Positions 1 to 64,000 are shown, counted from the stretch's first letter. The stretch is DNA of 64,000 bases from Erysipelotrichales bacterium (GCA_022508525.1 JAFLVA010000007.1:18380-82379); one strand, 5' to 3'. Notes: generated by a model from the sequence alone, not told the origin. Numbers and translations are program-made.

Positions 1-612
1 TTAGGTGAAGTTGGTAAAGGAATGGTTGATGGACAAATTGTCACTAAAGTATTTAAAGGTATTCATTATCAATATGTCTTTATGGTTGGTAAAAACGAAG
101 TAGTTATTCAAGATACTAGAGATATACCAGTTGATTCTAAAGCAAGCATTTCAATTGAGCCAGATATGATTCATATTATGAAGAAAGAATTAGTAGACAA
201 TGTTTATCAAGATGCTTATATAGATAATAAAAACAGAGTTGTCATCGCTAAAACTGCATTTGAATGTGATGTAACTCAATTAGTGCCTAATGGTAAATTA
301 GATTCAGAAGGATACCTAATTGATGCTAAAGGCAAAAAATATGATTTAAACGATGCAGATGTTGTTGCTTCTGTTGGTTTAAGTGATATTGAAATTTGTG
401 AACACGAAGAAGAAGGAATGGTTCCAGGAAATATTGTCTCAGTTATTTATAAGGGAGACCACTATCAAGTTACAATTCGTACAGATGATGAAGAAGATTT
501 CGTTGTGGATACTGAATATACATATAACGAAACAGATCGCGTTTCGTTAAATATTGCTAAAGATAAAATCTCTTTAAAAATAAAAGGAGATATTAGCAAA
601 TATGAAATTTAG
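1..612 (+). CDS. potA: Polyamine-type ABC transporter ATPase, C-terminal regulatory part (5' end outside window)
   Basis: The frame is open from nt 1 (LGEVGKG precedes the first ATG at 22). The stop overlaps the start of the next permease gene (602-612). There are two tandem beta-rich segments (KGIHYQYVF...IEPDMIHIM and KGDHYQVTI...ISLKI). The call rests mainly on potB/C/D context. Confidence 0.6.
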   Translation, partial: LGEVGKGMVDGQIVTKVFKGIHYQYVFMVGKNEVVIQDTRDIPVDSKASISIEPDMIHIMKKELVDNVYQDAYIDNKNRVVIAKTAFECDVTQLVPNGKLDSEGYLIDAKGKKYDLNDADVVASVGLSDIEICEHEEEGMVPGNIVSVIYKGDHYQVTIRTDDEEDFVVDTEYTYNETDRVSLNIAKDKISLKIKGDISKYEI

Positions 613-1399
613 ATTTCAAAGAAAGTATTTATCCATTCCCTATATTCTTTTCTTTATTTTATTTATTATAGTCCCTTTGTTTTTGATTTTGTTCTATGCA
701 TTTACTGATAAAGTTACAGGACATATTTCACTTTCAAACTTAGTGAAATTTGTTTCGGATAGTACAAATTTAAATGTTTTGGCAATATCTTTAACATATG
801 CGGTAATTAATACAATTTTATGTTTAGTAATAAGTTATCCGATAGCTTATTTCTTAGCTGATCGCAAAATTAATAAATCAGCAGTTTTAGTAACCTTATT
901 TATTATGCCAATGTGGATTAACTTTGTTATTCGTACAGGCGCAACTCGTGATCTTCTAACTTGGATTGGATTATCCGGTGGATCATATCCTGAAGTTGCC
1001 ACAGTAATAGGTCTAGTTTATAACTATATTCCATTTACTATTTTGCCTTTATATACAACAATGTTAAAAATGGATCGTAATCAAATTGAAGCTAGTAGAG
1101 ACTTAGGTGCAAATGGTTTTCAAACTTTTGTAAAAGTCATTATTCCAATGACAATGCCTGGTATCGTATCAGCTGCAACGATGGTATTTATGCCAACGTT
1201 ATCATCTTATGTTATTTCTGATATTCTTTCGGAATATAATGTCGTTTTATTTGGTAGTTATATTGATTTATATTTCAATCAAAGCGATTGGAATTTCGGA
1301 TCATTTATGGCTTTCATTATGTTGCTTCTTATCTTTATTAGTGTGTTTATCACACGTAAATTCTCGAAAGATGATGAGGGAAAGGAGTCAATATGGTAA
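602..1399 (+). CDS. potB: Spermidine/putrescine ABC transporter permease
   Basis: 265 aa multi-TM protein with an ABC permease EAA loop (IEASRDLGANGFQTFVKVIIPMTMPG). It overlaps both neighbouring genes. Confidence 0.8.
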   Translation: MKFRFQRKYLSIPYILFFILFIIVPLFLILFYAFTDKVTGHISLSNLVKFVSDSTNLNVLAISLTYAVINTILCLVISYPIAYFLADRKINKSAVLVTLFIMPMWINFVIRTGATRDLLTWIGLSGGSYPEVATVIGLVYNYIPFTILPLYTTMLKMDRNQIEASRDLGANGFQTFVKVIIPMTMPGIVSAATMVFMPTLSSYVISDILSEYNVVLFGSYIDLYFNQSDWNFGSFMAFIMLLLIFISVFITRKFSKDDEGKESIW

Positions 1400-2691
1400 A
1401 AGATATAAAATCAAATCATATCAATGTTAAATCTCGAAATGTGATATGTGTTTTAGTGTCATTTATTTCATTGGCACTTTTGGTTGTATGTGGAATTACT
1501 ATGTTAGGTGGAGAATTCTTTACATACGTAGGAAAAGGAATCCACTATGTCTATTATTTCCTATTCAATAGAGCGTTTGATTATAAAACAACTATTGTAA
1601 TTGCTATTGTGTTACTTACACTTGTTGCACTTATATATTGGATATATGTCGTTTTTAAAAGCGAAAGCGTGAAGACATATGAATTAGTTGCACCATTTAC
1701 CACACTTATGATGCCATTTGTTGTTCTTTCGGCAATTCGAGGAAAGACTTTGGGCATTTGGGATCGTGACGAAAAGCCTTTAGTCATTATTGCTTTAGTT
1801 GCTTTAATAATTTATGTTTTGGCTTCTATTTGTACATTGGTTTTTACTTTTATTGAAAGTAAGAAAAAAGTAAAAATAAAGGTAAACGGAAGAATATTAG
1901 CAAAATGCTTTATATATTTCATGCTTTTCTTAATGTATCTTCCTGTACTTGTTTTAATTGTTTATTCATTTACAACAAGCATTAACGTTGGTCAATGGTC
2001 AGGCTTCTCTTTTGGATTATATAGAGATTTATTTAGAAATAAAGCTTTAATGTCAGCAGTCTGGAATACGCTTCTTATAGCTTTGGCCAGTGCTGTAGTA
2101 TCGACAATTTTAGGTACTTTAGGTGCTGTCGGAACATTTTATTCCAAAAAGAAGACTCGTAAGGTTATTGAAACAATGAACCAATTACCAGTTATTAATG
2201 CTGAAATTGTTATCGCATTGTCTTTGGCAATTATGGTCATTGCTGTTGGTGTTAGTTTCTCATTCTTTACTTTGTTAATTGGTCATGTTGTATTGACAAT
2301 TGCATTTGTATATTTGAATGTTAAACCTAAATTAACTCAAATGGATCCTTTTGCCTATGAAGCTGCTTTAGATTTAGGCGCCAAACCTCGTTATGCTTTA
2401 TATAAAATTGTTTTGCCAGAAATTTTACCTGGTATCTTATCTGGTTTTATGATTTCTTTCACTTTATCACTTGATGACTTTGTCATTACTCAATATTTGA
2501 AAGAACCATCATTTGAAACAATTTCTACCTATATTCAAAAAATTATTGCAAAGCACCCAGTTCCACCAGAAGTACGTGCTTTAACTACAATTATTTTCGT
2601 GATTGTTTTAGTAGTAGTAGTTGGTAATACAATTTACAACAATCGTCGTGCTAAAGCAGTTGTATCACGTAGAAGAAAAGGAGGATTTTAA
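1393..2691 (+). CDS. potC: Spermidine/putrescine ABC transporter permease with an extra ~165-aa N-terminal 4-TM module
   Basis: The C-terminal ~265 aa is a canonical permease (EAA loop AYEAALDLGAKPRYALYKIVLPEILPG). The N-terminal ~165 aa is a separate hydrophobic module paralogous to the N-terminus of the 10582-11655 protein. Confidence 0.75.
   Translation: MVKDIKSNHINVKSRNVICVLVSFISLALLVVCGITMLGGEFFTYVGKGIHYVYYFLFNRAFDYKTTIVIAIVLLTLVALIYWIYVVFKSESVKTYELVAPFTTLMMPFVVLSAIRGKTLGIWDRDEKPLVIIALVALIIYVLASICTLVFTFIESKKKVKIKVNGRILAKCFIYFMLFLMYLPVLVLIVYSFTTSINVGQWSGFSFGLYRDLFRNKALMSAVWNTLLIALASAVVSTILGTLGAVGTFYSKKKTRKVIETMNQLPVINAEIVIALSLAIMVIAVGVSFSFFTLLIGHVVLTIAFVYLNVKPKLTQMDPFAYEAALDLGAKPRYALYKIVLPEILPGILSGFMISFTLSLDDFVITQYLKEPSFETISTYIQKIIAKHPVPPEVRALTTIIFVIVLVVVVGNTIYNNRRAKAVVSRRRKGGF
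1501..1538 (+). repeat. 38-nt segment near-identical to 10669-10706
   Basis: ATGTTAGGTGGAGAATTCTTTACATACGTAGGAAAAGG compared with ATGTTAGGAGGAGAATTCTTTACATACGTAGGAAAAGG gives 37/38 identity. It encodes MLGGEFFTYVGKG in both paralogs. Confidence 0.95.
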
Positions 2692-2693
2692 TA

Positions 2694-4472
2694 ATGAAAA
2701 CGATTAATAAAATTACTCTTATGATGGCATTTGTAGCTCTTCTTGGTGCAAATACCTCTTATAAAGTAGAAGCAATTGCTGAAGACACAAATGAAACTAA
2801 AACTAAAGTCAAAAATGCAAAGAAAAGTAACGAACTTGTTATCTTTAACTGGGAAGATTATATTGATGAAGATTTAATTGATGAATTTGAAGAAGAATAT
2901 AATTGCACCGTTAAATATTACACTTTCGATACAAATGAAACTTTATATAATCAATTCAAGTTACAACCTGAAGGAACATATGATTTAATCAATGCATCAG
3001 AATATATGCTTCAAAAGATGGCAAGAGAAGGACTTTTAGAAAAGATAGATGTCGAAAAGGAATGTTCAGAATATTTCAACTATACCTCACCATCTGTTAC
3101 TGATAAATTAAAATCAATGCCAGTTGGAAATGATTTAACACTTTATGAGTACGCTGCTGGTTACATGTGGGGTACATTAGGAATTATCTATGACCCTGAA
3201 TGTTCCGATACGATTGAAGAAGATGTAAAATCTTGGGATATTTTCTGGGATGAAAAATATGAAGATTTGATTTCTATCAAAAATTCTATGCGTGACACAA
3301 TTGTTGTTGGAGTTATGCATGCTTATAAAAATCTTAAAAACAAAGAAAATCCTAATGATGATGAAAAAGCTTTTTTAGAAGCTGTTGAACGTGCTGAAAA
3401 TGACGCAAATGATGAAACTGAAATTATTCAAAATGTCTTTGATCTCATTATTCGTGAAGATAATTACCAATCAATTCTTGAAGTAATCAAAGAGGAATTA
3501 ATTTCTCTAAAAGAAAACATTTTCGGTTTTGAAGTTGACTCAGGTAAAAACGATATCATCACTGGAAAAATTAAAATGAATCTTGCTTGGTCTGGTGACG
3601 TTATTTTCTCTATTGATACTGCATTAGAAGAGGCAGATAAAGTACTTAAATATTCTGTTCCTGAAGAAGGTAGTAATGTTTGGTATGATGGATGGAGTTT
3701 ACCTGTTGGTGCCAATCGTGAATTAGCTTGTGCTTTTATTGATTTCTTATCAAGACCAGAAAATGCAAGTAGAAATATGGATTACATTGGCTACACTTCA
3801 TTTATAGCCTGTGATGATGTGTTCGATTTAGTATCAGAATGGTATGGAGTTTCAGAATATAATGAAAATACAACATATCATGGAGCATATGCTTATATCG
3901 ATGAAGATAATTATGGAAAATATTCCTATGTTGATGAAAGTATTGTTAAATACAATGATAAATTTTATCGCGCAACTGTCTTAACAGATAATACGATTAA
4001 AGTAGAAGATGGTGAAGATATTCTAGAATATTCAAAGATTGATGATGTCGATAGTGATGAGGATTGGGAAAATGTTGAATTCAGCGATATTTTACCTACT
4101 GATGAAGAATATTGGGAAGAAATTGATGAAGAAGAACTCGGATTGGCTGATCCTTATGATTTGACTTTCGTTTTCAAAAACGAAGATTCAAATCGTGAAG
4201 AATACATCATTTACCCTTACGAAGATAGTGCTAATGAACTTGAAACTCAATATCCATCAGAAGAAATACTTTCGCGTTGTGCGGTTATGAAGGATTTTGA
4301 AGAAAGAAATGATGATGTTGTAATTATGTGGGGACAAATTCGTGCCTATACAAACATGACTCCATATTACATTATTCTTGCTACTGTTGTTGGTGCATTC
4401 CTAGTCTTTGGTGTTTACTCTTTTGTTAAAAAACAAAGATCAATACGTAATCGCCGCAAATCTGTAAAATAA
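2694..4472 (+). CDS. potD: PotD-like polyamine-binding protein with acidic insertions and a C-terminal TM anchor
   Basis: N-terminal signal-like segment. PotD-like motifs are present (LVIFNWEDYIDEDLIDEFEEEY, YMWGTLGIIYD, NLAWSGD). At 592 aa it is far longer than a typical PotD. The C-terminus has a hydrophobic helix (YYIILATVVGAFLVFGVYSFV) followed by a basic tail. Confidence 0.65.
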   Translation: MKTINKITLMMAFVALLGANTSYKVEAIAEDTNETKTKVKNAKKSNELVIFNWEDYIDEDLIDEFEEEYNCTVKYYTFDTNETLYNQFKLQPEGTYDLINASEYMLQKMAREGLLEKIDVEKECSEYFNYTSPSVTDKLKSMPVGNDLTLYEYAAGYMWGTLGIIYDPECSDTIEEDVKSWDIFWDEKYEDLISIKNSMRDTIVVGVMHAYKNLKNKENPNDDEKAFLEAVERAENDANDETEIIQNVFDLIIREDNYQSILEVIKEELISLKENIFGFEVDSGKNDIITGKIKMNLAWSGDVIFSIDTALEEADKVLKYSVPEEGSNVWYDGWSLPVGANRELACAFIDFLSRPENASRNMDYIGYTSFIACDDVFDLVSEWYGVSEYNENTTYHGAYAYIDEDNYGKYSYVDESIVKYNDKFYRATVLTDNTIKVEDGEDILEYSKIDDVDSDEDWENVEFSDILPTDEEYWEEIDEEELGLADPYDLTFVFKNEDSNREEYIIYPYEDSANELETQYPSEEILSRCAVMKDFEERNDDVVIMWGQIRAYTNMTPYYIILATVVGAFLVFGVYSFVKKQRSIRNRRKSVK

Positions 4473-4482
4473 TTGAAAAATC

Positions 4483-4513
4483 GAGGTGGTTAATACAACT
4501 GCCTCTTTTTTTT
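4483..4513 (+). terminator. Intrinsic terminator after potD
   Basis: Stem GAGGTGG / CTGCCTC (with G-U pairs) followed by T8. Confidence 0.6.
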
Positions 4514-4593
4514 GTAATCAAATGGGGAAATTTATCATAAAATATGTTGCGAAATTATATGTGTTGTGTTAATATATTTCCGTTGCTTGCGAT

Positions 4594-4667
4594 GGTTCCT
4601 TAGCCAAGTGGTAAGGCAATTGACTGCAACTCAATGAGCGTCGGTTCAACTCCGTCAGGAACCTCCA
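4594..4667 (+). tRNA. tRNA-Cys (GCA)
   Basis: Cloverleaf folded by hand: acceptor GGTTCCT/AGGAACC, anticodon loop CTGCAAC, T-loop TTCAACT, encoded CCA. Confidence 0.9.
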
Positions 4668-4732
4668 TCAACTTTAAAATAGTACTTGATTTATTAAATC
4701 TAGTTTGCTATATTGTATAGGCGTCGATATAT

Positions 4733-4809
4733 GCGCCCGTAGCTCAACTGGATAGAGTGTTAGACTACGAATCTAAAGGTTACGAGTTCGATTCTTGTCG
4801 GGCGCGCCA
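4733..4809 (+). tRNA. tRNA-Arg (ACG)
   Basis: Acceptor GCGCCCG/CGGGCGC, anticodon loop CTACGAA, T-loop TTCGATT, encoded CCA. Confidence 0.9.
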
Positions 4810-4813
4810 TTAT

Positions 4814-4890
<77 letters not shown>

Positions 4891-4902
4891 TTTGAATAAT
4901 AG

Positions 4903-4934
4903 ACTTCGATACATTTGATATCGAAGTTTTTTTG
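4903..4934 (+). terminator. Intrinsic terminator after the 3-tRNA array
   Basis: Stem ACTTCGAT / ATCGAAGT followed by a T-run. Confidence 0.75.
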
Positions 4935-5116
4935 TACATTAAACAAATGCTATTACTTTACCACCTTATTAACGCTTGTAAAAGTAATACAATCATCGAA
5001 GCATTTATCATTAAACCTTTAAGGAAAAAGAAATATTTTCAAGTGTTACTCATATGTTATTATATTGATAGGACTATTTTGAAGTGCTAAAATTTTATTG
5101 AAAGAAGGAATTAAAT

Positions 5117-5878
5117 ATGAAAAGATTAAAACTTGTTGTTGGTCTAGGTGTGGTCGCTATGTTAGCTAGTTGTAATTATGCAGGCAAGACAATTACCGCT
5201 GAAACAGCTAAAGAAAGAGCAGAGGGCATAATAAATTATCAAAAACAGAATAGTGAAGAACTTTCTAAAAAAAGTTTTTCAGTTAATATGAAAATGAAAG
5301 AAATTATTGATGATAGCAGTGCTGAAGTAAAAATAAATCTTTCTGCTGATTTAGGGAAAGAAATTTATCATATTGCAGTTAGTGGCAAAGAGAAAACTAG
5401 TGTATCTTCAAATGATATACATTTTAATATGTATATTGGAAAAATTGATGGTGTTATTCATTTTGTTGAAACTGAAAGTAAAACATACTCTACTGATGAA
5501 GATGGAGCGTTGTCTGATGCGATTAATAGTGCAGAAATGTATATAGTAACTATTTCTAGACTTATGAGCAATGGAACAAATATATTTGGTCATTTACCTT
5601 GGGATTTGGAAGAGATTAATGAATATAGTTTTAAGAGTAAGGGTGAAGGACATTTATATGTTTCTCATAAAAAATTGAACGAACAAGAGGATTATAGTTA
5701 CCAAACAATTGAGAATTATGAATTTGAAAATAACATGCTAAAAAATATTAATGGTACTTATACTGAAACTAGTACTTATGGAGATAAAACCACAACAGAA
5801 AGCATGGATGTCAATCTTGATGTAAAATGGAATTGTAAGTTATCAATGCCTAACATAAGTGGTTACGAAAAAAAGTAA
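5117..5878 (+). CDS. Lipoprotein, unknown function
   Basis: Signal peptide with lipobox (VVAMLASC). RBS GAAGGAA lies upstream. No recognisable domain. Confidence 0.7.
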   Translation: MKRLKLVVGLGVVAMLASCNYAGKTITAETAKERAEGIINYQKQNSEELSKKSFSVNMKMKEIIDDSSAEVKINLSADLGKEIYHIAVSGKEKTSVSSNDIHFNMYIGKIDGVIHFVETESKTYSTDEDGALSDAINSAEMYIVTISRLMSNGTNIFGHLPWDLEEINEYSFKSKGEGHLYVSHKKLNEQEDYSYQTIENYEFENNMLKNINGTYTETSTYGDKTTTESMDVNLDVKWNCKLSMPNISGYEKK

Positions 5879-5891
5879 AAAAAATTCTAAA

Positions 5892-5921
5892 AATCATATC
5901 TTCAACTGATATGATTTTTTT
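5892..5921 (+). terminator. Intrinsic terminator
   Basis: Stem AATCATATC / GATATGATT followed by a T-run. Confidence 0.75.
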
Positions 5922-6024
5922 AATTACTAAATATTGCGTACGCTAATTTTATGATTATTACAAATAACAAAAATAGTGTATAATATTTTTCGTATTTATT
6001 TGTCAATAAATAAGGAGACTTTTT

Positions 6025-7215
6025 ATGAAATTAGAACCTATTGTTATTAGCCTACTTGATACTGATTTTTATAAATTTAATATGCATCAAGTTATTTTTC
6101 ACAAATATAAAGATTTAACAGGCGAGTATCATTTTAAATGTCGTAATGATAATGTAATATTTACAGATGAAATGATTAATGAAATTAATGAGCAAGTAGA
6201 TTATTTATGTACACTTTCATTTAAAGAAAATGAATTAGAGTATTTACATACAATTAAATTCTTAAAAGAGGATTATTTGGATTTTCTAAAAGATTTTAAA
6301 TTGCATCGTGAGTATGTAGACATTCATAAAAATAAAATTGGCGAGTTAGTGTGTATTGTAAAAGGTCCTTGTTTTTTAGCTATGCCTTTTGAAATATATT
6401 TGCTTGAAATAATTAATGAAACTTATTTTAGATTAAAATATGACTACAATGAATTACGCAAAGAAGCAGAAGTACGTTTGAAAGAGAAAATCAAGAAAAT
6501 GAATGATGGTATTTATACTTTTAAATTTGCTGAATTTGGTTGTAGAAGACGTTTGTCACGTGATTGGCAAGATTTTATGGTTAAGGAATTTGTAACAAAA
6601 ACCACTAATTGCGTAGGAACTTCTAATGTTTATTTAGCAATGAAATATAATGTAAGACCAATTGGAACTTATGCACATGAATTTGTACAAATGTATCAAG
6701 GGATTGATGGTATAAATTTGGCTCGCACTAATTACTATGCTTTAAAAGATTGGTACGAAGAATATCGTGGTGAAAATGGCACAGCGTTAACTGATACTTT
6801 AACAACGGATTTATTTTTATTAGATTTCGATAAAGAGATGGCAACTTTATATAATGGTGTACGTCACGATTCCGGCGATCCATATGCTTGGGGAGAACAA
6901 CTTATTAAACATTATGAAAAGTTAAATATCGATCCAAAAATTAAAACACTACTTTTTAGTGATAGCTTAAATTTTGATAAGGCTCAAAGATTATTTGATT
7001 ACTTTAAAAGTAGAATTAATGTAACTTTTGGTATTGGAACATATTGTTCTAATGACACAGATAAACCGGCTTTAAACATTGTAATTAAACTTCAAAGAGT
7101 TAACAATAAACCAGTTGCAAAATTATCAGACGCTAAAGGTAAAACTATGTGTCTAGATGAAAAATATCTAAAAGAGTTAGAAGAAAAAGTTGAACAGCGT
7201 CTAAAAACAAAATAA
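6025..7215 (+). CDS. pncB: Nicotinate phosphoribosyltransferase
   Basis: 396 aa. The N-terminal SLLDTDFYKFNMHQ motif and the length are typical of PncB. RBS AAGGAGA lies upstream. Confidence 0.8.
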   Translation: MKLEPIVISLLDTDFYKFNMHQVIFHKYKDLTGEYHFKCRNDNVIFTDEMINEINEQVDYLCTLSFKENELEYLHTIKFLKEDYLDFLKDFKLHREYVDIHKNKIGELVCIVKGPCFLAMPFEIYLLEIINETYFRLKYDYNELRKEAEVRLKEKIKKMNDGIYTFKFAEFGCRRRLSRDWQDFMVKEFVTKTTNCVGTSNVYLAMKYNVRPIGTYAHEFVQMYQGIDGINLARTNYYALKDWYEEYRGENGTALTDTLTTDLFLLDFDKEMATLYNGVRHDSGDPYAWGEQLIKHYEKLNIDPKIKTLLFSDSLNFDKAQRLFDYFKSRINVTFGIGTYCSNDTDKPALNIVIKLQRVNNKPVAKLSDAKGKTMCLDEKYLKELEEKVEQRLKTK

Positions 7216-7357
7216 TTTTGCGTTGTTTGAGTATAGTGTTTTTGCGAATTGTAAAAAGTTAACAAAAAAAATGCTTTATTATTATTTGACAAAGTAGTAT
7301 AATAACTACAATTATTCTTTTGAGTAATTAAATATAATATATTTAGGAGGAAAAATT

Positions 7358-9382
7358 ATGAAAAAGAAAAGTATAGCATTTATGCTTTTGAGCATCGCTG
7401 CACTTGGTTTAGCAGCATGTGGCACAAATGCAAGTGATTCTGTACCATCTGAATCAACATCAACACCTGATTCTGTACCATCTGAATCAACATCAACACC
7501 AGATTCTACACCTACTACTCCAGCAACAGAATATATCTCCGCTGCTGCGTTAAGATCAATCATGGGTAGCTTCACTGCTGATGGAACTATGACACTTAAC
7601 TACACTGGTGGATATTTACCAACTCATTATGATATCCATCTTGCCATGGACGAAAATGCTATGGAAACATTATATTACGATGAAGGAAAAGATGAATTTA
7701 CTGGAATTCAACAAATCTTTAATTATGCAGACATACAATGTTATTTCGTTGTCGATGCTGATAATGTTGTTAAATATGCTCCTTATTACGATAGTTATGG
7801 AAATTATATGGCATACGATTATACATTACTTTCAGCTTATACTGCATCATTTAGAACAACATATTTTGAAAAAACCTTCATGGGCACTTATGCTGTTGTT
7901 AATCAAAATGCTAGAAACTTAATTGCATCTACACTTGCTGCAACATATTATTTTGAAGGATATGGCAATGTTGAAACAATGGAACTTACTGTTGAAAATG
8001 ATGAGGTCACAAATGTTAAATTTACAACAGTTAAACAAACTGTCCAAGCAACAGTAAAAGTTAGTGTTTCTTATGATTTAAATCTCACAAAACTTGGTAC
8101 AACTGAAATTGAATCAGATGTTAAACCATATGATACTTACCCAGAAGCCAAAGCATTAGGTGATGCTCTTGATGCTTTAGAAGGTAATGTCACAGTAAAT
8201 TTAACTGTAACTGTTGAAGATAGTGATGAAGTCTATAATGAAGGAACAGCATATTTATTTGATGACTTATTCTATTTATCATTAACTACTTACGGTGAAG
8301 AAACATATACTCAAGCATTTGGATATGTTGATTATCCAGAAAAAGATGGTATGATGCAATTCATTGTTGATGATGAAGGTAATTTTGAAGCAACAAGTTT
8401 ATATGAAGGTTATAGTGTTGCTGAAGATGTAAGTTACTTTGAACCTTCTTTCGTTGCTCCAGAAATGTTTGAATACAAAGATGGAAAATATGTTACAAGA
8501 TCTTATCAAGATGTTGGTATTGTTGCTCCATATATTGTTGTAGATTTCGATGGCAGCATCGATTATACAGGTGAAATTGCTATAACATTAGATGATGAAG
8601 GAAATCTTGATACAATTAGTTATGATGTTTATTTCTATACTGATGCTACACGTACAGATGTAGAAGCACACCATTATGTCTTAACTATTACTTCTAATGA
8701 AGAAAAAGTAACAGATCTTAAAGGATTAGAAGACTTCAAAGACATATTAACAATTTTCTCAAATTTAACATCTGATATGTTTGGTGTTTGGGCTGATGAA
8801 GAAGAAACATATACTGTAGAAATTAACTATGCTATATTCAAAATTAATGATGTAAATGTAACTCTTGAAAACGTTACTCAAACAAGCCTCACTGGTAAAA
8901 TTGGTGATACTACATACGTCGCTACATTTGGTGAAGATGATGAAACTGGTGAACCATACATTGATTTAGTAATCGATGGTGGCGAAGCAATTCGCTTATA
9001 TTATGCTGTATCAATCATTGATCAAATTGCTGATATCTATGGTATTACTAGACTTGCAAATCCAGAAGATTTAGGTTTTGAAATATTCTCTATCGATGAC
9101 ACATATTTCGAATATGGTCAAGTTGCTCTATTCTATAGCGGTGACTTTACAGAAACAACAATTGAAGAATACGCTGATATGTTAAAGGCTGGCTCATACA
9201 TTTATGACTTTACTAATATTGATGCTAGTGAAGTATTCACAAATGGAAGTGGAACAGTCGCTGAATTCTTAGGTGTTGATGTCGTCTTAGTAAGTGCTAA
9301 GTATGATGCTATCGTTGGAATTGGTAGTTACGAATACGAAGGACAGACATTATTATTCGTTTTCATACTTGCTATTAATTAA
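7358..9382 (+). CDS. Large surface lipoprotein, unknown function
   Basis: Lipobox LGLAAC. A Ser/Thr/Pro-rich linker with the tandem repeat DSVPSESTSTP x2 is followed by an acidic Tyr-rich ~600-aa domain. RBS AGGAGG lies upstream. Confidence 0.7.
   Translation: MKKKSIAFMLLSIAALGLAACGTNASDSVPSESTSTPDSVPSESTSTPDSTPTTPATEYISAAALRSIMGSFTADGTMTLNYTGGYLPTHYDIHLAMDENAMETLYYDEGKDEFTGIQQIFNYADIQCYFVVDADNVVKYAPYYDSYGNYMAYDYTLLSAYTASFRTTYFEKTFMGTYAVVNQNARNLIASTLAATYYFEGYGNVETMELTVENDEVTNVKFTTVKQTVQATVKVSVSYDLNLTKLGTTEIESDVKPYDTYPEAKALGDALDALEGNVTVNLTVTVEDSDEVYNEGTAYLFDDLFYLSLTTYGEETYTQAFGYVDYPEKDGMMQFIVDDEGNFEATSLYEGYSVAEDVSYFEPSFVAPEMFEYKDGKYVTRSYQDVGIVAPYIVVDFDGSIDYTGEIAITLDDEGNLDTISYDVYFYTDATRTDVEAHHYVLTITSNEEKVTDLKGLEDFKDILTIFSNLTSDMFGVWADEEETYTVEINYAIFKINDVNVTLENVTQTSLTGKIGDTTYVATFGEDDETGEPYIDLVIDGGEAIRLYYAVSIIDQIADIYGITRLANPEDLGFEIFSIDDTYFEYGQVALFYSGDFTETTIEEYADMLKAGSYIYDFTNIDASEVFTNGSGTVAEFLGVDVVLVSAKYDAIVGIGSYEYEGQTLLFVFILAIN
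7436..7507 (+). repeat. Tandem 33-nt direct repeat (2 copies plus a partial third) inside the lipoprotein linker
   Basis: GATTCTGTACCATCTGAATCAACATCAACACC[T/A] occurs at 7436-7468 and 7469-7501 (32/33 identical). GATTCT starts again at 7502. Confidence 0.95.
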
Positions 9383-9392
9383 TAAGATGATA

Positions 9393-9428
9393 AAGGTATA
9401 GCGTGATTAAAGCGCTATACCTTTTTTC
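9393..9428 (+). terminator. Intrinsic terminator
   Basis: Stem AAGGTATAGCG / CGCTATACCTT followed by a T-run. Confidence 0.8.
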
Positions 9429-9535
9429 TAAAAAATAAATATACATTAAAAATTATAAAAAATATAAAAAAACACTTGCATTATAATTTGTAATTATATA
9501 AACTTATATATGCGTTACGAATAACGTATTAACGT

Positions 9536-9611
9536 GGGGCCTTAGCTCAGCTGGGAGAGCGCCTGATTTGCATTCAGGAGGTCAGGGGTTCGATCCCCCT
9601 AGGCTCCACCA
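9536..9611 (+). tRNA. tRNA-Ala (TGC)
   Basis: Acceptor GGGGCCT/AGGCTCC with the G3:U70 Ala identity pair, anticodon loop TTTGCAT, encoded CCA. Confidence 0.9.
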
Positions 9612-9627
9612 TTATTTTTATTTAAAT

Positions 9628-9704
<77 letters not shown>

Positions 9705-9710
9705 ATCTAG

Positions 9711-9786
9711 GGACCCTTAGCTCAACGGTCAGAGCTGCCGGCTCATAACCGGTCGGTTATAGGTTCGAATCCTATAGGGTCCACCA
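9711..9786 (+). tRNA. tRNA with CAT anticodon, probably tRNA-Ile2 (lysidine)
   Basis: The GGACCCTTAGCTCA start is typical of Firmicutes tRNA-Ile(CAU). Anticodon loop CTCATAA, encoded CCA. Confidence 0.65.
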
Positions 9787-9796
9787 AATATACTTT

Positions 9797-9887
9797 GGAA
9801 GCTTACCCAAGTGGTTGAAGGGGTCGGTCTTGAAAACCGATAGGGGATGCAAGTCCCGCAAGAGTTCGAATCTCTTAGCTTCCGCCA
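9797..9887 (+). tRNA. tRNA-Ser (TGA)
   Basis: 91 nt with a long variable arm, anticodon loop TTGAAAA, acceptor GGAAGCT/AGCTTCC, encoded CCA. Confidence 0.9.
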
Positions 9888-9909
9888 TCATTTAAATAAA
9901 TTATTACAT

Positions 9910-9986
<77 letters not shown>

Positions 9987-9988
9987 AT

Positions 9989-10064
9989 GGAACTGTGGTG
10001 TAGCGGTTAACATGTCTCCCTGTCACGGAGAAGACCGCGGGTTCGATTCCCGTCAGTTCCGCCA
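9989..10064 (+). tRNA. tRNA-Asp (GTC)
   Basis: Acceptor GGAACTG/CAGTTCC, anticodon loop CTGTCAC, encoded CCA. Confidence 0.9.
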
Positions 10065-10067
10065 TTT

Positions 10068-10143
10068 GGCTCGATAGCTCAGTAGGTAGAGCAAGGGACT
10101 GAAAATCCCTGTGTCCCCAGTTCGATTCTGGGTTGAGCCACCA
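10068..10143 (+). tRNA. tRNA-Phe (GAA)
   Basis: Acceptor GGCTCGA/TTGAGCC, anticodon loop CTGAAAA, encoded CCA. Confidence 0.9.
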
Positions 10144-10154
10144 TCTGTTAATTG

Positions 10155-10184
10155 ACGAACAATATTGTGTTGTTCGTTTTTTTG
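10155..10184 (+). terminator. Intrinsic terminator after the 7-tRNA array
   Basis: Stem ACGAACA / TGTTCGT followed by T7. Confidence 0.8.
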
Positions 10185-10581
10185 TGCTTAATTTAATTAT
10201 TCTTTTGTTATTTTACTGCAATAATAAATGATAAAATAAATTTTAGTAAATTAAACGCAATGGGTTTGCATAAAATAGGAATAGGTCAAATAAGTTAATA
10301 TTTGGCTAATAAAGAGATTAAAGAAGGCTTCGCAAAACCAAGGTTCGAAATTATTTAGAATTTGTATGGCTAAGAAAAAATAAGTGGCAATTATTACCAA
10401 TATTTGTATGACTTTTGAAGCAATAAAATTCGAAAAAGACATAAAAAATCGGTTTTAACTATTAGAAAATATAAAAATTATTGCAAAAATTTACATTTTT
10501 TTAAAAAAAACTATAAATTTGTATTGTTATTTTTTGTTAAAGATGTAAAATTAAACTATAAAGGAAGGGGAATTTTTTGAT

Positions 10582-11655
10582 ATGAATTTAAAAATTAAAT
10601 CTAAATCCGCTATTTGCGTTTTAATTTCATTACTTTCATTAATGTTATTAATCGTATGTGGTATGGCTATGTTAGGAGGAGAATTCTTTACATACGTAGG
10701 AAAAGGCTTCCATTTTATCTACACTTTCTTAACAGTTAGACAACATGACTGGAAAACATGGGGTGTTATTGGCATAGCAATATTATCAATTTGTTCAGCT
10801 GTTTATTGGTTGTATGTTGCCTTCAAAAGTGAAAGTGTCGAATTATATGAGTTAGTTGCACCTGTCACATCCCTTTTAATGCCATTTATAGCTCTTTCAG
10901 CTTATCGTGGCGCTAGCTTAGGAATTTGGGATAGAGGCGATAAACCATTAGTCGTACTTGCTTTAATTGCTTTAGTTATTTATGTCATCTCTTCTCTTGG
11001 TGCATTGATTTATTCTTTCAGTGCAACTAGCAAGAAAAGAAAAGCTGCAAAGAAAGCAATAGTAGACATTGTTGAAGAACCTGCAGAAGAACAAGAACCT
11101 GTAGTTGTTGAAAAAGTTGTTGAAAAGGTTGTTTACGTTGAAAAAGAACCTGAAGAACCTGAAGAACCTGTCGAAGAAGTCGAAGAGGAAGTAGTTGTTG
11201 AAGTTGCTGGTGCTAAAAAGAAAGTTATTAGAAGACCATTCGCAGAAAAAATGGCTAAGGCAAGCACTGATATTAAAGATACTTACAATATCCTTAAAAA
11301 CGAATTATTAAGTTATGGTGTGAAATCTCGTATTTCTCACGGATCTGATACATTCCGTTTAAGAAAACAAGAATACGCTAAAATTACATTAGTTGGTAAA
11401 AACTTAAAACTATACGTTGCTACTAAACCACAAAAATATGATGGTACAACAATTCCTGTTCGTGATGAAGGAAGCAAAAAATGTTTTGCTGAAACTCCAA
11501 CAATGATTAAGGTTAAATCAACATTATCCGTTAAACGTGCAAAAATGATGATTGCAGATTTAATGGCAGAAAGAGGTTTAACACAAGGAGAAGTTGAAAA
11601 CGTCAATTATGCTAGACAACTAAAAGCTAAAAAAGCTCGCGTTGCTAAAAAATAA
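10582..11655 (+). CDS. Membrane protein: 4-TM module (paralog of the PotC N-extension), acidic E/P/V-rich linker and basic C-terminal domain
   Basis: aa 1-150 align without gaps to PotC aa ~12-160 at roughly 55-60 percent identity (hand alignment). The linker is EEPAEEQEPVVVEKVVEKVVYVEKEPEEPEEPVEEVEEE. The C-terminal ~145 aa is Lys/Arg-rich and of unknown function. RBS GGAAGGGG lies upstream. Confidence 0.7.
   Translation: MNLKIKSKSAICVLISLLSLMLLIVCGMAMLGGEFFTYVGKGFHFIYTFLTVRQHDWKTWGVIGIAILSICSAVYWLYVAFKSESVELYELVAPVTSLLMPFIALSAYRGASLGIWDRGDKPLVVLALIALVIYVISSLGALIYSFSATSKKRKAAKKAIVDIVEEPAEEQEPVVVEKVVEKVVYVEKEPEEPEEPVEEVEEEVVVEVAGAKKKVIRRPFAEKMAKASTDIKDTYNILKNELLSYGVKSRISHGSDTFRLRKQEYAKITLVGKNLKLYVATKPQKYDGTTIPVRDEGSKKCFAETPTMIKVKSTLSVKRAKMMIADLMAERGLTQGEVENVNYARQLKAKKARVAKK
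10669..10706 (+). repeat. 38-nt segment near-identical to 1501-1538
   Basis: See the partner repeat at 1501-1538. Same orientation, ~9.2 kb apart. Confidence 0.95.
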
Positions 11656-11676
11656 TTAGTACAATTCAATTAATTT

Positions 11677-11708
11677 AAAAAGGGTCACTTATGTGATCCT
11701 TTTTTTTA
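11677..11708 (+). terminator. Intrinsic terminator
   Basis: Stem AAAAGGGTCAC / GTGATCCTTTT followed by a T-run. Confidence 0.75.
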
Positions 11709-11711
11709 GTA

Positions 11712-11739
11712 TTAAAAAAGGTCATTTATATTATGACCT
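11712..11739 (-). terminator. Intrinsic terminator of typA
   Basis: Hairpin AGGTCAT/ATGACCT overlaps the typA stop codon and is followed on the minus strand by a U-run. Confidence 0.65.
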
Positions 11740-13564
11740 AATTATTTAAATCTTTTTGATGAGCGTCATACTTTTTACGATCAACAGTATTCAATATTTT
11801 CTTTCTTAAACGATAAGCAGATGGAGTTATTTCTACTAGTTCATCAGAGTTAATATAGTCAAGACATGCCTCTAAAGACATTTTTCGAGCGGCCTTTAAT
11901 ACAACAGTATGATCAGATCCAGCAGCGCGCATATTTGTGAGATTCTTACTTGTTGTAACATTGATTGCTAAGTCCATTTCGTATTTATTTTCACCAACAA
12001 TCATTCCCTCATAAACTTCTTCACCTGGTACGACAAACATTGTTCCACGATCCTCAAGTTTTTGTAAGGCATATGATGTGACTTGACCTGATTCAGTTGC
12101 GACAAGAACGCCGATAGGTCTTTCACCAACTTTTTTATTGTCGAGTGGTCGATATTCTAAAAAAGTATGATTGATGATTCCATATCCTTTAGTCAAAGTT
12201 AAGAAGTTTGTCATGAAACCAAGCAATCCACGCGATGGAATAACATATTGTAGTCTCGTATTTAAGTCATCTGTGTCCATGTTAATTAATTCTGCATCAC
12301 GTGTTCCCATTGATTCCATTATCGTACCTAAATAATCATTAGGAACATCAATTTGCACATCCTCATATGGTTCACATTGTACGCCATTGATTTCTTTAAT
12401 GATGACTTCAGGCTTACTTACTTGAAGTTCAAATCCTTCGCGTCGCATGTTTTCAATTAAAATTGATAGATGCAATTCTCCTCGACCTGAGACAATCCAA
12501 GTTTCGCTATTTGGAACGCGACTAAACTTAAGCGAAACATCACGCTGTATTTCTTTGAATAATCTTTCTTCAATTTTGCGTGCAGTCAATAGTTTTCCCT
12601 CTCGACCTGCAAAAGGAGATGTGTTCGTTCCAAAAGTCATTTGTAATGTAGGCTCATCAATTCTTAGTAGAGGTAAAGCGTCTTTACTACCTGGTGTTAC
12701 AACTGTTTCACCGACATTTAAATCAGGAAGACCAGCAATAGCGACAATATCACCAGCGTGTGCTTCATTAACTTCTAAACGTTTCAACCCTAGAAATCCA
12801 TATAATTTTTGAATACGGAAATTTATAGTTGTACCATCTAGTCTTAAGCAAGATACCATGTCGTTAACATGCACAGAACCTCTTTTAATACAACCAATAC
12901 CAATTCTTCCGACAAAGTCATTATAGTCAAGAAGAGCAGGTTGAAATTGGAAATTACCTTCTTCATCAATATTAGGTTCGGGTATTTCTTCGATAATCGT
13001 GTCAAATATTGGATCCATACCAGGTTTTTGATCTTCTGGATTTGGATAATAAGAAGATGTGCCTTTTAAAGCAGAGGCATAAACAACCTTGAAATCAAGC
13101 AACTCTTCACTTGCACCTAATTCGATAAATAATTCTAATACTTCGTCAATTACTCTTTGTGGATCAGCATTTTGTCGATCTACTTTATTGACTACTACAA
13201 CTGGTTTAACGCCAGCTTCTAAAGCTTTCTTAAGAACAAAACGTGTTTGAGGCATTGTACCTTCAAAGGCATCTACAAGAAGAAGACATCCATCAACCAT
13301 GTGCATTATACGTTCGACCTCTCCACCAAAATCTGCATGGCCTGGAGTGTCTAAAATATTAATGCGATAATCTTTATAATTGATAGCAGTAGTTTTAGCT
13401 AAAATTGTAATTCCACGTTCTCTTTCAATATCATTACTATCCATGGCACGTTCTGCAATTTCTTCATTGTCTCTAAAAGTACCTGAGCAACGAAGTAATT
13501 GGTCAACAAGTGTAGTTTTTCCATGGTCAACATGGGCAATAATTGCTATATTTCGTATATTCAT
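11738..13564 (-). CDS. typA: Translational GTPase TypA/BipA
   Basis: 608 aa. G-domain motifs [14 protein letters not shown] and NKVD are present, with EF-G-like domain order and a BipA-type C-terminus. Confidence 0.92.
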
Positions 13565-13692
13565 AGTTAAACACTTCCCTAAATTTGCCTTATTATTATA
13601 ATAATATCTACTTGTCCATACAAGAAAAAAATTGATATTTAAAAATAATAGGTTAAAATTACTATGTAATTTCTTAAAAAGGAGTATGAAAT

Positions 13693-14337
13693 ATGTTTAA
13701 AGCAGTTATCTTTGATTTAGATGGTGTTCTTATTGATACTGAAAAGTTAAATGTCAAATATAAATACTCCAAGGCAAGAGAATTAGGCTATAAAGTAACA
13801 AAAAATGATATAAGAAAATCTTTAGGTTTAGGAAAAAAAGAGGCTATTGAATATTATATAAATTTAGTTGGTGATGACACACTTTTTCCAATTCTAAGCA
13901 AATATCGAAGAGCGAAAACTAAAGAGTACATCTTAAAATATGGATTGCCTTTAAAAGAACACGTAATAGAGACACTTAATTATTTGAAATCTAAGGGTAT
14001 TAAAATTGCTTTAGCAACATCAAGTTCTTATGATTTACTAGATTTCTATTTTGTTAAAGCAGATATTAAGCATTATTTTGATGTCATCGTTTCTAATGAT
14101 GATGTAAGTGCAGGAAAACCTAATCCTGAAATATTTCTAAAAGCCGCCGAAAGACTTGAATTGTCTGTGGATGATATTTTAGTGGTAGAAGATTCCTATA
14201 ACGGCTTAAAAGCCGCAAAACGAGCAAAATTAAAGACTTTATTCATACAAGATCAATGGATTATGACACGCAAAGATGAAATTTATGCTGATTATAAATT
14301 TAAAAGCTTAAAGTATATTGATACTTTATTTGATTAG
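13693..14337 (+). CDS. HAD-superfamily phosphatase (beta-phosphoglucomutase family)
   Basis: Motif I FDLDGVLIDTE, motif II ATSS, motif IV VVEDSYNGLKAAKRA. Confidence 0.75.
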   Translation: MFKAVIFDLDGVLIDTEKLNVKYKYSKARELGYKVTKNDIRKSLGLGKKEAIEYYINLVGDDTLFPILSKYRRAKTKEYILKYGLPLKEHVIETLNYLKSKGIKIALATSSSYDLLDFYFVKADIKHYFDVIVSNDDVSAGKPNPEIFLKAAERLELSVDDILVVEDSYNGLKAAKRAKLKTLFIQDQWIMTRKDEIYADYKFKSLKYIDTLFD

Positions 14338-14349
14338 GTGGTGAGATTT

Positions 14350-15642
14350 ATGAAAAGAATTGGTATTGTCTCTTTAGGATGTGCGAAAAACTTAGTCGAC
14401 TCAGAAATGATTTTAGGGATGCTTAAAGATGGTGGCTATGAAATAGTTAATAATCCAAGTGACGCTGATGCAATAATTGTTAATACATGCGGTTTTATAT
14501 TGGACGCTAAACAAGAATCAATTGACACTATTTTAGAAATGGCAAAATATAAGAAGAAATTAATTGTAGTTGGATGTTTGGCGCAACGTTATGAAGAAGA
14601 TTTGAAAAAAGAATTACCGGAAGTTGATTTATTTGTTTCTATACGTGACTATCCTCATATTGCTGAAAGAATTAATGCCTTATTTAATGATAATTCATTA
14701 CAAAAAGGACTTTGCCCAACAAGTAGAGTTCTTGCAACACCTAAGTTTACTGCCTATTTAAAAATATCTGAGGGTTGTAATAATTGTTGTACATATTGTG
14801 CAATACCTCTAATTAGAGGATCGTTTAGATCACGTCCTTTAGATGAACTTATTGAAGAGGCCAAAATGCTTGCATCACGAGGTGTTAAAGAATTGGTGGT
14901 AATTTCTCAAGATACCACAAGATATGGCACGGACATTGATGATAAGACGACAATCGTTACTCTCCTTAATGAACTTTTAAAGATAAAAGAGTTTGATTAT
15001 ATTCGTATGCTTTATTTATATCCAAATGAAATAACAGATGAATTATTAGCGCTTATTGGTAAGGAAAAACGTTTGACACCTTATTTTGATATGCCAATTC
15101 AACATGCTTCCAGTCGTATTCTTAAGGCGATGAATCGAAGAGGAGATAAAGAGTTTTTAAAGGTTTTGTTTGAAAGAACACGCAAATTCATTCCTAATGC
15201 AGTATTAAGAACGACCATTATTGTGGGATTCCCAGGCGAAACAGAAGAAGACTTTAATGAATTATTAGAATTTATTCAAGAAGTACAGTTTGATCATTTA
15301 GGAGCATTTACTTATTCTAGAGAAGAAGACACTATTGCATATAGCATGGATAATCAGATTGAAGATAGTATAAAAAATGATCGTTTAAATAGATTGATGA
15401 AAGTACAAAGAAAAATTTCTTATGACTTAAATAAAAAACGCATTGGCGAAATTATGGAAGGATTAATTGTGGCAAAAAAAGGTAGTGATAATTACGAATT
15501 CCGTTCTGGATGGAATGCACCAGATGACGTCGATGGAAAAATATTAGTAACAAGCAGAAAACCTTTAGATTTAGGTGATAAAGTGAAGGTTAAAATTACT
15601 GATGCATTTGCCTATGATTTATATGGTGAAGTATTAAATTAG
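14350..15642 (+). CDS. rimO: Ribosomal protein S12 methylthiotransferase
   Basis: N-terminal IGIVSLGCAKNLVDSE (RimO-type UPF0004 domain), radical-SAM CNNCCTYC, and a C-terminal TRAM-like segment. The ATG at 14350 is preferred over the GTG at 14338. Confidence 0.85.
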   Translation: MKRIGIVSLGCAKNLVDSEMILGMLKDGGYEIVNNPSDADAIIVNTCGFILDAKQESIDTILEMAKYKKKLIVVGCLAQRYEEDLKKELPEVDLFVSIRDYPHIAERINALFNDNSLQKGLCPTSRVLATPKFTAYLKISEGCNNCCTYCAIPLIRGSFRSRPLDELIEEAKMLASRGVKELVVISQDTTRYGTDIDDKTTIVTLLNELLKIKEFDYIRMLYLYPNEITDELLALIGKEKRLTPYFDMPIQHASSRILKAMNRRGDKEFLKVLFERTRKFIPNAVLRTTIIVGFPGETEEDFNELLEFIQEVQFDHLGAFTYSREEDTIAYSMDNQIEDSIKNDRLNRLMKVQRKISYDLNKKRIGEIMEGLIVAKKGSDNYEFRSGWNAPDDVDGKILVTSRKPLDLGDKVKVKITDAFAYDLYGEVLN

Positions 15643-15687
15643 AGAAGTTTTTGAAAATGCGCATATATTAATATTGGTGATTAATAA

Positions 15688-16239
15688 GTGCGCTTTTCTT
15701 CTGATAAAAAAAGACAAAAAGATGCCAAAAAAGCATTTAAGAATATCTACAAGAAATTGGGTAATATAGAATCAGAAATTGCGTCTGAATATTTATCTTG
15801 GCTTGATAAAAAAACGAGTTATTTTAAAGATTCGGTAAATAAAACTGGCTATAATACTCAGCCTGATAATTTGGGTCGCGGGGATATTGTATGGGTGGAA
15901 TTTGGTATCAATGTTGGAACAGAGTTATCAGATTATAACACTCGTGGACACTACGCACTTGTTTGGGCAGTAGATTTAGGAAATATTGTTGTTATTCCTT
16001 TGTCAAGTAGAGATGCAATTGGAAGTAACTTGACATTTGATATTGGAATAATTCCCGAATTAAATGATGAAGATAAAGAACAACATTCTTATCTTAAATT
16101 AGACGCCATAAGATCAATATCAAAAAGAAGAATTGCTAGAATGACGGGAAGAGAAAACGGAAAGATATCGCTTAGTAAAGAAAATATAAAGCTAGTAGAA
16201 AAGGCTATAAAAGTTGCTTTTTTAAGTCCTGAAGAATAA
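15688..16239 (+). CDS. PemK/MazF-fold protein with ~60-aa N-terminal extension
   Basis: The core RGDIVWVEFGINVGTELSDYNTRGHYALVW...VVIPLSS...LKLDAIRSISKRRI matches the MazF/PemK pattern (RGDI-x-V-x-F-x4-G-x-E...RP-x-LV...P-x-TS...Q-x-R-x-I-x4-R). There is no in-frame ATG near the start. GTG at 15688 follows GGTGA. Confidence 0.65.
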   Translation: MRFSSDKKRQKDAKKAFKNIYKKLGNIESEIASEYLSWLDKKTSYFKDSVNKTGYNTQPDNLGRGDIVWVEFGINVGTELSDYNTRGHYALVWAVDLGNIVVIPLSSRDAIGSNLTFDIGIIPELNDEDKEQHSYLKLDAIRSISKRRIARMTGRENGKISLSKENIKLVEKAIKVAFLSPEE

Positions 16240-16250
16240 TTGTTTTAGAT

Positions 16251-16279
16251 AGTCTACGTTAATTTGCGTAGGCTTTTTA
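16251..16279 (+). terminator. Intrinsic terminator
   Basis: Stem AGTCTACG / CGTAGGCT followed by T5. Confidence 0.65.
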
Positions 16280-16297
16280 AGTTATGCTTAAATAATG

Positions 16298-16326
16298 TTG
16301 ACAAATAGGCGCTAAAACTCTATATT
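16298..16326 (+). promoter_or_regulatory. Sigma-A type promoter for tRNA-Thr
   Basis: TTGACA (16298-16303), 17-nt spacer, TATATT (16321-16326). The tRNA starts 13 nt downstream. Confidence 0.6.
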
Positions 16327-16338
16327 ATTAGCAGTAGT

Positions 16339-16412
16339 GCCTCCTTAGTTAAGTGGTATAACAGATCCATGGTAAGGATCCATTGCTAGTTCGATTCTGG
16401 CAGGAGGCACCA
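16339..16412 (+). tRNA. tRNA-Thr (GGT)
   Basis: Acceptor GCCTCCT/AGGAGGC, anticodon stem GATCC/GGATC, loop ATGGTAA, T-loop TTCGATT, encoded CCA. Confidence 0.88.
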
Positions 16413-16430
16413 TTAAATTTGTAATAGAAA

Positions 16431-16458
16431 AAGTGGAGATTATAACCCACTTTTTTTA
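16431..16458 (+). terminator. Intrinsic terminator after tRNA-Thr
   Basis: Stem AAGTGG / CCACTT followed by T7. Confidence 0.7.
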
Positions 16459-16601
16459 ATACTTAGTTAGTACTATCTATTATTCTATTTTTATTTAGAT
16501 ATGGAATTGCAATCATCAATATTCTTATAATATTTTTAATGATTGTAAATTTAATCATAAATTCTTGTTTATGAAAAATACAAATAAAGGAGAGATCATT
16601 T

Positions 16602-18293
16602 ATGAAAGAAAAAAAGCCTTATTTTATTCACACTAAAGTATATTACTTTATTACAGAACTATTTGTAGGTATTGCTTTAATGGGAGTAGAGATGTCTGCA
16701 TCAAGATTAATATCTACCTACTTTTCTTCAAGCCAAGTAGTTTGGACATTAATTATTGGTGTAATTATGATTGCTATGGCGATTGGAAACTATTGGGGAG
16801 GAAGACAGGCGGATAAGAAGCCTTCCTATACAAGACTATATTTAGAATTGTTATTTGCGGGTGCCTACATTGCCTTAATTCCATTTTTCGGTCGTTTTGT
16901 CATTGCCGGGGTTTCAGCATTATTTGCACTTATTGTTACAAGTAATTTGGTCATTTGGGCGAGCTTAGTGTCTTGCTTAATATTATTTGTACCACCATTA
17001 TTGTTTTTAGGAAAAGTTACACCATCACTTGTTAAATACTCAATGGGAGAAAAGGTCTCTGGTAAAGTTATTGGGAGTTTGGAAGCTTTAAACACAATTG
17101 GCTCAATAGTTGGAACATTTTTACCAACTTTTCTAACTATTCCTTTTATTGGAACAAGTAATTCGTTTGTGTTATTTGGTTCAATGATAAGTGCTTTAGG
17201 TTTGATATATATAATAACTGAATTAATTGAAAAAAATAGTAAAAGAAAAATATCTAACGATGAAAATTTAGAAGAAAACGTCAAAATAAAAAAGTATGAA
17301 TTTAAAGTCACAATTTTATCCGCTGTTTATAGTGCTTTACTAATTATTGGTATTGTTTTATCGTCTAATGCATCATTTATTTTTTGGAATGACGAAACAT
17401 TAATAAAAGAAGATGAATCCATTTATAATTATTTAAAAGTCGATAAAATTGGAAATCAATATTCGTTTTCTACAAATGTATTATTTGGAATTCAATCTGC
17501 AATCAATGAGGATGATTCTTTGACAGATATGTATTATGACTATTTGCTAGTAAGCCCATTTTTGGTGAAAGAAAATCCAAATATTTTAATTCTAGGAAAT
17601 GGAACAGGAACTTACGCTACGTTGATGAAAAATTATCTTCAAGTAGAATGTGAAATAACTGCGGTAGAAATCGATCAAAAAATCATAGATCTCTCATATG
17701 AATATTTCCATATGAGTGATGATATCAATGTAGTTTGTGATGATGGTAGAAACTATCTCACGAGATCCAAAGATAAATATGACATTGTTTTAGTAGATGC
17801 GTATTCTTCAATTTCGGCGCCATTTCAAATGACAACTGTAGAATTCTTTACTCTTGTTAAAAATCATCTCAACGATGATGGAATAATGATGATGAATATT
17901 AATATGGTATCCGAGGCCAAAGATTCAATTAATGTAGCTTTATGTGATACAGCCTATTCTGTTTTTGATAATCTATATACATTTAAAGTTCCAAACGGCA
18001 GTGGGATGGAAGTCTTTTCTTCAAAAAATAACGATGTTAATTTATTAGAACGAATACAAAATATAGATGCATCTGATTACGAATATGCCTTAGAATTAAA
18101 GTTCAATCAAATGAAACGTGGTCTTAAAGAATACAAAGATACAGGAATACGTTTATATGATGATACTTGTGATGTTGAGATTAGAAGTATTAGAGCATTA
18201 GATAATATCATTAATGCTGAACTAGAATATTATCGTAGAATCTTTAAAGAAAAAGGCATTCGAGGTTTAATGGAAGAGTTATTTAGAAGTTAA
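16602..18293 (+). CDS. Membrane-fused spermidine-synthase-like protein (multi-TM N-domain plus class I methyltransferase-fold C-domain)
   Basis: The N-terminal ~260 aa has about 7 hydrophobic helices. The C-terminal domain carries ILILGNGTGTYA, VEIDQKIIDLSYEYF and DIVLVDAYSS, resembling the spermidine synthase fold. Confidence 0.65.
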   Translation: MKEKKPYFIHTKVYYFITELFVGIALMGVEMSASRLISTYFSSSQVVWTLIIGVIMIAMAIGNYWGGRQADKKPSYTRLYLELLFAGAYIALIPFFGRFVIAGVSALFALIVTSNLVIWASLVSCLILFVPPLLFLGKVTPSLVKYSMGEKVSGKVIGSLEALNTIGSIVGTFLPTFLTIPFIGTSNSFVLFGSMISALGLIYIITELIEKNSKRKISNDENLEENVKIKKYEFKVTILSAVYSALLIIGIVLSSNASFIFWNDETLIKEDESIYNYLKVDKIGNQYSFSTNVLFGIQSAINEDDSLTDMYYDYLLVSPFLVKENPNILILGNGTGTYATLMKNYLQVECEITAVEIDQKIIDLSYEYFHMSDDINVVCDDGRNYLTRSKDKYDIVLVDAYSSISAPFQMTTVEFFTLVKNHLNDDGIMMMNINMVSEAKDSINVALCDTAYSVFDNLYTFKVPNGSGMEVFSSKNNDVNLLERIQNIDASDYEYALELKFNQMKRGLKEYKDTGIRLYDDTCDVEIRSIRALDNIINAELEYYRRIFKEKGIRGLMEELFRS

Positions 18294-18310
18294 TAAAATT
18301 ATAGCAATAA

Positions 18311-18345
18311 GCACCTACTAAACTAGTTTTATAGGTGCTTTTTTT
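18311..18345 (+). terminator. Intrinsic terminator
   Basis: Stem GCACCTA / TAGGTGC followed by T7. Confidence 0.8.
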
Positions 18346-18346
18346 G

Positions 18347-18375
18347 TTGACAGAATGGAATGAAAAAAATAAAAT
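18347..18375 (+). promoter_or_regulatory. Sigma-A type promoter of the AbrB-like/ABC operon
   Basis: TTGACA (18347-18352), 17-nt spacer, TAAAAT (18370-18375). Confidence 0.6.
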
Positions 18376-18404
18376 AGGTATGACAAGTAAGAAAGGTATG
18401 ACAA
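18376..18404 (+). repeat. Direct 11-nt repeat AGGTATGACAA x2 between the -10 box and the start codon
   Basis: Copies lie at 18376-18386 and 18394-18404, 18 nt apart. Confidence 0.9.
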
Positions 18405-18405
18405 T

Positions 18406-18609
18406 ATGAAAAATGTATTAGAAGATCGTTTTATTGTTAGTGTTAAAGTCGGAGCTAAGGGACAAATAATTGTTCCAGTTGAGGCTAGAAAGATGTTTGA
18501 CATTCATCCGGGAGATACATTAATGATATTAGGTGACAAAAATCGTGGTCTTGCAATTGTTAAGGATACAGAATTTTATAAGTTGATGGATGCATCATAT
18601 GGAAAATAG
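18406..18609 (+). CDS. AbrB/MazE/SpoVT-family DNA-binding protein
   Basis: 67 aa. VKVGAKGQIIVPVEARKMFDIHPGDTLMILGD is a swapped-hairpin barrel signature. Confidence 0.75.
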   Translation: MKNVLEDRFIVSVKVGAKGQIIVPVEARKMFDIHPGDTLMILGDKNRGLAIVKDTEFYKLMDASYGK

Positions 18610-19333
18610 TGCGATTAAAATAGTAAATTTAACAAAAAAATATAAATCAGTGATCGCTGTGGATGACTTATCTTTAGAAATTAAAAAAGGTGAATTGTTT
18701 GGTCTTTTAGGCGTTAATGGAGCAGGAAAATCTACGACAATTAAAATTCTTTCTGGTTTAGTTAAACCAGATTCTGGTAATGCTTTTATTCTTGATAAAT
18801 CAATTATAAAAGAACCTAATGTAGTCAAAAGTTTTATCGCAGTTTCGCTTCAAGAGACATCAATTGCACGTAATTTAACAGTGAAAGAAAATTTGGATTT
18901 TTATGCGTCAATTTTTAATATAAAAGGCGAAGAAAAAAAGCGCAAGATTGATGAAATTGTTTCGCAATTTAATCTAAATGAAGTATTGAATAAAAGAGCA
19001 AAGCATTTATCAGGTGGGTGGCAAAGAAAATTATCAATCGCTCTTTCTCTTGTATCTAGTCCTAAAGTATTATTTTTAGACGAGCCGACTTTGGGTCTTG
19101 ATGTTTTAGCAAGAAGAGAACTTTGGAAAACGATTAAAGAGTTAAAAAATAAAATGACAATTATTTTAACAACACATTATATGGAAGAAGCAGAAGCGCT
19201 TTGTGACAATATTGCAATTATGGTTAATGGGAAAATTAAAGATATTGGTACTTCAAATGAATTAATTGAGAAAACTGAAGCAAAGAATTTTGAAGATGCT
19301 TTTGTCAAAATTGCCATAGGAGGAAATGAATAA
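18590..19333 (+). CDS. ABC transporter ATP-binding protein (ABC-2 type)
   Basis: Walker A GVNGAGKST, signature LSGGWQRKL, Walker B LFLDEPT. The start is ambiguous (ATG at 18590 or 18599). Confidence 0.85.
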   Translation: MHHMENSAIKIVNLTKKYKSVIAVDDLSLEIKKGELFGLLGVNGAGKSTTIKILSGLVKPDSGNAFILDKSIIKEPNVVKSFIAVSLQETSIARNLTVKENLDFYASIFNIKGEEKKRKIDEIVSQFNLNEVLNKRAKHLSGGWQRKLSIALSLVSSPKVLFLDEPTLGLDVLARRELWKTIKELKNKMTIILTTHYMEEAEALCDNIAIMVNGKIKDIGTSNELIEKTEAKNFEDAFVKIAIGGNE

Positions 19334-20070
19334 TGAAATCAATCAATCGAATTTTCTCGTTAACAATAAGAAATCTAAAAGAAATTTTAAGAGACCCACT
19401 AAGTTTGATTTTTTTATTTCTTTTACCGCTTGTCATGCTTGTATTGTTTTATTTTTTATTTGGTAATTTAACTATTCAATTTGAAATAAAATATTTTGCA
19501 CCTGGTATTGCTGCTTTTGGTGGGGCTTTTATTTCGCTTTTTATGGGCATACTTATCGCCAATGATAGATCAAGCGCATTCCTCACTCGCTTATATACAA
19601 CACCAACAAAATCCTATGAATTTATTTTAGGTTATGCTTTTGCAATGTTTCCTATCGGATTGCTTCAAACAATATTATTTTTCTTAGTAAGTGCTTTATT
19701 AGATTCAACAATTTTAAGTTGGAATATTCTCTTGGTAATCGTAGTTAATCTATTAGTTACTATGCTTTTTATTGGATTTGGAGTATTTTTTGGTTCGTTA
19801 TGCAATGAAAAAAGTATTGGAGGATTTTGTTCTATTTTGATTATGGGACAATCAGTTTTATCTGGAATGTGGTTCCCAATCGAGGGTTTAAGCAAGGGAT
19901 TTATAACATTTATGGAAGTTTTACCTTTTAGAAATTCTGTTTTGCTTTTACAAAATATAATGTTAGGTAATGGTGAGTATTTTAAGCCATTATTGATAAT
20001 TATAGCCTATACTATTTCAATATTTGCAATTTCAATTTTCACTTATGCAAAAAAGATGAAACAAAAATAA
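19333..20070 (+). CDS. ABC-2 family transporter permease
   Basis: 245 aa, 6 TM. It overlaps the ATPase stop codon (ATAATG). Confidence 0.75.
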   Translation: MKSINRIFSLTIRNLKEILRDPLSLIFLFLLPLVMLVLFYFLFGNLTIQFEIKYFAPGIAAFGGAFISLFMGILIANDRSSAFLTRLYTTPTKSYEFILGYAFAMFPIGLLQTILFFLVSALLDSTILSWNILLVIVVNLLVTMLFIGFGVFFGSLCNEKSIGGFCSILIMGQSVLSGMWFPIEGLSKGFITFMEVLPFRNSVLLLQNIMLGNGEYFKPLLIIIAYTISIFAISIFTYAKKMKQK

Positions 20071-20129
20071 AATTTATATACCAAAATTTGTTAATCATAA
20101 TAAAATTAATAAAACAGTGATGTAAAAAT

Positions 20130-20168
20130 AAGTGGCGAAAAGTCTTGATTTTAAGCCACTTTTTTTTG
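20130..20168 (+). terminator. Intrinsic terminator
   Basis: Stem AAGTGGC / GCCACTT followed by T8. Confidence 0.7.
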
Positions 20169-20273
20169 CTGTGGTAGTATTAAAAAAATCAAGAGTTTTT
20201 GTATGGCAATTACTCCCAAGTAAAATCACTTATTTATATGTTAATATCATGTTGGAAAGGATGGATATGCATT

Positions 20274-20978
20274 ATGAAAAAGAATGTATTATTTATTTTC
20301 TCAACATTATTATTAATGGGTTGCAGCAATAACAATTCGTCTATTAGTAACTCAAGTAGTACTGAAAATAGTATTAGTAGCAATACTTCACCATCAATTA
20401 GTGAATCTGCAGTGAATAATTCTTCAAGCATTAGTGAAGAAATAGAAGTGTTAAAAAAACCAACAAGAAACGTTAAGATCTATTTAAATCCTTCAGTTCA
20501 AACATGGAATAGTTACGCGAATAACTTAGGAACAGAAGCAGAGCATATGAACAATATTGCAAATTATATGGTAAAGGAATTAGAAAAAGTTGAATTCATT
20601 GAGTTGAAAGCAAACTTAAATTATTTACCTTTATCAGAATCTGTAAAAGAGAGTAATACTTTTAAAGCAGACATTCATTTCGCTCTTCATTCTAATGCTG
20701 GCGGAGGAAAAGGATTAGAAATATTAACAATCAATTCAAAAAAATTCTCAAGCACTATGTATGAAGGTTTCTTTGCATTAGGTAGTTTTAATAAGCGAGG
20801 AATAAAAGACGGTTCAGGAATTTATGAAATAAAAAATTCTAAGGCTAAAGATGTTGCTTTGATTGAATTATTATTTCATGATAACGTAGAGGAAGCTAAA
20901 TTCATTGTGAATAACGAAAAAAGAATTGCAAAAAATCTTGCTGACTCATTAATAAATTATGTTGTAGAAAATTATTAA
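20274..20978 (+). CDS. N-acetylmuramoyl-L-alanine amidase lipoprotein (Amidase_3-like)
   Basis: Lipobox LLLMGC, a Ser-rich linker, and ADIHFALHSNAGGGKGLEIL plus ALIELLFHDN motifs. The ATG at 20274 (MKKNVLF) is preferred over the track start at 20199. Confidence 0.75.
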   Translation: MKKNVLFIFSTLLLMGCSNNNSSISNSSSTENSISSNTSPSISESAVNNSSSISEEIEVLKKPTRNVKIYLNPSVQTWNSYANNLGTEAEHMNNIANYMVKELEKVEFIELKANLNYLPLSESVKESNTFKADIHFALHSNAGGGKGLEILTINSKKFSSTMYEGFFALGSFNKRGIKDGSGIYEIKNSKAKDVALIELLFHDNVEEAKFIVNNEKRIAKNLADSLINYVVENY

Positions 20979-20984
20979 ACAAAA

Positions 20985-21011
20985 AGGAAACTAGGTTAAT
21001 CTTAGTTTCCT
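20985..21011. terminator. Bidirectional hairpin between convergent genes
   Basis: Stem AGGAAACTA / TAGTTTCCT flanked by A-run and T-run. Confidence 0.65.
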
Positions 21012-21895
21012 TATTTTTTTATTGGTAATAACATTCTTGTTTTCTTTTTATATTCAGCAAATCCTGATTTATAATTTTTCATATGATTTTCAGCCATTGG
21101 TATCGAGATAAAGATAAATAGTAAGGTGTTTAAAATTGTTCCAACAATTGCATACCAATCTCTTAACGCAAAAGATGGTGAAATTATAAACACAAAAGCT
21201 ACGCCATACCAAAATAAGATCTCTCCTAAATAGTTAGGATGACGAGAATATTTCCATAGACCAACATTAATAATTTCAGAGTTGTCTTTTCTTATCTTTT
21301 TAAATTTTGCCATATTATTATCTGCTACTAATTCAAGTATAGTGCCAAGTAACATGATTCCTAAACCAATGATATTTAAAGGTTCAAATTGACGATTTTG
21401 GATAATATAAAGAAACATTGGCACTGATGCAAGATATACGATAATAGTAGGAACCATACATATTCCCAATAAATTGACTAGTTGAAAGAATTTTCCGGTT
21501 TTTTCTTTAAGCATCCTATATCTCCAGTCAATATATGTAATATCATTAAAACTACGAATAAAATTATAAGTAAGTCTAATCGCCCAAAAACTCAAAAATA
21601 CAAGAAATAAGATATTGCCCGGATTTTTCCAATTGTTTGTATATATTAAAAGTACCAAACTTATAAATAATGTTTGTAAAGACCAATATGGATCATAAGT
21701 AGAGGCAGTATGAAATAAAATACCAACAAACCAAATTATAATAGTAGCGACCACATTACCAATGAAAATTGAAAGAAGAAGATTTAAACTCAATTTACTT
21801 ATAAGTAAATATGTTACTAAAAATCCCAATGCAAAAGCGACAATATAAGATAGTAATAAAATCAATAAACCTTGAATTTTTTTCATAACATACAC
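21011..21895 (-). CDS. DUF1295 / steroid-5-alpha-reductase-like membrane protein
   Basis: Polytopic membrane protein. GLWKYSRHPNYLGEILFWYG is characteristic of this family and of ICMT-like families. Confidence 0.65.
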   Translation of the reverse strand: MYVMKKIQGLLILLLSYIVAFALGFLVTYLLISKLSLNLLLSIFIGNVVATIIIWFVGILFHTASTYDPYWSLQTLFISLVLLIYTNNWKNPGNILFLVFLSFWAIRLTYNFIRSFNDITYIDWRYRMLKEKTGKFFQLVNLLGICMVPTIIVYLASVPMFLYIIQNRQFEPLNIIGLGIMLLGTILELVADNNMAKFKKIRKDNSEIINVGLWKYSRHPNYLGEILFWYGVAFVFIISPSFALRDWYAIVGTILNTLLFIFISIPMAENHMKNYKSGFAEYKKKTRMLLPIKK

Positions 21896-22059
21896 CTCAA
21901 GTAAACAACAATAATGTTAGATTAATATTATATATTAATCGTTGAAAAGAAAATAGTTTTTTGACTTTTGTACACATTTGAACCTATAAATGTTTATTCC
22001 TAAATTGAAAAGTTATATTCACATAGCGTAATTAAAAAGGAAAATTCAAGAAAAAAATG

Positions 22060-22088
22060 TTGCAATTATATTTTAATATAATTATAAT
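22060..22088 (+). promoter_or_regulatory. Sigma-A type promoter of the rimP-nusA-infB operon
   Basis: TTGCAA (22060-22065), 17-nt spacer, TATAAT (22083-22088). Confidence 0.6.
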
Positions 22089-22140
22089 AACTTTGTGCTT
22101 ATGAAAGTAAGTATGACCTTTTGGTCAAAGACGTTTTCTA

Positions 22141-22170
22141 AGAGTGGGGAACTCCCCACTCTTTGATTTA
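22141..22170 (+). promoter_or_regulatory. Leader hairpin, possible attenuator upstream of rimP
   Basis: AGAGTGGGGA-AC-TCCCCACTCT (10-bp GC-rich stem) followed by TTGATTT. It ends 15 nt before the RBS AAGGAGG. Confidence 0.45.
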
Positions 22171-22184
22171 ATTAAGGAGGAAAT

Positions 22185-22655
22185 ATGCCAGTAATCGATG
22201 AAGTACGAGAATTAATTGAGCCATCTTTAAATGAAATGAATGTTTCCATATTTGAAATAACATATGGGAAAGAAGGCAAGGATAGAGTGTTACGTATTTT
22301 AGTAGAGAAAAAAGATGAAACGAACATTAGTCTAGATGAGATTGTCCAAGTATCTGAAAAAATATCGCTTCTTTTAGATGAAAAAGATTTAATAAGTGAT
22401 GATAATTATATGCTAGACGTTGCTTCTGCTGGGGCAGAACATCCAATTCGTTTGAATGAATTGGATAAATATCAAAGCAAGTACATTAATGTTCATCTTA
22501 TTAATGCATTAGATGGAGAAAACACTTATGAAGGTACATTGCTAGAAGTTAATGATGAAAACATATTACTTTCAATTAGAATCAAAACTAGAACAAAAAA
22601 TATCACGATCGAGAAGAGCAATGTTGATCGTGCAAGATTAGCAATAAAGTTTTAA
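22185..22655 (+). CDS. rimP: Ribosome maturation factor RimP
   Basis: 156 aa with a RimP-like N-terminus (IEPSLNEMNVSIFEITYGKEGKDRVLRILVEK). It occupies the conserved position upstream of nusA. Confidence 0.85.
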   Translation: MPVIDEVRELIEPSLNEMNVSIFEITYGKEGKDRVLRILVEKKDETNISLDEIVQVSEKISLLLDEKDLISDDNYMLDVASAGAEHPIRLNELDKYQSKYINVHLINALDGENTYEGTLLEVNDENILLSIRIKTRTKNITIEKSNVDRARLAIKF

Positions 22656-22670
22656 GGAGAATAAATAAAT

Positions 22671-24272
22671 ATGATTGATGCTAAAGTATTTTTAGAAGGA
22701 TTAGAAGCACTAGAAAATGATCGTGGTGTTTCTCGCGAAGTTGTTTTAGGAGCTTTAAAAGAAGCATTAGAAAAAGCTTTTAGAAAACAATTAGGAAAAG
22801 ACGAGGATGCCTTAGTTCGTGTTGACATTGATGACAAAAAATCAAAAATTAAAATGTATCAACTAAAAAATGTTGTCGAAGAAGTTGAAGATGACTTTTT
22901 AGAAATAAGTTTAGAAGATGCAAAAAAGGAATTTCCTAATATTAAAATCGATGATCAATATGAAATTGAATATAGCCTAGATTTCCTTACTAAAGGTTCA
23001 GTCCAATTAGTTGCATCTATTTTGCGTCAGAAGATTGCTGAAGCAGAAAAAGCGGCACTTTACGAACAATATAAAGATTGTATTGGTGAAATGGTACAAG
23101 GTCAAATTGAGAAAATTGATGAAAGAGGTGCGATTATTAATATTGGTCGTCTTTCCGTATTCTTACCTCGTACACATATGATTCCAGGAGAAAAATTTAG
23201 AATAGGCGATATTGCTAAATTGTTTGTCTCTGATGTTATTTCTACAACAAAAGGAGCACAAGTTATTGTTTCACGTACTGATCCTGGATTCTTAAAAAGA
23301 CTTTTTGAAACAGAAGTACATGAAATTTACGAAGGCACAGTCATTATTAAAAATATTGCTCGTGAGGCTGGCTATCGTAGTAAAGTAGCTGTTTATTCTC
23401 TTGATCCAAATGTTCCTGCTACTGGAGCTTGTATTGGACCAAATGGTGGACGTATTCAAAAGATTGTTGCTCAATTAGGAAACGGACAAGAAAAAGAAAA
23501 AATCGATATTATTAACTATCATGAAAATCCAGGCTTATATATTATGGAAGCTTTAAAACCTGCAAATGTTCGTGGTGTTGTTCTCGATGAACATGCTAAA
23601 AAAGCTATTGCTGTTGTTCAAAACAATGAATTATCTGTAGCTATTGGTAAAATGGGAGTTAATGCTCGTTTAGCAGTTAAATTAACTGGATGGAATATTG
23701 ATATTAAAGAACTAGATGATGCTTTAAGACTTGGAATTGTCTATAAGACTCAAGAAGATTTAATTCGTGATGATGAAATGAAATATTATGCTCCTGTTGA
23801 GGATGTCATAGAAAATGTTGAAGAAGTAGTTGAAGAAATTGTCGACGAACCAATAGAAGCAGTTCCAACTGAAGTTAAACATGTTGAAATTAAAGAAGAA
23901 AGTAAACCTGTTGAAGAAGAAATCAAAGAAGAAGTTAAAGAAGTTGAACATAAAGAAGAGGTTAAAACTGAAGTTCATACTACAGTTAAAACCAACAAGA
24001 CTCTTGCTGATTTAGAAAAAGAACTTGAAAACGAAAAGCGTCGTCGTGAAAATGCTAATAATTATCAACGTAAATGGAAAAAGGCTGATAATAATACTAA
24101 GAAGGAAGAGGAAGAAGATATTTCTTCAATTATTCCAAATGCAGCAAAGACTGAAAAGATGGATATTTATACCGCTGAAGAATTAGCAGCATTTGAAGAG
24201 GAAGAAGAAACAGAATACGAAGATGATGAAGACATCGATTACGATGAATTCGATTCTTACTATGACGATTAA
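22671..24272 (+). CDS. nusA: Transcription termination/antitermination factor NusA with a long charged C-terminal tail
   Basis: NTD, S1 (GEMVQGQIEKIDERGAIINIG) and two KH domains (GACIGPNGGRIQ, AIGKMGVNARLA), followed by a ~185-aa E/K/V-rich tail. Confidence 0.92.
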   Translation: MIDAKVFLEGLEALENDRGVSREVVLGALKEALEKAFRKQLGKDEDALVRVDIDDKKSKIKMYQLKNVVEEVEDDFLEISLEDAKKEFPNIKIDDQYEIEYSLDFLTKGSVQLVASILRQKIAEAEKAALYEQYKDCIGEMVQGQIEKIDERGAIINIGRLSVFLPRTHMIPGEKFRIGDIAKLFVSDVISTTKGAQVIVSRTDPGFLKRLFETEVHEIYEGTVIIKNIAREAGYRSKVAVYSLDPNVPATGACIGPNGGRIQKIVAQLGNGQEKEKIDIINYHENPGLYIMEALKPANVRGVVLDEHAKKAIAVVQNNELSVAIGKMGVNARLAVKLTGWNIDIKELDDALRLGIVYKTQEDLIRDDEMKYYAPVEDVIENVEEVVEEIVDEPIEAVPTEVKHVEIKEESKPVEEEIKEEVKEVEHKEEVKTEVHTTVKTNKTLADLEKELENEKRRRENANNYQRKWKKADNNTKKEEEEDISSIIPNAAKTEKMDIYTAEELAAFEEEEETEYEDDEDIDYDEFDSYYDD

Positions 24273-24299
24273 TAAATAAAATTAGAAAGGATGTGCGTT

Positions 24300-24557
24300 A
24301 TGAAAAAAATTCCAATGAGAAGATGTGTCGTTACAAACATGTCATTTCCTAAAAATGAATTACTTCGCATTGTTAAAACACCAACTGGTGAAGTAAAAGT
24401 TGATGTTACTGGTAAACTAAATGGCCATGGCGCATATCTTAAGAAAGATTTAGAAGTTTTAGCTACTGCTAAAAAGAAAAAAACACTAGAAAAAGTTTTG
24501 GAGATTTCTATTGATGATGCCATTTATCAAGAAATAGAAAAGTTATTACATGATTAA
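24300..24557 (+). CDS. ylxR: YlxR/RnpM (DUF448) RNA-binding protein
   Basis: IPMRRCVVTNMSFPKNELLRIV motif. Conserved position between nusA and ylxQ. Confidence 0.85.
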   Translation: MKKIPMRRCVVTNMSFPKNELLRIVKTPTGEVKVDVTGKLNGHGAYLKKDLEVLATAKKKKTLEKVLEISIDDAIYQEIEKLLHD

Positions 24558-24849
24558 TATTCTTCAAACTTTAGGATTAGCTTTTAAAGCAAAACGTATA
24601 TTAATAGGTGAAGATATTTTTGTGGCTTTAAAAAGCAATAAAGTTACATTAATTATCTTAGCCAAAGATGTAAGTGAAAATACTAAAAAAAGATTTCATG
24701 ACAAAGCTAAATTTTATGATGTTGAAATTATTGAGGCCTTTTCAAAAATCGAATTAGGAGAGGCTCTTGGTAAGGGATACGTGTCGGCGATTGGAATCTT
24801 AGATATCAAATTAAAAGACAAATTTATTAATTTTCTAGAAAGTAGGTGA
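24550..24849 (+). CDS. ylxQ: L7Ae-family ribosome-associated protein YlxQ
   Basis: 99 aa with an L7Ae-like core (GLAFKAKRILIGEDIF...LIILAKDVSENTKK). Conserved position before infB. Confidence 0.85.
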   Translation: MINILQTLGLAFKAKRILIGEDIFVALKSNKVTLIILAKDVSENTKKRFHDKAKFYDVEIIEAFSKIELGEALGKGYVSAIGILDIKLKDKFINFLESR

Positions 24850-24854
24850 TTTAT

Positions 24855-26702
24855 ATGGCGTACAAAGGAAAAAACAACTCTAAAAATAATCGTGTTAGCA
24901 ATATTCCAGTTAATAAAAATGTTAATAAGAACGAATATAACAAGGTTAATGGAGGAGTGTTTGTTTACACTGGAAACATCACAGTTGCTCAACTAGCAAA
25001 AGAATTAAATGTTCCAGCAACAAACATTATTAAATTCTTATTTAAAAATGGAAAAATGGTCACGCTAAATCAAAATCTTGATGATGAGCTAATCGGAGAA
25101 ATTTGTATTGAATATGGTTACGATTTCAAAAAGGAAAAGGTCATTAGTGAAGAAAATTTCGAAGAATTAGAAATTGTTGACGATGCTAAGTATCTAAAAG
25201 AAAGATCACCAATTGTCACAATTATGGGACATGTTGATCATGGTAAAACAACACTCATTGATACAATTAGAAATTCAAACATTGTAGCAACAGAGGCTGG
25301 TGCTATTACTCAAGCTATTGGTGCGTATCAAAAAGAAATTAAAGGAAAAAAGATTACATTTATTGATACTCCAGGCCATGAGGCCTTTACGCAAATGCGT
25401 TCGCGTGGTGCTTCAGTTACAGATATCGTAATTATTGTTGTTGCGGCTGATGATGGAGTAATGCCTCAAACTAGAGAAGCTATTGACCATGCAAATGCTG
25501 CTAAAGTTCCAATTATTATTGCTATTAATAAAATTGATAAGCCAGGTGCGGATCCTGATCGTGTCAAACAAGAATTAATGGCTTTAAATATTGTTGCAGA
25601 AGAATATGGTGGCGACACAATTTTCTGTGAAATTTCTGCTAAGAAAAATATTGGTATTGAAGAATTACTAGAAAATGTCTTAGTTGTCGCAGAAATGCAA
25701 GAATTGAAGGCAAATCCAAATCGTTATGCTTTAGGTACAGTGTTAGAAGCAAAACTTGATAAGGGTGAAGGTGCTAAGGCAACTTTACTTGTTCAAAATG
25801 GTACATTAAACGCAAGTGATTATGTTGTTGTTGGTGCGGCTTATGGTAGAGTTAGAAAAATGACTAATGAATATCGAGCAGAGTTGAAAGTTGCAGGACC
25901 ATCTACACCAGTTGCGATTATTGGCTTAACCGAAGTGCCTGTCGCCGGTGATAAATTCATGGCTTTCCCAACTGAAAAACAAGCCCGTGAAATTGCCGAA
26001 AAGAGAAAACTTGCTAAAACACAAGAAGAATTAAAAAATGCAAATATACCTACAACTTTGGAAGGTTTGTATATGCAAATGCAAGAAGGACAAATCCAAG
26101 CACTTAATGTCATTATTCGTGCTGATAACCAAGGTAGTGCAGAGGCAGTAAAAGGTGCTTTATTAAATATTCAAGTAGATGGTGTAAAAATTAATGTTTT
26201 ACGTGCAACTGCTGGTGCCATTACTGAAAGTGATGTTTTACTTGCATCAACTTCAAGTGCAATTATCTTTGGATTTAATATCCGTCCTGATGCAATTGTA
26301 AGAAAAAAGGCTGAAGAAGAAAAAGTTGAAATCAGACTTCACACAATTATTTATCACCTTACAGAAGAAGTTGAGGCCGCTATGAAAGGAATGCTTAAAC
26401 CGACATATCGTGAGCAGGTTACAGGCCAAGCGGAAATTCGTAAAGTTATTTCTGCAAGTAAAATTGGTAAAATCGGTGGAACGATGGTTACTAGTGGCGT
26501 AATAAAAAGAGATTCATTATGCCGCTTAATTCGTGATGGTGTCGTAGTTTATGAAGGAAAAATTAACTCTTTGAAGAGATTCCAAAACGATGCAAAAGAA
26601 GTTGCAGAAAATTATGAATGTGGCTTAACTATCGAGAATTTTAACGATATCAAAGAAGGAGATATTGTTGAGGCTTATGAGATGGTTGAGGTGAAAAAAT
26701 AA
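24855..26702 (+). CDS. infB: Translation initiation factor IF-2
   Basis: G motifs [14 protein letters not shown] and NKID, plus IF-2 C-terminal domains. The ATG at 24855 follows AGGTGA. Confidence 0.95.
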
Positions 26703-27061
26703 TGGCAAACAGAAACGAAAGAATTCATTCTCTAATTCAAAAAAACATCTCTGAAATAATCCAGTTCGAATTAAAAAATTCTACTGTTGGATTTGTGAGT
26801 GTAACGGAAGCAGTTGTAAATAAAGATAATTCGTTTGCTAAGGTGTACGTCACTTTTCTTGGAAAAGGAGATAAAAGAAGTCGCCTTGAGGCTTTAAATA
26901 GATGCAAAGGATTTATTCGAAGTGAACTTGCAAAACGATTAGATATTTATAAAGTTCCAGAAATTGCTTTTATTCTTGATGAAACTTTTGATAATGCCAA
27001 AAAATTAGAAGATTCTTTAGCAAGAGAAAAAGAACATATTGAAAACAAGAAGAAAATTTAA
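26702..27061 (+). CDS. rbfA: Ribosome-binding factor A
   Basis: 119 aa, KH-like RbfA pattern, overlaps the infB stop codon. Confidence 0.9.
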   Translation: MANRNERIHSLIQKNISEIIQFELKNSTVGFVSVTEAVVNKDNSFAKVYVTFLGKGDKRSRLEALNRCKGFIRSELAKRLDIYKVPEIAFILDETFDNAKKLEDSLAREKEHIENKKKI

Positions 27062-27091
27062 GTCTCCATTCTTTGGAGACTTTATTTTTTT
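27061..27091 (+). terminator. Intrinsic terminator after rbfA
   Basis: Stem AGTCTCC / GGAGACT followed by TTTATTTTTTT. Confidence 0.75.
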
Positions 27092-27158
27092 GAAATATAT
27101 AGCCAAAAAGTTTTTTATAAATTAAAGTTTTGTACTATAATAAAAAAGGAGAAAAGGT

Positions 27159-28004
27159 ATGGATGGAGTTTTTTTGGTCGATAAGCCAGCAGGAGTAACA
27201 TCTCGCGATGTCGTAAATAAATTGTCAAAACAGCTTGGCATCAAAAAAATCGGGCATGTTGGCACGCTCGATCCTTTTGCAACGGGATTATTAGTTGTAG
27301 TTGCAGGTAAAGGAACAAAAATTTCACCATTTCTTGAAAAAGTTGATAAGCAATATATTGCAACACTAAAGTTGGGTATTAAAACAGATACATTAGATTT
27401 AGAAGGCAAAATTATTGAGACAAAAGAAGTACCTGAGCTTGATAAGGAAACAATTACCAATGTTTTAAAATCATTTGTTGGGAAGTTAGATCAAGTTCCT
27501 CCAATGTTTTCTGCTATTAAATGTAATGGTGTTCCTTTATATAAACTTGCAAGATCTAATATAGAAGTAGAAAGAAAAGTTCGTACGATTGAAATATATA
27601 AAGTACGATTAATTAGTTTTAAAGGTGATGAAATTCGTTTCAGTGTATGCTGCTCGAAAGGAACTTATATTCGTACATTTGGTGAGCAAATTGCAGAAAA
27701 ACTTGGCACTGTTGGGCATTTAATAAAGTTAAAGCGTACAAAAGTAGGTAATTTTAATTTGAAAGATGCACATGCACCAAATAAAATTGCTGCTTGCCAT
27801 TTAATTGAATGTACAGAAGCCTTATCACATATGGATATTGTTGTAGTAGATGATAAACTTACTGCAGATATAAAAAATGGAAAGACTATTGAATTAAGTA
27901 ATCATGACCAACAAGTTCTATTTGTTGATGAAACTAATAATGTTTTAGCAGTTTATGAAAAAATCAATGATAATATTTATAAATGTGTAAGAGGGTTGTT
28001 TTAA
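27159..28004 (+). CDS. truB: tRNA pseudouridine-55 synthase
   Basis: [17 protein letters not shown] and [14 protein letters not shown] (catalytic Asp motif). Confidence 0.92.
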
Positions 28005-28204
28005 AAATTGCTTTAAATTTATGAAAAACATAGGCAAAATTATTAATTTATTATGAAAATTATAATTTTTCTTTGAAAAAATACAGTTTTTATTGAAAAT
28101 AAATGAAAATTAATATACACTTACATAGTAACTTATTCTAGGAATAACGAATCCTCATCGTCACTCTTGGATTAAGCTGAAAAATAATAAAGGAGGAAAA
28201 TAAA

Positions 28205-28471
28205 ATGATTTCAAAAGAAAGAGTTGCTGAATTAGTAAAACTCTATGGTCGTGATGAAAAAGACACTGGTTCTACTGAAGTACAAGTTGCAATTTTAACA
28301 GAACAAATTACTGCTTTAACTGCTCACTTAAAAGTACATAAAAAAGACCATCATAGCCGTCGTGGTTTATTAATGTTAGTAGGTAAGAGAAGAAATCTTC
28401 TTGATTATCTTGCAAGAAAAGATAAAGAAAGATACCTAGCTCTCATTGCTAAATTAGGATTACGTAAGTAA
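28205..28471 (+). CDS. rpsO: 30S ribosomal protein S15
   Basis: 88 aa. [10 protein letters not shown]...[16 protein letters not shown] is the S15 signature. Confidence 0.95.
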
Positions 28472-28478
28472 TTATTAT

Positions 28479-28509
28479 TAGTCGCTTAATTAATAAGCGA
28501 CTTTTTTTT
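28479..28509 (+). terminator. Intrinsic terminator after rpsO
   Basis: Stem AGTCGCTTA / TAAGCGACT followed by T8. Confidence 0.85.
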
Positions 28510-28551
28510 GCAATTTAAAGCAGTTAATGTATAATTATTTTGAGGTAGAAA

Positions 28552-29214
28552 ATGAAAGTTAGATTAGTGGATGGTAATAAGAAAGTACACAAATTCCCTA
28601 TGGGATTTTCTTTTTTCTATTTGTTTTTTGGTCCATTTTACACGCTTATAAGAGGCAAAATCATTTATAGTATTGTTGTTATTCTATATTACTTATTATT
28701 GATTCCTAAAGATATATTTGTAAGTATTATTAAAAATATTATTATTGATGAAAATGTTATCAATGTTTTGGCCTATCCTCATTTAAAAATCGACTTAATC
28801 ACCTATATATTTATTATTTTAATACCTCATGTAATAATTTGTATTTATATTGATAACTACTTTATCAAGAACGCAGTTAATAAAAAGAATATGCTGCCAG
28901 CGAGTGATTTAGATCTTGAAAGATTAACTAAAATTTCAAAGAAATATAAAGATCTACCAATAGATTCATCTTATATAGAAGGACTAGTTATTGTTAAAAC
29001 AGATAAAAAGGAAAAACTTTCCAATAGAAATGTAACTGTTACTTCAATTGATTCTGATAATTTACTTAGCGAAGTTCAAAGAAGCAAAAAAGACCGATTG
29101 GATGAGGCGAAACAGCATCAATTAGATTTGATTTATAGTAAATATAACCTCGGTCTTCTTTCGGAAAAAGAGTTAATTGAGGCTAAAGAAAAAATAATAA
29201 ATGAAAAAAATTAA
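28552..29214 (+). CDS. Membrane protein with a C-terminal SHOCT-like motif
   Basis: N-terminal hydrophobic region (FSFFYLFFGPFYTLIRGK, DUF2628-like). C-terminal GLLSEKELIEAKEKII resembles SHOCT. Confidence 0.55.
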   Translation: MKVRLVDGNKKVHKFPMGFSFFYLFFGPFYTLIRGKIIYSIVVILYYLLLIPKDIFVSIIKNIIIDENVINVLAYPHLKIDLITYIFIILIPHVIICIYIDNYFIKNAVNKKNMLPASDLDLERLTKISKKYKDLPIDSSYIEGLVIVKTDKKEKLSNRNVTVTSIDSDNLLSEVQRSKKDRLDEAKQHQLDLIYSKYNLGLLSEKELIEAKEKIINEKN

Positions 29215-29222
29215 AATTTTTG

Positions 29223-29251
29223 AAGACATCTTTAACTTTTTGTAATATAAT
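29223..29251 (+). promoter_or_regulatory. Candidate promoter of the cwlJ-like leader
   Basis: AAGACA (29223-29228), 17-nt spacer, TATAAT (29246-29251). Confidence 0.45.
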
Positions 29252-29257
29252 ATATTT

Positions 29258-29331
29258 GCAAGGAAGCTGGAATCTGATATGCCCTCAAAAATATCATACC
29301 CAAATAGGATTTCAACTTCCTTGCCTTTTTT
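29258..29331 (+). promoter_or_regulatory. Long interrupted hairpin with U-tract (leader element or first terminator)
   Basis: Outer stem GCAAGGAAG/CTTCCTTGC, middle GAATC/GATTT, inner TGATAT/ATATCA with a 10-nt loop and an 11-nt 3' bulge, then CTTTTTT. Confidence 0.55.
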
Positions 29332-29341
29332 ATTATCATTG

Positions 29342-29365
29342 AACGAGTGTAAACTCGTTTTTTTA
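29342..29365 (+). terminator. Second intrinsic terminator in the same leader
   Basis: Stem AACGAGT / ACTCGTT with loop GTAA, followed by T7. Confidence 0.7.
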
Positions 29366-29421
29366 TTTGTAATAGGCACAAACCATGATTGATTAACATA
29401 TATATTATTAGGTGATTTATA

Positions 29422-29844
29422 ATGGCTAATAGAGTAAAGTATACGAACAGTGAAGTTAACCTTCTTGGAAGATTAATGAGATCTGAAGCAGTTGGAGAAG
29501 GCCGTTTTGGTATGAAGCTAGTAGGCAATGTAGTTATAAATCGCGTTGTTGCAAAATGCCTTGATTTTAAAAATATAAACACAATCACGCAAGCAATATA
29601 TCAAAAAGGCCAATTTGAAGGAATAAAGACAAAACTATTTTATGGAAATGCAACAAGTGTTGAAAAGAGACTTGCACTTGATACCATAAGGTACTGGAGG
29701 GCGTATCCAGCCTATGCAGCGTTATATTATCAAAATCCAGGAAAGGGAAAACCATGTAAGAATAGGTTTTGGGGAACCTTTGCGGGAAAGTTTAAAAACC
29801 ATTGTTTCTATAATCCGGATGCAAGTGCAAAATGTAATTTATAA
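29422..29844 (+). CDS. Cell-wall hydrolase, CwlJ/SleB (Hydrolase_2) family
   Basis: 140 aa. LLGRLMRSEAVGEGRFGMKLVGNVVINRV...ITQAIYQKGQFEG matches the SleB/CwlJ catalytic-domain pattern. RBS AGGTGA lies upstream. Confidence 0.75.
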   Translation: MANRVKYTNSEVNLLGRLMRSEAVGEGRFGMKLVGNVVINRVVAKCLDFKNINTITQAIYQKGQFEGIKTKLFYGNATSVEKRLALDTIRYWRAYPAYAALYYQNPGKGKPCKNRFWGTFAGKFKNHCFYNPDASAKCNL

Positions 29845-30076
29845 TTAGTAAATTTGAATGATAAGTAATGAATAAACTAATATCACAAAATAAATATAAA
29901 AAAAATTATTAAATATTTTTTTGTTTTTTCTCAACAAAATCGCATTTTTTTCTTAAAAATTTCTCAAATTTAGCAATGTCTTTTAGTAGGAGACCCTGTC
30001 GCCATTTTTTTACACTATATTATTTATAGTCGCAAGTGGGTAAGGTAGACTACCATTTTTGCCAAGGAGAAATGTT

Positions 30077-30526
30077 ATGGATGATAGGGCGAAGAAAGAA
30101 TTACAAGAATATTTGAAAGATAGATATATTAGTTCTGATTTTGTCGATGAGGTAAAAAAGCAAAGAATTTATGATTTTATTTATAAGAATTTTTCTAGTA
30201 CGTTCAAGGATACTTTAGAAGGATTTATTGCTGAAAAAGGTGTAACAGCACTTTATATTTATAAAAAGGCAGACTTGAATCGCAATATTTATTCTTGTAT
30301 AAAAAAAGATCGATTTCACAATGTATCAAAAAAGACTGTACTTCGTTTTGTATTAGCTTTAGAATTAAATGTTTTTGAAGCGGAGTGTTTGTTAAATTCT
30401 GCCGGCTTTTCCTTCAATAGAGGAAATCCATTCGATTTAATAATTATTTATCATATAGAAAACAAATTCTATGATATTATATCTATAAATGGGGTATTAA
30501 ATGATTTATTAGGAATAATACTATAA
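30077..30526 (+). CDS. Putative HTH-type regulator (XRE-like fold)
   Basis: IYKKADLNRNIYSCIKK...SKKTVLRFVLALELNVFEAECLLNSAGFSF resembles small Firmicutes HTH proteins. The ATG at 30077 follows AAGGAGA. Confidence 0.5.
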   Translation: MDDRAKKELQEYLKDRYISSDFVDEVKKQRIYDFIYKNFSSTFKDTLEGFIAEKGVTALYIYKKADLNRNIYSCIKKDRFHNVSKKTVLRFVLALELNVFEAECLLNSAGFSFNRGNPFDLIIIYHIENKFYDIISINGVLNDLLGIIL

Positions 30527-30546
30527 ATTAATAAAGAGGGCAAAAA

Positions 30547-30933
30547 ATGTGGAAAAAACGAAGTATTAATGATGGCAAAGAATATGCCGGTGAAGTTGTA
30601 ATAATAAATATTAAGACAATAAAGAAAACTTTCGGTAGAAAGAAGTACCAAATGTATGTCGCGTGTTTAGATATACTTCATGATTTTGTGCGCGACCAAA
30701 TATTCCGTTATATCGAAGAATACTTGTATGATAACTTGATTGAAATTGCTAAAACCAGCAATAATATAGAGGTTAAATTTCTTTTTGTTGGTCCACTATT
30801 TCCAAATAGTTCAAAAGAATTTACGAGAACATTTGCTTATGCAATTGGATTGCGTATCAATAATAAAGGAATACAAAAGTATAAAGCACGAAAAATATTA
30901 AATAGCGTAGGATTGGACTGGATGTTTGACTAA
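30547..30933 (+). CDS. Hypothetical protein
   Basis: 128-aa ORF 20 nt downstream of the HTH gene, with RBS AGAGGG upstream. No recognisable motif. Confidence 0.5.
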   Translation: MWKKRSINDGKEYAGEVVIINIKTIKKTFGRKKYQMYVACLDILHDFVRDQIFRYIEEYLYDNLIEIAKTSNNIEVKFLFVGPLFPNSSKEFTRTFAYAIGLRINNKGIQKYKARKILNSVGLDWMFD

Positions 30934-30987
30934 AAATGTTCTACCACATTCGACAAAAATGATTTAAAATGTTTTTGGTGATTAAAA

Positions 30988-31512
30988 ATGATTAATGTAG
31001 TTTTATATCAGCCAGAAAAGCCGCAGAATACTGGCAATATTATGCGAACATGCGTAGCTACAAATGTTCATTTACATATTATTGGACCATTGACTTTTAC
31101 ACTTGATGAAAAATCCCTTAAAAGAGCAGGAATGGATTATATTCAAGAACTAAAATATACATATTATAATTCTTTAGAAGAATTCCTTAATTTAAACAAA
31201 AATATTAATATATACTATATCACTAGATATGGTACAAAGAGTCCTGACTTAGTAGATTTTTCAAACGTAAGTGAAAATATTTTTGTAATGTTTGGTCGTG
31301 AATCAACGGGAATTCCTCATGAAATACTTAGAAATAATTTAGATAAATGTTTGAGACTTCCAATGGTGCCTTCTGCTCGTAGTTTGAATTTGTCGAACAC
31401 TGTCGCTATTGTGGTTTATGAAATATTAAGACAACAAAACTATTTTGGGCTATCAACATATGAGGCCATTAAAGGTAAAGATTTTTTAATGGAGGAGAAA
31501 AGCGATGAATAA
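30988..31512 (+). CDS. trmL: tRNA (cytidine/uridine-34 2'-O)-methyltransferase, SpoU/TrmL family
   Basis: VVLYQPEKPQNTGNIMRTCVATN and FGRESTGIP...LNLSNTVAIVVYE (SPOUT knot motifs). Confidence 0.85.
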   Translation: MINVVLYQPEKPQNTGNIMRTCVATNVHLHIIGPLTFTLDEKSLKRAGMDYIQELKYTYYNSLEEFLNLNKNINIYYITRYGTKSPDLVDFSNVSENIFVMFGRESTGIPHEILRNNLDKCLRLPMVPSARSLNLSNTVAIVVYEILRQQNYFGLSTYEAIKGKDFLMEEKSDE

Positions 31513-32014
31513 ACGAATTTTGTTTTTACTTCCATTAGTTTTGCTTGGTTCATGTGGCAACAATGGAACAAAAATAGAAGTGGATTACGATGATATTGGC
31601 GGTTTTGTAAGTGTTGTTAATGTCGAAGACTATATGAGTATTTTTAACGGATCAGGAAATACCTTGACTATATTTGCAATTAAAGATGCAAATTACTGTA
31701 GTGAATGTTTAAATGTTTCTCTTTCTAATACTGCACAATACGCAATAGATCACCACTTCATCATCTATTTTTATGAATTTGACCTCGGTAATGGACATAT
31801 TGAAAAAAGCATTCGTGACTACAACAAGTTGGTAGAGATGATGAAAGTTAATAACGACAATGGTTTAAAAGAATTAACTTATCAAGATGGTGTTCCTGTA
31901 TTTGATGGACTACCTTGCCTTATGTATAGTTCTAAAGGATACATCGGTTATAATGTCACGAGTAATTTTATACCTCAATTAAAAAGCACAATAGTCGTAA
32001 AAGAAAACTCTTAG
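31505..32014 (+). CDS. Lipoprotein with a CxxC motif (possibly thioredoxin-like)
   Basis: Lipobox LLGSC and CSEC at aa ~65-68. It overlaps the trmL stop codon. Confidence 0.55.
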   Translation: MNKRILFLLPLVLLGSCGNNGTKIEVDYDDIGGFVSVVNVEDYMSIFNGSGNTLTIFAIKDANYCSECLNVSLSNTAQYAIDHHFIIYFYEFDLGNGHIEKSIRDYNKLVEMMKVNNDNGLKELTYQDGVPVFDGLPCLMYSSKGYIGYNVTSNFIPQLKSTIVVKENS

Positions 32015-32031
32015 TTTTTTCTAAGAGTTTT
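32004..32031. terminator. Hairpin spanning both stop codons of convergent genes
   Basis: AAAACTCTTAG-TTTTTT-CTAAGAGTTTT is a perfect 11-bp stem. The + gene stop (32012-32014) and the - gene stop (32011-32013) lie in the left arm. Confidence 0.5.
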
Positions 32032-33519
32032 AATTTGTGCTTCTAAATTTTTATCAATATTTCTGATAATTATCGATTCATAGTGATTTAGAGATACTTT
32101 GCCAAAACTATTAATTTTTTTAACGTTTTTCTTTTGAGTCATTTGAACTTCGCCATCTGGCATTTTAGCGTTAATCAACGCAATTGAAGCTGCAGTCTCT
32201 ATAATTTTTTTTGAAGGGTTATTATCAAATATTATTACATGTGAACCAGGACAATTTTTTACATGTAAGAAGTAGTAATCGGGTTTTGCTAAAGTGAAAG
32301 TTAAATAATTGTTTTGAAAATTGTTCTTTCCGAATCCTATTTTTACGTTGTCGCTTATGAAATAGTAAGGCTGTGACATCCCGTTTGTTTTGTTGTTTTG
32401 CTTTTTTAATATTTTCTTCTTAATATAACCATTTTCAATTAATTCAAATTCAATACCTTTTAAATCGGCATCATTTGATGAAGATAACTGATTATTTAAC
32501 GTCTCAAAATAAGATATTTTATCTTCGGTTATAGCAATTTGCTCTTTTAAATGATTAATACTTCGTTTGGTTTTGGCGTATTTTTGATAATAACTATTAG
32601 CGTTTTCGACAATGCTTTTTGTTGAATCAAGAGGTATTTTATAATCAAAGATTTCTGCAATCTGGTGATTTAGCACATTTAATTCATCGCTATAGGTCAA
32701 AAGTAAATCTCCATATAATTTATATTCTTCCATCTTATCTGCAGCTTTTAGTTCACTTTTTAAACTTACTAGCTTCTTTTTAAGCGATTTTAAATGATGG
32801 GTTATAACGTTTGTGACTTCAGAATGCAAATCAGAACGATGATTTTTTTCCATTGTAGCAAGATAATTGGTATATAAATATTCAAGATCTATTTCTTTAC
32901 TTGTTTTACTATTTATAACACTATAAAAGCCTAAATCCCAATAAAGTTTATCAAAAGTCTTTTGTTGGATATCTTTATTTTGTTCTAATTCGAATTTAGA
33001 AAAATCACTAGCATTTGTAATACTTGGTGGAATATAAGTGCTGCCTTTGACAATTAAACGGACATTTTTATTAAAACTTGTCTGACGAAGACTAATAATG
33101 ATAGTGTTATTTTCATCAGTCAAAATCATATTTGTTTGATTTGGAATAAATTCTACATATAGATATCTGAGATATTTTTTATAAGCATCACTAGTATTTG
33201 ATATTGTGAATTTAATTAAACGATCAGAGTCAATTTTTTCGACATTTAAGATTCTACCATCTTCAATTTCTTTTTTTAAAATCACAAGGAAATTATTACT
33301 TAAAGAACTGAAAAGTCGATTTTCTTCACAAAGAGTAATAAAAGGTTCATGAGCATTTAACGAAATGAAGAGTTTTTCTTTGCAATTTTTTGATTTGGAA
33401 ATTAAAAAATCAGTATCACTTAACATGATAATTTTATTAATATGAGAATCAATTAAGTTGCTTTTAATTTTATCAACGATAATCTCAATAAATTTATTTG
33501 ATAATGGCATATATCTCAC
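32011..33519 (-). CDS. rqcH: NFACT-family ribosome quality-control protein (RqcH / FbpA-like)
   Basis: N-terminal NFACT-N-like region, a coiled-coil middle, and a C-terminal DUF814 motif (FLHVKNCPGSHVIIF). At 502 aa it is shorter than B. subtilis RqcH as I recall it. Confidence 0.75.
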   Translation of the reverse strand: MRYMPLSNKFIEIIVDKIKSNLIDSHINKIIMLSDTDFLISKSKNCKEKLFISLNAHEPFITLCEENRLFSSLSNNFLVILKKEIEDGRILNVEKIDSDRLIKFTISNTSDAYKKYLRYLYVEFIPNQTNMILTDENNTIIISLRQTSFNKNVRLIVKGSTYIPPSITNASDFSKFELEQNKDIQQKTFDKLYWDLGFYSVINSKTSKEIDLEYLYTNYLATMEKNHRSDLHSEVTNVITHHLKSLKKKLVSLKSELKAADKMEEYKLYGDLLLTYSDELNVLNHQIAEIFDYKIPLDSTKSIVENANSYYQKYAKTKRSINHLKEQIAITEDKISYFETLNNQLSSSNDADLKGIEFELIENGYIKKKILKKQNNKTNGMSQPYYFISDNVKIGFGKNNFQNNYLTFTLAKPDYYFLHVKNCPGSHVIIFDNNPSKKIIETAASIALINAKMPDGEVQMTQKKNVKKINSFGKVSLNHYESIIIRNIDKNLEAQIKTLRKN

Positions 33520-33658
33520 CTTTTATATGATATCATATTTTTCATTTAACAATAATAAAATAATGTATTCAATAATTTGTTAATTAGATATAAGTATGTA
33601 TATAAAATTCTTCCATAATTAAAGCACATTTAATCAATAATTTTGAAAAAATACGTGA

Positions 33659-33688
33659 TTGACAAATGCGATAGTCGTTTATTATAAT
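33659..33688 (+). promoter_or_regulatory. Sigma-A type promoter upstream of gmk
   Basis: TTGACA (33659-33664), 18-nt spacer, TATAAT (33683-33688). Confidence 0.6.
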
Positions 33689-33714
33689 AAACGGAGTGAA
33701 AAGTTGGTGTAATT

Positions 33715-34293
33715 ATGGAAATTAAAAAAGGATTACTAATTATCTTATCTGGACCAAGTGGAGTTGGAAAAGGTACAGTTAGAAAAATTGTTATGCGCGA
33801 TAAAAGTTTAAATCTAGCATATTCAATTTCCATGACTACTAGATCACCAAGGGCAAAAGAAGTTGAAGGTAAAGATTACTTCTTTGTCAGTGAAGAACAA
33901 TTTGATGAAAACATAAAGAATAACAATTTACTTGAATATGCTGAGTTTGTAGGAAACAAATATGGTACACCAAGAGATTATGTCGAAAAGCTTCGCAACG
34001 AAGGTAAAAATGTTATTTTAGAGATAGAAGTTAATGGTGCTCAACAAGTTTTATCTAAAGTAGAAAAAGATGATCGTATTTCAATCTTTTTAGTGCCACC
34101 ATCAATTGAAGAATTAGAAAATAGAATCCGTCATCGCCGTAGTGAAGAAGAAGAGATAATTCAACAAAGACTTAATAAAGCTAAGCGCGAAATGTCATTA
34201 ACCGACCAATATGATTATGTAGTTTTAAATGATAAAGTCGGTAGAGCTGCTGGTGAGATTCAATCCATCATTCGTAAAAATATAAAAAAATAA
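33715..34293 (+). CDS. gmk: Guanylate kinase
   Basis: P-loop SGPSGVGKGT, TTRSPR, and EYAEFVGNKYGT. Confidence 0.93.
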   Translation: MEIKKGLLIILSGPSGVGKGTVRKIVMRDKSLNLAYSISMTTRSPRAKEVEGKDYFFVSEEQFDENIKNNNLLEYAEFVGNKYGTPRDYVEKLRNEGKNVILEIEVNGAQQVLSKVEKDDRISIFLVPPSIEELENRIRHRRSEEEEIIQQRLNKAKREMSLTDQYDYVVLNDKVGRAAGEIQSIIRKNIKK

Positions 34294-34316
34294 ACAAAGG
34301 ACGTGGAGGTATAAGC

Positions 34317-36515
34317 ATGATAATCTTAAATGTCTTAATTGAGCATGCTGCATACGCGATTAATCGTCCTTTTTCTTATGTCTATGAAGGAGAAATGTCT
34401 CCAAAAGTAGGAGAAAGAGTCCAAGTTTCATTTCATAATAGCCAAGTTGTCGGATATATTATTGGTATAGAAGAGACTAATAAGTCTAAAGAAGAATATG
34501 AAGAGGAATTGGGTTACCAAATACTTGTTGCAGACAAATTATTAGATAGTGAACCTATTCTCACAGAAGAATTGAGAATCGTCGCTAATGAGGTGTCAAA
34601 GTATTATTTATCACCTTTAATTAGTGTTTATCAGGCCATGCTTCCTCCGAGTTTAAAACCCACATCAAGTGCAATTAAAAAAGCACAAATTGCTTATGAG
34701 AAGTATTTAAGAGTTATCAATGAAGATGAAAGCAATTTAACGCCTAAACAAATTGAACTATTACGTCTTATTAAAGGAAGTAGTGAAGTTAAGAAAAATG
34801 AAATAAAATCTATTTCTATTTTGAATAAATTAATCGCAAATAAAAACGTTGAAGAATACAAAGTAGAAAAGCGAAGATATAGTTTTAATGACATAAAAGA
34901 ATTTAAAGAATTGACTTTAACTTATGAGCAACAAAAAGTTAAAGATGAATTTTTAAATACCAATGATAATGTTTATCTTTTAGAAGGTGTCACTGGTAGT
35001 GGCAAAACAGAAGTGTATATTTCTATTGTTAAAGAAATTGTTGCCTCTGGTAAAACTGCTTTAATACTAGTGCCGGAAATAAATCTTACACCTGTTATGA
35101 TGCAAAGATTTTATCATTTGTTTAAAGAAAAGGTGGCTATATTGCATAGTGAACTTACAAGTGGCGAAAAATACGATGAGTATCGTAAGATTTTACATAG
35201 GGAAATTCAAGTTGTTATTGGTACGAGAAGTGCGGTTTTTGCTCCGCTAGATAATTTAGGCATTATTATTTTAGATGAGGAACATGTTGAATCTTATAAA
35301 CAAGATAATGCCCCATGTTACCACGCTAAAGATGTAGCAATAATGAGAGCAAAGCATTTTGAAAATTGTAAAGTGCTTTTAGGTAGTGCAACTCCTACTT
35401 TAGAATCTGAAGCACGTGCTCTTAAAGGCGTTTATCACCATTTAAGATTGCTTAAAAGAATTAATGAAAGAGAATTGCCAGAAACAGAAATTATAAATTT
35501 ACAAGATTATCGTAATATTGACTATTTGTCTTCGATTTTTTCAAAAAAACTAAGAGCAGCTATTAAAGAGACACTTGATAAAAAAGAACAAGTAGTACTA
35601 TTACTTAATCGAAGAGGGTATTCTACAAGTGTTTTATGTCGAGAATGTGGACATGTTATTAAATGCCCAGAATGTGACATCCCACTAGTATATCATTCTT
35701 TTGATAAGATGCTAAAATGCCATAACTGCGGGCATGTAGAAACTCAAATTCACCAATGCCCAGAATGTGGTTCTAAATATTTAAGTCGCATTGGCTTTGG
35801 TAGTGAAAAAGTTGAAGATGAAATTCGAAAACTATTCCCAACTGCTTCTGTTTTAAGACTTGATTCTGATGTTGGCAAGGTAAAAAACAATATTGCCAGT
35901 ACTCTTAAAGCATTTTCAAATCATGAAGCTGACATTTTAATTGGAACACAGATGATTGCAAAAGGTCATGATTTCCCAGATGTTACTCTTGTTGGACTTG
36001 TTTTAGCAGATTTAGGATTAACTTTGCCTTCGGCTAGATCAAGTGAAAGAACCTTTCAACTGATAACTCAAGCGATAGGAAGGGCAGGAAGAGGAGCAAA
36101 AAAAGGAAGAGCTATTATTCAGACATATATGCCGACACATTACTCTATAACTTATGGCGCCAAACAAGATTATATGGGATTTTACAAAGAAGAAATGCGA
36201 ATTAGAAAACTTCAACAAAATCCTCCATATACCTTTGCATCGACTTTAACTCTTACTTCTAAAAATGAAGATTTAGTTAATCAAATGGCGTTTACTACCT
36301 TAGATCTCGTGCTACGAGAAGGCGAAGGTAATATTATCGGTGTGGGTCCAAGCAGCCCTTATGTTAAAAAAGATAGCCTTGGATATCGCCGAATTTGTAT
36401 GTTCAAATACAAAGATCAAGACAAATTTAAAGAAATAATGCAAAATATTATTAATATTTTATCGAAAAAAGCAGGAATAAGCATTAAAATAGATATTGAT
36501 GCTTTAGACATTTAA
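34317..36515 (+). CDS. priA: Primosomal replication-restart helicase PriA
   Basis: Walker A GVTGSGKT, DEEH box, and a zinc-binding insert (CRECGHVIKCPECD...CHNCGH...CPECGS). Confidence 0.93.
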   Translation: MIILNVLIEHAAYAINRPFSYVYEGEMSPKVGERVQVSFHNSQVVGYIIGIEETNKSKEEYEEELGYQILVADKLLDSEPILTEELRIVANEVSKYYLSPLISVYQAMLPPSLKPTSSAIKKAQIAYEKYLRVINEDESNLTPKQIELLRLIKGSSEVKKNEIKSISILNKLIANKNVEEYKVEKRRYSFNDIKEFKELTLTYEQQKVKDEFLNTNDNVYLLEGVTGSGKTEVYISIVKEIVASGKTALILVPEINLTPVMMQRFYHLFKEKVAILHSELTSGEKYDEYRKILHREIQVVIGTRSAVFAPLDNLGIIILDEEHVESYKQDNAPCYHAKDVAIMRAKHFENCKVLLGSATPTLESEARALKGVYHHLRLLKRINERELPETEIINLQDYRNIDYLSSIFSKKLRAAIKETLDKKEQVVLLLNRRGYSTSVLCRECGHVIKCPECDIPLVYHSFDKMLKCHNCGHVETQIHQCPECGSKYLSRIGFGSEKVEDEIRKLFPTASVLRLDSDVGKVKNNIASTLKAFSNHEADILIGTQMIAKGHDFPDVTLVGLVLADLGLTLPSARSSERTFQLITQAIGRAGRGAKKGRAIIQTYMPTHYSITYGAKQDYMGFYKEEMRIRKLQQNPPYTFASTLTLTSKNEDLVNQMAFTTLDLVLREGEGNIIGVGPSSPYVKKDSLGYRRICMFKYKDQDKFKEIMQNIINILSKKAGISIKIDIDALDI

Positions 36516-36528
36516 AGGAGAGATTATT

Positions 36529-37197
36529 ATGATTACAATTGAAGTTATTGGAATGAATCATTATATGTTAAGTGATTATTCGCATATACATACAAAACAA
36601 ATTGCGAATTTGTTTGAAGTTGATGAAGATGAAATATTTTTTCATTCTGGAGATTTAAAGTTATTTTATGATGGAGTAGACCAAACTTCATGGCATACTT
36701 TAGTGAGAATTCACGCTCCAAAAAAATACGAACCTTTTGAAAAAAATGTTGCTAAGTATCTTTTAGATACTTTGACAGACTACATATTAAATGCACATTT
36801 AGAATTTATTTATCTTGATGAAAATCATACTTATGAAAAGTTAAATCACGATTATGCTCCATTTTTGCCTCGTGAAGAAAATGATGAAGAAGACTATATT
36901 GAAGAAGATTATGATGAAGATGAAGATTTTTCAGACGAGGAATTATTCGAGGGAAACGCTTTTGAAGGATTCGAGGAAAAATTAAAAGCTAAACAAGATG
37001 CTTTAAAAGAAGAAAAAATGTGTGAATGTGGACATCAACATGTGTGCTGTAATGGAAAATCACCAGCTTGTGGCAAATTCTGTGCATGTGGTGAAAGATG
37101 CACGAAAAAATGTCATCACGCTCATAATCATGAATGCTGTGAAGATGATGACTGCGATTGTGGATGCGGACATGATCACCATCATCACAAGCATTAA
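36529..37197 (+). CDS. Small protein: DUF1904-like N-domain, acidic linker and Cys/His-rich C-terminal tail
   Basis: The N-terminal ~110 aa resembles DUF1904 (tautomerase-like), from recollection. The last ~58 aa contain 14 Cys and 12 His (CECGHQHVCCNG...CDCGCGHDHHHHKH). Confidence 0.5.
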   Translation: MITIEVIGMNHYMLSDYSHIHTKQIANLFEVDEDEIFFHSGDLKLFYDGVDQTSWHTLVRIHAPKKYEPFEKNVAKYLLDTLTDYILNAHLEFIYLDENHTYEKLNHDYAPFLPREENDEEDYIEEDYDEDEDFSDEELFEGNAFEGFEEKLKAKQDALKEEKMCECGHQHVCCNGKSPACGKFCACGERCTKKCHHAHNHECCEDDDCDCGCGHDHHHHKH

Positions 37198-37236
37198 TAT
37201 TGTTAGCTAAAAATTTACTATTTAAAAAACTTTATT

Positions 37237-37270
37237 GTAGATGGCATGTATTTTGCTATCTACTTTTTTT
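37237..37270 (+). terminator. Intrinsic terminator
   Basis: Stem GTAGATGGC / GCTATCTAC followed by T7. Confidence 0.75.
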
Positions 37271-37355
37271 GCGGATTTTTCTTATATTTTTTTGTCTTTT
37301 AGACTATTTTGGCTTTTAATAATTTCTATTATTTGTTAGAATAATAGAAAGGTTA

Positions 37356-38402
37356 GTGATGGTCATGATTAACTTGTACGGAGTTGAATTACATAAATTA
37401 GAAGAGTTGATGATAGGCGAGGAACAAAAAAAATTCCGCGCGACGCAACTTTTTACATGGATTTATGAAAAGAAAGCTACTGGTTTTGATGAAATGACTG
37501 ATATTTCTTTAAAATTTCGTGAAGTTTTAAAAGAAAAGTACTGCTTAATTAAACCAACTATTTACACCAAACAAGTGAGCACTGATGGTACGATTAAGTG
37601 CCTTTTAAATGTTAAAAATGATGATAAAGTTGAAACTGTTATCATGAGATATAATTACGGCAATGTTATCTGCATTTCAAGTCAAGTTGGTTGCAACATG
37701 GCTTGCACTTTTTGCGCTTCTGGTCTTCTTAAAAGAAAACGTAATTTAGATGTAGAAGAAATGGTCGGACAAGTTCTAGTGATGAATGACTTGTTAAGTG
37801 AAGAAAATCAAAGAGTTACACATGTTGTTGTCATGGGAACGGGTGAGCCATTTGACAATTATGAAAATGTTCTTGACTTTGTTCGTATTATGAACCATCC
37901 AAAAGCTTTTGCTATTGGAGCACGTCATATTACAGTTTCTACTTGTGGTATACCAGATAAAATTTTAAGATACGCGAATGAAGGATTACAAATTAACCTT
38001 GCAATATCTCTTCATGCACCAAATGATGAAATAAGGAGTAAAATTATGCCGATTAATCGTGCTTATCCGCTTGATAAATTAATGCCAGCGGTTCGCGAAT
38101 ATGAACGCATTGCAAAAAGAAGAGTAACTTTTGAATATATTTTATTAAAAGATGTCAATGATAGAATGGAGCATGCTGAAGAATTAGCACGCCTTATTAA
38201 AGGCACTTTAGCATATGTTAATTTAATTCCATACAATCCTGTAGATGAACATGGCTACAAACGTTCTAATAACGTTCATGCCTTTCTTGATAAATTAACA
38301 AAACTAGGTGTCACAGCGACAATAAGAAAGGAATTTGGCACTGATATAGATGCTGCGTGCGGACAATTACGTGCTAAACATGTTGAAATTCATGAAAACT
38401 AA
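37356..38402 (+). CDS. rlmN: 23S rRNA/tRNA adenine-C2 methyltransferase (radical SAM)
   Basis: CNMACTFCASG radical-SAM cluster, GTGEPFDNY, and C-terminal CGQL. The start is ambiguous (GTG 37356, ATG 37359 or ATG 37365). Confidence 0.9.
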   Translation: MMVMINLYGVELHKLEELMIGEEQKKFRATQLFTWIYEKKATGFDEMTDISLKFREVLKEKYCLIKPTIYTKQVSTDGTIKCLLNVKNDDKVETVIMRYNYGNVICISSQVGCNMACTFCASGLLKRKRNLDVEEMVGQVLVMNDLLSEENQRVTHVVVMGTGEPFDNYENVLDFVRIMNHPKAFAIGARHITVSTCGIPDKILRYANEGLQINLAISLHAPNDEIRSKIMPINRAYPLDKLMPAVREYERIAKRRVTFEYILLKDVNDRMEHAEELARLIKGTLAYVNLIPYNPVDEHGYKRSNNVHAFLDKLTKLGVTATIRKEFGTDIDAACGQLRAKHVEIHEN

Positions 38403-39147
38403 AAAGGGACAATTTGCATACTATACCGACATTGGTAAAGAACGTGATACCAATGAAGATGTTGCTATTGTCTTAAAGAATAAAAGTAATGATATTTTGA
38501 TGATTGTCTGTGACGGAATGGGAGGCTACACAAAAGGCGATGTAGCAGCTCAAATCGCTCTAAATACTTTGAAAGAAGACTTTGAAAAATATGATAGATT
38601 TTTAAATTCTTTAGAAGTAAGACGTTTTTTAATACGCAATATTAAAAGAGCAAACCAAAAGATTTATAAACTTGCTCATGAGAATAACCTATCAAGCAAG
38701 ATGGGAACAACAATAACTGCTGCGGTAATTCGCAAAAATAGACTCATCGTAGTAAGTATTGGCGATTCTCGTGGCTATATTGTAGAAGACGATATAATAC
38801 GCATAACAGATGATGATTCTTATGTAAATTATCTTTATCGCATGAACAGAATTAGTTTTGAAGAAATGGATACTCATCCGAAAAGACATATTTTAATGAG
38901 TGCTTTAGGATTGACTCCAAATATAAACTTTGATGTTTCATTTTATCGCCATGATAAGAGTCGTGTGTTTATTTGCACAGACGGATTATATACGATGGTA
39001 AGTGAAGAAAAAATGTATAAAATTTTGACTTTGGATAAATCGACAGAAGAAAAATGCCAATTGTTAATTGAAGCCGCAAATGAAAATGGTGGCAAAGATA
39101 ACATTAGCTTGGCATTATGGGAGGTAAATAATCATGAACATAAATGA
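38392..39147 (+). CDS. prpC: PP2C-family Ser/Thr phosphatase
   Basis: NEDVAIV, CDGMGG, SIGDSRGY, CTDGL, GGKDNIS. The ATG at 38392 overlaps the rlmN end. Confidence 0.88.
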   Translation: MKTKKGQFAYYTDIGKERDTNEDVAIVLKNKSNDILMIVCDGMGGYTKGDVAAQIALNTLKEDFEKYDRFLNSLEVRRFLIRNIKRANQKIYKLAHENNLSSKMGTTITAAVIRKNRLIVVSIGDSRGYIVEDDIIRITDDDSYVNYLYRMNRISFEEMDTHPKRHILMSALGLTPNINFDVSFYRHDKSRVFICTDGLYTMVSEEKMYKILTLDKSTEEKCQLLIEAANENGGKDNISLALWEVNNHEHK

Positions 39148-40018
39148 AGTAATAGATGATCGTTATAGAATTGAAAGAAAACTTGGAGAAGGCGGCATGT
39201 CAATTGTCTATGAGGCAACGGATATTATTAGCAAGAAACAAGTGGCAATAAAAATTATTAAAGGCGATATGATGTCTAATGCCACAAATTTATCTCGCTT
39301 TGAACGTGAAGCAAGAGCAGCGGCGTCTTTAAGTCATCCAAATATTGTACGTGTTGTAAGTTTAGGTACTTATGAAGGTCGTCCTTATATGGCAAACGAA
39401 TATGTTAACGGAAAAAATCTTCGCGATGTCTTGGATACAAGAAGTCATTTTACACCGCTTGAAGCATGCGATATTATGTTTCAATTAAGCTCGGCAGTTA
39501 TACATTCTCATGAGCATGGTGTTATTCATCGTGACATTAAGCCACAAAATGTCTATTTAACTGCTGATGGAACAATTAAACTTGGAGATTTTGGTATTGC
39601 TACATTTGAAAATTCCGCTCGTTTGACAAGAAGTGAAACAATTATTGGATCGGCACATTACTTAGCGCCAGAAATATCAAAAGGACAACAGGCCTCTTTT
39701 GCAAGTGATGTATACTCACTTGGTGTAACATTTTTTGAATTAGTTACTGGTAAAGTCCCATTTGATGCAGATACTCCAGTAGGAGTTGCAATTAAACATA
39801 TTAAAGATAAATTTCCGTCACCAAGAAAAATAATTCCTTCAACACCAACAGAAATTGAAAGAATTATTTTAAAGGCTACACGAAAAAATCCTTTGGAAAG
39901 ATATAAAAGTGTTCTTGAAATGCGAAAAGACATCGAACGTATTTTAAGAAATCCAGAAATTATTAAAGAAAAACATTCGTTCTTCTATCGACTATTCCAT
40001 AGAAAAGGCAAAAAATAA
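39134..40018 (+). CDS. prkC: Hanks-type Ser/Thr protein kinase, kinase domain only
   Basis: GEGGMSIVY, AIK, HRDIKPQN, DFGIA, APE. 294 aa with no TM segment or PASTA repeats. Confidence 0.88.
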   Translation: MNINEVIDDRYRIERKLGEGGMSIVYEATDIISKKQVAIKIIKGDMMSNATNLSRFEREARAAASLSHPNIVRVVSLGTYEGRPYMANEYVNGKNLRDVLDTRSHFTPLEACDIMFQLSSAVIHSHEHGVIHRDIKPQNVYLTADGTIKLGDFGIATFENSARLTRSETIIGSAHYLAPEISKGQQASFASDVYSLGVTFFELVTGKVPFDADTPVGVAIKHIKDKFPSPRKIIPSTPTEIERIILKATRKNPLERYKSVLEMRKDIERILRNPEIIKEKHSFFYRLFHRKGKK

Positions 40019-40020
40019 TT

Positions 40021-40884
40021 ATGAATGGCATAGTTCTTTCTTCTCGATATGGTACATATGAAGTTCTGACCGCGTCTAAAACAGTGCTTACTTGTAAGCC
40101 ACGTGGTTTATTTCGTCATAAGCAAATAAAACTTGTAGTAGGTGATCGAGTAACTGTTGATGAAAAAGAAGAAGTCATTATAGAAGTTGAAGAGAGAAAA
40201 AACTATCTGATTCGTCCAAGCATTGCCAATGTTGATGAATTGGCAATTGTAATGTCTGTGAAAGAGCCGGATTTCTCATCGCTTTTAATTGATAAATTCA
40301 TTGCTTACGCTAATTTTTTCAAAATAAAAGCCAATGTGATAATTAGTAAGGTGGACAAGTCTTTCAATGCTCAAATTCTAAAAGATAAAATTGATGCTTT
40401 AGAAAAAGTTGGAGTTCACGTTATTGAATATTCTCAAGTCACCAAAGTTGGTTTAGATGAAATTGAAAAATTATTCAGTAATAAAATTGTTGCTTTAATG
40501 GGACAAACTGGAGTGGGGAAATCAAGCCTTTTAAATTCTTTGGTTCCTAGTAGTAAAAGAGAAATAGGAGAATTTAGTAAATCATTAGGACGAGGAAAAC
40601 ATCAAACCAAAGAAGTTGTACTAATTCCTTATGAAAATGGATTTATTGCAGATACTCCAGGATTTTCATCGCTTGAGCTTCCATTATATAAAGAAGATTT
40701 AGCCCAATGCTTTGTGGGCTTTGAACAGTATTATGATAAATGTAAATTCAGTAATTGCCTTCATATTCATGAAAAAGATTGCGAAGTGAAAAAAGCAGTT
40801 GAAGAAGGGAAAATTGCCAATGATACTTATCAAAATTATTTAAAAATTTCAGAAGAATTGATTTTAAGAAAGGATAGGTTTTGA
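40021..40884 (+). CDS. rsgA: Ribosome small-subunit-dependent GTPase A
   Basis: Circularly permuted GTPase: ISKVD (NKxD-type motif), GQTGVGKSS, DTPGF, and a zinc knuckle CKFSNCLHIHEKDC. Confidence 0.92.
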   Translation: MNGIVLSSRYGTYEVLTASKTVLTCKPRGLFRHKQIKLVVGDRVTVDEKEEVIIEVEERKNYLIRPSIANVDELAIVMSVKEPDFSSLLIDKFIAYANFFKIKANVIISKVDKSFNAQILKDKIDALEKVGVHVIEYSQVTKVGLDEIEKLFSNKIVALMGQTGVGKSSLLNSLVPSSKREIGEFSKSLGRGKHQTKEVVLIPYENGFIADTPGFSSLELPLYKEDLAQCFVGFEQYYDKCKFSNCLHIHEKDCEVKKAVEEGKIANDTYQNYLKISEELILRKDRF

Positions 40885-40886
40885 TT

Positions 40887-41546
40887 ATGAGAAAAATTAT
40901 AGTTTCACCATCATTATTATCGGCAGATTTCACAAATATTCAAAAGGAACTTAATATAATAGAGAAATCAGGGGCTGAATGGCTACATTTTGATGTTATG
41001 GATGGACATTTTGTGCCTAATATTTCTTTTGGTGTACCTGTTTTAAAATCCATTGCTAATAAACATCACATGTTAAATGATGTGCATATTATGATTTCTA
41101 ATCCAATGTTTTATGCACCTAAATTTATTGAAGCAGGAGCGGATTTAGTAACCTTCCATTATGAGGCTGTTAAGAAGGCAGATGTCACACATGTGATTGA
41201 TTTAATAAAGTCAAAAAATTGTAAAGTTGGAATATCCATTAAACCAAGCACTGATGTAAAGAAAATTTATCCGTTTTTAGATAAATTAGATGTTGTTTTG
41301 ATAATGTCTGTGGAACCTGGATTTGGTGGACAAAAATTCTTAGATAGTGCCTTAGATAAAATAGCGAAACTACGTAAAACAATTGATAAAATGCACCTAT
41401 CTACATTAATTGAAGTTGATGGAGGAATTAATTCAGACACAGGAAGAAAATGCGTGAATGCCGGAGCAGATGTTTTAGTGGCAGGATCCTATCTTTTTGG
41501 TCAAAAAGATCTAAAAAAACGTATTAATAATCTAAAGAGGATTTAA
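40887..41546 (+). CDS. rpe: Ribulose-phosphate 3-epimerase
   Basis: PSLLSADF, HFDVMDGHFVPN, VEPGFGGQKF, EVDGGI. Confidence 0.93.
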   Translation: MRKIIVSPSLLSADFTNIQKELNIIEKSGAEWLHFDVMDGHFVPNISFGVPVLKSIANKHHMLNDVHIMISNPMFYAPKFIEAGADLVTFHYEAVKKADVTHVIDLIKSKNCKVGISIKPSTDVKKIYPFLDKLDVVLIMSVEPGFGGQKFLDSALDKIAKLRKTIDKMHLSTLIEVDGGINSDTGRKCVNAGADVLVAGSYLFGQKDLKKRINNLKRI

Positions 41547-41548
41547 TC

Positions 41549-42157
41549 ATGCGTAAGGCTATTGTTGTTACCGACGATACGAAATTTTGTCAACTTGAGC
41601 GATATGATGGATATCCGTTTTTGGTGTTGACAAAAAAATATAACGATATTAAATCTGATAAGCGTTTTGAAGATTTTTTTAAACGCTCAGTTTTAGAAAC
41701 TGTCGATCCTTCTCAATATTTAGATACTGAAAAAAATGATGATCCTATTGAATCCATGGAAAATGTTGTTGAGTTTTTGTATAAAAAAGGATTCGATGAA
41801 ATTGTTATTTTAACGGATATAAAAACAAGCTCTACTGAGTATTTAAGTTATATTCTTTTATTAAAAAAATATCGTCATTTAAAGATATCATTTGAGACAA
41901 TAAATGAGGCTATCCAATATTTTGAGACTGGCACACATATAATACCTAAAGAGACTACAATTTCTATATCGCTAGTGCCATTTACTTCGGCGATTGTCTC
42001 ACTAGATTATATTGTTGATAAAAAGACAAATGTAAAGCTTGATGCTTTCAATAGTGCTTTGAGAGATATAAAATTATTTCAACGTATTGCCTTACTTAAA
42101 GTTGAAAGTGGTGCGGTAATACTAATCCGAAAGTTAGGTGACAAAGATGAAAATTGA
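41549..42157 (+). CDS. Thiamine pyrophosphokinase-like protein with degenerate catalytic motifs
   Basis: It occupies the thiN (yloS) slot of the prpC-prkC-rsgA-rpe-thiN synteny. By hand it is collinear with B. subtilis ThiN as recalled (EKNDDPIESMENVVEFLYKKGFDEIVILTD... / ISLVPFTS... / GAVILIRK), but the GDFDS and DxTD motifs are absent. Confidence 0.5.
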   Translation: MRKAIVVTDDTKFCQLERYDGYPFLVLTKKYNDIKSDKRFEDFFKRSVLETVDPSQYLDTEKNDDPIESMENVVEFLYKKGFDEIVILTDIKTSSTEYLSYILLLKKYRHLKISFETINEAIQYFETGTHIIPKETTISISLVPFTSAIVSLDYIVDKKTNVKLDAFNSALRDIKLFQRIALLKVESGAVILIRKLGDKDEN

Positions 42158-42815
42158 GATTATGATTCCTAGTTTAATTGCGGTTGTAATGATTTTTTCT
42201 ATTTTGTGTTGTGTAGGAAGAAGTAATTATCTTGAATACACAAAAGAGAAATTTGATTTTCGATCTCATTTTCCTTATGAAATGCAAGATAATCAACATT
42301 TTAAATACAATTGGCAAGTAAGGTTTTTATCATTGTTTTTTGCTTTAGCACATTCTCTGTTCGCTGTTAACGCCTTTGATATGAGCAATGCATCTAGTTT
42401 ATCTTTTGTAATTGGTGTAATGATTTTAAACGCTATTGTAATGATGCTTGTTTTTATAGTACCAATGCGTAAGGCGTCACTTCATATGGCGCTTGCTATT
42501 ATACAATTTGGACTAACATTTTTGAGTTATGCCCTTGTATCTAATTATGTGTTTTTCTTTAACACACAAGGATATCCGTTATTTTTAGGCATTGCCTCAA
42601 GCGTGATTGGAGTAGGAATTCTTTTATCGCTAATAAATCCCAAGTTATATCGTTGGATGTATTTAGATAAAGTAGAAGAGAATGGCGAAATAGTTTTAAA
42701 AAGACCAAAAGTAATGATGTTAGCTTTATATGAATGGATTTTTATGTTTTTAACAATATTGTTGGATTTATTAGTTGTTATTGCAACATTTATAATGCTA
42801 AATTCTTTAAAGTAA
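42147..42815 (+). CDS. Polytopic membrane protein, unknown function
   Basis: About 6 hydrophobic helices. The start is ambiguous (GTG 42138 or ATG 42147). Confidence 0.6.
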   Translation: MKIEIMIPSLIAVVMIFSILCCVGRSNYLEYTKEKFDFRSHFPYEMQDNQHFKYNWQVRFLSLFFALAHSLFAVNAFDMSNASSLSFVIGVMILNAIVMMLVFIVPMRKASLHMALAIIQFGLTFLSYALVSNYVFFFNTQGYPLFLGIASSVIGVGILLSLINPKLYRWMYLDKVEENGEIVLKRPKVMMLALYEWIFMFLTILLDLLVVIATFIMLNSLK

Positions 42816-42894
42816 ATTATGGTATCAAAAAATAGAAAAAATATATTTTTATATTTTAATATCATTTATATCAATAATTCCTGATGGAATAAAA

Positions 42895-42930
42895 AAAATA
42901 AAAAACCAAGGCGATTGGCCTTGGTTTTTA
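42895..42930. terminator. Bidirectional intrinsic terminator (rpmB and upstream + gene)
   Basis: A-run, then stem CCAAGGC / GCCTTGG, then T-run. Confidence 0.8.
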
Positions 42931-43122
42931 GTTTTGCTTTGCTGATTTATTAAGGGTTCTATAAGCACGTGCGGACATTCTAACTGTTTGGACACGTCCG
43001 TCAACGACGACCTTATATGGTTGTAAGTTGACATTCCATCTACGCGGAGTTGCTCTTAAGGAGTGAGAGCGTTTATTTCCACTTAAAGGTGCTTTACCTG
43101 TTACTGGGCAAACTCTTGACAT
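42928..43122 (-). CDS. rpmB: 50S ribosomal protein L28
   Basis: MSRVCPVTGKAPLSGNKRSHSLRATPRRWNVNLQ is the L28 signature. Confidence 0.95.
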   Translation of the reverse strand: MSRVCPVTGKAPLSGNKRSHSLRATPRRWNVNLQPYKVVVDGRVQTVRMSARAYRTLNKSAKQN

Positions 43123-43225
43123 TTTTACATACCTCCCTTAATTTTTTGCATTATATACACAATGCTTTTGTATAATAACATATTTTTAGTAGTTAATGCA
43201 ATGACTTTTTGAAAATTTTAATCAA

Positions 43226-43672
43226 CTAAATTTTAACTTTTGGAAATTGAATCAAAACTGACTCACGATCTTTTAATTTTTTGCATCTTTTAAGCATCTC
43301 ATCTAGTAAAACTTGTTTCTTGTCTAAGACAAGATATATGGCGTCTCCGCGATCGGTGACAAAAAGTAAAATTTTATTTTTTCTTGACCAAGCCTCATCA
43401 ATATAGATGATTCTGTTATATTCATATATATATTCTTTGGTTAATTTTTTTTGAGATAAATATTTCTTTTCTAATGTGTAATAACTCAATTTTAAAGTAA
43501 TGAAAAAATATATAGCTGTAATGATAGCCCAACCGGCGATGGCAATGTAGGCTTGTGGAAGTAGAGGCCATTTGAATCTGCCATCAAAAGTAAAATAAAA
43601 CAAAAGCAATATTAGTAATGAGACACCAAAAAACCATAAAAGAGTTTTTGTCTTGCTTGGATATATTTTCAT
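43226..43672 (-). CDS. Membrane protein with bacterial PH-like (YdbS/DUF304-type) topology
   Basis: Two N-terminal TM helices followed by a ~80-aa soluble domain. The start is ATG 43672 or 43681. Confidence 0.5.
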   Translation of the reverse strand: MKIYPSKTKTLLWFFGVSLLILLLFYFTFDGRFKWPLLPQAYIAIAGWAIITAIYFFITLKLSYYTLEKKYLSQKKLTKEYIYEYNRIIYIDEAWSRKNKILLFVTDRGDAIYLVLDKKQVLLDEMLKRCKKLKDRESVLIQFPKVKI

Positions 43673-43749
43673 AATAATCACCTAAAAAATATTATAACAT
43701 AATCTTAAATATCACTCAAAAAAAATAAGCAAAAAATCCCTTGAAATGT

Positions 43750-43770
43750 TTTGTAAATTATATTTACAAA
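43750..43770. promoter_or_regulatory. Perfect palindrome, candidate operator
   Basis: TTTGTAAAT-TAT-ATTTACAAA (9-bp arms, 3-nt spacer). Confidence 0.5.
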
Positions 43771-43792
43771 GCGTTTTTGAATATGCTAAAAT
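43763..43792 (+). promoter_or_regulatory. Candidate extended -10 promoter of the SMC-like operon
   Basis: TTTACA (43763-43768), 18-nt spacer ending in TGC, TAAAAT (43787-43792). RBS AGGAGG lies at 43805-43810. Confidence 0.5.
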
Positions 43793-43817
43793 TAAGTTGA
43801 AATTAGGAGGAGAAAAT

Positions 43818-45260
43818 ATGCGTTTATTTGATGTAATTCCGAGTAACTTTTTCTCAATCCTATCTTCTAAAAACAAAGAAGTTTACGCGATGACTTTAAG
43901 CGTTCTCTATAAAAGTTTAGAAACTGAAGAGATGTCTATTAAAAAAGCGGATTTTTTGCGTGTGTTAAAAGAAACCGCTACAGATCTAGTAATGAGTCTT
44001 GATTTAAATGATGAAGACGCTGATGATGATGCTTTAAATAATCCTACGCTTCCAAGTAAAGTGGCCTTTATTTTAAGAAGGTTAGAAGAAACAGGTTGGA
44101 TTGATATACAAATTGATAACGAGACTTTTGAAGAAAATATTATTCTTCCATCGTATTCAATAAAAGTTTTAGCAACTTTAAAAGAAATAAGTGCTGAACA
44201 AGAAGCAGCTTATAATTCTTTGGTTCATTCTACATATAGTGAATTGAAACTTGAAGATGATGAGCCAGATGATTTAATGTATGTTACCTTGCTTCGTGCT
44301 TATGAAAATACAAAAAAGTTGAGAATTGAATTAGTCACTCTAGGACATCAAATAAAGATTTACCAACATCGTTTATCAAATTTATTTACAACTAATGATG
44401 TATTGGCTAATCACTTTGATGATTATAAAGTAAGAATATCAGATAGACTTTATCATCCTTTGAAAACTTTCGATTCCGTCACTCGTTTTAAAAGGCCAAT
44501 TATGGCAATTTTACAGAAGTGGCTTCGTGATGATAAGATTCGTTCAATGTTAGTAGAACAATCTTTGCTTTGGCGAAAAGATCGTGATCATAGCAATGCT
44601 GAAGCTGATTTAATCAATAAAATCAACTTCATTCAAGATATGTATGAACAGTTGAATACAATGATTAATGAAATTGACCAAAGCCATAGTGAATATACAA
44701 AATCCAGTGCATCGAAAATTATTTATTTCAACAATAACGACAAGACTATTAAAGGTCATTTAGAAACAATTTTTAAAGCTTATGCGAAGGCTAATGCTGA
44801 TATGAATGCTGGTAAAGGCTATAAGGATTTAAGATACATTTTATCTTCAATGCAAGAGTCTCTTTTATTCCATGAACAAGGATATATCGATCCAGATTCT
44901 ATAACGCTTCCAATTGTTAGACAATATCGTGAGATTGGTGAGCCATTACCGATTGTTAATAACTTTGAAGAAGCTGGCGATTTAATCATGCAAAACTTCC
45001 TTGATCAAACTCGAAACATCTTTACTGATGCTCGTGTAATGGAATTTATGGAAAGAGCTTTTGGAGATTCTAACATATTAGATGTTGAAGAGATTCCACT
45101 TCTTGATTATGATGCCTTCATCTTATTGATTCTTGCAACTTTGAAACGTAATGATGAAGATTGTTTCTATGAAGTCGATTATGACAATAATGAACACATT
45201 ATATCCCAAGGATATGTTTTACCTAAACTTGTATTTAAACGAAAGGAGAAAGCACAATAA
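43818..45260 (+). CDS. Putative kleisin-like subunit (MukF/MksF/JetA position) of an SMC-like complex
   Basis: 480 aa starting at the ATG after AGGAGG (the track ORF starts earlier, at 43746). The stop overlaps the next start (TAATG). The size and first position match MksF/JetA. I recognise no sequence motif, so the call is contextual. Confidence 0.5.
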   Translation: MRLFDVIPSNFFSILSSKNKEVYAMTLSVLYKSLETEEMSIKKADFLRVLKETATDLVMSLDLNDEDADDDALNNPTLPSKVAFILRRLEETGWIDIQIDNETFEENIILPSYSIKVLATLKEISAEQEAAYNSLVHSTYSELKLEDDEPDDLMYVTLLRAYENTKKLRIELVTLGHQIKIYQHRLSNLFTTNDVLANHFDDYKVRISDRLYHPLKTFDSVTRFKRPIMAILQKWLRDDKIRSMLVEQSLLWRKDRDHSNAEADLINKINFIQDMYEQLNTMINEIDQSHSEYTKSSASKIIYFNNNDKTIKGHLETIFKAYAKANADMNAGKGYKDLRYILSSMQESLLFHEQGYIDPDSITLPIVRQYREIGEPLPIVNNFEEAGDLIMQNFLDQTRNIFTDARVMEFMERAFGDSNILDVEEIPLLDYDAFILLILATLKRNDEDCFYEVDYDNNEHIISQGYVLPKLVFKRKEKAQ

Positions 45261-45889
45261 TGTTTGAAACAGAATTTGAAAAACTTACTAATGCTGAGCA
45301 AAACGAATTTGCAAGAGTTGTTAATACTCTAATGCTTCGTTCCTTTATCGTTAGAGATGTTTTTGATAGTAAAGAAAAAGCTATGAGAATCAATAGTGAC
45401 TATCGTTTTATTGAACGTCACTTTGATTTAATTAATGACTATTTAAAATACACTAATTGGATTATGGAAAAAGATGTATTAAATGGAGTTGTCGCTCTAT
45501 TTAATATGAATGAACAAAACAGATTAAGAATTGACCGTGAGACTTCACTTTTACTCTTCGTTTTAAGATTAATTTATGAAACAGAGAAAAATGAATCTAG
45601 CCAAACAGGTGAATCAATCTATATCACAACCCCAACACTTATTAAGACAATGATTGATCATGGTATAACGATGGCTGGTAAAAGAATGAGTGGAAGACTC
45701 TTTGCTAAGTCCTTAAGATTTTTAGCTAATCATAATATTATCGCCAAAGTTAGTGGTTCCTATGATGAGGGTAACGTAGCCTTCTATATTTTACCAAGTA
45801 TTATCTTTGCAGTTGATAATCAAAAGATTAAGGCAATGTCTGAGGCTTTGGAACAAATGAAAGTAGGTGGCGAAGATGAAGACGCTTAG
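45260..45889 (+). CDS. Putative KITE subunit (MukE/MksE/JetB, DUF4194-like)
   Basis: 209 aa, a size compatible with two winged-helix domains. The pattern FIERHFDLINDYLKYTNWIMEKDVLNGVVALFN resembles DUF4194 as I recall it. It is translationally coupled on both sides. Confidence 0.55.
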   Translation: MFETEFEKLTNAEQNEFARVVNTLMLRSFIVRDVFDSKEKAMRINSDYRFIERHFDLINDYLKYTNWIMEKDVLNGVVALFNMNEQNRLRIDRETSLLLFVLRLIYETEKNESSQTGESIYITTPTLIKTMIDHGITMAGKRMSGRLFAKSLRFLANHNIIAKVSGSYDEGNVAFYILPSIIFAVDNQKIKAMSEALEQMKVGGEDEDA

Positions 45890-48800
45890 AAAAATAAAAA
45901 TTATTAACTGGCACTATTTCTGGAATGAAACAATTAATATTGAACCAATTGTTTTCTTAACTGGTTTAAATGCTTCGGGTAAATCTACATTAATTGATGC
46001 TATGCAAATTGTTTTGCTTGGTGATACATCTGGTAGATTCTTTAATAAAGCGGCTAGTGAAAAGTCATCTCGTACCTTAAAGGGATATTTACGTGGTGAA
46101 TTAGGGGATTCCGAAGATGGTGGTTTCAAATATCTTCGTGAAGGAAGATTTACCTCCTATATTGCTTTAGAATTCTATGATGATTTAAACGATAAATCAT
46201 TTACTTTAGGATGTGTTTTTGACTCATACGATGATGGCTCAGAAGAACATCGTTATTTCTGTTTAGAAAATAAAATTCCTGAAAATGAATTTATTAAAGA
46301 TAAAATCCCAATGGATTATAAGACTTTGGCACAATTTTTTGCTGCTAACTATGGCGAAGGAAATTATCGCTTCGTTGATACTAATAAACAATATCAAGAA
46401 TTACTTAAAAAGAAATTCGGAAATATTAAAGATAAATATTTCTCACTTTTCAAAAAAGCTGTCTCATTTACTCCAATCACCGATATTACAACATTTATTA
46501 CAGAATATATTTGTGATGCACAAGGTAATATTAACATCGATTCTATGCAAGAGAATATCTTGCAATATAAGCGCTTAGAAAATGAAGCCACAATTATGGG
46601 AATGCGTGTTGATCGCTTAGTAGAAATTGAGACTTCATATAAAGCTTATCAATCAAATTATCACAATATGAGCATCTATGGCTATATTGTTGAAAAGGCT
46701 GAACTCCAAATTGAATTAAATCGTTTGAAGTCATATGATGATTCTATTGAAAAGGCCCAAAAGAGATTAATTGAAATTGAAACAGAACTAGCAGATATAG
46801 ATGTTAATATCGCGGAGTTAAATAGAAGAAAAACACGTCTTATTCAAGATAAAGCAAGTAGTGATACATATCGCTTAACTGATGAATTACGCGAACAAAG
46901 ACAAGAAGCATTGGAAAAACTTGCGAGTTTGAACCGTGATGCTCAACTTGTTAGACAAAATTTAGAAAAATATGCGAATGATTTTATCGCAGTGGCTTCG
47001 CACATCGTTGAAAAGTTATCTAACTTAGATCAAACATTATTAAATGATGATCGCGGTTACGAATTTAATGAATTATTAGAGTGTGCTGCTAAGGTTGTTG
47101 AAACATCTACTAATTTGCGTGATAACGAATTACCACATATTGAAACTCTTTCTATTGAAACTTTAAAAGAATGGAGAGATTCACTTGCAAAATTTAAACA
47201 ACTAGTGTCCGCAATGAGTGTTTCATTAGGTAGAACAATAACAACTTTTGATCGTGAAACTGCTCAACTTAAACAACAAGAAGCAGAAATGCGCAATGGT
47301 AGTAAATCATATGATAGAAGTTTGATAACAATTAAGAATGAACTTCAAAGAATTCTTACTGAACGTCATGGAAAACCAGTTGTTGTATCTTTATTTGCTG
47401 ATTTAATTGATATTAAATCGCAAACTTGGGTCAATGCAATTGAAGGATTCTTACATGCACAAAAATTTAATCTTTTTGTAGAGAATAAATATTATTTTGA
47501 AGCATATGAGATTTTACGTGATCTACTTGCTAAGAATCATTTTTATGGCACAACACTTGTTGACCAAGAAAAAATTATTGAAAGAAATTATACATGCGAA
47601 AAAGGATCACTTGCTGAAGAAATTATTACTGATCATGAAGGTGCAAGAAGTTACACTAACTTCTTAATTGGAAGATTGAAAAAATGTCGCAATGTTCAAG
47701 AAGCTCGCGAGTCAATGAATGGTATCACTCCAGAATGTGATTTATATCGTAACTTTACCTTAGGTAAACTAAATCCTCGCTTATATAATCCAGCCTATAT
47801 TGGAAGAAGTGTTGGCGAAGCACAAATCGCCTTAAAACATGCTGAAATTGATCGTAATAATCATTTAGTAGCGATTTTAAGAAATATTCATAAAGATATT
47901 GCTGAGGCAAATACTTTTGAAATTATTAATACAAACGAAATTAATAATACAATTACATTAATTGAAAACACTCGTAATGTCGAAGGCTTGAAAAACACTA
48001 TTTCTTATTTAGATGAAGAATTATCTAAACATGATGTATCTCAAATTGAATCATTTGATCGTCGAATTAAAGACGTTGAAGAAGATATAAAGAATTTAGA
48101 GAACGAAAAACAAGCCCTATTTGAAGAAAGAGGACAACTCAATACACAAATTAAGACTTTAAAAGAAGAAAAGATTCCAGAAACTAAACTAAAGAGTGAA
48201 GAAAGAACTAAACACTTAGAAGAAAATTATGATCCATTTGTCGTGGCAGAAGAATCAGAACCACTCTTTAATCAAATGTTAGTTGAAGGTAAGAGTCCTA
48301 TTGAGATGGTTAGTGAATACAATGTTAAATTCACTCAAGCTCAATACAAAGCTCAAACAATATTTAACAATGTAATGAAGTTACGCCGTGAATATGTTAA
48401 AGACTATCGTTTATCCTATGATACAGATCAAAAGGATAATGATGCTTACGAAAAAGAATTGATTGATCTTCGTGAGATTAAACTTCCACAATATCAACTT
48501 GCAATTACTGATGCTTATAATAAAGCGACTAAACAATTTAAGGATGATTTCATTTCTCGTTTGAGAAGTGCAATTGAAAGCGTTGAAATTCAAATTGAAG
48601 ATTTAAACGAAGCATTATCGCATGCAGTATTTGGAAATGATACTTATCGTTTCACATGTCGTCCAAGTCAACTTTATCATCGTTACTACGAAATGATAAA
48701 AGATGATTTGTTACTTCAAGTTGGTGAAGATGAATCAGCATTTATTGAAAAATATTCTGAAGTTATGAATGATTTGTTTAGACAAATTGTTGATGTTGGA

Positions 48801-49280
48801 GAGCATGGAGATAAAAATGCACAATTAGCAGCTAATGTTGAGAAATTCACAGACTATCGTTCATATCTTGATTTTGACTTAATCGTTAAAAATAAAGAAG
48901 GACAAGAACAACGTCTTTCAAAAATGATGAAGAAAAAATCTGGTGGTGAAACGCAAACTCCATTCTATATTGCAGTTTTAGCCAGCTTTGCTCAACTATA
49001 TCGTGTCAATGATGCAGGAGAACTCGGTAATTCCATTCGTCTTATTGTCTTTGATGAAGCTTTCTCAAAGATGGATAGAGGTAGAATTACTGAATCTGTA
49101 CGATTACTTAGAAAGTTTGGCTTACAAGCTATTCTTTCAGCGCCATCTGATAAGATTGCCGATATTTCGGAACTTGTCGATGAAACTTTAGTTGTCTTGC
49201 ATGATAAGAATACATCACGTGTACGTTTATACGCTGAAGAAGAAAAAATTACAAATAAAAAAGCAATTGGCCAGCATTAG
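45876..49280 (+). CDS. SMC-like ABC ATPase (MukB/MksB/JetC-like)
   Basis: N-terminal head has INWHYFWNE...FLTGLNASGKSTLIDA (Walker A). An ~800-aa charged, heptad-rich middle suggests a coiled coil with hinge. C-terminal head has KKKSGGETQTPFYIAVLASF (signature) and IRLIVFDEAFSKMD (Walker B and D-loop). The ATG at 45876 follows AGGTGG and overlaps the previous gene by 14 nt. Confidence 0.8.
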   Translation: MKTLRKIKIINWHYFWNETINIEPIVFLTGLNASGKSTLIDAMQIVLLGDTSGRFFNKAASEKSSRTLKGYLRGELGDSEDGGFKYLREGRFTSYIALEFYDDLNDKSFTLGCVFDSYDDGSEEHRYFCLENKIPENEFIKDKIPMDYKTLAQFFAANYGEGNYRFVDTNKQYQELLKKKFGNIKDKYFSLFKKAVSFTPITDITTFITEYICDAQGNINIDSMQENILQYKRLENEATIMGMRVDRLVEIETSYKAYQSNYHNMSIYGYIVEKAELQIELNRLKSYDDSIEKAQKRLIEIETELADIDVNIAELNRRKTRLIQDKASSDTYRLTDELREQRQEALEKLASLNRDAQLVRQNLEKYANDFIAVASHIVEKLSNLDQTLLNDDRGYEFNELLECAAKVVETSTNLRDNELPHIETLSIETLKEWRDSLAKFKQLVSAMSVSLGRTITTFDRETAQLKQQEAEMRNGSKSYDRSLITIKNELQRILTERHGKPVVVSLFADLIDIKSQTWVNAIEGFLHAQKFNLFVENKYYFEAYEILRDLLAKNHFYGTTLVDQEKIIERNYTCEKGSLAEEIITDHEGARSYTNFLIGRLKKCRNVQEARESMNGITPECDLYRNFTLGKLNPRLYNPAYIGRSVGEAQIALKHAEIDRNNHLVAILRNIHKDIAEANTFEIINTNEINNTITLIENTRNVEGLKNTISYLDEELSKHDVSQIESFDRRIKDVEEDIKNLENEKQALFEERGQLNTQIKTLKEEKIPETKLKSEERTKHLEENYDPFVVAEESEPLFNQMLVEGKSPIEMVSEYNVKFTQAQYKAQTIFNNVMKLRREYVKDYRLSYDTDQKDNDAYEKELIDLREIKLPQYQLAITDAYNKATKQFKDDFISRLRSAIESVEIQIEDLNEALSHAVFGNDTYRFTCRPSQLYHRYYEMIKDDLLLQVGEDESAFIEKYSEVMNDLFRQIVDVGEHGDKNAQLAANVEKFTDYRSYLDFDLIVKNKEGQEQRLSKMMKKKSGGETQTPFYIAVLASFAQLYRVNDAGELGNSIRLIVFDEAFSKMDRGRITESVRLLRKFGLQAILSAPSDKIADISELVDETLVVLHDKNTSRVRLYAEEEKITNKKAIGQH

Positions 49281-49308
49281 TCTGGTCTTTTGTATCATAT
49301 GAGGAATT

Positions 49309-50211
49309 ATGGAACTAAGTTATGCAAGTAAAAAAATTAGAAATCAAAAGCGTCTGAATATCTTCAGAATGGTTTTGGTTGTGTTTGTATGTATTTTCAT
49401 AGTTCTATTACTGAACGCTATATTTTATCTAATTATAGACCCGATATTTGGCATAATTACAAACGATATTGGAATAATTATCTCAATACTTATAAGTCTA
49501 TTATTAGTTATCATCTTATCACTTTTAAATTTGACGATTGCATACAATTTACTTAATCGAAAGTATAAAAAGTTTTATATGGATTTGCTAAAAAATGAAG
49601 CAATGCTTGATGGTTTAGCCCTCTTTAAAAATGAAAATGGTTTAAATGATGTTGAAAAAGAGACGATTGAAAAATATGTTGGTATTGAAGTTGTGGACGT
49701 TTTAAATGCGATGTCACAGACTAGTAGCTCGGCATATTTTGATTTGTATCAGATAAAATATGATAGTAAAAACTATGGCGTAGTAATTAAAACAAAAATT
49801 GATTATATGAATAATGAATTAGTTATTGTGCGCAACGATGGAAGAAAAGGTAAATTGTCGTATGAAGAAAAAAATCTAAAGCAATATGGAATTGGAATAT
49901 CTAATAATGAGTTGTATTTTGGAAATACGTTTGCATTATATGCAACATTAGATAATCGCATTTATAAGTTAATTAACAATCAAATTCTCGATGAATTACA
50001 AAAATTTGCGACTTTTGTTAAGACATCACTTTGCTTAACTCTTTTAGACGACAATCTGTTTATATTTATTGATAATTGGAAATTTGATTTAGAGAAATCT
50101 ATGTTTAATAAAGATGGCATTTCTATTATAGATACACAGATAGAGGCATTAAAAATATTACAAAATTACATCGAAAGTATGACTTTATTGTTAAACAAAA
50201 TAGATGAGTAA
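49309..50211 (+). CDS. Two-TM membrane protein, DUF3137-like C-terminal domain
   Basis: Hydrophobic helices lie at aa ~20-45 and ~50-80. The soluble C-terminal domain carries YFGNTFALYATLDNRIYKLINNQILDELQKF, resembling DUF3137 (recollection). It starts 28 nt after the SMC-like gene with no strong terminator between them. Confidence 0.5.
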   Translation: MELSYASKKIRNQKRLNIFRMVLVVFVCIFIVLLLNAIFYLIIDPIFGIITNDIGIIISILISLLLVIILSLLNLTIAYNLLNRKYKKFYMDLLKNEAMLDGLALFKNENGLNDVEKETIEKYVGIEVVDVLNAMSQTSSSAYFDLYQIKYDSKNYGVVIKTKIDYMNNELVIVRNDGRKGKLSYEEKNLKQYGIGISNNELYFGNTFALYATLDNRIYKLINNQILDELQKFATFVKTSLCLTLLDDNLFIFIDNWKFDLEKSMFNKDGISIIDTQIEALKILQNYIESMTLLLNKIDE

Positions 50212-50263
50212 TTATTGATGAAGTTGTTGGCAATAATATTATCAAAAAGCGTTTTTGAAAAAA

Positions 50264-50875
50264 TTACAATTTAAAATACGTTTTAAAATAATCAAGCACA
50301 GTTAAATCGTTATTAATTTCTGGATGATATTGAACCGCGTATATCATCCTTTTTTTATCTTCGATTTCTTCAACAACATCATCATTTGTTTTTGAAATAA
50401 GTGTAAAATTTTCAGCTAATTCATCGATACATTGGTGATGAAATGAATTGGTAACCTTTTTATCGTTGTTATTTTTAATAATCACATGAAGTCCTTGGTG
50501 AGTATTAGGTACTTCCTTTAAAGTGCCACTAAAATAAACGTTTAATATTTGTAGACCTCTACATATTCCAAGTATTGGTTTATGAATTTTGAGAGCTTTA
50601 TTTATCGCTAAATACTCTAAATTATCTAGTCGACTGTCATAGTTAATAAAATTGTCAATTTTGTTATATAAATGTGGATTAACATCCCCACCACCGATTA
50701 AAACAAGACAATCTATTTTATTAATAAAATAATTGAGGTTTTGCTTAGTAAGAAAAACTACAATAAACCCATAGTTTTCTAAATAATCTAAGTAACGATT
50801 ATATATGCCTATGATTTCTTTTTTGTTTTCATAGTAAAAGCGAATTGGTATTCCAGCAATCAATGTTTTTTTCAT
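50264..50875 (-). CDS. Class I glutamine amidotransferase / peptidase C26 (gamma-glutamyl hydrolase-like)
   Basis: GICRGLQILNV (nucleophile Cys), HHQ, and YAVQYHPE. Confidence 0.75.
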   Translation of the reverse strand: MKKTLIAGIPIRFYYENKKEIIGIYNRYLDYLENYGFIVVFLTKQNLNYFINKIDCLVLIGGGDVNPHLYNKIDNFINYDSRLDNLEYLAINKALKIHKPILGICRGLQILNVYFSGTLKEVPNTHQGLHVIIKNNNDKKVTNSFHHQCIDELAENFTLISKTNDDVVEEIEDKKRMIYAVQYHPEINNDLTVLDYFKTYFKL

Positions 50876-50981
50876 ATTAGAATAGATGAAATTTATTTAA
50901 AAAAAATAACCACATTATCTCTATTAAACGTTTCTAAATGGAAGTGTAAAGACATACATTTAAAGTGTTAGGGGTGTTTTT

Positions 50982-51995
50982 ATGAATAAAAAGTATAAAG
51001 TAGCGGTAATAGGAGGCCATGGACTTGTAGCAAGAGCAATAATTTCAGACCTACATCGTTATGACTTTCCAATGTCCGAGCTTGTAATTTATGGCTCAAA
51101 AGAGCATGCATCAATTGATTTAGTTGTAGATCATAAAAAATACAAAGTAGTACCATTAGATGAAGAAAATGTTATGTCATTTGATCTAGTTTTCTTTTCC
51201 TCTGGTGAAGATTTATCAAATAAATATGCAGAATTATTTATTAAAAAAGGCGCACGAGTAATCGATAATTCATCATATTTTCGAAATATGAAAGATGTTC
51301 CACTTGTTATTCCAGAAATTAATGAAAGTGATCTGTTAAATGACAGCAAAATATATGCAAATCCAAATTGCACTACAATCATGCTGCTTTTAGCAATTTA
51401 TCCACTTCATCAAGAGTGCAAATTAGAAAAATTAAACATTTCTAGCTATCAATCAATTTCAGGAGCAGGGAAATTAGCTTTAGAAGAATATGTCAATGAA
51501 TCAATAGAGCCAAGTTATAGAGCAAAAATTTTGCCAAGCAAAAATTCAATAAAAAAGTCAATTTATAACAACTTATTGCCAGTTGTAGATAATATTAATG
51601 AAGATGGATTTACCATGGAAGAATTAAAAATTATCAATGAGTCACAAAAGATTTTACATATGAAAGAACTAGAAGTGAATCCAACGTGTGTGCGTGTTCC
51701 GACACTATACGGACATGGAATTACTATATATGCATTATGCAAGGAAAAAATAAACTTAGAACGTTTGAAGGAAATATATAATGATATCCCATATTTACGT
51801 TATAAAGAAAATCCTGACTATCCTGATTTAAAAGAAGTAGTAGGGACACCAATTGTTGAAGTAGGAAGGTTTAGAATAGATAAATATTGTGAATATACTT
51901 TAGATCTTTTTGCAACATCAGATAATTTAATTCGTGGTGCAAGTTATAATGCGGTGCAAATTGGTTTGTCTTTAATTAAATTAGGAGTGCTATGA
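50982..51995 (+). CDS. asd: Aspartate-semialdehyde dehydrogenase
   Basis: NPNCTTI (active-site Cys), SYQSISGAG, VRVPTLYGH. Confidence 0.88.
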   Translation: MNKKYKVAVIGGHGLVARAIISDLHRYDFPMSELVIYGSKEHASIDLVVDHKKYKVVPLDEENVMSFDLVFFSSGEDLSNKYAELFIKKGARVIDNSSYFRNMKDVPLVIPEINESDLLNDSKIYANPNCTTIMLLLAIYPLHQECKLEKLNISSYQSISGAGKLALEEYVNESIEPSYRAKILPSKNSIKKSIYNNLLPVVDNINEDGFTMEELKIINESQKILHMKELEVNPTCVRVPTLYGHGITIYALCKEKINLERLKEIYNDIPYLRYKENPDYPDLKEVVGTPIVEVGRFRIDKYCEYTLDLFATSDNLIRGASYNAVQIGLSLIKLGVL

Positions 51996-52723
51996 TATTT
52001 TATAAATTACAAGCGAATGGAAATGATTTTATAGTAATTTATAATACAAAAATATCAAAAAAACTTATCAAGCGAATATGTCAAAATCATTTCTCAGTTG
52101 GCGCAGATGGAATAATTTCATTACATAAAATAAATAACTATGATCTAGGAATGTGGATTTATAACTTTGATGGTAGTCAGGCAAAAATGTGCGGGAATGG
52201 ACTCAAAATTGTAGCATATTTTTTGAGAAATATAATGAAGATAGAAAAAGAAGAGTATGAAATATTAGTCAATAACGAAGTAATGGCTACTGTTGGATAT
52301 TTAAATGAACAATATTATGCCTTATTAGATAAGCCTAAATTTCTAAAAAGAGTAAAAAACTACTACATCTATAATGTAGGTAATTTGCACGCAATAAAAT
52401 TAGTTGATTATTTGTCAAAATCTTCACTAACGAGCGATAAAAAGAATAAAGAATTCGATGGCATGAATGTTACTAATGTTCAAATTATTGATAACAATCG
52501 TGCAAGAATTTTAACTTTTGAAAATGGAGTAGGAATTACAAATTCTTGTGGTAGTGCATCACTTTGCACCTTCCAATATTTACTAGATTTAGAAAAAGTA
52601 GGAAGAAAAGTAGAGTTCTTATCATTAGGCGGGCATTATAGTGTTGAAAAAATATATGACAAATTGTGCCTCTTTGGGAAAGTTAATTATGTATATAAAG
52701 GAGAATTAATAGATGAATATTGA
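51992..52723 (+). CDS. dapF: Diaminopimelate epimerase (short form)
   Basis: NGNDFIVI plus two catalytic Cys contexts (MCGNG and NSCGSAS). 243 aa. Confidence 0.8.
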   Translation: MIFYKLQANGNDFIVIYNTKISKKLIKRICQNHFSVGADGIISLHKINNYDLGMWIYNFDGSQAKMCGNGLKIVAYFLRNIMKIEKEEYEILVNNEVMATVGYLNEQYYALLDKPKFLKRVKNYYIYNVGNLHAIKLVDYLSKSSLTSDKKNKEFDGMNVTNVQIIDNNRARILTFENGVGITNSCGSASLCTFQYLLDLEKVGRKVEFLSLGGHYSVEKIYDKLCLFGKVNYVYKGELIDEY

Positions 52724-53885
52724 TAAATTAGTAATTAAAGACTATAGCAGTATTTTTTATAATCGATTTCAAGATATCATCAATCAAAAAAATAAATATG
52801 ATGGGCCTTTTTCTTTAATTGATTTTGGTGTTGGCGAAGAAAAGTCAATGCCAGATAAACGAATTTTAGAAACTTTCAAATCATCGTTAGGAGATTGTAA
52901 AAATCATAAGTATAGCGACAATGAAGCAGATGAACTTTTAAAAAGTGCAAAAAACTATTTAAAACGCAACTTTGATGTTGATGTAAAAAGTGAAGAATTG
53001 ATGCATATCATAGGCGCGAAATCAATTTTAGCGATGATTCCATCTCTCTTCATTAACGAAAACGACTATGTTGTAACACTAAATCCTAGTTATGTCATTT
53101 TAGAGCGTGCAGCTAAATTATGTGGGGCAAAAATTGCATATTTGACATTAAATGAAGAAAATCAATTTTATCCTAATTTAGATGAAATAAGCGAAGAAAT
53201 TTGGGCAAAAACAAAAATTTTAAATCTTAACTTCCCTCATAATCCAACGGGTGCTACAGTAGATGAAAAATTTTATAAATCAGCTATTGCATTAGCAAAA
53301 AAATACAATTTTATTATTGTAAATGATGCAGCTTATTTAGGAATAAGCTATCATAAACCTTTATCATTTTTATCGATTGATGGTGCAAAAGATGTGGGCA
53401 TTGAAATATATAGCCTTTCTAAAAGCCACAATATGACAGGATTTCGTATAGGGTTTGTTGCAGGAAATGCACGAATTATAGAATTATTGAAGTTGTTAAA
53501 AAATAATTTTGATTCTGGACAATACATACCTATTCAATTAGCAGCCAAAGAGGCATTAGATAACGATGACATTACAGAAGCACTAAAGGATAAGTATTTA
53601 AGCAGAATGAAAAAAATAGCCATGATTTTATTTGAACATGGCTTATATGCATATATTCCTTATGGAACATTTTATTTATATTTTAGAATTCCTTCAAAAG
53701 TAAAAGACCAAACTTTTAAGACAGCACATGAATTTTCAAGCTTCCTTCTTGAACGTGTGGGAATAATGACAATTCCATATGATGAAGAAGGTCATTATAT
53801 TCGACTTTCAATGACATTTGAATGTGAAGATGAAAATGCCTTTTATGAAGATTTAAGAAATAGATTAAATTTAGTTTTCTTTTAA
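52713..53885 (+). CDS. Class I/II PLP aminotransferase (candidate diaminopimelate-pathway aminotransferase)
   Basis: [13 protein letters not shown], and [15 protein letters not shown] (PLP lysine). The function is inferred only from linkage to asd-dapF. Confidence 0.65.
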
Positions 53886-54380
53886 TTTATGAACTTCTAA
53901 AACTGGTTCATCAATTACTTCGATACTTTTAATTACAACCCTCTCTAAAGGACGATCATTTGGAGAGGTTTTTGTATTGGCAATTTTATCTACGACTTCA
54001 ATTCCTTCAATAACTTTACCAAAGGCAGCGTATTGTCCATCTAAGAAGTCACCATCTTTATGCATAATAAAGAATTGAGATCCTGCTGAATCTTTATCGT
54101 ATGCTCTTGCCATAGAAATAACACCACGTAAATGAGAAATGTCATTTTTATGACCATTTATTCTAAATTCACCTTTAATGGAATATCCAGGTCCTCCAGT
54201 TCCATTACCTTTTGGATCTCCACCTTGAATCATAAATCCTTTAATTACGCGATGAAAGATTAAGCCATTATAAAAGCCTTTTCTTGCCAACTCAACGAAA
54301 TTTGCACAAGTGTTTGGTGCGTTTTCATAGTCAAGCATTATTTTTATTTTTCCATAATTTTCAACGTTTATTTCTATCAT
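53871..54380 (-). CDS. ppiB: Peptidyl-prolyl cis-trans isomerase, cyclophilin type
   Basis: [15 protein letters not shown] and GSQFFI. Its 3' end overlaps the convergent aminotransferase gene by 15 nt. Confidence 0.92.
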
Positions 54381-54492
54381 TTAAATCACCCGTGTTTATT
54401 GTATCATAAAATAAATATATTACACAAAATTAACTATGGTATAGTTAATTACTCTAAGATATGATAATATTTTATGAGATAGGTGATTAAAC

Positions 54493-56226
54493 TTGTTAAA
54501 ACTATTTAAGAAATATTTAAAGCCATATCTTGCAGGCATTATTGCCGGACCAGCCTTTAAAGTATTAGAGGCTATTTTTGAGTTGATTGTTCCACTTATT
54601 GTCAAAAATATTATTGATAAAGGTTTAAATGGAAATGCTGGTAAAGATTACATTTTAAAACAGGGCTTAATTCTTTTGGCCCTTGCGATTACTGGCTTTG
54701 CAACTACAATGTTATGTCAATATATAGCATGTAAAATTGCTTCAAAGTATCGCTATGACTTAGATAAAGACTTATATCATAAAATTAATACTTTATCTTT
54801 AAAAGATTTTGATATGATTGGAGTTTCATCTCTTCAAACGAGGCTAAACAATGACGTTTTAATTACACAACGTGGAGTAGCCATGCTAATAAGGCTTCTT
54901 GTTCGTGCACCTTTAATTTTAATTGGTGGAACTGTTATGTCATTCATCATTTCCCCACGCCTTGGTATTATTTTTATCGTAACTGGTATCTTAATAGGTT
55001 TAATTTTATTTATAGTTTCAAGACTTTCTTTACCATATAACAAACGCATTCAAAAAGACTTGGATGATGCAACAAATATTACAAAAGAAAACCTAGTTGG
55101 TGCTAGAGTTATACGAGCTTTCAATAAACAAAGCTATGAAAAAAGTAGATTTTATGATTCAGTAGAAACAATTGAAAAAGAATCATCGCATCTAGCTATT
55201 TTTTCAGCACTATTAAATCCAATGGTGACGGTTATTGCAAATGTTGGAATAATACTTATTTTTTATTTTGGATCAAAAAGCGTTAATGTTGGTGATTTAA
55301 CTCAAGGTGATATATCTTCACTTGTTAATTACATGGTGCAAATTTCATTAGCGGTTGTTGTAGTAGGTGATTTAGTAATTACTTTTTCTAAAGCAAATGC
55401 TTCCTCTCAAAGAATTAATGAAATCCTATCATTAAATCCTAAAATCATAAGTGGAAGTGAAATTCCTGAAGAAAAAGAAGAAATTATAAAATTTGAAAAT
55501 GTTTCTTTTTCATACCATGAGAATAATTCATATGCTTTAAAAGACATAAGTTTTAATGTCAAACGAGGAGAAGTAATAGGATTAATTGGAAGTACTGGCA
55601 GTGGAAAATCTACAATTATTAATTTGCTAGATCGACTTTACGACATTAACGAAGGAAAGATATTATTTAATGGGGTTGATATAAAAGAACATGATCTATC
55701 AGTTTTAAGAAAAAATATTGGAATTGTGCATCAAAAATCTTCACTTTTCAAAGGAACAATTCGATCAAATCTTTTATTTGCTAATAAAGATGCTACTGAT
55801 GAAGATATGAAAAAGGCTTTAAGTACTGCCCAAGCCTTAGATATTGTTTTAAGCAAAGAAAATCAACTTGATAGTGTGGTAGAAGAAAATGGTAAAAATT
55901 TTTCTGGTGGACAAAGACAAAGATTATGTATTGCACGAGCCTTAATCAAAAAGCCAGATGTTTTAGTTTTAGATGATTCGTCGAGTGCACTTGATTATAA
56001 AACAGACTTAAATTTGAGAACTGCTATTAAAAATGATTATAAAGACACAACAGTATTTATCATTTCACAACGTCCAAATTCGCTTAAGTATGCTGATAAA
56101 ATAATTGTTCTAGATGAAGGAAAAATTGTTGGAATCGGAAAACATGACGAACTTGTTTTAAATTGCAAAGTTTATAAAGAAATCTGTGATTCGCAGGACT
56201 ATAAAGGAAGTGATAGTCATGCCTAA
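54493..56226 (+). CDS. ABC exporter half-transporter (TMD-NBD), degenerate-site subunit
   Basis: TTG start after AGGTGA. Walker A GSTGSGKST, signature FSGGQRQRL, and Walker B LVLDDSSSALD, where Asp replaces the catalytic Glu. Confidence 0.85.
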   Translation: MLKLFKKYLKPYLAGIIAGPAFKVLEAIFELIVPLIVKNIIDKGLNGNAGKDYILKQGLILLALAITGFATTMLCQYIACKIASKYRYDLDKDLYHKINTLSLKDFDMIGVSSLQTRLNNDVLITQRGVAMLIRLLVRAPLILIGGTVMSFIISPRLGIIFIVTGILIGLILFIVSRLSLPYNKRIQKDLDDATNITKENLVGARVIRAFNKQSYEKSRFYDSVETIEKESSHLAIFSALLNPMVTVIANVGIILIFYFGSKSVNVGDLTQGDISSLVNYMVQISLAVVVVGDLVITFSKANASSQRINEILSLNPKIISGSEIPEEKEEIIKFENVSFSYHENNSYALKDISFNVKRGEVIGLIGSTGSGKSTIINLLDRLYDINEGKILFNGVDIKEHDLSVLRKNIGIVHQKSSLFKGTIRSNLLFANKDATDEDMKKALSTAQALDIVLSKENQLDSVVEENGKNFSGGQRQRLCIARALIKKPDVLVLDDSSSALDYKTDLNLRTAIKNDYKDTTVFIISQRPNSLKYADKIIVLDEGKIVGIGKHDELVLNCKVYKEICDSQDYKGSDSHA

Positions 56227-57955
56227 ATCAACTATGAGATTTTTCAAAAGTAATCTAAAAAATCATCTATTATCCCTATTTTTAAGCATCTTTTTTGCAT
56301 TATTGTTTGTTATAGCAACAATTTTATTTACTATTATTACTGGAAAAATTATTGATGTTGTCAAAGAAACATCTAACATAGATTTTGCTTTATTAAGGCA
56401 ATATTTAATTGTGCTTATTATTTGTGCGCTAGTGGCCTTATTTTCAGATTGGTGTCTTCGTTATATTTCATCAAAAATGTGTTATCGCATTGTTAGCGAA
56501 CTAAGAAAGAAAGCTATTGATAAATTATTATCTGTAAATATTTCCTATATTGATAGTCATCAACATGGTGATCTAATAACTTCAGTAATTGCAGACATTG
56601 ATATAATTTCAGATGGATTAATGCAGTTATTTCAAAAATTGTTTACTGGTGTAATGACAATTATTTTGACACTTGCCATCATGATATATCTTTGCTGGCC
56701 GTTAGCGATTGTTGTATTTGTTTTAACACCACTCTCTGTGATTTTTTCATTAATTATCGCAAAAAAATCTAAAAAAGTTTATAGATTACAATCTGAGATA
56801 AAGGGAAAAATTGGTGGCTTTGTTAATGAGAACTTATCCAATCAAAAAGTAATTATTTCATATAACAATGAAAAAGAAAAAGAAGAAGAATATGAAGTTA
56901 TTAATAAAGAATTTTTAGATGTTAATTTCAAAGCCGAACTAATTGCCGCTTTTATAAATCCAACGACAAGACTTATAAACGCTATAATATATGCTACTAT
57001 TGCTATTGTTGGAGGCCTATTTGTTGCAAATGACTGGTTTAGTTTATCAACTGGTATTTTAGTTTCATTCTTACTATTTGCTAATCATTATACAAAACCA
57101 TTTAACGAAATTTCTAATGTTATTTCCGAACTTCAAACGTCATTTGCATCAATCAATCGCATCCAAAATTTACTTGATGAAAATGGTGTTGTTGATGATA
57201 GTGATAAACTAGCATTTGAATATAAAAACGGTGATATAAAAGTTGAAAATGTTGATTTTTCCTATGATAATCAACATCTAATATTAAAACAAATAAATTT
57301 TGCAATTAAATCAAGACAAAAAGTTGCAATTGTAGGCACAACTGGGTGTGGAAAGACAACTCTTATCAATTTGATAATGCGTTTTTATGATCAAGACAAA
57401 GGAAAAATTTTCGTTTCAAATCAGAATATATTAAATACTAATCGCGATACTTTACGTGATCATTTTGGAATGGTGTTGCAAGATACATGGATTTTTAAAG
57501 GAACAATAAAAGATAATATTCGTTATGTTAAGCTAGATGCAAGTGATGATGAAATTATTGAAGCTGCTAGAAAGGCAAAAGCACATAGCTTTATTATGCA
57601 AATGAAAAATGGTTATGACACTATCGTAAGTGATGACTCTGGATTATCAAATGGACAAAAACAATTAATATGTATTGCGAGATTGTTTTTAGCAAAGCCG
57701 GAAATGTTAATTCTAGATGAGGCAACATCTAGTATTGATACAAGAACAGAAATTCTTATTCAAGAGGGTTTTGATGAAGTAATGAAAGGTAAAACTTCAA
57801 TTATTATTGCTCATCGCTTATCTACAATTAGAAATGCTGATTTAATTTTAGTTATGGATAATGGAAAAATTATTGAACAGGGTAAACATGAAGAACTATT
57901 AGATAAAAAAGGATTTTATTTCGAATTATATAATGCACAGTTTAGGCAACAATAA
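56219..57955 (+). CDS. ABC exporter half-transporter (TMD-NBD), consensus-site subunit
   Basis: Walker A GTTGCGKTT, Walker B LILDEATSSID (catalytic Glu present), and an altered signature LSNGQKQ. It overlaps the upstream gene by 8 nt. Confidence 0.85.
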   Translation: MPKSTMRFFKSNLKNHLLSLFLSIFFALLFVIATILFTIITGKIIDVVKETSNIDFALLRQYLIVLIICALVALFSDWCLRYISSKMCYRIVSELRKKAIDKLLSVNISYIDSHQHGDLITSVIADIDIISDGLMQLFQKLFTGVMTIILTLAIMIYLCWPLAIVVFVLTPLSVIFSLIIAKKSKKVYRLQSEIKGKIGGFVNENLSNQKVIISYNNEKEKEEEYEVINKEFLDVNFKAELIAAFINPTTRLINAIIYATIAIVGGLFVANDWFSLSTGILVSFLLFANHYTKPFNEISNVISELQTSFASINRIQNLLDENGVVDDSDKLAFEYKNGDIKVENVDFSYDNQHLILKQINFAIKSRQKVAIVGTTGCGKTTLINLIMRFYDQDKGKIFVSNQNILNTNRDTLRDHFGMVLQDTWIFKGTIKDNIRYVKLDASDDEIIEAARKAKAHSFIMQMKNGYDTIVSDDSGLSNGQKQLICIARLFLAKPEMLILDEATSSIDTRTEILIQEGFDEVMKGKTSIIIAHRLSTIRNADLILVMDNGKIIEQGKHEELLDKKGFYFELYNAQFRQQ

Positions 57956-58058
57956 TATCAAAATGATAGAAAAAAAATATTGCACAACTTTTAGGTGCGC
58001 GCAAAGTTCTTTTAAAATATATGCTTTTATCATTTAATATAAGTGTGAGGTGATCATT

Positions 58059-58949
58059 ATGAAATTTAATGAAAAATTAAAAGAATTACGAATCCAAAAA
58101 AATCTGACACAGGATGATGTAGCAAGTCATCTACACATTTCACGCCAAAGCGTTTCTAAATGGGAACAAGGTATTAACGAACCAGATATTCAAACTTTGA
58201 AACAGTTGTGTTTGTTATTTGAAGTTCCAATTGATGAGTTAATAGATGATGACAGAGAAGTTGTATTATCTAAAGAAGAGAAAAAAAGAAGAGTATCAAA
58301 AAATCTCTTTATTGCTCAAATCACTATTTGCTTATTTAACATTTTAAATATTTTATGCTTACTAGTATTTATACCTTCTAAAGTTGTTACACATTATGAT
58401 TTTGCTGGTAACGCTACTTATGGAAGCAAATTTACATACCTTTTATTTCTTACATTACCAATAATTGTAATTTTGATTAGCGCTTTATTCAAACTTTTTA
58501 CAAAGAATAATATTCATTATAAAAAACACGCAGTATTTACTAATTGTACATTCCTTATAATGCAAATATTGTTCTTTATCGGAACATTTATACCAATGGT
58601 GTTATTAATTGAATTTGATGAAATAACATTTTCTAGATTTATGATTTGCGAAATAGCGTTGATATTTATATGTGCAACAGTTTCAACAAATCCTATTGTT
58701 AATAAAAATCCTAATTTTTATGCAGGTTTTAGAACAAGCTTTACTCTTTCAAATAAAGAGGCGTGGCATAAAGTAAACATGTTACAATGCATATTAGGTT
58801 TTATTGCCGCAGTCATTATGTTAGTTGCTTCTCTTGTAATTAAAGAACACTGGGTGATTTATAGCATTTTCCTAGTATTAATTAGTTGCATAATCACCTA
58901 TATTTATCATGAAGTATTGCGACATAAAATGAAAAAAATAAATACTTAA
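58059..58949 (+). CDS. XRE-family HTH fused to a polytopic SdpI/DUF1648-like membrane domain
   Basis: N-terminus LKELRIQKNLTQDDVASHLHISRQSVSKWEQGINEPD (HTH_3). About 6 TM helices. The NFYAGFRTSFTLSNKEAWHKVN motif resembles the SdpI family. Confidence 0.7.
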   Translation: MKFNEKLKELRIQKNLTQDDVASHLHISRQSVSKWEQGINEPDIQTLKQLCLLFEVPIDELIDDDREVVLSKEEKKRRVSKNLFIAQITICLFNILNILCLLVFIPSKVVTHYDFAGNATYGSKFTYLLFLTLPIIVILISALFKLFTKNNIHYKKHAVFTNCTFLIMQILFFIGTFIPMVLLIEFDEITFSRFMICEIALIFICATVSTNPIVNKNPNFYAGFRTSFTLSNKEAWHKVNMLQCILGFIAAVIMLVASLVIKEHWVIYSIFLVLISCIITYIYHEVLRHKMKKINT

Positions 58950-58980
58950 TTACAAATTCCGCTTGTGATTTATCTATTAT

Positions 58981-59003
58981 GGACACATGTTGTGTCCTTT
59001 TTT
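58981..59003 (+). terminator. Intrinsic terminator
   Basis: Stem GGACACA / TGTGTCC with loop TGT, followed by T6. Confidence 0.75.
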
Positions 59004-59470
59004 ATTTATTGCTTTTTTAATAAATATTTCAGCTTTTGGAAATATGAACTTATTATATTTGATTAGAGGCTATATAGTTATCAATATGTATTGCAAATAT
59101 GAGAAAATGAGTATTGATAACATGAAAAAAGATAACCATAGCAATGATGGATATGATAATAAATTAGTAATTGACATACTTATTAATAGCAACCAATTTA
59201 ACTTAAAAAGTTATGGCATTTGTGCGTATTTTATTGAAATAAACATTTTCAAATTTTAGTGTGAAAAGCGACTAAATATCTATCATCAAATGAAGATGAA
59301 TTGTTTGATAGTTGGTCTAGTAATGGTAATAAATACTATAATGAAGTAATTGCGTAGCATATGACATAATTAAAATTTTCTAATAATACAATTTGAAGTA
59401 AGCAATTGATCTATGATAATTTAAATGAATATGACTTAGAGGATGCTAGTGGCTAAAGCTAAATATTTAA

Positions 59471-59499
59471 TTGAAATCAAGTATAATGTAAAGTATAAT
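59471..59499 (+). promoter_or_regulatory. Sigma-A type promoter of the LRR lipoprotein gene
   Basis: TTGAAA (59471-59476), 17-nt spacer, TATAAT (59494-59499). A second TATAAT lies at 59482-59487. Confidence 0.5.
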
Positions 59500-59502
59500 T
59501 TT

Positions 59503-59519
59503 ATTGAAATAATTTCAAT
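59503..59519. promoter_or_regulatory. Palindrome just downstream of the -10 box, candidate operator
   Basis: ATTGAAAT-A-ATTTCAAT (8-bp arms). A third ATTGAAAT copy at 59470-59477 overlaps the -35 box. Confidence 0.4.
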
Positions 59520-59571
59520 AAAACTTTTATTGTACAAACTCAATTTTTTGATTGGTATCGGAGGATTTATT

Positions 59572-62500
59572 ATGAAAAGAAAAAATAAAAATTTTACAAA
59601 GCCACTTATTATGTTTTTAATTACTGGTTTTGTAACGACTCTTGCGGCAAGCTGTGCGCCAAAAAAATCAAATTCTATTGATATAAGTGATTTGATAAGT
59701 GGCGATGGAAATTCGTCAAATAATGGCTCAAATGATTCGACAACAACACCGCCTAGTTCAGAAGATATCCCACCTATTGAAGAAGAAGGGGAGTTAAAAT
59801 ATACAATCGTAAATAATAACGGAAATAAATATGTCGAAGTTTCAGAAGGCACAAATGTTCAATCTATTACTGAAATAGAAGTGCCATCAAGAATAGAGAT
59901 TAAAGGAGCAATGTATGAGGTTAAAAGTATCAAAGCAGGTACATTTGCTAATTACACTTCGTTAAGAAAAATAACATTACCATTTTTAGGAACAACGAAT
60001 ACTACATCTGGAACTTTATATTCACTGTTTGGTACTTCCGTAAATAATATTCCTGTTACACTCAAAGAGGTAGTAATCAAAGGTGGAACAACATTAGGAT
60101 CATCTGCTTTTAAGGATTGTGCAAATTTAACAAGCATTACGATTGCTAATACTTTTGAAGAAATCAAAAAAGGCGCATTTAAGGGATGTAGTTCTTTGGA
60201 AAGTATAGAACTTCCATTTGTAGGCGCAAGAAAAGATGGAACAAAACCAAGTGATGATGGTTCTTATGGAATGGGAACCACTTATGATAAATTTGGTTGG
60301 ATATTTGGCTTTGGATCAGTTGCTGAGCAAAACAATATTTCAAATCAAAGACAATATATTCCGGCTAATTTAGAAAAAGTAACAATCAATGGTGGAACAA
60401 AAATTGTAAATAATGCCTTTGCATATTCTGATATTTTCGCAATTACTATCAAGGCATCAGTAGGTTCAATAGAATGGAATGCTTTTGATTCAACGACAAG
60501 TATTATATATTTTGAAAATTCAAATAGTTCTCTTTTTAGTGGTACATATAATAGCGCAACTGCAGTTTATTTTGGTGTCAATGAAAATACATCTAAAGAA
60601 ATAGATAATATGCGATTTGTGATTAGAAATGGTAAAGCGATATTAGCAGAAAATTTAAAAGATGAAAGAACTAAGTTTATACCAGATACAATAGATATCT
60701 CTAATACAAATTATGAAGTCGAAGAAATAGGCAAATATGCATTTAAAAATCATACAAATTTACAAACTATTGAATTACCAAATCATTTGAGAATAATTAA
60801 TCATAGTGCATTTTATGGATGCACATCTTTAGAAAATGTAACACTTCTAGATAATGTCATAGAGATTGGAGAAAAAGCATTTTATAACTGTACTTCACTT
60901 ACATCAATAAGGATACCTGATTCAGTATCTACAATAGGCAGTTCTGCATTTGAAAATTGTAGAAAGTTAAGTAGTGTCAGCATTCCGTCAAAATTAACAG
61001 TGATTTCTGAACGTCTTTTCTCTAATTGTGAAAAAATTGAGAAAATTGAAATACCTTATGGAGTACAGACTATTGGAGATTATGCTTTTGAAAATTGTCG
61101 TTCTCTTAAAACTATTTTAATTCCAAATACTGTTACTAGTATTGGACGTTCAGCATTTTATGGATGTTCATCATTAGCTTCAGTTTCAATTCCAAGTTCT
61201 GTTACTACAATTGGAACAAGAGCGTTTGAAGCATGTGGTGTGTTAACAATATATGCTGAAGTAACATCAAAACCAGCTGGCTGGTTCTACGATTATGGTG
61301 GCAGTTGGAATCAAGATAATCGACCAGTAGTATGGGGAATCAAAGAGATTGATGGGATTTTATATCGTTTATCAGGTAGTACTGCAACCATAATTGGAAT
61401 GCTTGATACGAGCGAGCAAATTATAATACCTTCTATCGTTTATTCAGAAGGTAAATCCTACTCTGTTACAAGTATTGATAAAGGAGCATTAAGTGAAGCA
61501 AAAGATGTGACAAGTTTAACACTTCCGTTTGCTCCAACATATTTAGGACTTTTATTTGGAGCATCATCGGCAAGTCAAAATAGTACATATGTTCCAAATT
61601 CATTAAAAGAAGTAACAATTTCAGGAGGAAGTGAAATTCGTTCTGAAGCGTTTATTAACTGTACTTCAATAGAAAAAATTACTCTTTCTAGCACAATAAC
61701 AAGCATTGGAGCACAAGCGTTTTATAACTGTAAATCTTTAGAGAGTTTTATTGTGCCTCAAAATGTAACAAGTATTGGAAATGGTGCATTCCAAAATTGT
61801 AGTAAATTAAAAGAAATTACATTGCCATTTGTAGGAGGTTCATCTAGTTCAACTACAAATTCATTCTTTAGTTATATATTTGGAGCATACTCATCTGCAC
61901 AAAGTAATAATTATTTACCTATTGCATTAAAGAAAGTTACAATAACAAAACAAACAGTAATTCCAGATGGCGCATTTGAATCATGTAGCAATATTGAAGA
62001 AATTATTTTGCCATATTCAACAACGAAGATTGGTAATCGTGCATTTAAAAATTGTACATCACTTACAAATTTTGTGATTCCTAGTAGTGTAACATCAATT
62101 GGGCAAGAAGCATTTGTTGGCTGCGTTGCTTTATCAGATATTAATGTTTCAAATAAGACAGAAGAAGTCGGTAAAGATGCTTTCGACGAAAATATGGATT
62201 TTGCTGAATATGGAAATAGTTTATATATTGGAACATCGACTAATCCATATTATGTTTTAGTCAAAGCTAAAAATACTGATGTAGAAGAAATCACTATACA
62301 TCAAAATACAAAAGTAATTGCGGATGAAGCATTTGTAAATTGTATGAACCTCACTTCAATTACAATACCATCATCTGTGACAAACATTGGGAAAAATGTA
62401 TTTAAAGGTTGCAATTCTTTATCATCTTTAACATTATCAAATATGAATAATCCATTGAACTATTATTTTGGTTCAAAAGAATTTATTCCTTCATCGTTAA

Positions 62501-64000
62501 AACAAGTAACGATAAATGGAGGAACAGCAATTGTAGAAAGAGCATTTGAAGGATGTAGCGATATAGTTACAATTAATCTTCCAAGCACATTAAAAACTAT
62601 TGGTGCTTCAGCTTTTAGTGGTTGCAGTTCATTAAATACTATTACAATTCCTAGTACTGTAACTACAATAGGTTCAAATGCATTTAAAGATTGTGTTGCA
62701 TTAGAAGAAGTTGTTTTACCAAATTCATTGACAACAATTGAAAATGGTATTTTAAGTGGTTGCACTGCATTAAGAAAATTAACATTACCAAATTCATTTG
62801 AATACTTAGGCAAAGTATTCGGTGCGACAAGTTATACGCAAAATTCTTCGTATGTACCAAGTAGTTTAAAAGAGGTAATTGTTACAGGTGGAACAAGTAT
62901 TGAAAACTACGCATTCTATGGATGTGGTTCATTAACTTCAATCATACTTTCAAATGGCATTAAAACAATAGGTGCATCAGCATTTAATGGATGTAATAGC
63001 TTAGCAAGTTTAACGATTCCAGGAACTGTCACAAGCATTGGAAGTAATGCATTTAAAAATTGTAGTTCGCTAAAATTGATTACAATTCCTAGTGATGTTA
63101 AAACAATGGGTAGTTCAGTATTTAAAGGATGTACTCAATTGTTTATATATTGCGAAGCTGAAAGTAAACCAAGTAGATGGGATGAGACTTGGAATCCAGA
63201 CAACCGCCCAGCTTTCTGGGGACAATCTGAAAAAGATGTTATAGTTATTGATAATATTAGATACACAATAATTGATGGAAAAGCGATTGTAACAGGATAT
63301 GTTGGAGAAATTGTGAACTTGACTATCCCACAATTTATAACCGATTCTAATGGTACAAATTATGAAGTTGTATCAATTGGAAGTCGCGCTTTCCAAGGAT
63401 GTAATTCATTAAAGTCAGTTACAATTACTGCTTCAATTTATGAAATTGGAGATGGAGCATTTTATAATTGTAATCAAATTGAAGAAATGACATTACCAAT
63501 TATTCCTGAATATTTAGGAAAATTATTTGGTGCAGATAGCTATGCTCAAAATAGCATATTTGTGCCAAGTAGTTTAAAAAATTTAAATTTTATAGGTGGA
63601 GATAATATAGCAGCACATGCATTTGAAGGATGTAGTTCTTTAGAAACAATAATTCTACCATATAGCTTAAGTTCAATCGGAGAAAGTGCTTTTGCCTCTT
63701 GTGAATCACTACGTACACTTAACATTCCTACTTATGTAATGAGTATTGGAAATGGAGCATTTAAAGATTGTAAATCATTAGAAAAAGTTGTAATTCCTGA
63801 TTCCGTAATGGTTATTGGCGAAGAACTATTCTATGGTTGTAGTGCATTAACTTTAGTTATAGTACCTAATTCAGTAATGAGTATAGAAGCAAGAGCATTT
63901 GAGGGATGTGAATCACTTTCCAATATACGTATTCCATCTTCAGTTATGACAATAGGAGAAAGTGCATTTAAATGGTGTACAAGTTTAGAAGCAATTACAC
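59572..64000 (+). CDS. Giant surface lipoprotein built from BspA-type leucine-rich repeats (3' end outside window)
   Basis: This ORF is missing from the supplied track because it has no stop in the window. My hand translation of frame 1 from the ATG at 59572 (RBS GGAGG) to nt 64000 is open for 1476 codons. Lipobox LAASC. About 23-aa LRR_5-type repeats (xAFxxCxSLxSIxIPxSVTxIG) occur throughout. Confidence 0.85.
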   Translation, partial: MKRKNKNFTKPLIMFLITGFVTTLAASCAPKKSNSIDISDLISGDGNSSNNGSNDSTTTPPSSEDIPPIEEEGELKYTIVNNNGNKYVEVSEGTNVQSITEIEVPSRIEIKGAMYEVKSIKAGTFANYTSLRKITLPFLGTTNTTSGTLYSLFGTSVNNIPVTLKEVVIKGGTTLGSSAFKDCANLTSITIANTFEEIKKGAFKGCSSLESIELPFVGARKDGTKPSDDGSYGMGTTYDKFGWIFGFGSVAEQNNISNQRQYIPANLEKVTINGGTKIVNNAFAYSDIFAITIKASVGSIEWNAFDSTTSIIYFENSNSSLFSGTYNSATAVYFGVNENTSKEIDNMRFVIRNGKAILAENLKDERTKFIPDTIDISNTNYEVEEIGKYAFKNHTNLQTIELPNHLRIINHSAFYGCTSLENVTLLDNVIEIGEKAFYNCTSLTSIRIPDSVSTIGSSAFENCRKLSSVSIPSKLTVISERLFSNCEKIEKIEIPYGVQTIGDYAFENCRSLKTILIPNTVTSIGRSAFYGCSSLASVSIPSSVTTIGTRAFEACGVLTIYAEVTSKPAGWFYDYGGSWNQDNRPVVWGIKEIDGILYRLSGSTATIIGMLDTSEQIIIPSIVYSEGKSYSVTSIDKGALSEAKDVTSLTLPFAPTYLGLLFGASSASQNSTYVPNSLKEVTISGGSEIRSEAFINCTSIEKITLSSTITSIGAQAFYNCKSLESFIVPQNVTSIGNGAFQNCSKLKEITLPFVGGSSSSTTNSFFSYIFGAYSSAQSNNYLPIALKKVTITKQTVIPDGAFESCSNIEEIILPYSTTKIGNRAFKNCTSLTNFVIPSSVTSIGQEAFVGCVALSDINVSNKTEEVGKDAFDENMDFAEYGNSLYIGTSTNPYYVLVKAKNTDVEEITIHQNTKVIADEAFVNCMNLTSITIPSSVTNIGKNVFKGCNSLSSLTLSNMNNPLNYYFGSKEFIPSSLKQVTINGGTAIVERAFEGCSDIVTINLPSTLKTIGASAFSGCSSLNTITIPSTVTTIGSNAFKDCVALEEVVLPNSLTTIENGILSGCTALRKLTLPNSFEYLGKVFGATSYTQNSSYVPSSLKEVIVTGGTSIENYAFYGCGSLTSIILSNGIKTIGASAFNGCNSLASLTIPGTVTSIGSNAFKNCSSLKLITIPSDVKTMGSSVFKGCTQLFIYCEAESKPSRWDETWNPDNRPAFWGQSEKDVIVIDNIRYTIIDGKAIVTGYVGEIVNLTIPQFITDSNGTNYEVVSIGSRAFQGCNSLKSVTITASIYEIGDGAFYNCNQIEEMTLPIIPEYLGKLFGADSYAQNSIFVPSSLKNLNFIGGDNIAAHAFEGCSSLETIILPYSLSSIGESAFASCESLRTLNIPTYVMSIGNGAFKDCKSLEKVVIPDSVMVIGEELFYGCSALTLVIVPNSVMSIEARAFEGCESLSNIRIPSSVMTIGESAFKWCTSLEAIT

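Follow-up and report, generated by a model that had tools for sequence, protein, structure and literature searches.

A JetD-less type I Wadjet JetABC operon held at a fixed core-genome site in uncultured Bacilli may act as an MksBEF-like condensin

The SMC field has proposed that MukBEF and MksBEF arose from a Wadjet complex by loss of its nuclease, with no clear intermediate. For Wadjet itself, PDB entries 8AS8, 8BFN and 8Q72 represent the JetABCD system of E. coli GF4-3, and 8DK1-3 JetABC of P. aeruginosa PA14. MukBEF of gamma-proteobacteria, for which descent from a Wadjet-like system is proposed, is a lineage-wide, vertically inherited SMC-kleisin-KITE complex that took the place of Smc-ScpAB and without which cells do not grow normally. 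In passages of PMC10586767, which cite Petrushenko 2011 and Lioy 2020, P. aeruginosa MksBEF is a nuclease-less Muk-like condensin; its presumed source is a Wadjet-like ancestor that lost the nuclease, and it acts on the chromosome and is described as scattered by HGT. In Corynebacterium glutamicum and Mycobacterium smegmatis, the MksBEFG/EptABCD systems restrict plasmids and have the MksG/EptD nuclease among their components (PMC10123090).

We analysed a 64-kb stretch of DNA from an Erysipelotrichales bacterium (the window), which carries an operon of the same complex family and gene order as MksBEFG/EptABCD but without a nuclease gene. Its three genes are:

43818..45260, plus strand: jetA, kleisin subunit, 480 aa; ATG at 43818 after an AGGAGG RBS
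45260..45889, plus strand: jetB, KITE subunit, 209 aa; start overlaps the jetA stop
45876..49280, plus strand: jetC, SMC-type ATPase, 1134 aa; ATG at 45876 after AGGTGG

These starts were chosen over alternative upstream ones at 43746 (jetA) and 45867 (jetC). The jetA/jetB junction reads TAATG at 45258-45262, jetB and jetC overlap by 14 nt (45876-45889), and jetC ends in TAG (49278-49280), confirming the ORF lengths and overlaps given by the first-pass annotation. The three ATPase motifs which it had pointed out are also present: GLNASGKST (Walker A), SGGETQ (signature) and the C-terminal LIVFDEAFSKMD (Walker B/D-loop), with core residues 100% conserved across about 75 orthologs. The ATPase motifs are intact, and jetA, jetB and jetC are translationally coupled as one operon, which resembles type I Wadjet jetABCD in both gene order and coupling.

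Profile searches revealed type I Wadjet families for all three proteins. JetA matched Pfam PF18982 JetA (DUF5716) over its full length (E=1.7e-92, profile positions 2-434 of 434) and PADLOC JetA1 PDLC00449 (E=9.6e-127); JetB matched Pfam PF13835 DUF4194/JetB (E=1.4e-15) and PADLOC JetB1 PDLC00502 (E=9.3e-69); and JetC matched PADLOC JetC1 PDLC00519 over its full length (E=0, 1139.9 bits), together with Pfam AAA_29 and SbcC_Walker_B. JetD-bearing relatives from Clostridia (L073-L077) have these same JetA1, JetB1 and JetC1 sub-models as their best PADLOC matches. The window proteins are therefore bona fide canonical type I Wadjet JetA1/JetB1/JetC1, the sensor/motor module. These matches bear out the first-pass proposal of a MukFEB/MksFEB/JetABC-type operon, but contradict its view that the first two subunits carry no recognisable motif and are strongly diverged; a diverged new family was rejected on the same full-strength JetA and JetB matches.

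The 1134-aa JetC is 100% identical to public protein P0001, annotated merely as 'AAA family ATPase', and 253 of the 1137 columns in its alignment reach 97% conservation or more, among them every catalytic motif and the hinge. Its AF2 model (pLDDT 79.5) resembles type I Wadjet: the head is split, the long coiled coil is broken in places, and the central domain has a fold that Foldseek matches to canonical SMC hinges; the best Foldseek matches of the whole model were JetC and MukB chains, with Rad50 ranked 22nd or lower. Searched against PDB sequences, the JetC profile matched JetC of 8as8 (E=2e-13), while JetA and JetB profiles gave no match, because the solved JetA and JetB proteins belong to other subfamilies. 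The single-sequence AF2 model of JetB (pLDDT 45.7) was unusable, and the kleisin and KITE folds are read from the family profiles only; the likeness to kleisin and KITE subunits on which the first-pass reading depended is thus seen at the level of family profiles.

With MukBEF the operon shares gene order and lineage-wide vertical inheritance of an SMC-kleisin-KITE complex, and JetC has MukB chains among its best structural matches, but the operon's proteins lack the MukBEF signature: no MukF or MukE Pfam match was obtained at E <= 1, and the MukB_N match to JetC is borderline (23.4 bits against a cut-off of 23), covering residues 8-68 in the P-loop region only. Nor does it fit Smc-ScpAB, as SMC_N reached 16.9 bits against a cut-off of 40 and no SMC_hinge, ScpA or ScpB sequence match was found by Pfam among the operon's proteins, the resemblance to SMC hinges being one of fold only. 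A RecN or SbcC/Rad50 ATPase, which would have spoken against the first-pass reading, is not what we found: the best matches are JetC and MukB, and kleisin and KITE genes lie adjacent.

In contrast to type I Wadjet, the window operon lacks the JetD Toprim nuclease. Neither tblastn nor a JetD HMM run against all ORFs and six-frame fragments detected JetD anywhere in the 64-kb window, extending the first-pass observation that none lay nearby. Both searches were likewise negative across about 1.5 Mb of loci that included 75 JetC-derived Bacilli loci, although both recovered JetD in the four Clostridia outgroup loci used as positive controls (JetD score 1e-123). JetD is also absent from the gene calls and Pfam tables of three further jetABC loci (L080-L082), so that 78/78 orthologous loci have no JetD within roughly 10 kb of flank, or as far as the contig reaches. 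The JetD Toprim/aCAP nuclease (JetD_C PF09983, DUF3322, DUF2399) expected in a type I Wadjet operon is thus missing from the window and these loci, whereas the three-gene kleisin-KITE-SMC arrangement without MksG/JetD that typifies MksBEF was found in the window and, within flanks of up to 10 kb, in all 78 loci. What follows jetC is instead a DUF3137-like gene and/or glgC-glgD-glgA-leuS, in about 72 Bacilli loci with downstream sequence. A PADLOC scan of all window ORFs was dominated by generic kinase and ABC-ATPase matches and was uninformative on JetD; the local JetD HMM was substituted for it. JetB differs as well: a C-terminal tail motif, VIRG(D/E), is present in 4/4 JetBs of the JetD-bearing outgroup and lost in 73/73 clade members, including the window JetB. 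Plasmid cleavage by JetABC without JetD is implausible.

We then consider where the operon sits. Its surroundings in the window are:

Upstream: rqcH (minus strand), gmk, priA, rlmN, stp, kinase-only prkC, rsgA and rpe, by profile matches
Downstream of rpe: 202-aa ORF, no profile match
Between the 202-aa ORF and the 61-aa ORF: TM ORF
In the rpmB position: 61-aa ORF, the window copy without NCBIfam match
43226..43681, minus strand: left boundary gene, 151-aa membrane protein, no Pfam match
Downstream of jetABC: DUF3137 2-TM protein, GATase (minus strand), asd, dapF (by eye and position only) and an aminotransferase

The 202-aa ORF stands where thiN lies in the gene order of B. subtilis, and orthologs of the 61-aa ORF in L080-L085 match Pfam Ribosomal_L28. 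The 151-aa membrane protein has tblastn homologs in 36/79 JetC-derived loci and a 148-154-aa counterpart in the equivalent position of L080-L085, three of which have no jetABC; with a dN/dS of 0.04-0.10, it is probably a conserved left boundary of the jetABC site that lies outside the system. GC content is 0.30-0.31 across the region without any shift, and the closest tRNA is 27 kb away, in agreement with the core-gene setting noted in the first pass. A mobile island was rejected on these grounds and on the lack of an integrase among the annotated flanking genes.

The same site was compared across MAGs, comprising 79 JetC-derived loci (75 orthologous Bacilli loci, from different uncultured species, and four from Clostridia) and six loci found through rpe, of which L080-L082 carry jetABC and L083-L085 do not. 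The orthologous site reads rlmN-stp-prkC-rsgA-rpe, then rpmB and a TM gene, jetABC and glgCDA-leuS, with upstream synteny kept in at least 40 loci. jetABC without jetD occupies this site in the 75 JetC-derived Bacilli loci and, by independent sampling through rpe, in the other three. GC content ranges from 0.23 to 0.54 among the JetD-less loci; their NCBI labels are Erysipelotrichales, Bacilli or 'Mollicutes', including Coprobacillus sp. CAG:826 and Candidatus Onthovivens, and this large clade of gut-type Bacilli is probably RFN20-type. It is monophyletic against the JetD-bearing outgroup, its nearest relatives, which are Clostridia at 40% identity with jetD directly after jetC. The four jetABCD outgroup loci have no flanking genes in common, as would a mobile island. 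We found no published report of the clade's JetD-less operon.

Within the clade, pairwise JetC identity follows that of rlmN, rpe, prkC and stp (r = 0.62-0.79; p = 0.001 in the two Mantel tests run, against rlmN and rpe), at least as tightly as three core-gene pairs tested among themselves (r = 0.41-0.69). Mean JetC identity is 0.56, inside the core-gene range of 0.45-0.65, and core proteins of the clade differ by up to about 50%. Across 8 close pairs, dN/dS was 0.01-0.03 for JetA, about 0.00-0.04 for JetB and about 0.00-0.04 for the three proteins overall, at or below the 0.01-0.14 of flanking genes; dS approaches saturation in the pairs that include the window, but the ratios are the same in five pairs whose dS is 0.1-0.76. 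In the outgroup, dS was saturated for JetA, JetC and JetD, and the JetB value of 0.05 at dS 2.6 is too saturated to use. jetABC is at one fixed chromosomal site, vertically inherited and under purifying selection at least as strong as that on neighbouring housekeeping genes, unlike a type I Wadjet in a variable island.

Three related lineages, L083-L085, keep the synteny without jetABC, and the operon is therefore dispensable in some backgrounds. Only distances suggest that these empty-site lineages nest inside the clade, the neighbour-joining backbone being unresolved (bootstrap support of 49% for joining the window and L004 groups and of 22% for joining the Onthovivens-like group).

Taken together, the comparative evidence favours, with moderate confidence, an ancient Wadjet derivative without nuclease that is passed on vertically and works as an MksBEF-like condensin, one of the two options raised in the first-pass annotation. 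Because the nearest relatives keep JetD, we infer that it was lost a single time, in the ancestor of the uncultured Bacilli clade. The remaining JetA2-JetB4-JetC4 complex would still load on DNA and extrude loops with ATP, as JetABC does, but could not cut DNA without its nuclease; its host role would now be nuclease-independent, most likely chromosome folding and segregation as for MksBEF in Pseudomonas aeruginosa. Since the site is empty in some related lineages, it would probably be an auxiliary rather than the sole condensin. Indirect support for such a role in chromosome organisation or segregation comes from vertical inheritance and from constraint at the level of housekeeping genes. MksBEF, likewise a three-gene kleisin-KITE-SMC operon without MksG/JetD, is our proposed functional analogue; its role is experimentally supported, whereas the window operon is known from sequence alone. 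The two also differ in that MksBEF is scattered while the window operon descends vertically across a deep Bacilli clade, with type I Wadjet ancestry still obvious in its sequence.

A 'core' defence function retained over a long time would fit the strong purifying selection and the vertical descent as well. JetABC may still sense plasmids or other small circular episomes by complete loop extrusion and neutralise them without a nuclease of its own, through entrapment, silencing or replication interference, or by recruiting an effector from another locus, for instance a remote JetD/MksG or some unrelated nuclease. Passive, non-cleaving restriction has been discussed for Smc5/6 (PMC10586767; 10.1101/2022.10.04.510915), which we count in favour of this idea. 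The type I sub-models shared with JetD-bearing systems imply that the sensing machinery is presumably intact, and the occasional clean absence of the operon, as in L083-L085, is typical of accessory functions. We nevertheless regard a surviving defence role as possible but rather unlikely. To our knowledge, the nuclease stays in the operon in described Wadjet and Mks systems, yet JetD was found neither in the window nor within about 10 kb at the 78 loci; the site lacks the island-like turnover of the JetD-bearing outgroup, jetABC evolves at housekeeping rates, and the JetB tail that co-occurs with JetD is gone throughout the clade.

It is also conceivable, though improbable, that JetABC is the main condensin of this small-genome Bacilli clade or has replaced Smc-ScpAB outright. 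No SMC-like ORF was found in the window or the 79 JetC-derived loci, nor an SMC-like gene in the gene and Pfam tables of L080-L085, each covering one genomic region; rnc, ftsY, SMC and ParB motifs were absent from the 79 loci, and supplements of RFN20/Bacilli genome surveys say nothing on smc, scpA or scpB. MukBEF, which did replace Smc-ScpAB, is needed for normal growth, whereas jetABC has empty-site relatives. If JetABC were such a replacement, it would be a second, independent MukBEF-like one, in Firmicutes, with Wadjet ancestry still readable, and L083-L085 would be lineages that kept Smc-ScpAB.

Two features lie at the 3' end of the operon:

49269..49287, plus strand: weak terminator-like hairpin at the jetC stop codon, pattern match only
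49309..50211, plus strand: DUF3137-family 2-TM protein, 300 aa (Pfam DUF3137 E=2e-08)

The DUF3137 gene begins 28 bp past jetC and fills the JetD position, where its product could have replaced JetD as a membrane-acting effector in a new four-gene Wadjet variant. About 20 of the 75 JetC-derived loci, from two deep subclades, have a homolog after jetC (hhalign probability 82%, E=1e-5); a like-sized 301-aa gene holds the position in L080-L082, with a weak DUF3137 match in L081 and L082 only; the gene never occurs at empty sites; and its TM region displays weak, below-cut-off similarity to NCBIfam SLATT_1 (E=0.012), which may reflect generic TM composition. We give this substitution very little credence. 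The gene is missing from about 55 of the 78 JetABC loci, where jetABC is equally constrained, its dN/dS of 0.06-0.09 is 2-4 times that of jetABC, it has no PADLOC match, and the hairpin (a 6-bp stem with 4 GC pairs, then TTTTGTAT) separates it from jetC. The DUF3137 protein is probably an occasional downstream neighbour and not a subunit. The idea of a standard jetABCD operon left in decay by recent jetD deletion, which the jetD-bearing nearest relatives might suggest and which the first-pass annotation had named as fatal to its own reading, is refuted to near certainty by full-length JetC ORFs in 79/79 loci with invariant motifs, by the strong purifying selection on jetABC, by JetD missing across so divergent a clade, and by the JetD HMM finding no JetD fragment in the 28-bp spacer or elsewhere in the loci searched.

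This clade looks like the proposed transition from Wadjet to condensin preserved, since its type I Wadjet proteins are unmistakable, the nuclease is gone and the operon behaves as a core gene, with nuclease-bearing and empty-site relatives both at hand for comparison. It is probably a natural example of a plasmid-defence machine turned chromosome organiser. One can now ask what changes on the way from JET nuclease to condensin, the lost JetB tail motif for example, whether JetABC alone can organise a chromosome, and whether it co-exists with or replaces Smc-ScpAB. Defence-system finders that demand all four genes will miss JetD-less loci.

Finally, two candidate cis elements precede jetA:

43751..43769, plus strand: candidate operator, perfect palindrome TTGTAAAT-TAT-ATTTACAA overlapping the -35 of the jetA promoter
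43763..43792, plus strand: predicted sigma-70-like promoter, TTTACA-18 nt-TAAAAT with extended -10 TG; consensus match only

The predicted promoter matches 10/12 consensus positions, and both its -35 and the TGnTAAAAT element are kept in close relatives. The palindrome, to which we can ascribe an operator role by inference only, has its sole exact match in the window here, and occurs once per locus, 5' of jetA, in 8/8 loci of the subgroup to which the window belongs and in none of the remaining loci; other subgroups carry different palindromes at the equivalent place 5' of jetA.

The window carries three co-directional, translationally coupled ORFs, jetA, jetB and jetC, for the kleisin, KITE and SMC ATPase subunits of a Wadjet system, with the following features:

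43751-43769, perfect 8-3-8 palindrome TTGTAAAT-TAT-ATTTACAA, overlapping the -35 of the jetA promoter
43763-43792, sigma-70-like promoter ahead of jetA (consensus match)
43818-45260 (+), jetA, 480 aa, ATG preceded by AGGAGG
45260-45889 (+), jetB, 209 aa
45876-49280 (+), jetC, 1134 aa, ATG preceded by AGGTGG
at the jetC stop, weak hairpin (pattern match)
49309-50211 (+), DUF3137 protein with two TM segments

Read from the sequence, the gene junctions are as the first-pass annotation described them, with TAATG at 45258-45262 and a 14-nt overlap between jetB and jetC. The latter ends in TAG at 49278-49280 and has an alternative in-frame GTG start at 45867 (1137 aa). Its 1134-aa product is 100% identical to a public protein encoded on a 96,022-bp contig (P0001), named merely 'MAG: AAA family ATPase [Erysipelotrichales bacterium]'.

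JetA matched Pfam JetA (PF18982) across the entire model (1.7e-92) and PADLOC JetA1 (9.6e-127), JetB matched DUF4194/JetB (1.4e-15) and PADLOC JetB1 (9.3e-69), and JetC matched PADLOC JetC1 over its full length (E = 0, 1139.9 bits), as well as AAA_29 and SbcC_Walker_B. The earlier idea that the first two subunits may be strongly diverged is therefore wrong, and on these profile matches a diverged new family for JetA and JetB can be ruled out. MukF, MukE, ScpA, ScpB and SMC_hinge profiles did not match any of the three proteins. A JetC profile searched against the PDB found E. coli JetC (8as8) at 2e-13, and MukB heads too. JetC was also modelled with AlphaFold2 from an alignment of 51 sequences (pLDDT 79.5). 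In the model the ATPase head is split, the coiled coil is long, antiparallel and interrupted by breaks, and residues ~475-645 form a globular hinge; by Foldseek, this middle domain resembles canonical SMC hinges. The top Foldseek matches were JetC (types I and II) and MukB chains, then Smc5/6 and condensin, with Rad50 further down and neither RecN nor SbcC among the 50 matches listed.

GC is flat across the region (0.30-0.31), and all 11 tRNAs of the window lie at 4.6-16.4 kb. The upstream gene order, rqcH(-), gmk, priA, rlmN, stp, prkC, rsgA, rpe, thiN, rpmB(-), is the classic Firmicute arrangement known from B. subtilis. The first eight genes were assigned through profile matches; the 202-aa ORF in the thiN position gave no significant profile match and the 61-aa ORF in the rpmB position no NCBIfam match, while rpmB-position orthologues in six relatives (L080-L085, sampled via rpe) bear Pfam Ribosomal_L28. 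A membrane ORF and a 151-aa TM ORF(-) then precede jetABC, and on its 3' side lie, in order, the DUF3137 gene, a class-I GATase gene(-), asd, dapF (assigned solely from position and visual inspection) and an aminotransferase gene. The window PrkC/Stk1-type Ser/Thr kinase (39134-40018, (+), 294 aa) consists of the kinase domain alone, without a TM segment or PASTA repeats, and L080-L085 have similarly short kinase-only versions (289-295 aa).

Scanning species-representative genomes with JetC yielded 79 distinct loci. Four are from Clostridia (L073, L074, L075 and L077; JetC identity ~40%), and in all four a gene of 413-422 aa lies directly 3' of jetC. In the three scanned (L073, L074 and L077), its product matches PADLOC JetD1, the Wadjet nuclease, at ~1e-123; that of L073, scanned against Pfam, also matches JetD_C, and that of L075 is 71% identical to it. 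JetA, JetB and JetC of this outgroup match the same PADLOC sub-models as those of the window (PDLC00449, 00502 and 00519), which places the window module in a subfamily whose ordinary members have JetD. The other 75 loci come from uncultured Bacilli, 'Mollicutes', Erysipelotrichales, CAG-826 or Onthovivens-type MAGs (JetC identity 49-95%), and JetD was found in none of them; here jetC is followed by glgC-glgD-glgA and leuS, sometimes with a gene for a 285-326-aa membrane protein ahead of them. Searches by tblastn with the four outgroup JetDs, and with an HMM built from them, found nothing in any Bacilli locus or in the window, six-frame fragments included. The observation of a three-gene operon with no nuclease gene nearby is confirmed.

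We also compared the JetB genes of L073 (4073-4723), L074 (8869-9534), L075 and L077 with that of the window. All four JetD-bearing relatives have an acidic C-terminal JetB tail with the motif VIRG(D/E), which is found in 0 of 73 JetBs from the JetD-less clade. Judging by this distribution, VIRG(D/E) may be a short JetD-related peptide that was lost together with the nuclease.

The upstream synteny priA…rlmN-stp-prkC-rsgA-rpe…TM is held in at least 40 loci. When the JetC tree is rooted with the JetD-bearing loci, those without JetD fall into a single clade, whose arrangement is unchanged across a locus GC of 0.23-0.54. Pairwise identities of JetC correlate with those of rlmN, rpe, prkC and stp (r = 0.62-0.79; Mantel p = 0.001 for rlmN and rpe, the two run), at least as tightly as core-gene pairs among themselves (r = 0.41-0.69, three tested), and mean JetC identity (0.56) falls within the core-gene span (0.45-0.65). 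The JetC ORF is full length in 79/79 loci, its Walker A, signature, Walker B and D-loop core residues are invariant, and conservation reaches at least 97% in 253 of 1137 alignment columns. Across eight close pairs, five of them with unsaturated dS (0.1-0.76), Nei-Gojobori dN/dS was 0.01-0.03 for JetA, ~0.00-0.04 for JetB and 0.01-0.04 for JetC, compared with 0.01-0.14 for flanking genes. The four outgroup loci share no gene except jetABCD and behave island-like. Taken together, synteny, monophyly, co-divergence, intactness, selection and the outgroup contrast show that JetA, JetB and JetC form an intact module with no nuclease locally, which is ancient, vertically inherited and strongly constrained. 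Full-length ORFs, invariant motifs, low dN/dS and clade-wide vertical descent effectively refute a decaying remnant, and a recent deletion remnant of jetABCD, which the first-pass annotation had named as a refuting outcome, is ruled out.

All genomes compared are MAGs, several of them clearly mislabelled bins. Seven records with a Bacilli-type jetABC locus of 26-29% GC (L031, L032, L036, L037, L051, L054 and L069) carry foreign titles (Slackia, Parabacteroides, Phocaeicola, Bacteroidaceae, Lachnospiraceae and Acutalibacteraceae), and many more clade records are labelled 'uncultured Staphylococcaceae'. Such MAGs are probably mis-binned or mislabelled, which makes the taxon labels of the clade unreliable.

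As this locus set was obtained through JetC, relatives without JetC were invisible to it. We therefore sampled relatives via the flanking gene rpe. L080-L082 have jetABC and no jetD at the same site, followed by a 301-aa gene with a weak DUF3137 match in L081 and L082. L083, L084 and L085 (GCA_024408095.1) keep the synteny rlmN…rpe…rpmB(-)-TM(-), with a site devoid of jetABC and the DUF3137 gene:

L083, 12158-12261, empty site
L084, 12102-12169, empty site
L085, 12074-12187, empty site

There the TM gene(-) is directly followed by glgCDA-leuS (L083, L084) or leuS alone (L085), and nothing remains of the jet genes. A tree of four flanking genes supports each major group with 99-100% bootstrap, over an unresolved backbone where 49% of replicates place the empty-site group with those of the window and L004. 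Its mean distance to the window's group (0.416) is close to that of the JetABC-bearing L004 group (0.409), and other JetABC-bearing groups stand farther away (0.46-0.47). These distances suggest that the empty-site group nests inside the JetABC-bearing radiation, making secondary loss likelier than 'never acquired', with neither proven. Whether lost or never acquired, jetABC at its site is not indispensable over the wider lineage, which makes a role as the sole condensin less probable.

The window operon belongs to the nuclease-less Wadjet derivatives, a known kind; we found no paper describing this Bacilli clade. It stands out for its unambiguous type I Wadjet ancestry, for its fixation and core-gene-like constraint throughout a deep clade, and for having both nuclease-bearing and empty-site relatives for comparison. 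Reconstituted JetABC extrudes DNA loops with ATP (10.1101/2023.11.03.565488; PMC10889018). By analogy, the JetABC of this clade would still load on DNA and extrude loops with ATP, would be unable to cleave DNA, and is probably retained for a host function that needs no nuclease, chromosome folding and segregation being the most plausible, as with P. aeruginosa MksBEF. Of the options first raised, a 'nuclease-less MksBEF-type condensin' is best supported, by the intact, constrained and vertically inherited JetD-less module. Plasmid defence, which would have to proceed without the nuclease or through a remote effector, we consider unlikely, if worth keeping in view. The system would be of far greater interest should these genomes prove to be without Smc-ScpAB.

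That the DUF3137 protein is a substitute effector is highly improbable: its gene lies 3' of jetC in ~20 of the 75 Bacilli loci obtained through JetC, which fall in two deep subclades, and is an occasional neighbour, not an obligate fourth subunit. The proteins are distant kin (hhalign probability 82%, E = 1e-5), the gene evolves faster than jetABC, and the protein has no PADLOC match. Separately, its N-terminal two-TM region shows a sub-threshold match to NCBIfam SLATT_1 (E = 0.012; 15.6 bits, where the cut-off is 41). This may reflect no more than a general likeness among TM segments; domains of the SLATT type are predicted to act as membrane effectors in conflict systems. Although the glycogen genes glgC-glgD-glgA come after jetC in most of the clade, and lie between the DUF3137 and GATase genes in the closest relatives, L001 (14347-17995; 95% JetC identity) and L002 (90%), they are missing from the window. 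There the DUF3137 and GATase genes are just 52 bp apart (50212-50263), indicating a clean, recent deletion.

The palindrome ahead of jetA has no second exact copy in the window. Each of the eight loci in the window's subgroup has it a single time, always upstream of jetA. In other subgroups this position, 30-70 bp ahead of jetA, is taken by palindromes of different sequence; in the JetD-bearing outgroup there is none. This recurrence suggests a candidate operator, with the caution that AT-rich DNA commonly has palindromes.

Elsewhere in the window, a gene at 15688-16239 (+), closely upstream of tRNA-Thr (16339-16412), encodes a PemK/MazF-like toxin domain (6.6e-12) preceded at the N-terminus by a basic extension of ~60 aa, and no obvious antitoxin gene adjoins it. 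Two paralogous multi-pass membrane proteins, at 1393-2691 (+) (432 aa, within a pot-like transporter cluster) and 10582-11655 (+) (357 aa), have closely similar N-terminal regions. Finally, a giant ORF at 59443-64000 (+), at least 1519 aa and running past the window end, consists of BspA-type leucine-rich repeats (Pfam LRR_5 at 9e-227, 10 stretches), and its product is probably a surface or adhesion protein.
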